Source of the DNA: Octopus sinensis | Taxonomy: Eukaryota | DNA: 41,924 bases | Assembly: GCF_006345805.1 (NCBI RefSeq) | Contig: NW_021836859.1 | Location: 1 to 41,924, forward strand | Direction of reading: 5' to 3' | In this document: positions 1 through 41,924 of the stretch, in pieces | How positions within the stretch are numbered: position 1 is the first letter of the stretch | How the letters are laid out: each line of letters starts with the position of its first letter | Made by a program: the position numbers and the translations under genes | The notes under the pieces: model-generated | Databases searched by the model: none | What the model was told of the DNA's origin: nothing | The model's input: the letters and a program-made list of their open reading frames with translations, nothing else

Positions 1-78
1 AACTGTACACCGAACAGGAACGTGAAACTCTAACAGTTTTTCTTTTTATAATGCAGCTAAAGAAAAACTCAGTTTCCA

Positions 79-140
79 GTTAGGACTGGAGTCAGGGTTA
101 GGGTTAAAGTTAGAATTTAGGTTTAGGTTTTGGGTTTAGG
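79..140 (+). repeat. Degenerate TTAGGG-like interstitial repeat
   Basis: cagggttagggttaaagttagaatttaggtttaggttttgggtttagg: runs of TTAGG(G) variants. Confidence 0.5.
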
Positions 141-240
141 ATATAAAGTTTAACATTAGAAATTGCTCTAACACTAAGAGTGATGTCCAAAAATTTTGTT
201 TTAAATATATAGGATGCGACTAAAGAAATCCTGTATATTA

Positions 241-659
241 CAGGTTGTGAAAAAGGCCCAAGCTAAACGTTATTAAAACGGATATTTTTAAAACGCTAAA
301 ATGAAAGAATATAGTCTGTTTCATTTGGTTTCGAAAACAATATCCCCCAAATGATGGTTTCTAGTCACATCATACTGTTGTAGTCAATTTCCGGTGGTAT
401 TTCTGATGGTATTTCTGGTGGCATTTCCGGTGGTATTTCTGAAATTGTTTGGCGTATAACAGTCTTTAATTCGTTAATGGTTGTTGGTTGATATTTGTTA
501 GCCTCGCCTTTCAAGTGACCCCAGAGAAAATAATCGCAAGGGGTTAGCTCAGACGAGTTTTCAGGTCATCCGCTTAAGATCAATTGTTTTGGAAACAGTT
601 CTCTCAAAATTTCTGTTGATCTTTTCGCTGTGTGAGCGGTGGCTCCATCTTGTTGAAAC
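241..659 (-). mobile_element. Tc1/mariner-type transposase relic (C-terminal half plus one terminus)
   Basis: Minus strand reads FQQDGATAHTAKRSTEILRELFPKQLILSG*PENSSELTPCDYFLWGHLK...HHLGDIVFETK*, the typical QDGA and SPDL-P-D-FLWG-LK motifs with a W-to-stop lesion. The end TA|CAGGTTGTG at 239-249 resembles a TIR with a TA target. A 12-bp internal expansion (EIPP-like) lies at about 389-440. Confidence 0.85.
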
Positions 660-890
660 TGCTCGAACATCGTGCCTTGCCCCAGTTCACGTCTGACCAG
701 ACTGGAGCAGCTACTCTTCCGCTTTGTATGGAAAGGACGTTTCTTTATTGGTTGGGCGCTCCATTTGTTGTCAACATCCGCTGAATGGAGGACTGGGCAT
801 GCCGTGGTTGATGATATACAGACATGCGCGGAGGCCACAACATATCCAGCAATTCCTTGACGATAAGCAGGTGTGATCGTCGTTTGTGAG
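660..890 (+). mobile_element. Tx1/L1-clade LINE ORF2 fragment (region downstream of RT), frameshifted
   Basis: IVPCPSSRLTRLEQLLFRFVWKGR, then after a frameshift VGRSICCQHPLNGGLGMPWL. These match the F-W-K-G and GGLG-P motifs of Tx1/L1 ORF2. Confidence 0.7.
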
Positions 891-892
891 AC

Positions 893-1005
893 CCAGGGTG
901 ACTTTGCCTTTCATCGTTTCGGAGTCGATAAAATAAGTACCAGAACCCTGGGGCCAACGTAATCGACTTACCCCTCCCCCGAAATTGCTAACCTTATGCC
1001 AAAAT
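893..1005 (+). mobile_element. SINE family A, 3' portion
   Basis: gactttgcctttcatcgtttcggagtcgataaaataagtacc...cccctcccccgaaattgct, shared with many copies in the window. Confidence 0.75.
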
Positions 1006-1006
1006 C

Positions 1007-1016
1007 ATAATCATCG

Positions 1017-1069
<53 letters not shown>

Positions 1070-1099
1070 GTCATCATCATCATCGTCAACGTCATCATC

Positions 1100-1132
<33 letters not shown>

Positions 1133-1188
1133 CATCATCAACGTCGTCGTCATCATCATCATCATCATCGTCGTCGTCGTCGTCGTCG

Positions 1189-1225
<37 letters not shown>

Positions 1226-1231
1226 TATTAT

Positions 1232-1308
<77 letters not shown>
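1007..1308 (+). repeat. Compound (CAT)n/(CGT)n/(ATT)n microsatellite
   Basis: Direct inspection; source of the poly-H/I/S/L ORFs. Confidence 0.95.
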
Positions 1309-1309
<1 letters not shown>

Positions 1310-1886
1310 CAAATCTACCCGTCTACGATGGAGGCATAAAATGAGGGAGGGAAGTCATAGCAGCATTATGTATTGAGAAATGTGTAAATGGACTTTGATA
1401 GGATTACTGGGTGATGTCTTAGAGAAATCACCTTATTGTTGGTGATACAGCATTCTATTACAGCTGTATGACATATGTTTGTGACTAAGTAACATGTGAT
1501 GACGATTCACTTCGGAACTGAAACAGGCTTCCAGCCTCTGCATCACGAATGGTTATGTGGACCACTCCTAACGAAAGCCAGAGATTCCTGCGACCACTAC
1601 ATAAAAAAAGTATTAAGAAAACAAATGTCATTTAGCAATAATAATTCTCTAAGGACACCTTGATGGTCTCAGCCTATCTGGTGACGTTGATGATCGCCTG
1701 GGGCTAAATGCATCAGTAACACCCCCACCGCCCTGCCCTGTCCCTAGCCACATTCAAATGTTATGAAATGTTATTTAGATATACTTTTATTTCAGTTGTT
1801 TACACTATTCTACGCTTGTTTATACTCTTATACATTCAAAGTTCACAAATTTCCTTATTTAAATTATAAATCATATTCCTTTCATT

Positions 1887-2273
1887 GGATGGAAGCACTC
1901 CGTTGGTTACGACGATGAGGGTTCCGGTTGATCCGAATCAACGGAACAGCCTGCTCGTGAAATTAACGTGTAAGTGGCTGAGCACTCCACAGACACGTGC
2001 ACCCTTAACGTAGTTCTCGGGGATATTCAGCGTGACACAGTGAGTGACAAGGCCGGCCCTTTGAAATACAGATACAACAGAAACAGGAAGTAAGAGTGAG
2101 AGAAAGTTGTGGTGAAAGAGTACAGCAGGGATCGCCACTATCCCTGCCGGAGCCTTGTGGAGCTTTAGGTGTTTTCGCTCAATAAACACTCACAACGCCC
2201 GGTCTGGGAATCGAAACCGCGATCCTATGACCGCGAGTCCGCTGCCCTAACCACTGGGCCATTGCGCCTCCAC
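1887..2273 (-). mobile_element. tRNA-derived SINE (family B head with family C tail), full length with TSD
   Basis: Head ggaggcgcaatggcccagtggttagggcagcggactcgcggtc...gtttcgattccc (A/B-box-like). Flanked by attcc(t/c)ttcatt at about 1875-1886 and 2274-2285. Confidence 0.85.
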
Positions 2274-2649
2274 ATTCCCTTCATTAATACCAATATGATT
2301 ACAAAACTTCTTTGTAGACGATATTTTCTATTTGGTTGACACTAATTTCCAAATTACTGGACTCTGTTGCTCTACTCATAGCAACGTATAACTGGCCGTG
2401 TGCAGACATCGGAGTGGGTAAAAATATACCTACACGATCTAAAGTCTGACCCTGTGCCTTGTTTGCCATGAATGCGCGAGTGGAATCTTAAGGGTTGCAA
2501 AAAATCAAATTATGACTTACTTTTCACTGTAAAATAATGTTCCGGTAGCATGGGTTATTTTGATTGATAAAACTGAGATGTAAACAACAGCTCCTTCGAT
2601 TAACCGTTTCAAATCCTGCTCGAGATAAACAAAACACCCGTGTTTTCAG

Positions 2650-2841
2650 GGTGAATTATTCAAACACCAAAGAATTTCTCTTAACACATAGCTATGATGG
2701 TCCCCAACTACTTCTGCTCGTAAACAGAGATGCCACTAAGGGACATGCTCGACTGGTTAAGGTCAGACAACTGACAAACAACTCTGAGGTATTGAGCAGA
2801 ATATTTGCTGTAGTCCATCTTTTATACGAAGACAAAACAAT
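2650..2841 (+). CDS. Candidate coding exon of a divergent P-loop GTPase-like (AIG1/GIMAP-like) gene
   Basis: Acceptor ttttcag|G and donor AT|gtacat. Peptide VNYSNTKEFLLTHSYDGPQLLLLVNRDATKGHARLVK... resembles the GIMAP S-PGPH-FLLV segment. Family assignment is by eye only. Confidence 0.35.
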
Positions 2842-2935
2842 GTACATTGATAACACTTCCAATATCAGTTAAGATCAGAAGCCAGGAGAGCCACTGCTTG
2901 GTACTGTATCAGATCATTTATTATTATTATTATTA

Positions 2936-3011
<76 letters not shown>

Positions 3012-3053
3012 GAGGGCAGCTTGCTGCCAGAATTGTTAAAGTGTCGTTGATAA

Positions 3054-3283
3054 GGCGGCGAGCTGGCAGAAACGTTACCACGCCAGACGAAATGTGTAGC
3101 GGTATTTCGTTTGCCGCTACGTTCTGAGTTCAAATTCCGCCGAGGTCGACTTTGCCTTTCATCCTTTCGAGGTCGATAAATAAAGTACAAATTACGCACT
3201 TGAGTCGATGTAATCTACTTAATCCCTTTGTCTGTCCTTGTTTGTGCCCTCTATTTTTAGCCCCTTGTGGGTAGTAAAGAAAT
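3054..3283 (+). mobile_element. SINE family A, full length, nested in an older copy
   Basis: Head ggcggcgagctggcagaaacgttac, central gtcgactttgcctttcatcctttcg domain, tail ccccttgtgggtagtaaagaaat. The repeat gaattgttaaag(t/c)gtc occurs on both sides. Confidence 0.9.
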
Positions 3284-3561
3284 GAGAATTGTTAAAGCGT
3301 CAGGCAAAATATCCTGGCAGTATATTTTTCGATTACTTGCGTTTCTGAATTCAAATTCCGTCTGAATCAATTTTGCCCTCCACTCCTTCGGGTACGCTAA
3401 AAAACAACAACAAATAAATAAATAAATAAAGTAGCAATCAAAAATCGGTCAATATAACCAGCAAGTTCAATCTCCTCAAGTCTGCCGGCCTTGTGCTAAA
3501 ATTAGCCAGAGTTTTAGTTTATAGTTGTTATCATTGTTGTTGCAGTTGTTGTGTCATTGGG

Positions 3562-3567
<6 letters not shown>

Positions 3568-3624
<57 letters not shown>

Positions 3625-3675
3625 GTAATAATAATAATAATAATAACGATGATAATAATAGTAATAATAATAATA

Positions 3676-3716
<41 letters not shown>

Positions 3717-3735
3717 ATAAAAATAATAATAATGA
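3568..3735 (+). repeat. (AAT)n microsatellite
   Basis: Direct inspection. Confidence 0.95.
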
Positions 3736-3959
3736 TATTTGACATCTATTTTAATGTGCAAAGTTATCTTTCATAGTGTCTGAGAAGCAGTAACGGATGT
3801 CAATGGAGCGTGAAACTGATTCAGGTGAGGCTGGTAAGGAGCAGCTTGCAGGCGGTGCTCGGAGAGCTGAGAAACGTTAAGAAGAACAACAACGATAATG
3901 TTGATGGTCTTGACGGAGACGATGGGGTTTGATAATGGCGAGGAGAATGGATGATGGGG

Positions 3960-4017
3960 TAATGATGACAGCGATGATGATGATGGTGATGATGGTGATG
4001 ATGGTGATGATGATGAC

Positions 4018-4048
<31 letters not shown>

Positions 4049-4059
4049 CTGATGATGAC

Positions 4060-4108
<49 letters not shown>

Positions 4109-4120
4109 GATGATGGTGGT
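3960..4120 (+). repeat. (GAT)n microsatellite
   Basis: Direct inspection. Confidence 0.95.
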
Positions 4121-4235
4121 GGCACTATAATGTAGATATGTCCCAAAGTGTATTTCTTGGCAAAAATGCATGACTGACAGATAAACAATAAAAATCAAGA
4201 AAATACGAAAACAAGAATATATATATATATATAGA

Positions 4236-4267
<32 letters not shown>

Positions 4268-4398
4268 TTATACTATATATATATATATGCATACATAGAT
4301 ACATATATACTTATATATAAATATGTACATACAAGCAGACATACATACATACATATATTTATATATATATACATACATATACACATATGTACATATGA

Positions 4399-4442
<44 letters not shown>

Positions 4443-4604
4443 TGTATCCAAACACATGTATGATGTAGTAAGAATTTGCAATAATGCATAGTATTAAAAG
4501 AAAATAGAATAACAAACACACAGACACACACACGCGCATGCGTGCACGCAAACGCACGCACACACACACACATACACACACGCGCATTCTATTTGTTTGT
4601 ACAG

Positions 4605-4660
4605 AGTTAGAACCCCTAGGGATGAACTAGAAAAAAGAAAAACGAAGGAAATTATAGACC
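4605..4660 (+). CDS. Candidate short exon of the same putative GTPase-like gene
   Basis: Acceptor tttgtttgtacag|A (phase 2, matching the preceding donor); weak donor C|gtgtca (phase 1). Peptide (I)VRTPRDELEKRKTKEIID resembles G4-like T-x-x-D-E-L. Confidence 0.3.
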
Positions 4661-4719
4661 GTGTCAAGCTGAAAAAAGCACATCCGAAACACACACACAC
4701 ACACACGCATGTATTTATT

Positions 4720-4760
<41 letters not shown>

Positions 4761-4866
4761 ACATACACACACAATGCATTGGGGTCTTGCAACAATGTAT
4801 AGTTTTTATTAAAAAAAAAACAACGAAAGATGTAGCAGAACCACAGTTTATATTATTTGTTCAAAG

Positions 4867-5048
4867 GTGGATCTCCCAGGGATGAAGTGTTTTTGTTTGA
4901 AAACCGTCCAATATTGCCAGCAGAGAGAATGCAAAGGTTTCTAGAACCATATTTGGCTGGCATAACAGAAAACAGATTTTCATGGCACCTCAGATTATGG
5001 ACTACTTTCATTGAGTGGGTAGCGAAATACTTTTTGCAGAGAGCTTAA
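4867..5048 (+). CDS. Candidate terminal exon of the same putative gene
   Basis: Acceptor tttgttcaaag|GT (phase 1, matching). Open, non-repetitive frame GSPRDEVFLFENRPILPAERMQRFLEPYLAGITENRFSWHLRLWTTFIEWVAKYFLQRA*. Confidence 0.4.
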
Positions 5049-5063
5049 TGCAAACATTTGATG

Positions 5064-5156
<93 letters not shown>

Positions 5157-5292
5157 TTGTGTGTGTGGTGTATACGGATGTCTATATTATGGTTATTGGT
5201 TAGAATATTATATAATTATTAGAAATATAAATCTCCCTCTGTGCGTGTAACACTTGTGTATACTGCCACAAATAAATATATTCACCTACTTA

Positions 5293-5358
<66 letters not shown>

Positions 5359-5627
5359 TGCGCGAGAGAGAGAGAGAAAGAAGGAGGGAGGAAGCGGGAG
5401 AGATATTGACAGATATCTATCTATCTGTCTGTCTGTCATTTTTTCTATGCATTCTTATATAAGAGTGTTGTTGACAGACTTCGAAGATTCGGTCAGCTAA
5501 GCAATCGTTGGACTTCGAAGTCACTGTCGACAATATTCTCGTATAAGAATAATAAATTTGTACTCTACAAAAGTCCATCAGATCAATGTACAACCGTTTT
5601 GTTTTTTAAAATTATAACTGAACATAA

Positions 5628-5840
5628 GGCGGCGAGCTGGCAGAATCGTTAGTATGCCGGACAAAATGCTTAGCGGTATTTCGTCCGTTCTTACGTTCTG
5701 TGTTCATATTCCGCTGAGGTCGACTTTGGTCTTCGTTCCTTCGGGGTTGATAGAAACAAGTGCCATTTGAGCACTGGGATCGATGCAATCAACTTATCCC
5801 CTCCCCCAAAATTACTGGTCTTGTGCCAAAATTTGAAACC
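5628..5840 (+). mobile_element. SINE family A (tail type 2)
   Basis: Same head and central domain; tail cccctcccccaaaattactggtcttgtgccaaaatttgaaacc. Confidence 0.9.
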
Positions 5841-5961
5841 ATAAAACAGAACATAAAAACAAACCTTAATATCTATGTATTTATCCATTTAGTATCAGTA
5901 CTGTTCACATTCACACAAACACATAAGTGTGCAAATCATGTCTGTACATAAGATATTTTTT

Positions 5962-6045
<84 letters not shown>

Positions 6046-6046
<1 letters not shown>

Positions 6047-6262
6047 CCATTTCTTTATTGCCCACAAGGGGCTAAACATAGAGGGGACAAACAAGGACAG
6101 ACAAAGGGATTAAGTCGATTATATCGACCCCAGTGCGTAATCGACCCTGAACGGATGAAAGGCAAAGTCGACCTCGGCAGAATTTGAACTCAGAACGTAG
6201 CGGCAGACGAAATACCTCTAAGCATTTCGCCCGGCGTGCTAACGTTTCTACCAAGCTCGCCA
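6046..6262 (-). mobile_element. SINE family A (tail type 1)
   Basis: Reverse complement of the 3054-3283 element. Confidence 0.9.
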
Positions 6263-6551
6263 TCTTCATAAAACTGAATATTGACATGTATACGTCCGTA
6301 CGTCCGTACATACATACAATACAAATACAATCTGTTTGTAAATATATGCAAGATTTTTCTGAAGTCCAAAATCTGAATTTGTTTTTCATATCTACATTGA
6401 AACGATGGAGCTTTGCAGCTTTGTTAGAAACCAGCTTCTTCCTTACAGAAAGACGTCACATACTTAAAAACAGAAGAGAACATATATATACATATATACA
6501 TGCATATAGAGAAAAACGCACCTACACACACACACACCTCTATACACGCAC

Positions 6552-6623
<72 letters not shown>

Positions 6624-6949
6624 CATATATATATGTAATTCTTAAGCAAGAATATCATGGAAAGTTGCTTAACTGGACGAAACTTCGAAATCACTGTCAA
6701 AGATATTCTTGCTTAAGAATAATAACACAATTCTACAAAAGTATAGAGAAAGCCGTCAGATTAATGTAAAATTGTTTTTACTATAGATTCAAATTACGAT
6801 GAACGTAAACAAACAAACGAAGTTTGCTTTAGAAGCGTTCAGATGTCTTAGCAAGTTAAAGAAGTGAATTTTAAATTCTCAAACGCAGGATGATGCTAAT
6901 GATAAAGCCTGAACAGGATAAGCTACCCCTATTTTGCAGAAAAAAGTGT

Positions 6950-7028
6950 TGGCGGCTTGCCATGAGACTCGAACGCACATCTCCGTGATTACACGTCGCG
7001 GTGCTCTCAACTATTGAGCTAAACCGCC
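6950..7028 (-). tRNA. tRNA-like sequence or pseudo-tRNA (possible TGT anticodon) with a downstream T6 run
   Basis: Acceptor stem GGCGGTT/AGCCGCC+A, D arm GCTC..GAGC, GTTCGA T-loop, loop CGTGTAA. It has a 4-nt insertion before the 3' acceptor strand, a non-U at position 33, and TTTTTT 5 nt downstream. Confidence 0.4.
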
Positions 7029-7296
7029 CAACAGAACGTAAAGAACGTCGGCACATTGGGCGAAATGCTTAGTGGTATTTCGTCTGCCGTTACGTTCTGA
7101 GTTCAAATTTCGCCGAGGTCGACTTTGCCTTTCATCCTTTCGGGGTCGATGTAATCGACTTAATCCGTTTGTCTGTCCTTGCTTGTCCCCTTTGTGTCTA
7201 GCTCCTTGTAGGCAGTAAAGAAATAAGAACGTAAAAAACACACGCACATGCACACTCTCTCTCTCTCTCACACACACATACACACACACGCACGCA

Positions 7297-7330
<34 letters not shown>

Positions 7331-7334
<4 letters not shown>

Positions 7335-7450
7335 TTGTGCTGAAAAGTTCCTGGCTTTGGGTAAAAGAAAATAAAGGAGGATCTGTTAATTATGATTTTA
7401 TTCAACATATTTCCCTCTCAGATTCACACACTTATTGCAGCGGTTCTTTG
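7331..7450 (+). mobile_element. Mariner-like terminal fragment
   Basis: cgagttgtgctgaaaagttcctggcttt...ttttattcaacatatttccctctcagattcacacacttattgcagcgg resembles mariner termini; recognised from memory, not searched. Confidence 0.5.
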
Positions 7451-7591
7451 TGGTTTGAGTCAAATTTCAACTCATTGACTGAATATAATTTTCATAAAAG
7501 ACATTAAAAAAAGCCATTGTTATAATGGAGAGGGTCACTTTTTGCCAATAAAACACTCGCGCTATTTATTTGATCTTCACTTTAGTTTTAT

Positions 7592-7622
7592 GACTACTAC
7601 TACTACTACAACAACAACAACA

Positions 7623-7700
<78 letters not shown>
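7592..7700 (+). repeat. (TAC)n/(CAA)n microsatellite
   Basis: Direct inspection. Confidence 0.95.
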
Positions 7701-7701
<1 letters not shown>

Positions 7702-8019
7702 AGGTAGAGCGCTGACAGAACCAGTGCGCGTGTTTAATTGGCAAAAGATGACCACTCTCGAGTGTAAAAATATCTGTTTTAATACACGGTTTCACATCAA
7801 GAATCTTGCAAAACAAACAAATAAACGTAATAAAAAATCTGTTCGTTATATGATTTGTTCGTTTATATGCATGGGAAATCTACTCGTGGAATGTTGTTAA
7901 GGTTTCAGTTCGTTAAGCGAACTGGCTCCTAGTAACTAATATGTACGTGTCGTATACTCGTGGTTCGTTGATCAAATTTCAGCTCGTTATGCGAGTTTAG
8001 TTTTCTTAAAAAAAAAAAC

Positions 8020-8420
8020 CCTTGTGGAGAGTAAAGAAGTAGGTATTTCGTCTGCCGTTACGTTCTGAGTTCAAATTCCGCCGAGGTCGACTTTGCCTTT
8101 CATCCTTTCGGGGTCGATAAATTAATTACCAGCTACGCACTGGGGTCGATATAATCGACTTAATCCTTTTGTCTGTCCTTGTTTGTCCCTTCTGTGTTTA
8201 GCCACTTGTGGGCAATAAAGAAATAATAAGAACCGTTAGTCAGCCGGGCAAGATGCGAAGCGGCCGTTCATCTGTCTCTATGTTCTGAGTTCAAATTCCA
8301 CCGAGGTCGACTTTACCTTTCATCCTTTCGGGGTTGATAAAATAAGAACCAATTGAATCTTGGGGGTCGATTTAATCAACTACCCCTCCCCCAAATTTCT
8401 AGCCTTGTGCCTATAGTAGA
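8020..8420 (+). mobile_element. Tandem SINE family A copies, the first one headless
   Basis: Starts in a tail (cccttgtggagagtaaagaagtagg), joins to tatttcgtctgccg body plus tail, then a second copy with tail type 2. Confidence 0.85.
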
Positions 8421-8427
8421 AAAGATA

Positions 8428-8461
<34 letters not shown>

Positions 8462-9197
8462 TAATAAAGAAAATATATGCATACATACATACGTATATGT
8501 ACGTACCTATATCTACATGTATATATACATGCATATATAAATATATATACGTGAGTACAGGACACCACAACTAGACGTAGAACTCAACGAGAAACGAAAA
8601 CGTAAAAACAAGCATGGAACGGACCTTTTTTTAACAACGAAAAACAGGGTACAAGACAAACTACACAAGGAAAAATCCCCTCACATCAGCTGTCCCTAGT
8701 TCAACTCCAGCGTGTTTCGAAGGTGAGGACAGAACACGACTCGTCGAACTAACCCTTCCTGCGAAAGAATTAAATAAAATTACTTCGCAGAGGGGTAAAA
8801 ACAAGGAAAGAAAAAAATGTGACATTCATGCGTGTGTGTGCGCGCGCGCGCGTCTGTGTGTTTATTTTGCCAATCAGAGACATGAAACTCGGAGTTATGA
8901 AATTTGAACTCCCGGGTGTATAAACATATGATGCTGTGTGAGATCGAGTACTCTTTCTCTTTTCTTTCTTGTTTCCAATGATGTCTTTGCGTTCAACCGA
9001 TCACACACACACACGCACACGCACGCACACAGATACACACACATAAATGCACGCATACACACATACATACATATATAAATATATATATGTATATATGCTT
9101 ACATATGTTTATATAAATATATATATATATATATGTGTATGTATGTATATATGTATGTATGTATATATATATACGTATGTATTTATGAAGATATCTC

Positions 9198-9256
<59 letters not shown>

Positions 9257-9727
9257 GTGTGTGTGTGTGTGTTTAGATACGTACATATATGCATATACTC
9301 ACGCACACACCACATACACACCCAAACACACACACACACACACACACACACATACTTATTCATGTAAGCGGCGAACTGAAGTAAGTACGGCAGTGCGTGG
9401 TTGGGTAGGGTTACAGAGAAAGTTAGTCAGTTCACAAAACGAACGCCCAAGATATATTTTTTCAATACTTTTACTACGAATGAAGGAAGACAAGAACAAA
9501 AAAAAACGACAGCAGAAAAACAACAACTAAAACAACAAAAACCACAAATTCATAAGAATAAAAGTGAAAATAAAAACGGAATAAGAAGAGGCGTGAGACG
9601 ATAGGAAAGAATACACCTATCACTGGTTTTACCTTATCCAGAATTGAATATAATGCAAGACATTTTACTTTCAATGTGACCTCCAAAGTAAAGCGGGGGC
9701 GATCTTGGGAACTAGCATTTATTTATT

Positions 9728-9786
<59 letters not shown>

Positions 9787-9787
9787 T

Positions 9788-9837
<50 letters not shown>

Positions 9838-9838
<1 letters not shown>

Positions 9839-10200
9839 CTATTTCTTTACTACCCACAAGGGGCTAAACACAGAGGGGACAAACAAGGACAGACATAGGT
9901 ATTAAGCCGATTACATCGACCCCCCGAAAGGATGAAAGCCAAATTCGACCTCGGCGGAATTTGAACTCAGAACGTAACCGCAGACGAACTACCTATTTCT
10001 TTACTGCCCACAAGGGGCTAAACACAGAGAGGACCAACAAGGACAGACAAACGGATTAAGTCGATTATATGGTAACTGGTACTTAATTAATCGATCCCGA
10101 AAGAACAAAAGGCAAAGTCGACCTCGGCAGAATTTGAACTCAGAACGTAACGGCAGACGAAATACGGCTACGCATTTCGCCTGGCTTCGTGGTATTTCTT
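9838..10200 (-). mobile_element. Dimeric SINE family A
   Basis: Two body-plus-tail units joined at aaagaaatagg|tagttcgtctgc; followed on the minus strand by (TAG)n. Confidence 0.85.
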
Positions 10201-11029
10201 TTGGCTCTGTACAATCTGAGTTCAAATCCCACCGATGTCAATTTAGCCTTTAATCGTTTCGGAGTCAATATCACAAAGCACCAATTGAGCCCTGGGTTCG
10301 ATGTAATCGGGTGACCCCCGGCTCTAAATTTACATATCTTGTACCAAAAATTGAAGTAATTAATAAGGAGGAAAGCTGGCAGAATCGGTAGCACCCCGGA
10401 CTTAGCGATATTTATTCCGATTTTATGTTCTCAGTTCAAATGCCACCGAGGTCGACTTCACTTACCTTCCTTTCGAGGTCGATATAATAAGTACCAGTTA
10501 AGCACTGTGGTTGATGTCATCGACTGGCTCCCACCTACCCATTTTCTTTTGCGCTATTTTCAACCAATCCCAGTGTTCAGCTGGCATTTATTCTATCGAC
10601 CCCGAAAGGATGAAATGCAAAGTCAACCTCGACGAAATTTGAATACCGAAAGTAAAGACGGACAGAATCCCGCTAAGCATTTTGTCCGTCTCCATCTTCT
10701 GAATTCAAACTGGAATTTGTTGATCCTTTTATTTCTTATTTGTAGTTCCTTATTCTACAATGCCTCCCCAAGTCTCGTTTGGGACAAAATCATATTTAAA
10801 AAAATGTATTTGCGCTCAAATCTCGGCGAGATTAATTTTTTTATTCATTCTTTCGAGAACGACTTTGTTTTTCGTCCTTTCGGTGTCGATGAAATAACTA
10901 CCAATTGACTATTAGAGTCGATATGATCGAAATAACCCTTCCACCCCAACCCCACCAAATTTCAGGACTTGTGCTTAGAGTAGAAAGAGTTATTTTGCCC
11001 CGTAACCAGATCCCATCCAAATTGTCTGA

Positions 11030-11195
11030 AATGGTAAAAGAAAACGTACATTATTTACATTATTTATATTTGACGGATATTTGTCCTCATCTTGTTTGTT
11101 TTAACACAACGTTTCGGCTGATTTACCCTCCAGCCTTCATCAGGTGTCTTGGGGAAATTTTGAACCTGGGTTCTCATTCCTAAGGTATTTTTATT
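11030..11195 (-). mobile_element. Penelope-like terminal repeat fragment
   Basis: Inverted homologue of 11390-11537; a third copy lies at 33785-33920. Carries a hammerhead core. Confidence 0.6.
11103..11148 (-). ncRNA. Minimal type I hammerhead ribozyme motif (intact core)
   Basis: gacac-CTGATGA-a-ggctg(gagggtaaat)cagcc-GAAA-CG-TT-gtgtt. Stem I gacac/gtgtt, stem II ggctg/cagcc, palindromic ACGT stem III, GUU cleavage triplet. Confidence 0.7.
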
Positions 11196-11203
11196 GTTGT
11201 TAT

Positions 11204-11268
11204 GGCGTAGTGGTTAAGAGCGCGGGCTACTAACCCAAAGATTCCGAGTTCGATACCAGGCAGTAACC

Positions 11269-11270
<2 letters not shown>
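11204..11270 (+). mobile_element. tRNA-derived SINE head followed by (AAT)n
   Basis: ggcgtagtggttaagagcgcgggctactaacccaaagattccgagttcgatacc has A- and B-box-like motifs. Confidence 0.65.
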
Positions 11271-11304
<34 letters not shown>

Positions 11305-11313
11305 GTAATAATG

Positions 11314-11361
<48 letters not shown>

Positions 11362-11389
11362 TACTCTCTTTACTCTTCCAACAACATCA

Positions 11390-11537
11390 AAATTTTCCCC
11401 AAGACACCTGTTGAAGGCTGGAGGGTATATCAGTCGAAACGTTGTGTTAACAACAAACAAGATGAGGACAAATATCCGTCAAATATAAATAATGTAAATA
11501 ATGTACATAATCCCTCGTCTCTTAAATATAGAACTGA
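11390..11537 (+). mobile_element. Penelope-like terminal repeat fragment with mutated hammerhead core (CTGTTGA)
   Basis: gacac-CTGTTGA-aggctggagggtatatcagtc-GAAACGTT-gtgtt at 11403-11448. Confidence 0.6.
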
Positions 11538-11924
11538 AAAGAATGCGTATTCCTATTTTTAATTCCTACTTTAATTCCTACTTTAGTATGAAGCTTATTC
11601 CCCACCCCCTATCGTTGATGAAATATTATTTGTATTAATCGTGCGAAATGTTCTTACATTTTCCTTACTATTTTCATATTGTACAATAGAGTATTTCTTG
11701 TTTTCTTTTGGAATAGGATTAAATATTTTTATTCAATGTAAATATTTAAAGTAAATATTTTTAGTAATGTAAATATTGTTCAATCTAAATCGGTGTCGTT
11801 CAAGTGTAATCCATGTTTATATCGCAGAAATTAACAGATGTACAAGACTCCACACACTTTCAACATATATATGAAATGGAGCTTTTTTATGATTGTTATA
11901 TAACACAAACCAGATATAAATATT

Positions 11925-12322
11925 CTTTTCTACTGGAGGCACAAGGTCTGAAATTTTGGGGAAGGAAGCCAGTCGATTAGCTCGACACTAGTACGCAAAT
12001 GGTACTTAATTTATCAACCCCGAAAGGATGAATGGCAAAGTAGACGTTGGTGGAATTTGAACTCAGAACGTAAAGATAGACGAAATACCCATTTCTTTAT
12101 TACCCACAAGAGGCTAAACATAGAGGGGACAAACAAGGACAGACAAAGGGACTAAGTTGATTACATCGACACCAGTACGTAACTGGTACTTAATTTATCG
12201 ACCCCAAAAGGATGAAAGGCAAAGTCAACCTCGGCGGAATTTGAACTCAGAACGTAACAGCAGACGAAATACGGCTACACATTTCGCCCGGCGTGCTAAC
12301 GTTTCTGCCAGCCCGCCGCCTT
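11925..12322 (-). mobile_element. Dimeric SINE family A
   Basis: Head at 12322, body plus tail 1, junction aaagaaatgg|gtatttcgtct, then a second body plus tail 2. Confidence 0.85.
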
Positions 12323-12656
12323 AAATATTCTTTTCTACTCTAGGCACAAGGCCCGAAATTTTGGGGGAGGTGGCCAGTCAATTAGATCGACCCCAGTACG
12401 AAAATGATACTTACGAGTTCAACCCAAGGTCACCCTTGTTTAAATCGTTCTATTTATTATCAAAGGCATTCCAAACCGCCTTCTTCACAAAAGTCGGTAA
12501 GGTGCAATGTGAAGGAGAATTGGTTGCTATTTGTAGCAGGTTGTGCGACCAAGTAAAGACTCCCTTATCAGCTTCCTCATGCTGATCCCTACATATACAT
12601 ACATAAACATACATACACACGCGTACACACACACACACCACACACACATATATATA

Positions 12657-12687
<31 letters not shown>

Positions 12688-13135
12688 TTGCATGTATGCA
12701 CAGCTTCGTGTTGAAGCGTAAACTCTGATAAACTTGGATGTGAAGCTTTACCGGTAATAGTTTTTTTTTTGCAATTTCATTTCAGATAAAGATCAACCAA
12801 CACCCCTCCACATCAACCTCACCGTTCCTCATCAGTCTCCACCCTTCATCATCCCATACACTCACACACACACACAGCCTTATGCACACTCGCACACCTA
12901 TCATGTCATACGATGAGTATGTTTGTATGGCTGTCTCGATGGCTGTAATGCGTAAACTCATGTACGACCGGGAAACGATGTTCGACGCTTCTTATCTTGA
13001 TTAAAAAAGTCAACTCTGATAACCAAAATTAGATCAGAAACATTATGTTTGATGGAATTATCTAGAAAGTAATATATCTGCAGATACTGCAGACTTACAT
13101 TTTTCAGTAACTATTATCATTATTTATTAACTATT

Positions 13136-13176
<41 letters not shown>

Positions 13177-13251
13177 TATCATTATCATTATTATTTTATT
13201 ATTATTGTTATTATTAATTTTATTATTGTTGTTGTTGTTGTTGTTCTTCTT

Positions 13252-13282
<31 letters not shown>

Positions 13283-14100
13283 TTATTATTATTATTATTA
13301 TTGTTATTATAATTATTATTATTATTATCATTATTATTATTATTATTATTATTATTACTGTTATTACTTTTCCGGTGGTTGCTTTTTATCTTCGTTATAA
13401 TTAAGTTTCTATTTAAGGGACAGGCAATACTTGTATATACACAGACTTATATACAAGCATGCATACGTGTTCCAGTGCGTTTGCGTGACTATATATATAA
13501 GGGTGGCGAGCGGGTAGAATCGATAGCACAGCGTGCAACATGCTTAGCGGCATTTCGTCCGTCTTTACCTTCCGAGTTCTAATACTGTCGAGGTCGACTT
13601 TGCCTTTCAACCTTTCGGGGTCGATGAAATAAGTACTAGTTGAGCACTGGGGATGATGAAATTATTTGTTTCGTCTGGCTTCAAATTTTCAGTTTACATC
13701 TTAACCAAAGTAAATAGATGACTCATCTATGTACTTTGATCTTAACACGGGGCCCTTAAACGCAGGAGTTGAAGGAGCCAAGCGACGGCCCTGTAAACAT
13801 TTTGTCCAGCCTGCTAACGATTCTGCTGGCCCGATAAACGATACAAAATCATAAACTTCCAAAAGACAAATTATTTTACTGAACGAAGTCAATAGAAATA
13901 AACGACGTATCAATAATACCATATTAATGAGAGACTATAGGTTTCAAATATTGGCACAATGCCAGCAATATCAGGGAAGGAGATAGGTGGATTTACGTCG
14001 ACCTCCACCGAAAGGGAGGCAAGATAAAGTAGAACACGGTGGAATTTGAACTCAGAACTGTAAACTCGAGAGGCTTTCTCATTTCTTTATTGCACACAAG

Positions 14101-14317
14101 GGGCTAAACATAGAGAGGACAAACAGGGACAGACAAAGGGATAAAGTCGATTACATCGACCCCAGTGCGTAACTGGTACTTAATTTATCGACCCTGAAAG
14201 GATGAAAGACAAAGTCGCCCATGGCGGTATTTGAACTCAGAACGTAACGGCAGACGAAATTCCACTAAGCATTTCTCCCGGTGTGCTAACGTTTCTGCCA
14301 GCTCGCCGCCTTTCTAT
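14101..14317 (-). mobile_element. SINE family A insertion with about 15-bp TSD
   Basis: Flanked by ctcgagaggctttct (about 14086-14100) and ctcgtgaggctttct (about 14318-14332). Confidence 0.9.
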
Positions 14318-15264
14318 CTCGTGAGGCTTTCTATTGTTCGACAAAAGTAATTTTTCGGATTTCTGTATCCGTTTTAGAGATTCTTTTCCTCCCAGAGAGA
14401 ATTCCATGCTGTTGACATCATAAGAATTAATAGCTTATCTGCTTCGGGACCCAATGATTTTGAAAAGGAATTATCTCATGCGTGTGTGTGTGTGTGTTTG
14501 GACAGATTTATTTCAGGAATTTCAAGGGAGGAGTTAAGTGGATTACATCGACCCTCGAAGGGGATGCGGGACAAAGTAAACCACGGTGAAATTTGAACTC
14601 AGAACTGTAGACTGAAAAGGCTTTCTACCGTTGGATCAAAGCAATTCTTCGAATTTCTATATCCGTTTTAGAGACTTTATTCCTCCTAGAGAGAATCTAT
14701 GTTGTCGACGTCATAAGAATTTATAGCTTATCTGCTTCGAGGCCCAACGTTTTATAAATAAGAATTATTTCATGCGCACATGTGTGTGTGTGGTGTTTGG
14801 ACAGATTTATTTTAAATATAAAACGCAAAAGACAGCAAGAATAACGGCTTTTACTAGCTCTGAAGGCAGATATTTATTTGTATTATCACCAGAAGAACAG
14901 TGCAACATCTGTCACTTAAACGATTGACTGTTGCTAAAATATAGAGCACTCCTTTAGAAACACGCAAATACGCACAAACGACAAGGCACCAACACGCACA
15001 GTACACACACAGGAGCACGTGCACATTCACATAGCACGTAGCGCGCTTATACATATGGGCGCACATGAAGTCCCATATTCATACGCACGCACACACAGAT
15101 AAAAGTAGCAGCAGCAGCTATGTACACAAGTAAAGTTTTCTTTGGCATGGCTTATGTGTTGGCGGTGATGGGTGCTTCGTCAAATAAACTCATTTGTTAC
15201 GTAAAAGTAGTATGAAAGGTTACATTAAAATATGCTTCAGGTGCACACGTGATTGTGGTGTGCG

Positions 15265-15265
<1 letters not shown>

Positions 15266-15299
<34 letters not shown>

Positions 15300-15356
15300 T
15301 TATATAATATATTATTTTATATATATATATAATATTATATATATGTATATGGATAC

Positions 15357-15427
<71 letters not shown>

Positions 15428-15473
15428 TATACTTATATATATACATATATATATATATGTATATATATATACT

Positions 15474-15505
<32 letters not shown>

Positions 15506-15623
15506 CATAATATATATACATACATATTCTTATATACATATATATACAAGCATATACATGTGGTATATATATATATATATATTATATATATATATATATT
15601 ATATATATATATATAGATATATT

Positions 15624-15706
<83 letters not shown>
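15266..15706 (+). repeat. (AT)n-rich microsatellite
   Basis: Direct inspection. Confidence 0.95.
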
Positions 15707-15707
<1 letters not shown>

Positions 15708-15726
15708 AAATGCATATGTGTGTTGT

Positions 15727-16105
15727 GCGTGGTTCAGTGGTCAAAGTCTCGGCTTGGCTCACAATCGTAAGGGGTGAGTTCGATTTCTGATTACGCGTTG
15801 TCTTCTTGAGCAAGACACTTTTTTTTTCCAATTGCTCCAGTTCACTCAGCTGGCAAAAATGAGTTGTACCCGAGATTCAAATGGCCCAGTCTTCTCCCAT
15901 TCTGTGTCGCACTGAATCGCTCTCAGAAATTACGTTAAGGGTACGCGTGTCTGTGGAGTACTCAACCACTTGGACGTTAATTTCATGAGCAGGCTGTTCC
16001 GTTGACTGGATCTTGCTCAAGGACGCAATGCGCGGCGCGGCCGGGAATCGATATCACGACCATAGGATCGTGAACCGAACACCCCTAAACACTAAACCAC
16101 TTGCC
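15727..16105 (+). mobile_element. SINE family C (+) followed by the head portion of an inverted copy
   Basis: gagcaagacactt...gctccagttcactcagctggcaaaaatgagttgtacc central domain and the family C tail; a minus-strand head follows at about 16011-16105. Confidence 0.8.
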
Positions 16106-16135
16106 TTCATATTACGCACGCGCTAGCATATAACA

Positions 16136-16575
16136 GCAATAATGAAACGGTACATGCGGCGAGCTGGCAGAGTGGTTAGCACGCCGGTCGAAATGCTTAG
16201 CTGTATTTCGTCTGCCGTTACGTTCTGAGTTCAAATTCCGCCGAGGTCGGCTTTGCCTTTCATCCTTTCGGGGTCGATAAATTAAGTACCATTTACGCAC
16301 TGGGGTCGATGTTTTCGACTTAATACCTATGTCTGTCCTTGTTTGTCCCCTCTGTGTTTAGCCCCTTGTGGGTAGTAAAGAAATAGGTATTTCTTCTGCC
16401 GTTACGTTCTGAGTTCAAATTCCGCCGAGGTCGGCGTTGCCTTTCATCCTTTCGGGGTCGATAAATTAAGTACCATTTACGCACTGGGGTGGATATAATC
16501 GACTTAATACCTATGTCTGTCCTTGTTTGTCCCCCCTCTGTGTTTAGCCCCTTGTGGGTAATAAAGAAATAGGTA
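16136..16575 (+). mobile_element. SINE family A with tandem body-plus-tail duplication
   Basis: Head, body, tail, aaagaaatagg|tatttcttctgccg, body, tail. Confidence 0.9.
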
Positions 16576-16849
16576 CATGTGTTGCTTCTATATGCATACT
16601 GGATACATTTATCCGCGGATGGCTGTATGGATGCTTGAAATAAATGGCTATACGTGCGTGCGCACATGTGTTTATAACTGTAAGCATGCGTGTAAGAATG
16701 AGTATGAGTGTTGAGGGAGGGCAAAAATGGAGTGATATTATTTTTAACACTGCACTATCTTTTGATGGGTTTTAAAGATGTAGGCAGACAACATTAAAAC
16801 TTCCCTAGTCTCCAGAGACAGTCTAGCGGGATTACAATTCTCCACATTG

Positions 16850-16914
16850 TATATATATATGTACACATGCATATATATATATATATACATATATATAAAT
16901 AGATATATATATAC

Positions 16915-16995
<81 letters not shown>

Positions 16996-17018
16996 CCATA
17001 TATATGTATATATATATG

Positions 17019-17069
<51 letters not shown>

Positions 17070-17173
17070 GTATATGTAATATATATAATATATGTATAGA
17101 TATAATAATATATATATCTATATTGTATAATGTATATGTATATATATATATATATATATATAATGTATATGTA

Positions 17174-17204
<31 letters not shown>

Positions 17205-17209
17205 GATAT

Positions 17210-17250
<41 letters not shown>
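16850..17250 (+). repeat. (AT)n-rich microsatellite
   Basis: Direct inspection. Confidence 0.95.
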
Positions 17251-17252
<2 letters not shown>

Positions 17253-17329
17253 CGCACATGCATACATACAGATATGCATATAAACATACATAGATACAAA
17301 CATACTGTTTCTGTGTTGATGAGATTTGA

Positions 17330-17615
17330 GATTTGGAGATAAGCCACAACGACAGTGAAAAATATTTCAGCATGAATAACACCGATAACAGCATTGATAA
17401 CAACATGTAGCAACACTGATAACAACATAGATAAAAATAATAACAATATTGATAATGGCGTTGATAACAATATTGGTGAAGAAGTTGATGATAAGGCCAT
17501 TAATATTGTTGATAAGAGTATTCATGAAAATATTAACAAGAGCAGCCAGAGAGCGCAAACCTCCGCCAAGGTAACACCGACGTCATCTCAACGATTAGCC
17601 AGAGATGAATTTTAA
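17330..17615 (+). pseudogene. Frameshifted coding-like segment with Asp/Asn-rich IDNN repeats
   Basis: [25 protein letters not shown], then a +1 shift, then [29 protein letters not shown]...RLARDEF*. The 12-bp att-gat-aac-aac units vary at codon level. Confidence 0.3.
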
Positions 17616-18009
17616 AATGAGAATGTCTGAAATAAACTCGACTGCTCTCACAAACGAGAATACTGGGTGGTTCGTTCAACATCCTTAAACAACCCTTATT
17701 CAGGGACCTTTTGAGCTGGATGGATTACTCGACCAGAGGAAAATCCTTGCTGGGCCCCGCCTGCAAGGTCATGCGCTTTTTATCTTGATATGAGACCGCC
17801 ATGTCGCGCACATATGATTGTGATGCATGTGCCTGGTGTACCCTTATCAGACGGGTAGTCATGATGGGTATACTGAGCTTTGTATATTTTACCCCAGTGT
17901 CACTTTGATGGCATGCATTGCTCTCTCACTCAATAATAATAATAATAATAATAATCATAATAATAATAATGATAATAATAATAACAATAATAACAACAAC
18001 AATAATAAA

Positions 18010-18222
18010 CCTTTCTACAATAGGCACAAGGCCTGACATTTAGGGGACGGAGATAGTCGATCACATCGACCCAGTGTTTCACTGGTACTTAATCTATCGA
18101 CTCCCGAAAGGATGAAAAGCAAAATCCATCTCGGCGGACTTTGAACTCAGAACGTAAAGACAGACTAAATACTGCTAAGCATTTTGCCCGGCATGCTAAC
18201 GCTTCTGCCAGTTCGTCGCCTT
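18010..18222 (-). mobile_element. SINE family A (tail type 2)
   Basis: Reverse complement of the family A head and central domain. Confidence 0.85.
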
Positions 18223-18223
18223 C

Positions 18224-18278
<55 letters not shown>

Positions 18279-18358
18279 GTAATAATAATAATAATTATAA
18301 TAATCCTTTCTACTAACATAACAATAGTAATAATAATAATAATAATAATCATAATAAA

Positions 18359-18390
<32 letters not shown>

Positions 18391-18453
18391 GTAATAATAA
18401 TAATAATTATAATAATAATCCTTTCTACTAAAATAACAACAGTAATAATAATA

Positions 18454-18520
<67 letters not shown>

Positions 18521-18545
18521 CAATAATAACAGCAACAACAATAAT
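18224..18545 (+). repeat. (AAT)n microsatellite with an internal duplication (aatcctttctactaa twice)
   Basis: Direct inspection. Confidence 0.9.
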
Positions 18546-18935
18546 AAACACCTAGTAAAGGTCATCTTTATAAATCTGAGCTTTATAAGGTCACGAGAAG
18601 AAACAACCAAAGTAACTTGCAAATCTTCAAAATTTATAACACATGGTGATGTGTTTTATGTTTAATATCTGACAGATGTAATCAATCTCTCTACCTCTGT
18701 AACCGCTCTGTCTTCTGTCCTGTCTGTCTCTCTTTCTCTTACACACTTGCACACATATACATGTTATATGCATGTAGATATTATATATAATATATATATT
18801 ATATATATATATAATATATCTACACACACACAACCAGATATATCTATATATAATATTAATATATATATATAAATAGGGCGGTTGTTATGTGTGGTGTTTG
18901 TGTGTGCTCGTATGAGTTTCTGCTTGTGTTTATGC

Positions 18936-18974
<39 letters not shown>

Positions 18975-19861
18975 TGTGTATGTTTATTTTATAAATATAC
19001 ATGCAGAAAACAAATGTTTGAAAAATATAGGGAACAAAAATTATTCACACACACACACACACACACACACGCATGCACACACGCACATGCAGACACACAC
19101 ACACACACCTGCCCCCTCTCACATAAACACAAATCCTTGAATTAAAGATCAAACGAACCAAACATTTCAAAGAGGACTCAATACGTATTAAATATAAATA
19201 AAGCAAATAATTGTTCTTTACATATTTAATGTTTTAGCAGAAAAAACAGGCTTTTGCTAATTCAAAAGTTCTTCGGAAACTCTCTCTTTCTCTCTCACTT
19301 CTTCTCCCTCTCTCTCTCGCACATACACACACACACACACACATATACCAACATATAATGCAAATATAGCTGCATCGTCAGAAGTTTTTCAATTATATTT
19401 TAAATAAAGTTTTAAGGATTTGGGCTTTAGTTAATGTACTTGGAGACTTGAAAATGTCGTATTCTCTTACTCATATATCAGTTCAGTAAACAGTAAATGT
19501 ATACATGCATACATATATACGTACATACAATAGACGCTAATATCTTTTCAACTAGGTAGTTGAAAAGACATTAGCGTCTATTTCTAAATCAGTAAGTGGC
19601 GAAGCACTTAGCTGACCCCTTCTTATAATTATGCATATAATTATAGAATATTTTTTATATACATATATATATAGTTATATACTAATACATATAAATACAA
19701 ATATGAATACATACATACACACACACACTCACACACACACATATATATATATATATTATATATACACATATACATATACATACATGCATGCGTACACACA
19801 CACATATATATATTATATATATACATACAAATACATATATACATATATATACATATAAATG

Positions 19862-19941
<80 letters not shown>

Positions 19942-20977
19942 CACACACCACCAGTATAAATATATACATATATTAATAACTGGTAGGTACACCATATTAC
20001 ATTATGCAACCCTGATATAGTACGACGTATATTAAAGGGTCATAATTCAATACTGTGTCCCACCAGTGTTATCAGTGCGATTAAGTCACTTCTTAAAATT
20101 ATTTCTGCAGCATTTTCTATAGAAATTCGAGCCAGCACTGAAAGTTACGACGTTTTCCTATACAAATACGTCTTCGTAAACAATGCAATTGAAGGCAAAA
20201 ACAAAACAAAAACGTATTTGCTCGAAAACCGTAACAAACACTGTTTATCTATATGTGTATGAGATACGTATGTATGCATCCATATATATATATAAGGAAT
20301 CTAATGCGCTTGGCTCAGATTCTCCTTTGGAGCTGGCCAGATCGGAGCAATCTCAAGATTAATCTGCCGAAATTGCGAGGATGATCCGGTTCTTGACTGA
20401 AGCTTGAAGGCTTCGAGTCCGTGGTTTTTGTATCGTCTTCTAAATGTTTTGCGTTCTTGTCCCAGTTTGTATTTTTTTACATACATATATATATATATAT
20501 ACACACACGTATATATCTACACATACGCTCACACAAACGTATGCATGAGTGTGCGTGTATATATATCTATATGTATTTGCAGAGTGTTCTTGTTTGTACG
20601 TATATGTGTGTGTGTATAAGTGCCGTTTGCGTGTGTAGGTGTTTTTGCACCGAGAGTGAATCACCTGGCACCGCATTAGTCATAAAAGAATCTCGGCTGC
20701 AAGAAGAACAAACAAAAGGATATCAGTTGAAGACAGGAGCGAAATAAATATAGAACAACATCTAAACATCTCTGGTGACTGACATTTCGCCGGCCCTACT
20801 CTATCTACATTGGTGGGTGGTTTCTTACACACCCTACCACCACAACTGCTGCCACCGCAAACGCTGTCGTCACCGCCACCACCGCCGTCGACACCAAAGC
20901 CACCCCCGCAACCACCACCACCACCACCACCACCACCACCACCACCACTCTTTCTGTCTTGGTTTTGATTTTTCCTA

Positions 20978-21027
20978 TAATATAATATAATATAATATAA
21001 TATAATATAATATAATATAATATAATA
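20978..21027 (+). repeat. (TATAA)n pentanucleotide repeat
   Basis: Direct inspection. Confidence 0.95.
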
Positions 21028-21059
21028 TCATATAGGTTTTGGGTAGCGACTTTCTTCAC

Positions 21060-21330
21060 TACTTCAGGGAGTGACGACCCTGCCTGATACGAGTACCGGG
21101 TTCAGCTGGATCCGGCTGACAGTACCCGGTATGGGCCCCTATCCAGTGTTACGGAAAGGAGACAACCTTTAAAGAAATCCGGAGTGGAGCCCCGTAGGCG
21201 GTTTAGTGCTCGACTCGACACTCTTCCTGCAGCTCCTGCAACCAGGCTGGTGCCAAACGTAATGCTCTGCATTCCATTGGACTAACGTCAGCAAGGTCGA
21301 GAGAGGAATCCTGACGATTGGGCTACCAAT
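21060..21330 (-). mobile_element. Probable RTE-type LINE 5' region fragment
   Basis: Minus strand gcattacgtttggcaccagcctggttgcaggagctgc...cactaaaccgcc...ctccactccggattt resembles RTE leader sequences; recalled from memory, not searched. Confidence 0.35.
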
Positions 21331-22047
21331 ATATATATATATATATAATTAATTAAGGGTAGAAATTGATATTTATCAATTAAGTCCAGTGGTCTAGCAT
21401 ATTAAAATGCTTATTGCTATGGTTTTGTGCTGAGTTTGATCTGAGAACATAATCTTTTGTGGAGAATGGCGATTTGACTGTCTAGCCTGTTGACTGTCCA
21501 CTTTTCGTGTTCAGTCCTTAATATGATATATATATATATGATATATATACATATATATATATATATGATAATATATATATCGATCTACAATACACAATTC
21601 ACATTCATCAAACACACTATTGGTCGGCCCAGGGTTATAGTAGAAGATACCTTGCTGAAGGTGTCGCGCAATGGGACTGATCCTGAAACCGCATGGTTGC
21701 AAAGCCAACTATTTAAACAGAGACAGGCCTGTGCCAAAACTGAGAAGAAAAAAAAAAAGAACGAGTTAGTTGTGAATTAATAAGACCAGTTTATTCTTTT
21801 CTACTCTCGGCACAAGGCCCGAAATTTTGGGGGAGGGGGCTAGTCGGTTAGATCGACCCCAGTACGCAACTGGTACTTAATTTATCGACCCTGTAAGGAT
21901 GAAAGGCAAAGTCGACCTTGGCGGAATTTGAACTCAGAACGTAGAGAGTCGGAATAAAGCTTATGCGAAGACAGGGTAGTTGAAATAAATTCACCGTGGC
22001 CATCTCATCATTTAGTCTCTGATTATTTTATCCAATGACTTGTGGAG

Positions 22048-22370
22048 TTGCGTGGCTTAGTGGTTAAGATTATTTGGCTTGCGAAAATAACGATAGTGAG
22101 TTCGATTCTCGGCGGCCCTTTGCATTCTTCAGCAAGACACTTTATTACCCGTTGTTCCAGTCCACTGAGCAGGTGAAAAAGAGTTGTACCTGTATCTCAA
22201 AGGGTCAGTTTTGTCACATTCTGTGTTACACTGAATCTCCCCGAGAACTACGTTAAGTGTACGTGTGTCTGTGGAGTGCTCAGCCACTTAGACGTTAATT
22301 TTACGAACAGACCATCCTGTTGATAGAACCAACTGGAAAACTCATCGTCGTAACCGACGGAATGCCAGCT
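22048..22370 (+). mobile_element. SINE family C
   Basis: gcgtggcttagtggttaag head, cagcaagacactttatt central domain, shared tail. Confidence 0.85.
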
Positions 22371-22587
22371 ATCCACTTTTTCAAAGACAGTAGTATATGG
22401 TATGATGCAGTTTGACTGCTACTTCTTGCAGGTCAAGCAACCACATAGATTCTCCTTCGTTAGCTTATACGTGATAATGTTCACTGGGTATCCGAAAACA
22501 TTTATTATTAAAAACACCAAAAAATCCTATGTTTGCTTAATGTTACGCTGAAAATAACACGGAATAGCTAGATTGTTAAGTCTGACA

Positions 22588-22669
22588 ATGTTTCCAAAGT
22601 CCTCGTTGTGGTTGTTATAATCATAACTATTCGCTCGTTGCATCCTCCGGCCTTCTTCAGGTGCCTGCC
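22588..22669 (+). CDS. Candidate signal-peptide exon of the AChBP-like gene (needs one extra base or an upstream exon)
   Basis: Hydrophobic frame SKVLVVVVIIITIRSLHPPAFFR(CLP) with two phase-2 donors (AG|gtgcct at 22661, CC|gtatgc at 22670) matching the next exon. The ATG at 22588 is one base out of frame (atgtttcc versus atgttttcc). Confidence 0.4.
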
Positions 22670-22902
22670 GTATGCGATAACATTTTCTAAATTTTAAACC
22701 AAACTTTCTATTAAATCCACGCGGCTAGATTATTCTCATTCCGTTATCAAATGCTGCCGTGGTTAACTTTGCCTTTCATCCCCTCTCGGGGTCGATAAAA
22801 TAAGTACCAGTTGAAAACTAAGGTCGATGTAATCGACTTATCCTCTCAACCGAAATTGCTGGCCTTGTGCCAAAATTTGAAATCAGTATTAATTGTCTCT
22901 TT

Positions 22903-23119
22903 AAGGCGGCGAGCATGCAGAATCGTTTGCACGCCGGGCAAAATACTCGACGGCATTTTGCCCGTCTTTACATTGTGAGTTCAAATTCCGCGGAGGTCAT
23001 CTTTGTTTTTCGTTCCTTTCAGGGTCACTAAAATAAGTAGCAGTTGAGCGTTGGGATCGATGTAATCGATTTAATTCCTCCTCTGAAATTGCTGGCATTG
23101 TGCCAAACTTTTAAGCTAA
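22903..23119 (+). mobile_element. SINE family A inserted in the polypyrimidine tract, 16-bp TSD
   Basis: tattaattgtctcttt (22887-22902) and tattcattgtctcttt (23120-23135). Confidence 0.85.
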
Positions 23120-23143
23120 TATTCATTGTCTCTTTGATCGCAG

Positions 23144-23357
23144 GTTGACAGCAAACCTCTCCGATGGTCGTCAAAACCGAGCCTACGAGGAGATTACCCA
23201 AACCCTGGGAGCCTTATTTCGAGATTACGACAAAAATGTTGCCCCGCAAATGCACTACTTGCAGCCGGTCATGGTCTCATTGAAAGTAACCGTGGATCAC
23301 GTTTATTCCTTTGATCCGGCTGAGCAATCATTACATTCTTTGTTAACATTGGAAACG
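23144..23357 (+). CDS. Cys-loop ligand-binding-domain (AChBP-like) exon
   Basis: gatcgcag| ... |gtaagt. LFRDYDKNVAPQMHYLQPVMVSLKVTVDHVYSFDPAEQSLHSLLTLET matches the Y-D-K-x-V-x-P, beta1 and D-x-x-x-Q pattern of nAChR/AChBP. Confidence 0.9.
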
Positions 23358-24074
23358 GTAAGTCTCTAAGATGGTTCAGCTTTTGTTTCTCTGTTGTTTA
23401 ATTACAAGATACTCTGTTTTGGTTTTTGTTTTCTACTGAGGTAAAATCCACCCAGCCAACCATTTTCTCCATCTGCTATTCTGTGGGTAGAGTTCTTTGG
23501 CATCTCCACCATAGCGCCCTATCAGAAACAACCATCATTAAAATTATTCAATTGTGTTCTGAAGGCACCGTGGTCTAGTGGTTAGGATGTTGCATTCACA
23601 TTCGCCAGATCGCAGGTTCGATTTGCACACCGGACAGCATGTACTATTCTTCAGCAAAAACACTTTATTTCAGGTTGCTCATGTGTTGCCTGTGGATGGG
23701 CACGTCAAAAGAATAGACCCAAAGTTTCCTCTATGTGTCAGTAGAGTGGCATTTTATCTAGGGGAGTTTTAAAGCAATAAACGATTATGATATGAACTAT
23801 CTAATGGTGAGAACTACAGAGGTTTGCTGGCACTTATTCTATCGGTCTCTTTTGCTGAAATGCTAAGTTACGGGGACGTAATCTGTTTCATCTATAAGAT
23901 GCAAGGCGCTCATTGTTAGTGCTTCGTGTTTGAAGCTCCGATGAAGCTATAAGGTGATACTTAAGCACGCAAGATATAATATATATATATATCTTATATA
24001 TCATATATATATTATACATATTTTATATATATAATATAATATATTTGATATATATATATACACACATATATATA

Positions 24075-24106
<32 letters not shown>

Positions 24107-24175
24107 TTGGGTCGCCATGCTTGACCGCTAAATCCACATGATTTTTAAAAGATTCTCTGTTTATTTACTCTTATT

Positions 24176-24213
24176 CCTTTCTGTTGAAGAGCGTAGGCTG
24201 GAAACTTAAAAGA
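24176..24213 (+). ncRNA. Degenerate minimal hammerhead-like motif
   Basis: ccttt-CTGTTGA-a-gagc(gtag)gctg-GAAA-ctta-aaaga; core and stem mismatches. Confidence 0.3.
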
Positions 24214-24720
24214 GTTTTTCACTTTCCCTAGCGTCAAACTAATACACCTGTTTGTTGTTCAAACACCTGTCTTCGTTTTTTGTTTTTCTATAAATTTCAA
24301 CTATATATATATTTATGTATGTATTAATGCGATGGGGATCAAAAGGTTTTTGACAAATTAACTTGGAAGCAATTACGCGTGTCCTTAGCTAACTGATTAC
24401 TCTGAAAATAAACGCCAAACGTCGCATGGATATCAGCTGAAAATATAGGATAGCTGTTTACACTTGACTGAACTAGAGCCACATGAGAAGATGTGTTTTG
24501 CTCAGGAACAACGCACCACCCGCTCCTGGAACCGAAACCACGATTTTGCGATCGTCAGTACAACACCCTAACCACTACGGTACACCCTTTCACATATGAA
24601 GTTGTAAGATACATGATACGTTTTTAAAGTATGATAATATTTACTGCTATAAAGCCCTACGAGGTTGTATAATACGATGATACGGTAACATTAATAAAAT
24701 ATTTTGTATATCATTTACAG

Positions 24721-24821
24721 AGCTGGTCGGATCGACGTCTCGCTTGGTATCCCACCAAACAGCGAAGCTTTCGCCTCAATAATATATCAGTATGGGAACC
24801 AAGTGTCTACTTCGTAAATGC
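24721..24821 (+). CDS. AChBP-like exon
   Basis: tttacag| SWSDRRLAWYPTKQRSFRLNNISVWEPSVYFVNA |gtaagt, containing W-x-D-x-x-L-x-W and W-x-P-x5-N; phases 0 and 2 match the neighbouring exons. Confidence 0.92.
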
Positions 24822-24881
24822 GTAAGTTTGAAAAAATGGTTATTTTTACTTTCATTTTAGCTTGGTTATTTTTATTTTCAT

Positions 24882-25420
24882 ACTAGCTTAAAAGCCGCAC
24901 TCCGTGCGAACTATTAAGCTAGCTCCTGCGGAGGGCTACTTGGGTCTGCGACAGCCCAAGACAAACGAGAGCTAAACAGCATGACTATGATACGTCTATG
25001 ATGACTATATGTCCCGGTGATGTTTGATCTGAGGTTAAGGACGGATGAAAATTAATTCTGCAATGGAATCATTCTGTTGTTCCAGTCCCAAGTTGAATCT
25101 CAACTGTTGACCTTTCTGTCTTAAAGTGCTTACCTAGACGAAGCGAATGTCATTTATCTCCCCTTGATCTCTGGCGTCATCTGACAAACGCCACCAAGAT
25201 GGCGTGAATCATCCAAGCTTTACCTGCTAGAAATAGCGATCCAAATGCTTTTTAATCAGATCCTAATGCTGGATGTTCAGGAACCAAATGAAGGGCAGAT
25301 TTTCAATGCCGGGATTACCCTGATTCCAAAAAGGTCTGATATGTCTATGTAGAGCAAATGTAGGCTGAGATACAGTTATCGCACCCGGACAGACAGAATG
25401 TCGCTTTTATTAATATAGAT
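24882..25420 (+). mobile_element. Helentron/Helitron-like non-autonomous element (intronic)
   Basis: Begins actagc plus hairpin cgcac-tcc-gtgcg; ends cggacagacagaatgtcgcttttattaatatagat. Same architecture as 31655-32023. Confidence 0.55.
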
Positions 25421-25684
25421 GGTAACTGTCGAACAGGCTTTCAATTGTTTGTTGGTTTACTGTATTTCTAACGGTGAGGACGACGAGGAATTGCTTGTGC
25501 AATTCAATGCAGAAGAAATACAATCGTTTATCCTTTATCCGTTTTTTGATTAATGCATAATAAAAAGCAAAAGCAAACATTAATATGCAACTTCTTGCTA
25601 TTTCCTGTAAATGTCTAATATAAAAGCAATTGTTTCAATTTATATATTTTTTCTCTTCCTTTTTTTTTCTATTCTATACATCAG

Positions 25685-25991
25685 TTTATCGGCAGTGGAC
25701 TCCGCCGCTGAACCAGCCATCAGACTGGAATACAACGGCAACTTGAACAAGTATCAGAAAATATCATTGAAGACATACTGTCCGACTGAAAAAGACCAGT
25801 ACAGTTTCTCCTGTCCGTTCATGCTGAAAACATATCCTTTGCCAAGCACACAAGAACGGCTGAGAGTAACAGATTTTGAAGTCAATGACAATTTTCAAAG
25901 CCACCAGTGGAATGCCGAGGTCAATACCAACAAGACACAGATTTATAATCAAGATCCTGTTGTACTTGTTATCGATCTCGAACTGAAATAA
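25685..25991 (+). CDS. AChBP-like terminal exon (Cys loop to beta10, then stop)
   Basis: Long pyrimidine tract then atcag|T (phase 2). ...IRLEYNGNL...LKTYCPTEKDQYSFSCPFMLKTYP...QWNAEV...LVIDLELK*; no convincing donor before the stop. Confidence 0.9.
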
Positions 25992-26142
25992 AAATGATTT
26001 GTGTTTAAGTTTAAAATATAATATAATTCACACCATGTCTCCATTTCTTTCTCGATTTCTCTGTCTTTCTCAGCTTGTCCGTCTACTAAAAGATGATATT
26101 CATATAATTTGAATTATCTCTCTTGGGGATCATGCACTAGAG

Positions 26143-26463
26143 CAGTGGTTTTCAGCCGGGGTCCATATGACCCTTCGGGGTCCATGTAAGACTTTTGGGG
26201 GTTCACACCAGCAAAATAGTAGACTGGGAATCCATCGTTGTATCATAAGGGTCCATGAAAAAAAATGATACTTTCGATGTATTTATTGCAAGAAGCCGCT
26301 CGCTCTCTTTCTCAAACGTTTTGCATCGTTCAGTCGACACAAGTGAATGTGTGAAAAAACAAAATAAAAATTTTGAAAGAAGTGTTGGCGGGAGACGGGA
26401 TCCACAAGAATAGGATAACAATCAAAGGGGTCCAGAGATTAAAAAATCGATTGAGAATCATTG
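26143..26463. mobile_element. hAT (Charlie-like) MITE
   Basis: TIRs CAGTGGTTTTCA / TGAGAATCATTG; 8-bp TSD-like cactagag / tactaggg with a CTAG core. Confidence 0.85.
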
Positions 26464-26831
26464 TACTAGGGTTTTACCAATTATCTGTCAGATAACACTG
26501 AGAATACTTGCCAAGTACAGATGATTTGTGTTTAAGTTTAAAATAGGATCTAATTGGTAATGTGTTTCCATCTTTCTGTCTATTTCTGTTTTTCCGTTCC
26601 CTGAAAGGAGATGACATTCCTATAATTGGAATTATCTCTCTTAGTTCCTATACAGTAGCGAGTTTTATCTCCCATACGGTAGGTAACGCAGCGAACATAC
26701 TTTCGCACTTATCGCCATTTGCAGATGAAAGCTGCCATCATTAATAGTAAAACGTTAATATTGTTATTAACAATATATATTTATCTAAAATATACAAAGA
26801 AGAAATTTATTTAAATCGATTTAATCTATAG

Positions 26832-27118
26832 GCGCAGGATTGGCTGTGTGGTAAGTAGTTTGCTTACGAACCACATGGTTATATATATTTTTTGTGTGTG
26901 TGTTTCTGTGTTTGTCCCCAACCCACCGATGTTGATGTGATTACGTCTCTGTAATTTAGTAGTTCGGCAAAAGAGACCGGTAGAATAAGTATTACCTTTA
27001 CAAAGAGTCCCGGGGTCGTTTTGTTCGACTAAGTGTCGAAACATGTAAAAGAAAAAATATATATATGTGTATGTGTGTGTGCGTGCGTGCGTGTGTGTGT
27101 GCGTGTGCGTGTGTGCTG

Positions 27119-27178
<60 letters not shown>

Positions 27179-27180
27179 TG

Positions 27181-27213
<33 letters not shown>

Positions 27214-27442
27214 GCATATATATATACATATATATATACATATGTATATATATGTATGTTTGTGTCTGTGTTTATCCCCACAACCAGTTGACAACCGGTG
27301 TTGGTGTGTTGACATTCCCTTATATAAGCGGTTTCGCACAAGAGACCAATAGAATAAGTACCAGGCTAGAAAAATAAATACTTGGCTCGATTATTTCGAA
27401 CGGTGCCCCAGCATGGTCGCAGTCTAAAGACTGAAACGAAGA
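26832..27442 (+). mobile_element. SINE family D pieces interrupted by microsatellites
   Basis: ggattggctgtgtggtaagtagtttgcttac head and gcaaaagagaccg(a/g)tagaataagta...ccagcatgg tail modules. Confidence 0.8.
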
Positions 27443-27630
27443 AAAAAAAAGTACCCTCCCTCCAAAAAACAAAACAAGAACAAAAAAATGCAGAATAGAA
27501 ATTACTGATTCTCATTCTCTAAATAAAATCGATTTGAAGTACGGTGGACATTTGTAAAATGTTCCAAGGATTCTCCATTTGAGGGTTTCCGAGCGAACAC
27601 TTGTACACACTCATATATACACATACAGTG

Positions 27631-28235
27631 AAGGCGCATGGCTTAGTGGTTAAGGCATTCGGCTCATGATTGTAAGGTCGTGAGTTCGATTCTCGGCGAC
27701 GCATTGTGGCCTTGAGCAAGACACTTTATTTCACATTGCTCCAGTCCACTCAGCTGGCAAAAATGAGTTGTACCTGTATCTCAAAGGGCCGGTCGTGTCA
27801 CACTCTGTGTCACGCTGAATCTCCCTGAAACCACATTAAGGGTACACGTGTCTGTGGAGTGCTCAGCCACTTGCACGTTAATTTCACGAGCAAGCTGTTC
27901 CGTTGATCGGATCAGCTGGGACCCTCGACATATGGAATACACAACTCCCTAAAACAAGCATTTCGTCGATTGCGGTGACAAGGGTTTCAGTTGACCCGAT
28001 GAATGGAATATTCTGCTCGTGAAATTAACGTGCAGCAAGTGTCTGAGCACTCCGCAGACAAGTGTACCCCTAACGTAGTTCTCGGGGAGATTCAGCGTGA
28101 CACAGAGTGTGACAAGGCTGGTCCTTTGAATAACAGGTACAATTCATGTTTGCTTGCTGATTGGACTGGAGCAACGTGAAATAAAGTGGTTAGGATATTC
28201 GTGAGCCGCATATGCTAATCACTTAGCCACGTGAC
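27631..28235. mobile_element. Two family C SINEs in tail-to-tail inverted orientation
   Basis: Plus copy 27631-27928 and minus copy about 27945-28235 share the gtgtcacgctgaatctcc... tail. Confidence 0.8.
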
Positions 28236-28556
28236 CTCGCACATAGATACTTAGACAGAACGATATCTCGACGAATAAAGATTTCCAAGACCTTTTTTTG
28301 GTATAAAGGACGATGAACAAAACAAGATACTTTCCATCACAACTTTTCTACCAAGCAAGTGGCTGGCCAGAGTTTACTCTTAATTAAAAGAGGAGAACGT
28401 AAATATATTCAAACTTATGTGTGTGTGTGTGAGTCTGTGTGTCCCCATGTACCCCACAACCGCTTGACAACCGGTATTGTTATGTTTACGTCCACCATAA
28501 CGTAACGCTTCTGCAAAAGCAACCGATGTATCAGGCTTAAAAAAAGAAAATAAGTA

Positions 28557-28829
28557 CCATAAATCCTCGAGTATAATCCTCATTTTTTCCCCCAAATTTA
28601 AAGGTCAGAATCCCTAGTGCGTATTATACACGAGGTTAAAAATGAAAATTATTTTCTAAGCAATGTCCGAGTCCCCATTTGCTGTCCGGCAATGTTTATT
28701 CAGACACATTTTGTGATGACGGGCGCGAAAATACCTTAAGCTAAGCCTGAAAGCAATGAAGTCATAAAAGGATCATCCATGACTTGCAATAAGCAACATC
28801 CCCTGCGTATTATACTCGAGGATTTAAGG
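28557..28829. mobile_element. Tc1/pogo-type MITE nested in a family D SINE
   Basis: TA|CCATAAATCCTCGAGTATAA ... TTATACTCGAGGATTTAAGG|TA; 20-bp TIRs with TA target. Confidence 0.9.
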
Positions 28830-29143
28830 TAATGGCGTTGATTCGTTCGAGTGAAATTCTTAAAAACGAGGCTCTGGCATGACTGAAATAAATGATACGC
28901 GATAAAAGGAAAAGTTATTTCCCTTGCATAGAAGGCGAAATATTTCTAAAGTTACTTCCCTTGTTTGGTACACTTAAAGATAGCTAACGGAGGCGCTGGT
29001 TCGTGCGCACATAGGATGAATTAGACATTTTAACGCACAGTTCAAACACAGTGACCAGGATTAGCATCTCTCCTTGGTCAAGAGACACCCAAATATCGAT
29101 CATTTAATGCATCGATTTATAAATAATATAGAAAGAAAGATAA

Positions 29144-29300
29144 CGTGGTTGTGTGGTATGTAGCTTGCTTACCAACCACATGGTTCCGGGTTCAGCCCCA
29201 CTGCGTGACAGCTTGGGCAAGTGAATTCTACTATAGCCTCGGGCCGACCAAAGCCTTGTGAGTGGATTTGGTACACGGAAACTGAAAGAAGCCTATCGTA
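29144..29300 (+). mobile_element. SINE family D 5' module
   Basis: gtggttgtgtggtatgtagcttgcttaccaaccacatggttccggg...gaaactgaaagaagcc. Confidence 0.85.
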
Positions 29301-29436
29301 TATATGTATATATATGCTTACTCTGGTATATATATATAGTTAATCCAAACATAAAAACACCAAGAGAAAACACAACGCGAGGACGTGGAACAAATATAGT
29401 ATTATTGGACGCTCAGGAAGGAAGGGAAGAAGGAGG

Positions 29437-29471
29437 GTTTTACGTTTCGAGCGGAGCCCTTCGTCAGAAAC
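29437..29471 (-). ncRNA. Minimal type I hammerhead motif, second family
   Basis: gttt-CTGACGA-a-gggc(tcc)gctc-GAAA-CG-TA-aaac; stem I gttt/aaac, GUA triplet, palindromic stem III. Confidence 0.65.
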
Positions 29472-29642
29472 ATAGGAAAAGGAAAGATCCAGAGAAGGGA
29501 AGACGGAGGAAAAAAAACCGCCAACGGTACACACACGGTCACATTTTGATATATATATATATATATATATATACCGGAGTAAGCACATAACTGTGAAACA
29601 AGGTGGAAAAAAAGAGTACTCAAATACAAGAGGTAAAGTAGT

Positions 29643-29805
29643 ATGCTTTATTTAAAAGCAGCAGCAATATAACAAAATCTGTTACTAAGAGTTTCATGTT
29701 CCCGTTCGTCGGACAGTTTTATTAAACAAAACTGTCCGACGAAAGGGAATGTGAAACTCTGAGTAACAACTTTTGTTATATTTCTGCTGCTTTCAAATAA
29801 AGCAT
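29643..29805. repeat. Palindrome with 78-bp arms (about 90% identical) made of two inverted hammerhead-like units
   Basis: Arms 29643-29720 and 29728-29805; each contains aactgt-CCGACGA-a(c/a)g-ggaa-(ca/tg)t-GAAA-ctc-t-(t/g)ag-TA-aca. Confidence 0.85.
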
Positions 29806-29821
29806 ATATATATACATATAT

Positions 29822-29973
29822 AAAATTATAATTAAGGGTATCTGAGAGATACCACCCTGCTGAAATAGCAGTCAAAACCTGACTCTAATCGAACATTTAT
29901 GTGGCTTTAGAGTCAGGTTTTGACTGCTATTTCAGCATGGTGGTACTTCTCAGATACCCTTAATTATAATTTT
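29822..29973. repeat. Palindrome with 66-bp arms (3 mismatches, 20-nt loop)
   Basis: aaaattataattaagggtatctgag...gactcta / tagagtc...cagatacccttaattataatttt. Confidence 0.9.
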
Positions 29974-30053
29974 AAATAATTATTACCTTTGTAACGTTTT
30001 TATTCCCATGCTGGCCCCTTGATAAGATCGATATTCAAATATCGATCTTATCC

Positions 30054-30092
<39 letters not shown>

Positions 30093-30334
30093 GGTTTCTT
30101 CCTTGGTTTGTAGTCTGTGAAGCAGAAAAATAATACTAGTCATCAACCAGCTGAACAGAAATGAAAATAAATTTATTCCTTCGTTTGAGAAGGGCCAATT
30201 CTGTTTTTGAATACAAATGTGTTATGGAAATTTTTCATTCATGCACGCCCTTCTCGGGTCAGCATAATTGCAGTTTAATGATCGAAACAAGTAAAAGAGG
30301 AAAGAAAAGATAAGACAACATTTGTGCGGTTGTG

Positions 30335-30856
30335 GATGTTTTGTAAGAAGTTTGCTTCTCAACCAAATGGTCATGGATTCAGTTGTGCTTTGTGGCACCT
30401 TGGGCTAGTAGCTCCTACTATTGCCCCAGCATGACCAAAGCCTTATGAGTGAATTTGGGAGATGGTAACTGAAAGAAGCCTGTCGCATATATATCTGTGT
30501 GTGTATCTCTTTGTCTGTGTTTGTCCTCCACCACCACTTGGTGTTGGTGTGTTTACATCCCTGTAATGTAACAGTTCAGCTAAAAAGATTAACAGAATAA
30601 GTTCCAGGCTTAAAAACAAAAATGTCCTGGGGTCGATCCATTCAGCTAAAAATTCTTCATGACTGCAGTCTGAACCAAGCAAAACATATAAGATTCCTTC
30701 TGCATAGGAGTGGCTGTGTGGTAAGTAGCTTGCTTACCAACCACATGGTTCCGGGTTCAGTCCCACTGCATGTCACCTTGGGCAAGTTACTATAGCCTCG
30801 GGCCAACCAAAGCCTTGTGAGTGGATTTGGTAAACGGAAACTAAAAGAAGCCTGTC
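30335..30856 (+). mobile_element. Two family D SINEs
   Basis: Degenerate copy at about 30335-30690 and a younger head at 30706-30856. Confidence 0.8.
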
Positions 30857-31472
30857 ATATATATGTATTTATATATATATATATATAAAATACAAAATGG
30901 GACAAGAATGCAAAACATCTGGACAAATAGGTGATACAAAAAGGGACAAAACATCCATATAGACGATACAAAAAAACAAGGATGGGTCATTCGAAGTTTT
31001 TTATCCTCAGTCAAGGACTGGATCATCCTCGCAATTTCGACTGATTAATCTTGAGATTGCTCCAATCTGGCCAGCTTCTTGCATGTCTGTGTTTGTTCCC
31101 CACAACATCGCTTGACAACCGATGCTGGTGTGTTTATGTCGCCGTCACTTAGCGGTTCGGCAAAAGAGACCAATAGGATAAGTACTAGGCTTACAAAGAA
31201 TAAGTCCTGGGGTCGATTTGCTTGACTAAGGTGGTGCTCCAGCATGGCCACAGTCAAATGACTGAAACAAGTAAAAGAGAAAACCACTAATTAAACTGCT
31301 AATAAACAATATTTTAATAACACCAAATAATAATAAAAAAAAAAACTAAAGCAATTTTTAATCTTCAAATCTTATTTAATTGTAAAAACCAACAATAAAA
31401 TAACCTAAAATAATTGGAACTAACTTTCACTGTTTTTTTTGAGGTTTTTTTGTTGATATTTAAATATTTTAT

Positions 31473-31478
31473 TTTATT
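31473..31478 (-). promoter_or_regulatory. Candidate polyadenylation signal of NDUFS5
   Basis: AATAAA on the minus strand about 15 nt after the stop. Confidence 0.45.
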
Positions 31479-31492
31479 TCTGGTCTTATGGA

Positions 31493-31588
31493 TTATCGAA
31501 TAACCTTTGCAGAGTGGTCTGGTGGTCGTTCCATATATTGACGACCTTGCTTGGCCCGTTCAGCCTGCATGGCTATATAACGTTGATT
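31493..31588 (-). CDS. NDUFS5: NADH dehydrogenase (ubiquinone) Fe-S protein 5, last coding exon
   Basis: NQRYIAMQAERAKQGRQYMERPPDHSAKVIR* fits the invertebrate NDUFS5 tail (KQ-x-x-R-x-x-AM-x-x-ER-x-KQ). It follows a long pyrimidine tract, but the junction reads TG; the in-frame AG alternative starts the exon at 31564. Confidence 0.85.
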   Translation of the reverse strand, partial: NQRYIAMQAERAKQGRQYMERPPDHSAKVIR

Positions 31589-31654
31589 CAAAGAAGAAAG
31601 AAAGAAAGAGAGAAAACAAATTATTAAATCATCGTAAAAAAGTTTTATAGAATA

Positions 31655-32023
31655 ACTAGCAGTATCGCCCGGCGTTGCTCGGGTTTGTTTCCACCTTTTA
31701 GAATTGGAATTTTTGAAAAGTAAAAATTTTCCATTATGTAGCTTGTTATTCTCTTTAAGTGAACATTTTTCTGGTTGAAATACACCGAAAAATGGCGACA
31801 CAGCAGTAAAAAAATCGTAAAAAATAGGGATTTTCATAGAAAAAAAAGCACCTTTTTGATGTAAGTAATTTTTGATGTTAACATGGTCTGATTTGAATTT
31901 TTTCTTCTACGGAATGAAGAGCAAGCCTTCTTCTATCATACAGGGTCTTGGAGGAGATAGTGTTTGTTGAAGGCTACCAAACATGCCACACACAGACAAC
32001 TTCAGCTTTATATATAGAGAGAT
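31655..32023 (+). mobile_element. Helentron/Helitron-like non-autonomous element in the NDUFS5 intron
   Basis: actagcagtatcgcccggcgttgctcggg hairpin start; cagacaacttcagctttatatatagagagat end. Confidence 0.65.
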
Positions 32024-32052
32024 TATACACACACACATATATATATAGGAGG

Positions 32053-32310
32053 ATTACTCTGTTGGTTATGACGACGACGATCGACGGAACAGCCTGCTCA
32101 TGAAATTTATGTGCAAGTGGCTGAGCATTCCACAGACACGTCTACCCTTAACGTAGTTCCAGGGGACATTCAGCGTGACAGCCAGCTGAATGCACTGGAG
32201 CAATGTGAAATAAAGTGTCTTGCTCAAGGATATAATGCGTCGATGGGAATTGAACTCATGACCTTATGATTGTGAGCCGAATGCCCTAACCACTAAGCCA
32301 CGCGCCTTCA
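32053..32310 (-). mobile_element. SINE family C
   Basis: Minus-strand head gaaggcgcgtggcttagtggttagggcattcggctcac plus central domain and tail. Confidence 0.85.
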
Positions 32311-32325
32311 CACTCATACACATGC

Positions 32326-32363
<38 letters not shown>

Positions 32364-32449
32364 CACAAAGGTGAGCACAGGTTTTTCATCACAACTGACC
32401 AATGAATGGGAATGTGAAACTGAGTAACAGTTTTGTGATAATTTTGCAA

Positions 32450-33030
32450 GGTGTAGCCATGTGGTAAGAAGCTTGCCTGCCAACCACATAGTTCTAGGTT
32501 CAGTCCTACTCCATGGCATCTTGGGCAAGTGAGTGGATCTGGTAGGCAGAAACTGAAAGAAGGCGGTAAGCTGGCAGAAATGTTAGCACATCGGGCGAAA
32601 TACTTTGCGATATTTCGTCTGCCGTTACGATCTGAGTTCAAATTCTGCCGAGGTCGACTTTGCCTTTCATCCTTTCGAGGTCGATAAATTAAGTACCAGT
32701 TATGCACAGGGGGTTGATATAATCAACTTAATCCTTTTGTCTGTCCTTGTTTGTCCCCTCTATGTTTAGCCCCTTGTGGGCAATAAAGAAATAAGAAACT
32801 GAAAGAAGCCTGTTGTATATATATATATATGTATGTGCCCCCACCATCACTGCTTGACAACCAGTGATGGGGTGTTTACATCCCTATAGCTTAGTGGTTT
32901 GGCAAAAGAGACCGATAGAATAAGTACTAGGCTTAAGAAATAAGTCCTGGGGTCGATTTATTCGACTAAAACCCTTCAAGGTGGTGTTCCAGCATGGCCA
33001 CAGTCAAATGACTGAAACAAGTAAAGGAAT
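32450..33030 (+). mobile_element. Family D SINE with a nested family A SINE (about 32562-32795)
   Basis: gaaactgaaagaag is repeated on both sides of the family A copy (TSD). Confidence 0.85.
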
Positions 33031-33263
33031 ATATACATAGCTCAGTTGCAGGATTCTTTAGAGTTTAGGTGTACCAACATGTAAGGAGCCAAGATGGGGC
33101 TGAGAATGTAGGATTGAACTTACAAGCTGAGGCAGCCTGCAATTGCTGTTTGTTAGTTCACAATGAATATATTACAGAAATGTACTTGCATAGCAAGTAA
33201 CCTGACCTGAGATCGTGTGCTCGAGCGAAAACAATTGCAGTGTGGAAGGCGTTTATAACCCAT

Positions 33264-33392
33264 TTAAGAAACATACAAAAGCCGTTAGATTCACTTCAAC
33301 ATTTAAATTTAATTTGTTAAAGCGATGAAAATATTTTGACAAATTAAATTTAAATGTTGAAGTGAATCTAACGGTTTTTGTGTGTTTCTTAA
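33264..33392. repeat. Hairpin with 57-bp arms and a 15-nt loop
   Basis: ttaagaaacatacaaaagccgttagattcac...ttgttaa / ttgacaa...gtgaatctaacggtttttgtgtgtttcttaa; 3 mismatches. Confidence 0.9.
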
Positions 33393-33784
33393 GTGAATTT
33401 ATATAAACTAACGATATATAAATACACATGGACAGATGTATGTCGTTGTTGCTATTATGCACAAGTGTCGTAAATCCAAAAAAGTTGCTTTCCTTTCAGA
33501 AAACGAAAAAATAGTTTCACCATTCAATAGCAAAACTATTTGATCACAATTTTGATATCTTGGCATCTGAAAATACAATAGATTGACCAAAAGAACCTGG
33601 CTGTTGCAAGCAAAAATAAATATTGAAAAAACACTTTTGGCTAAATTTGGACATACAACAGTTTAACATAATAGCAACATCATCGTCACTGCCGTTTAAC
33701 GTCTGGTTTCCATGCTAGCATGGGTTGAACAATTTGACTGAGAACTGGCGAGCCAGAAGGCTGCATCAGACTCCAATCAGATTT

Positions 33785-33920
33785 GAAATTTCCCCAAGGC
33801 TTGGAGGGTATATCAGCCGAAACGTTGAGTTAACAACAAACAAGATGAGGACAAATATCTGTCAAATGTAAATAATGTAAATAATGTACATAATTCCTCA
33901 TCTCTTAAAATATAGAACAG
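33785..33920 (+). mobile_element. Penelope-like terminal repeat copy with the hammerhead core deleted
   Basis: tttccccaag-[acacctgatgaa missing]-gcttggagggtatatcagccgaaacgttgag...; homologous to 11390-11537. Confidence 0.6.
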
Positions 33921-34554
33921 TTTATCCTTTGTTTTCTACAAGCACCCATCGATTTCAATCTCAACAGCAAAACAAATTTTGGTCTTTCTGGCTACACATA
34001 CCAAAACAATGTCCCAAAAAGGTTAATGTCTACTCTGGGTGCTCTTTTACAAGGCACCAGCATTAGTGAGGTTGCCAAAGCAGCTTGTACAGGGAAGAAC
34101 CCTGAGAGAGGCAGCTTTATGCTAGGTGAAGGCTTAAAGTATGGGAGAAAGGGCCAGATCAAAGTAGGTTTACTTACTGTAGAGGGACCACATGACTACT
34201 TGTATTTTTGAAGAGAGGATGTAGGGCGATTGGTATGAAGCAAGGATGAGATTAAATAGTAGGGATGACCTTCAAGGTACAAGGTGAATAAAGTGAGTGA
34301 GAAGAGAACAGAGTGGGAGGGGTGAGTTTGTAGAGTATATGGGAGAATGAGAGGTTGGGAATGGGTGAGGAGGTATGAGTGAAGAACAAGTGTTGAATGG
34401 AAAAAAGTAGAGGAAGGGAGAGTAGGTGACAACTGTAGAGACTGGATAGGTTGAGGGCTGGATGTAGTGAATGGTGGGTAAGGCTTGGGGGCAGGATGAC
34501 CATAGATAATGGTGGGAGGGTTGAAGGGTACCGAAATGATAATGATGATACAGC

Positions 34555-34982
34555 TTCCATGCCAGTGGCACATAAAAGGCACCATTCGAGTGTGATCGTT
34601 ACCAGCTTCGCTTTACTGGCACTTGTGCCCCGTGCTAGTAGGCTGCGAAGAGTACCACCCGAGTGTGATCGTTGCCAGAGCAGCCTACTGGCATCTGTGC
34701 CGGTGGCATGTAGGAGGCATCATTTCAACAAGATTGTTACCAGCATTGCCTTACTGGCAACTCTGCTGTTGGCATGTGTAAAAAGATTCGAGCGAGGTCG
34801 TTGCCAGTACTGCCTGACTGGCCCCTCTTGGAGTGGTTGGCGTTAGGAAGGGCATCCGGCTGTAGAAACTCTGCCAGATCAAAACTGGAGCCTGGTGCAG
34901 CCATTTGGTTCGCCATCCCTCAGTCAAACTACCCAACCCATGCTAGCATGGAAAATGGACGTTAAACGATGATGATGATGAT
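34555..34982 (+). mobile_element. Retroposon 3' portion with internal 65-73-bp tandem units and a (GAT)n tail
   Basis: The tail ccaacccatgctagcatggaaa...cgttaaacgatgatgat also occurs inverted at about 33678-33780 and, degenerate, at about 35480-35535. Confidence 0.75.
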
Positions 34983-35027
34983 ACAGTAGAGAGAGAGAAA
35001 GAGAGAGAGAGAGAGAGTTCAATGTAC

Positions 35028-35228
35028 CTGTTTTATTTTGCCTGCACATTCTTTGAAGTCTTCATACTCCATGCTGCATTCTTTGTTCAAATGGAAGCGG
35101 CCGTAACCGACTCGTGAGACACACCTGTAGAAATCCAGCTCAAGGTCACCACACTGTGTAAACTGGTGATTGAACCAATGCTCTGACATTTTCGTCAGTG
35201 GATTGTAGAGAAGTGGTGCTGAAGTCAT
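35028..35228 (-). CDS. NDUFS5: NADH dehydrogenase (ubiquinone) Fe-S protein 5, first coding exon
   Basis: Acceptor t10-gcag| 8 nt before the ATG; donor CAG|gtacat. Twin CX9C motifs CGDLELDFYRC and CSMEYEDFKEC with the G-x-x-R linker. Confidence 0.95.
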
Positions 35229-35570
35229 CTTTTATTCTGCAAAAAAAAAATTGTTGCTAGGAATTATATAATTCTTCAAAATGGTAAACAATTCTAGAAA
35301 TCAGATTAACATTTCTTGGACAATTAACCCTTCAGCATTCAAACCGGTCATATCCAGCAAAAACATGCTCCCTGTCTTTTTGTTCAAACTGATAAGGAGT
35401 GAGATGTTCTCATTTGCCCCCGACCCCCACTGGATGGGTAGTGTCTTAGAACAGGAGGGACAAGGACTGTGATGACTTGTCCAACCCATACCAGCATGGA
35501 AAACCTATCTAAAACGTTGATGATTATGATGATGGCATTTGCACTGTGTTTTCATCAGGTCAATCTGTGG

Positions 35571-35878
35571 AGGCACATGGCCTAGTGGTTAGAGCAGAGG
35601 ACTTGCGGTCGAGGGATCGCGGGTTCGAATCTCAGACCGGGCGATGTGTGTGTTTATGAGCGAAACACCTAATCTCCATGTTGCTTCGGCAGAAGGTAAC
35701 AGCGAGACTTCTGCTGACTCTTTCGCCACAACTTTCTCTCACTCTTTCCTCCTGCATCTTGCAGCTCACCTGCGACAGACCGGCGTCCTGTCCAGGTGGG
35801 GAACCTATATGCCAAGAAACCGGGAGACTGGCCCTTATGAGCCAGGCATGGCTCAAGGAGGAACAAACAACAAAGGTC
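35571..35878 (+). mobile_element. tRNA-derived SINE family B
   Basis: ggaggcacatggcctagtggttagagcagaggacttgcggtcgagggatcgcgggttcgaatc head; tail gaaaccgggagactggccc...aacaaacaacaa. Confidence 0.85.
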
Positions 35879-36571
35879 AATCTCTGATTGTCAGTAGGTG
35901 CCTTATTTCTGAATAAATACATGTATGTGTCAAAGGCCCAGTTGATAAGAGTGTTACTGACTTTAGGTCAGAACTACAGATCCTCAGTTCAAATCCAGTG
36001 TGGTACTATATATATATTTAAAATTCAGTTTTTGAAATTAATAGATATGCAGGTATTTTATTTCAAATAATACAAAAAAATAATCTAATGAGTATATCTG
36101 AAGGTAAATTCATGGTATCTATTTGCACATCACGAAAGGATATACTTTAAGCCTTTAGCATTTAAACCGGCCAAAGGTATTCTGCCTGTTTTATGTTCAA
36201 ACTGGCCAGATCTGGTCTCTCACACCAACCCTACAATGTCGTTTTAAAAATTAACAGCTACCTCATCAAAATCTCATAGCTACAAGATAATGCATTATTA
36301 ATTCAAAACAATGTGGATAAAAAAGCATTAATTTTGGCAGAATAATGCAAAAACTAAAGGGTTAAAGTATACCAGAAGAGTATAAAATATACTTCCAGTT
36401 ATGTAAAGTGCTTACACACACACACACACACACAGATATACGACTAGTTAAAATGTCTCCAGGCAAAAGTGTGAGTTCCACTTTCATCTGCTCCTTCACC
36501 CAAATATACAATACACACACACACATAATACATGCATACACACGCAAACATACATACAAAAATATATACAC

Positions 36572-36607
<36 letters not shown>

Positions 36608-36609
<2 letters not shown>

Positions 36610-37010
36610 TCTTTTACTTGTTTCAGTCATTTGACTGCGGCCATGCTGGAGCACCGCCTTTAGTCGAGCAACTCGACCCCGGGACTTATTCTTTTTGGAA
36701 GCCCAGTACTTATTCTATCGGTCTCTTTTTGCCGAACCGCTAGTGACGGGGACGTAAACGCACCAGCATCGGTTGTCAAGCAATGCTAGGGGAACAAACA
36801 CAGACACACAAACACACACACATACATATATACGACATATATATATATATATATATATACACCGGGACCACTGTTCGCTAGTAGTACCATAATTTTTTAA
36901 AACAAAGTAAAATAAAATACAAAAACACAAACGATCGACTAGTCACGACTAGCTAGCGCGGATGCGCACCGGGACCACTCTCCTTAAATAGTACCACACA
37001 CACACCACAC

Positions 37011-37043
<33 letters not shown>

Positions 37044-37928
37044 ATGCTTTTGTTGTGATTTGATCTAAGAACTTGTGTTGAAACTAAAGTAATTAAAGCG
37101 TGGAGGACACACGTTAGGCGTTCGAATGCAAGGAGTTTCTTATACAAAATGCAAACACGCAACGTTTGTATATATGTACAGGTAGACAGACAAGTAGATT
37201 ACCCTCAAAATCTTAAAGCGTGAGAAACACTGGAAAGTTAATTAATTAGAAAGAGAGAATCACTCGAAGGAGACTGGTCTATAGGTAAATGTTATTATTT
37301 ACTAAGTTGGTCTATAAAAAGTCTTATAAAAAATATGCGGCGTTTAATACAAAAAATATAATTTAATTTGTCTAATTTTATATAATCAAAGCTAAAATTC
37401 TGCTTAATTAAGAGAAAAACCATATTTCTCACCGTTTGGTAGATTCTCAAGGACTTCCAGAACAAAGCATCAACCTTCCACAACAACACCGGATATAACC
37501 ACTAAATGTAATTTTCTCCCTTAAAAGAGTTAGAAGTAAAGGGACGTGACTTTTCGAATATATTTGAGAGTGATCTCCCTTGATACAGAAATTTCCATTT
37601 TTTTTCTCCATAAAAAAATACATTTTATGGTTTATTTATTTATTATTCTTTTATTCTTTTGTTTTATTTTCTTTACTTGTTTCAAGTCATTTGACTGCGG
37701 CCATGCTGGAGCACGGCCTTTAGTCGAGCAAATCGACCCCAGAATTTATTCTTTGTAGGCTTAGTACTTACTCTATCAGAGCCTTTTGCCGAACCGCTAA
37801 GTTACGGGAACGTAAACACACCAGCATCGTTGGTCAAGCGATGTTGGGGAGGGGGGTGGGGCAAAGCACACATATACAAAAATACACACACACACACACA
37901 CACGCACACACACCACATACAAACACAC

Positions 37929-37982
<54 letters not shown>

Positions 37983-38365
37983 GACAGGTTTCTTTCGGTT
38001 TCCGTCTACCAAATCCACTCACAAGGTTTTGGTTGGCCCGTGGCTATAGTAGAAGACACTTGCCCAATGTGCCACGCAGTGGGACTGAACCCGGAACCAT
38101 GTGGTTCATAAGCAAGCTACTTACCACATAGCCACATTATTTAATATTAAAAAAAATAATTTGTTGCAGTGACTAGACTGCGACCATGCTGAAGTAGCGC
38201 CTTAAAAGTTTTAGTCGAGTGAATCGACCCCTGTACGTATTTAAATGTTTTTAAAGCCATGTACTTATTTTATCGGTGCCTTATGCCGAAGAGCTAAGTT
38301 GCGGGAACGTAAACCGATACCAGTTGTCAAGCGGAGGTGGGGGAATATACAAACACAAAAGCACA
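36608..38365 (-). mobile_element. Cluster of family D SINE modules
   Basis: Copies at about 36608-36835, 37668-38137 and 38165-38365, all on the minus strand. Confidence 0.8.
37433..37495 (-). other. NDUFS5: Candidate non-coding first exon of NDUFS5 (5' boundary uncertain)
   Basis: Unique, less AT-rich stretch tatccggtgttgttgtggaagg... ending in donor AACG|gtgaga; the ATG exon has an acceptor in its 5' UTR, so an upstream exon is required. Confidence 0.45.
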
Positions 38366-38384
38366 CACAAGCGCGCTTATAGAG

Positions 38385-38716
38385 AAGGGGACCCTCTTCA
38401 GTCATGAATGATCATGGGATTGAACCTGGAAAGTTGCCCTTCGCTGCACGAACCTGGGCAAGGTTGTTTGTGGAAGACCATCAGTCGCCCATGCATACCG
38501 GCCTCCCTTCTCTACGCCACCGATGTTATCCAAGGAAGAGGCAAAAGCCGATACAGCTTGGCATAAGTGACATCGGAACTCATTTCTACAGTTGAGTGAA
38601 CCGGAGCAACGTGTCTTGCTCAAGAACACAACCTGCAGCCCGGTCCGGGAATCAGGAAATTCACTAACTCATGACTGTGAGCCCGATGCCCTAAACCACA
38701 GGGCCATGACCCTTCA

Positions 38717-38718
<2 letters not shown>
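38385..38718 (-). mobile_element. Family C-type head with a different (RTE-like) tail
   Basis: Minus-strand head ...gtggtttagggcatcgggctcacagtc, central tcttgagcaagacac...gctccggttcactcaactg. Confidence 0.7.
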
Positions 38719-38764
<46 letters not shown>

Positions 38765-38861
38765 GCACATATATACATACATATATATAAATATATACAT
38801 ACATACATACGTACATACATACATACATACTACATGTATATATATATAATAATGATATATA

Positions 38862-38905
<44 letters not shown>

Positions 38906-39294
38906 AAGAAAATTTTGAGTCAAAAGGAAGAGGGAGTACATTTCAACAGGTCTATTTTGTACTCTCATACTTTCTTAAGGGAATACACCTTGCTTATAAA
39001 CTCCCTCCACACAGACGCATCCTGAGCCTTGTATCTTTGTTGGAAACCGGCTCCCTCCTCAGTGGAAAATTTATAATAATTAAAAACATAGAAGAGACAT
39101 ACATACACGCTTCTCAAAACCAGAAAAGAAAAAGCTAATTCGAAGCCCACAGGTCCAATCCATCACTGGAACTGTAAAAATCTGCAAAACTTCCCAGAAG
39201 TTTATCATTTAAATGTATATGAGCATGTCTAGATATGCAAGTATATGCGAGAAAATATATCCATAAAACAAAACATACAAATCTGCACATATAC

Positions 39295-40050
39295 GTAGAT
39301 ACATAGATACATACATACATACATATATACTTACATACATAATACATACATACATACATACATACATACATACATACATACATACACACACACACATACA
39401 TATATACATACATACATACATACAAACATACATACATACATACATACATATATACATACATACACACAGACTTACATACAAACATACATACATACATACA
39501 TACATACACACAGACATACATACAAATATACATACATACATACATACACACATACATACATACATACAAACATACATACATTCATACATACATATATACA
39601 TACATACTTACATCCATCCATACGTAGGTACATATATACATACATACATACATTCATACATACATACATACATACACACATACATACATACATACATACA
39701 CACATACATACATACATACATACACACATACATACATACATACATACATACATACATACATACATACATACATACATACATACATACATACATACATACA
39801 TACACATACATCATACATACATACATACAAACACAACACACATACATACATACACACATACATACATACATACATACATACATACACACATACATACACA
39901 CACACATACATACATACAAACATACATACATACATACATACATACATACATAACATACACACACACACACACATATATATACACATACATATATGTGTGT
40001 ATGTGTGTGTATGTGTGTGTATGTATACAAATACACACATACACACACAT
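39295..40050 (+). repeat. (CATA)n/(CA)n microsatellite, about 750 bp
   Basis: Direct inspection; source of the MYVC ORFs. Confidence 0.95.
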
Positions 40051-40510
40051 AAATATTCGCCCCTCCTCTTCTCTCTCCCGCTCCTTCTCCCCTCGGGACT
40101 TTCTTCTTTCAAAGTCTTCATATCAATTTCCGAATCTAAATATCTTAATTAAAGAAATAAAAAAAAATATTTCGATCAAAGAAACCCGAAACCCGAAATC
40201 GGGAAAAGATTGCGGTGTTTGTGACAGCAGTGACTTAGGAAACAAGTATTTCAAGAGACGTGATGGTCATCTTAATTATAGATTATAAGATGACCATCAG
40301 CCAGCGTTTCTTGACCAATGAGAATTGCTGCAGACGCAAACAAATTAGAAGATGAAGATATGCTAACGATACATCTCGTGGTCATTGCGCGTGCAGCCGC
40401 AGTAGCAGGGGCAACGGCAGCAGCAACAGCCGTAGCAGCAGCAGCAGCCGCACCAGGAGTAATTGATGATTTGCAGTTACCACTGCCGCCACCTCTATAA
40501 CCACCACCAT

Positions 40511-40577
<67 letters not shown>

Positions 40578-40714
40578 AATTCTGCTGCCGTTGCTGCTGC
40601 TGTTGTTGCTGCAAGAAGTTTAGAAGTTGCTCCAGCAGCTGTAGTAGTGGTAGTAGTGGTAGTAGTGGTGGTGGTAGTAGTAGTTGTAATAGTAGTAGTA
40701 GTAAAACAAAGCGA

Positions 40715-41025
40715 TGAACGTCGCCCTTTTGAAGCCTAGCCAGGCTCATGGGTCCGGTTTCCCGGTTTCTGTGGCGTATGTGCCCCCCCCACCCAAGCTG
40801 GACAGTCCATCGCCGTGGTACTCAAGAAACAACAGGAAGAGAGAGTGAGAGAAAGTTGGGGCGAAAGAGTACAACAGGGGTCGTCACCACCCACTACCGG
40901 AGCCTCGTGGAGCTTTTTTTGGTTGTTTTTGCTCAATAAACACACAATGCCCGGTGTGGGAATCGAAACCGCGATCTTCCGACCGCAAGTCCGCTTCCCT
41001 AACCACTGGGCCATTGCGCCTCCGG
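40715..41025 (-). mobile_element. tRNA-derived SINE family B
   Basis: Minus-strand head ggaggcgcaatggcccagtggttagggaagcggacttgcggtc. Confidence 0.85.
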
Positions 41026-41184
41026 TAGTAGTAGTAGTAGTACAATGAAATTGAAAGAGAATGATGAAGCTGCAAAACTAGAGGAAGAGAAGGGGAGGAG
41101 AAGAGAAAAGAGGAAGAGGGAGAGAAAGAGAACCAAAGAGAGAGAGAGAGAGAGAGAGATAATGTGGTATAAAACTGACATACG

Positions 41185-41191
41185 GATAGAT

Positions 41192-41278
<87 letters not shown>

Positions 41279-41283
41279 CAGAC

Positions 41284-41344
<61 letters not shown>

Positions 41345-41349
41345 CAGAC

Positions 41350-41392
<43 letters not shown>

Positions 41393-41437
41393 TAGATAGA
41401 TAGATAGAAATAGATAGATAGATAGATAGATAGATAG

Positions 41438-41528
<91 letters not shown>

Positions 41529-41552
41529 TATAGATAGATAGATGGATGGATG

Positions 41553-41609
<57 letters not shown>

Positions 41610-41622
41610 ATATAGATAGATA
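41185..41622 (+). repeat. (GATA)n microsatellite
   Basis: Direct inspection; source of the YLSI ORFs. Confidence 0.97.
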
Positions 41623-41924
41623 GAGGGAGAGAGAGAGAGAGAGAAAAGGAGAGAGAGCAAGAAAGAAAAAGGGAGAGCCAGAGAAAGAGAGATAGGGCAC
41701 AGAGAAGGAGAGCAGGGTCTGTATAAAAATTGACGAAGTATTGTAGAAAACAAAGTCTGCGACGACGAAAGAGAAGTTTTGGAATAAACATTGGTTGAAA
41801 TGAAAAGGAACTCTTCATTAATTTCTGGCAGGCAAATCTATAACCCTGCAACATGAATTCTTCAATTCTGTAAGTACTCAATTAACATCAAAAGAACCAA
41901 AATCTGTAGTTATGGCTGCTTGGA

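Follow-up and report, generated by a model that had tools for sequence, protein, structure and literature searches.

A purifying-selected Cys-loop receptor ectodomain gene without transmembrane domain or tail in Octopus, a predicted soluble member of an old mollusc clade

Our analysis supports the presence, on a scaffold of Octopus sinensis, of a genuine, selected gene for a Cys-loop receptor ectodomain that lacks transmembrane segments and has a signal peptide in its orthologue. The reading that we favour, with a probability of roughly 0.6, is that this intact four-exon gene encodes a secreted, N-glycosylated, LBD-only and tail-less member of an old mollusc clade, which would form a ring that binds a ligand other than acetylcholine. 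This reframes the gene as the soluble counterpart of tethered paralogues, and not as a lone truncated receptor.

The window, i.e., the whole stretch of DNA that was analysed, is one entire unplaced and repeat-filled scaffold of 41.9 kb. On its forward strand, three phase-matched exons give a product of 206 aa ending in LVIDLELK*, as the preliminary description had reported. The three exons of that description were recovered, but the ends of exons 2 and 3 had to be shifted by 1–2 bases. The splice sites of the window exons are all canonical (AG before and GTAAGT after the exon) and the frame is open; exon 2 opens at position three of a Gly codon, and exon 4 completes the codon begun by the last two bases of exon 3. 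The features discussed below are as follows.

1..23143, + strand: 3' part of intron 1 (window position 1 corresponds to position 18118 of the O. vulgaris region L001, in which the gene starts at 10001)
23144..23357, + strand: coding exon 2, with the mature N-terminus, alpha1 helix, beta1-beta2 and loop D region
23154-23162, + strand: NLS sequon
23346-23348, + strand: loop D, W53 to T90 (alignment)
24721..24821, + strand: coding exon 3, WSDRRLAW ... VWEPSVYFVN, with beta2-beta3 and loop A
24781-24789, + strand: NIS sequon
24814-24816, + strand: loop A, Y89 to V125 (alignment)
25685..25991, + strand: last coding exon, with beta5-beta10 and the stop codon
25779..25814, + strand: shortened hydrophilic Cys-loop CPTEKDQYSFSC, C159-x10-C170
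25833..25835, + strand: loop B, W143 (the cation-pi Trp) to Y177 (alignment)
25929..25937, + strand: NKT sequon in the short loop C
25959..25985, + strand: strand beta10, residues 219-227 of 228 (AF2 model)
25987..25992, + strand: AATAAA polyadenylation-signal hexamer, overlapping the TAA stop
25989-25991, + strand: TAA stop, inside the polyadenylation hexamer
31493..31582, - strand: last coding exon of NDUFS5, the convergent neighbour
35028..35228, - strand: first coding exon of NDUFS5, with a twin Cx9C motif (Pfam PF10200, E=5.9e-6)

Coding exon 2 shows 100% identity to residues 23-93 of protein model P0001. The orthologue of O. vulgaris, a 228 aa model, is a complete four-exon gene in a chromosome-level assembly, with a first intron of ~31 kb. 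By comparison with this species, the signal-peptide exon of O. sinensis is off the scaffold, ~8.1 kb past the 5' end of the window; its sequence, MQPPVTLYNWVSLTLFVCVLLG, is known solely from the O. vulgaris orthologue, and a search for a signal peptide in all frames of the window gave no coding match. Hence, the total of about 230 aa that had been proposed agrees with O. vulgaris, but the signal exon itself lies outside the window. The RefSeq model of O. bimaculoides begins differently and lacks a signal peptide, apparently because an exon was mis-joined at its 5' end. The gene has already been modelled in databases for three octopus species, under the automatic name 'acetylcholine receptor subunit beta-like', and an exact-match look-up returned the genome record only and no transcript.

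The 206 aa product matched Pfam family PF02931 (Neur_chan_LBD) with E=3.2e-19 and 69.7 bits (cutoff 26), and this match is therefore far beyond chance. An AF2 model of the 228 aa protein had a pLDDT of 92.5, and Foldseek assigned this model to the pLGIC ectodomain fold, with E~2e-14 to the ectodomains of nAChRs, GABA-A receptors and AChBPs. According to the model, the protein ends one residue past beta10. In line with the preliminary description, we found the three sequons NLS, NIS and NKT, and exactly two Cys in the mature protein, spaced C-x10-C and without FPxD. The signature of the Cys-loop superfamily, C-x13-C with FPxD, is absent; nevertheless, both Cys are invariant. In 24 of 34 family members the two Cys of the loop are separated by 10 residues, and in 44 of 45 TMD-bearing receptors by 13; the Cys-loops of the family are shorter and more hydrophilic than those of TMD-bearing receptors (p=3e-4). 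An N-x-T in loop C is common across the mollusc LBD-only family.

The four-helix transmembrane domain PF02932 is absent from the gene. When 64 full-length pLGICs were used in tblastn searches for a TM exon, the matches in the window, in O. vulgaris L001 and in Argonauta L002 comprised the three LBD exons only. A control showed that a given TMD was detected by a median of 40 out of 49 queries, and the downstream DNA was also covered by a hydropathy scan. The room for a hidden TM exon is 5.5 kb, bounded by the convergent NDUFS5 gene, which is likewise the neighbour at the Argonauta locus. This confirms the earlier statement that no TM exon precedes NDUFS5. A nested-gene scenario, with TM exons located beyond NDUFS5, was rejected because there was no TM match across the 41.9-kb scaffold.

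The stop after beta10, which had been read from this one sequence, is conserved in octopod orthologues. Six genes from four species share this stop position: those of the three Octopus species (O. sinensis, O. vulgaris and O. bimaculoides) and three paralogues of Argonauta. The Octopus models CAI9740372.1 (O. vulgaris), XP_029657928.2 (O. sinensis) and XP_052832247.1 (O. bimaculoides) have one and the same C-terminus; in Argonauta P0003, P0004 and gene B, the ending is ...LVLD(L/F)ERKN*. Purifying selection is apparent from the comparison of O. sinensis with O. vulgaris, in which the exons had 5 differences at 622 sites and the flanking non-coding DNA 124 at 3930 (p=8e-5), such that exon divergence was a quarter of the flanking divergence. 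All five exon changes are synonymous third-position changes and none is non-synonymous (dN=0, dS=0.039), and the core fold residues are invariant. Between Octopus and Argonauta, dN/dS was unusable because dS was saturated. Three or more tail-less copies exist in Argonauta, with an omega of 0.6–0.8 between these paralogues, which could reflect relaxed constraint instead of ligand-driven diversification.

Our phylogenetic analysis places the gene within a clade (ML support 100/99) of 33 LBD proteins that lack TM segments and come from cephalopods, gastropods and bivalves. In the careful ML tree, support was 100/99 for the cephalopod clade, 100/98 for the tail-less one and 100/96 for the tail-bearing sister of the latter. 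Family members were gathered by a profile search and exhaustive phmmer, while a word-indexed search with P0006 gave 3 proteins; the nearest phmmer matches, among 1.84e9 proteins, were short molluscan proteins of 257–310 aa. Examples from the clade are Aplysia XP_012942146.1 ('AChR subunit gamma'), Biomphalaria XP_055871605.1 ('5-HT3B-like'), Dreissena XP_052251600.1, Ostrea XP_055997404.1, Argonauta GAB1609956/57 and O. vulgaris CAI9740374.1. The clade is characterised by a short hydrophilic Cys-loop, mostly C-x10-C, and by the lack of vicinal Cys and aromatic box. With the octopus protein it has in common an N-terminal helix of the type EEAxQ...FHKY, the NHxW motif region and the loop-C N-x-T, and its cephalopod members have the same four-exon structure as the octopus gene, with exons and phases matching in P0003, P0005 and the tail-bearing P0006 of Argonauta. 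Literature on cephalopod AChBPs, on GPI-anchored AChBP-like proteins and on the database name of the gene did not yield a description of this family.

The octopus protein differs from most of its clade at the C-terminus. Other members carry a disordered Ser/Thr-rich linker followed by a GPI-signal-like hydrophobic stretch, ~30–75 residues in total, whereas the octopus protein and its Argonauta orthologues carry neither. In the paralogues, linker and tail are encoded in the same last exon as beta5-beta10. The uncharged stretch of the tails has a median length of 15 residues and ends 2.5 residues from the C-terminus, with a small-x-small motif upstream in 27 of 30 cases; the tails were called GPI-signal-like from a heuristic of our own making and a helix in an AF2 model. 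For instance, the AF2 model of Arion P0009 consists of the LBD, a disordered segment at 241-261 and a terminal helix. Since these hydrophobic tails are of the GPI-signal type, tethering at the cell surface is most likely for the other clade members, probably through a GPI anchor; alternatively, the tails might be single-pass tail anchors. Because the octopod gene lost this tail, its product is predicted to be soluble. No tail relic was found 3' of the stop in Octopus or in both Argonauta genes by translation and blastn, and the downstream frames close at once. An out-of-frame hydrophobic ORF at ~26027-26090 was rejected as a tail relic, for it is T/C-rich, of low complexity and not conserved.

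These observations suggest a scenario in which, in the octopod lineage before the split of Octopus and Argonauta, one duplicate would have lost its tail through a stop right after beta10, and its product would consequently be released as a soluble protein. The tail-bearing paralogue would have stayed next door, and indeed such a paralogue is located 14.5 kb upstream, in tandem and on the same strand. By analogy with AChBPs and receptor ectodomains, the protein may assemble into a ring, either as a homopentamer or mixed with paralogues, although isolated receptor ectodomains can also be monomeric (as in the alpha1 and alpha9 ECD crystal structures). The ring would bind something other than acetylcholine in the extracellular fluid, and could serve either as a freely diffusing binder or buffer, or as a decoy whose counterparts are the tethered paralogues.

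Loss of the acetylcholine pocket is apparent from a 98-sequence alignment including Ls-AChBP and Ac-AChBP. The sequences used for these two proteins are exact matches to the PDB chains; they replaced P0046 as representatives of the AChBPs, because P0046 is closer to the alpha-type nAChRs. Besides the substitutions in loops D, A and B listed above, Y164 of loop F is replaced by N196, and in loop C Y185, C187 and C188 are deleted and Y192 is replaced by Q216, which leaves no Y-x-C-C. Hence, all five positions of the aromatic box are replaced or deleted, and the vicinal Cys pair is gone as well, which supports the conclusion, drawn from sequence, that the octopus protein lacks the cholinergic aromatic box. 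The alignment reproduced the by-eye calls for loops A, B, D and C. The preliminary description went further and spoke of a rebuilt pocket. Our results agree that the old pocket has been dismantled, but extend only to this loss and to the conserved N-glycan sequon in loop C.

Classical AChBPs (Ls-AChBP of Lymnaea and Ac-AChBP of Aplysia; PDB 1UV6, 2BR7) are the obvious comparison. They are also molluscan, consist of a signal peptide and an ectodomain only, have a hydrophilic Cys-loop without a TMD to couple to, and share the fold of the octopus protein (Foldseek E~2e-14, TM ~0.7). An explanation other than the one we favour might be that the octopus protein is an AChBP orthologue that has diverged, or a lineage that branched off early from the AChBPs, with a single origin of soluble LBD proteins, later loss of acetylcholine binding, and tails gained or lost. 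This shared design of signal peptide, LBD and hydrophilic Cys-loop would fit such an origin, as would the Foldseek scores, which are as high for AChBPs as for receptor ECDs. However, the identity to the octopus protein is only 15–18%, and the AChBPs have C-x12-C, vicinal Cys and the aromatic box, whereas the octopus protein has C-x10-C and none of these. Furthermore, AChBPs do not carry tails, in contrast to the GPI-signal-like tails of the nearest relatives of the octopus protein. The best 60 PDB matches of the family profile included nAChR subunits but no native AChBPs, and members of the LBD-only family are present in Aplysia, Bulinus and Biomphalaria, which also possess known AChBPs. The preliminary description had set the protein apart from the classical AChBPs, and both ML trees do place the latter in a separate, well-supported region, among TMD-bearing alpha-like receptors. 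Yet, this separation is not firm, since AU tests did not reject a single clade of the family with Ls-AChBP, Ac-AChBP and the AChBP-like protein of Liolophura (p=0.21 and p=0.41). Overall, we consider an origin from AChBPs unlikely.

Cephalopod chemotactile receptors (CR518/CRT1, CRB1; PDB 8EIS, 9E6B, 8EIZ) resemble the octopus protein in having nicotinic-type LBDs that have given up acetylcholine recognition, but they are full channels with TMDs, whereas the octopus protein is TMD-less. The suggestion that the protein is a partner of these receptors found no support. CR518 and CRT1 matched the octopus protein at E~1e-5, below ordinary nAChR subunits, and the family profile scored squid CRB1 at 2e-20 versus 2e-27 for Torpedo beta; neither the genome nor the sequence provided a link. 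Likewise, the proposed role as a toxin sponge finds no support in our data. A parallel is offered by the acr-16-like proteins of Lingula anatina (XP_013380741.1 and XP_013380740.1), which are LBD-only, with and without a hydrophobic C-terminal tail. However, the Lingula pair consists of isoforms of one gene, whereas the octopod pair consists of duplicated genes, and in Lingula the Trp of loop B and both vicinal Cys are still present, in a protein that groups near the classical AChBPs.

The tandem arrangement could also be read in another way. Possibly, the tail-less protein is a subunit of mixed pentamers with the upstream GPI-tail paralogue or with full-length receptor subunits, where it would tune or dominantly inhibit the complex; in such mixtures with tethered subunits it would be membrane-associated after all. 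Heteromeric assembly is the rule in the Cys-loop superfamily, the two genes form a tandem with a common orientation, and the two sister lineages of cephalopods were already neighbours before Octopus and Argonauta separated, and have stayed so. The identity to the tail-bearing paralogues is just ~29–44%. We regard such a subunit role as improbable.

Less probable still is a role that does not involve a ligand, for example in a matrix or associated with mineral, with a dead orthosteric site. The site may indeed bind nothing, because the whole aromatic box is gone and loop C carries a glycan sequon. A homologue of AChBP in the pearl oyster, ACCBP, reportedly binds amorphous calcium carbonate and would be a precedent from biomineralisation; moreover, Argonauta, with its three or more tail-less copies, has females that secrete a calcitic egg case. 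Against this analogy, on which the idea is built, the gene is under purifying selection in the shell-less Octopus species, and its sequence lacks acidic or repeat-rich mineral-binding features. We therefore consider such a role very unlikely for the octopus protein.

That the gene is a functionless relic in decay, or an artefact of annotation, might be suspected from the small, unplaced, repeat-filled scaffold, the disagreement of three annotation pipelines on the 5' end, the look-up without transcript and the many LBD-only models, some surely fragments, reported by Jiao et al. (2019; PMC6896357), but is scarcely credible and largely refuted by the open frame and canonical splice sites, the 0 non-synonymous versus 5 synonymous changes with exons diverging at a quarter of the rate of their flanks, the single stop position across four species and six genes with invariant core fold residues, and the complete four-exon gene in the chromosome-level assembly of O. 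vulgaris. Of the 78 nAChR-like genes of O. bimaculoides in the census in question, 18 were classed as LBD-only and 7 as LBD-TM, so models of these kinds are already on record. As far as we found, its classes are SMART domain strings only, with no recognition of a conserved clade, no separation from fragments and no analysis of tail, pocket or selection (Jiao et al., 2019).

Our preferred reading, of a soluble ring for a non-cholinergic ligand, invites a bolder one, which we offer tentatively and hold to be possible rather than probable. Molluscs may have a hitherto uncharacterised class of cell-surface proteins that derive from pLGICs but are not channels, in the form of GPI-held LBD rings with a non-cholinergic site, of which the octopods would make a secreted copy as decoy or carrier for the same ligand, with the genes for the tethered and soluble forms side by side. 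This shared ligand might be a small hydrophobic molecule, a peptide or a protein, which the tethered form would sense or present. If true, the pair of tethered and soluble LBDs would be a signalling arrangement without precedent in the Cys-loop superfamily.

Soluble Cys-loop ectodomains, in the form of the AChBPs, have been central to structural work on nicotinic receptors, and to our knowledge those described so far are acetylcholine binders. The octopus protein would offer a tractable, naturally soluble and probably well-behaved candidate for finding non-cholinergic ligands of the greatly expanded lophotrochozoan nAChR-like repertoire. In addition, it presents a natural experiment on the fate of the Cys-loop and the beta1-beta2 loop once these are free of a TMD, and annotations that name such genes receptor subunits would be corrected. 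More broadly, the clade would show how the Cys-loop scaffold can be reused without a channel and without a cholinergic pocket, in tethered and secreted versions, of which most are probably GPI-tethered.

The gene at 23144-25991 on the + strand of the window is real and conserved, and databases misname it; the preliminary description of it is confirmed, and the interpretation given there is supported in part. The coding features considered here are as follows.

23144-23357, + strand, coding exon of the study gene
24721-24821, + strand, coding exon of the study gene
25685-25991, + strand, coding exon of the study gene, ending in the stop codon
35228-35028 and 31582-31493, - strand, exons of the convergent gene NDUFS5 (Pfam PF10200, E=5.9e-6)

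In line with the preliminary description, the three study-gene exons join in phase, with canonical AG/GTAAGT boundaries, to code for 206 amino acids ending in LVIDLELK. They total 622 nt, in which the opening base finishes a Gly codon of the upstream exon and is followed by 206 codons and TAA. The product matches Pfam Neur_chan_LBD (E=3.2e-19; 69.7 bits, cutoff 26) and also the solved ectodomains of nAChR, 5-HT3, ZAC and GLIC. All 206 residues recur without change (100% identity) in O. vulgaris CAI9740372.1 (228 aa, 'acetylcholine receptor subunit beta-like'), whose 90% cluster includes O. sinensis XP_029657928.2. On the O. vulgaris chromosome the gene extends over 34.2 kb, and exon 1 codes for MQPPVTLYNWVSLTLFVCVLLG with a GT donor at its end. 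This exon maps ~8.1 kb past the 5' end of the window, which is an entire, unplaced O. sinensis scaffold, and no frame of the window encodes a signal-peptide exon. The earlier figure of ~230 amino acids with the signal exon is therefore correct for the gene (228 aa in O. vulgaris), but the window alone could not have supplied it.

Gene models from O. bimaculoides differ at this end. Residues 1-66 of XP_052832247.1 form an unrelated N-terminus instead of a signal peptide, with a transposase-like 'DE...DGW...W' stretch, which looks like a mis-joined 5' exon rather than a cytosolic isoform. The junk N-terminus of an older O. bimaculoides model came from a copy of a repeat family with the translation '...YRPRKDERQSRPRQNLNS(D/E)RNGRRN...'. 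In the window, this family is found at 32236-32305 (-), with related copies near 10507 (+) and 16320 (-) and at 22253-22409 (+), 1937-2008 (-) and 27836-27919 (+). At 32236-32305, Rfam calls a tRNA (34.4 bits) where ARAGORN makes no call, so the copy there is probably a tRNA-derived SINE. Two tRNA-like stretches in intron 2 ('ggcaccgtggtctagtggttaggatg...'; 23566-23650 (+) and ~24470-24590 in the opposite orientation) fall under the thresholds of both programs and are probably further SINE copies. Long low-complexity tracts of (TA)n, (TATG/CATA) and other types occupy 23975-24110, 16744-17406 and 39100-41900; at its 3' end the scaffold consists almost wholly of simple repeat for ~2.8 kb, a possible reason for its unplaced status.

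Conservation of the exons, with no amino acid replacement between O. sinensis and O. vulgaris, indicates that the study gene is no relic. Across 4.6 kb around these exons, O. sinensis and O. vulgaris differ at 124 of 3930 aligned non-coding sites (3.2%) and at only 5 of 622 exon sites (binomial p=8e-5). The five exon differences are all synonymous and lie at third positions (dN=0, dS=0.039). In the O. bimaculoides protein, 12 of 206 residues are changed. Octopus-Argonauta comparisons are unusable because of dS saturation. Young duplicates evolve rapidly: in the Argonauta pair beside NDUFS5, omega is 0.58 and 0.77 in exons 2 and 4, and the changes cluster in the beta1-beta2/loop D stretch, at the start of exon 4 and in the Cys-loop. 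Exon 3 of the Argonauta hians pair is nucleotide-identical (13423-13521 (+) and 21158-21060 (-) of the locus L002), while dS in exons 2 and 4 is 0.35-0.50, which suggests gene conversion confined to exon 3.

The reading frame ends before any transmembrane domain (TMD). The TAA at 25989-25991 sits within an AATAAA hexamer, every frame is closed right after it, and 5.5 kb separates it from the stop codon of NDUFS5. Searches by tblastn with 64 full-length pLGICs (380-560 aa) matched only the three LBD exons in the window, the O. vulgaris locus and the Argonauta locus. In a control with a similar search space, M1-M3 of each of 50 receptors was detected by a median of 40 of the 49 other queries, and never by none. 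The claim that no TM exon precedes NDUFS5 is thus borne out. The position of the stop is conserved: the three Octopus species share the same C-terminus, and three tail-less genes of Argonauta hians (P0003, P0004 and gene B) end in LVLD(L/F)ERKN. The gene neighbourhood is conserved as well, since NDUFS5 of Argonauta lies between P0003 and gene B. Beyond the stop, 35 nt of 3' flank (ATGATTTGTGTTTAAGTTTAAAATA...; 25993-26027) reappear ~530 bp downstream (26520-26554, 91% identity). Each copy is followed by a second short match, and the pair may stem from a duplication in place or from an insertion that duplicated its flanks.

AlphaFold2, run with a 70-sequence alignment, modelled the study protein with a pLDDT of 92.5 and a pTM of 0.82, with the final strand, beta10, at residues 219-227 of 228. 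Foldseek recognised a pLGIC ectodomain fold, matching the nAChR alpha1 ECD, GABA-A subunits and AChBPs alike (all E~2e-14, 15-18% identity). The three sequons described previously (NLS, NIS and NKT) are present, as are the C-x10-C spacing with just two Cys in the mature chain (CPTEKDQYSFSC) and the absence of FPxD. The spacing is 10 in 24 of 34 members of the mollusc-wide TM-less family to which the protein belongs, versus 13 in 44 of 45 TMD-bearing receptors. The Cys-loop of the family is also more hydrophilic (mean hydropathy -1.32 versus -0.76, p=3e-4). A short, hydrophilic loop would fit a protein in which it has no TMD to contact.

The ligand pocket was compared in an alignment of 98 LBD sequences, including Ls-AChBP and Ac-AChBP (exact matches to PDB 1UV6_A and 2BR7_A), which upheld the by-eye calls for loops A, B, C and D.

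Pocket positions of Ls-AChBP and their counterparts in the study protein
Loop D: W53, replaced by T90
Loop A: Y89, replaced by V125
Loop B: W143, replaced by Y177
Loop F: Y164, replaced by N196
Loop C: Y185, C187 and C188, deleted
Loop C: Y192, replaced by Q216

Canonical pocket positions are non-aromatic family-wide (consensus D, L/T, M/N, D/N, gap), and an N-x-T sequon is common in loop C. As judged from these residues, the alignment shows that the cholinergic site of the study protein has been dismantled. These residues bear on the loss of the old site; a new pocket, as in the proposed 'rebuilt ligand pocket', may or may not exist.

When 1.84 billion representatives were searched exhaustively with phmmer, the closest relatives proved to be short proteins of 257-310 aa rather than receptors. 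The genera represented are Argonauta, Octopus, Aplysia, Biomphalaria, Bulinus, Bradybaena, Arion, Patella, Babylonia, Batillaria, Dreissena, Ostrea and Crassostrea, and transcript assemblies contribute further members. They share a signal peptide, a C-x10-C LBD and the absence of vicinal Cys; beyond beta10, a Ser/Thr-rich linker that varies among them leads to a hydrophobic stretch at the C-terminus. In 30 tails, the uncharged stretch has a median of 15 residues, ends a median of 2.5 residues before the C-terminus, and is preceded by a small-x-small motif in 27. By our own heuristic, this layout resembles a GPI-attachment signal, not a membrane-spanning anchor with a cytosolic end. In the AlphaFold2 model of the Arion member, a confidently predicted LBD leads into disorder at residues 241-261, and the chain closes with a terminal helix.

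In the maximum-likelihood (ML) tree of 78 LBDs (LG+C20; ultrafast bootstrap/SH-aLRT), the TM-less family (33 rows) and its cephalopod members each form a clade with support of 100/99. The octopod tail-less proteins (100/98) are sister to a cephalopod tail-bearing clade (100/96). Since all non-octopod family members in this tree have a tail, the simplest reading is a single loss that would predate the Octopus-Argonauta split. Tail-bearing paralogues have an identical four-exon structure with identical phases, and their tail shares the last exon with beta5-beta10; hence the tail-less form needs just an earlier stop, and no exon loss. No tail relic was found 3' of the study-gene stop. One tail-bearing paralogue of O. 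vulgaris is a same-strand neighbour of the gene, ~14.5 kb upstream and outside the window (locus L004, 40595-44360, OX597837.1). Its model, CAI9740374.1 ('acetylcholine receptor subunit alpha-L1', 158 aa), is truncated; the genome codes for its complete last exon with linker and hydrophobic tail (...LSTSIWLMVLSCVAVVPTQY, then stop). Argonauta carries a minimum of three genes without a tail and two with one; at least four of this set lie within ~45 kb.

Like the classical AChBPs, the study protein would be a soluble Cys-loop ectodomain, but it differs from them in lacking a cholinergic site and in its position in the trees. Both ML trees placed Ls-AChBP, Ac-AChBP and a chiton 'AChBP-like' protein in a well-supported separate group among TMD-bearing alpha-like receptors. 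AU tests did not reject a tree joining the family and the AChBPs (p=0.21 and 0.41). Among PDB entries, the family profile scored highest with nAChR subunits (Torpedo beta, 2e-27; Alvinella receptor 8BX5, 1e-26), native AChBPs were absent from its best 60 matches, and family members also occur in species with known AChBPs. An origin independent of classical AChBPs is the better-supported reading of these comparisons, though not an established one. Sequence and profile searches revealed no special similarity to chemotactile receptors, and the suggested partnership with them found no support.

Jiao et al. counted 18 'LBD' and 7 'LBD-TM' models in O. bimaculoides (Jiao et al., 2019; PMC6896357), so the bare existence of such models is already on record. 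Our literature search found nothing on such models as a family, on GPI-type tails or on a cephalopod AChBP-like protein. In one gene of the brachiopod Lingula anatina (isoforms XP_013380741.1 and XP_013380740.1), which is AChBP-like with a vicinal Cys pair, one isoform ends after beta10 and the other has a hydrophobic C-terminal tail. The soluble/tethered duality lies at the isoform level there, whereas octopods have separate genes. Four other search matches, P0012 (Mesorhabditis spiculigera, a nematode; 1215 aa), P0030, P0028 and P0033, carry two to five LBD stretches in tandem.

Judging from exon 1 of O. vulgaris, the chain would enter the ER via its signal peptide and may be N-glycosylated at its three sequons, one of which is conserved. 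Because it has neither a TMD nor a GPI signal, it would then be secreted. Analogy with all AChBPs and receptor ectodomains suggests that it may assemble into a five-member ring, alone or with paralogues. With the aromatic box and the loop-C disulphide lost, any ligand would be neither acetylcholine nor a classical nicotinic compound. The study protein is best characterised as a predicted soluble protein built from a Cys-loop ectodomain; it has no cholinergic site, its lineage groups apart from the classical AChBPs in ML trees, and it derives from ancestors that were apparently membrane-tethered. Its architecture and gene neighbourhood point, with moderate confidence, to a most likely role as a diffusible binder or decoy matching its tethered paralogues.
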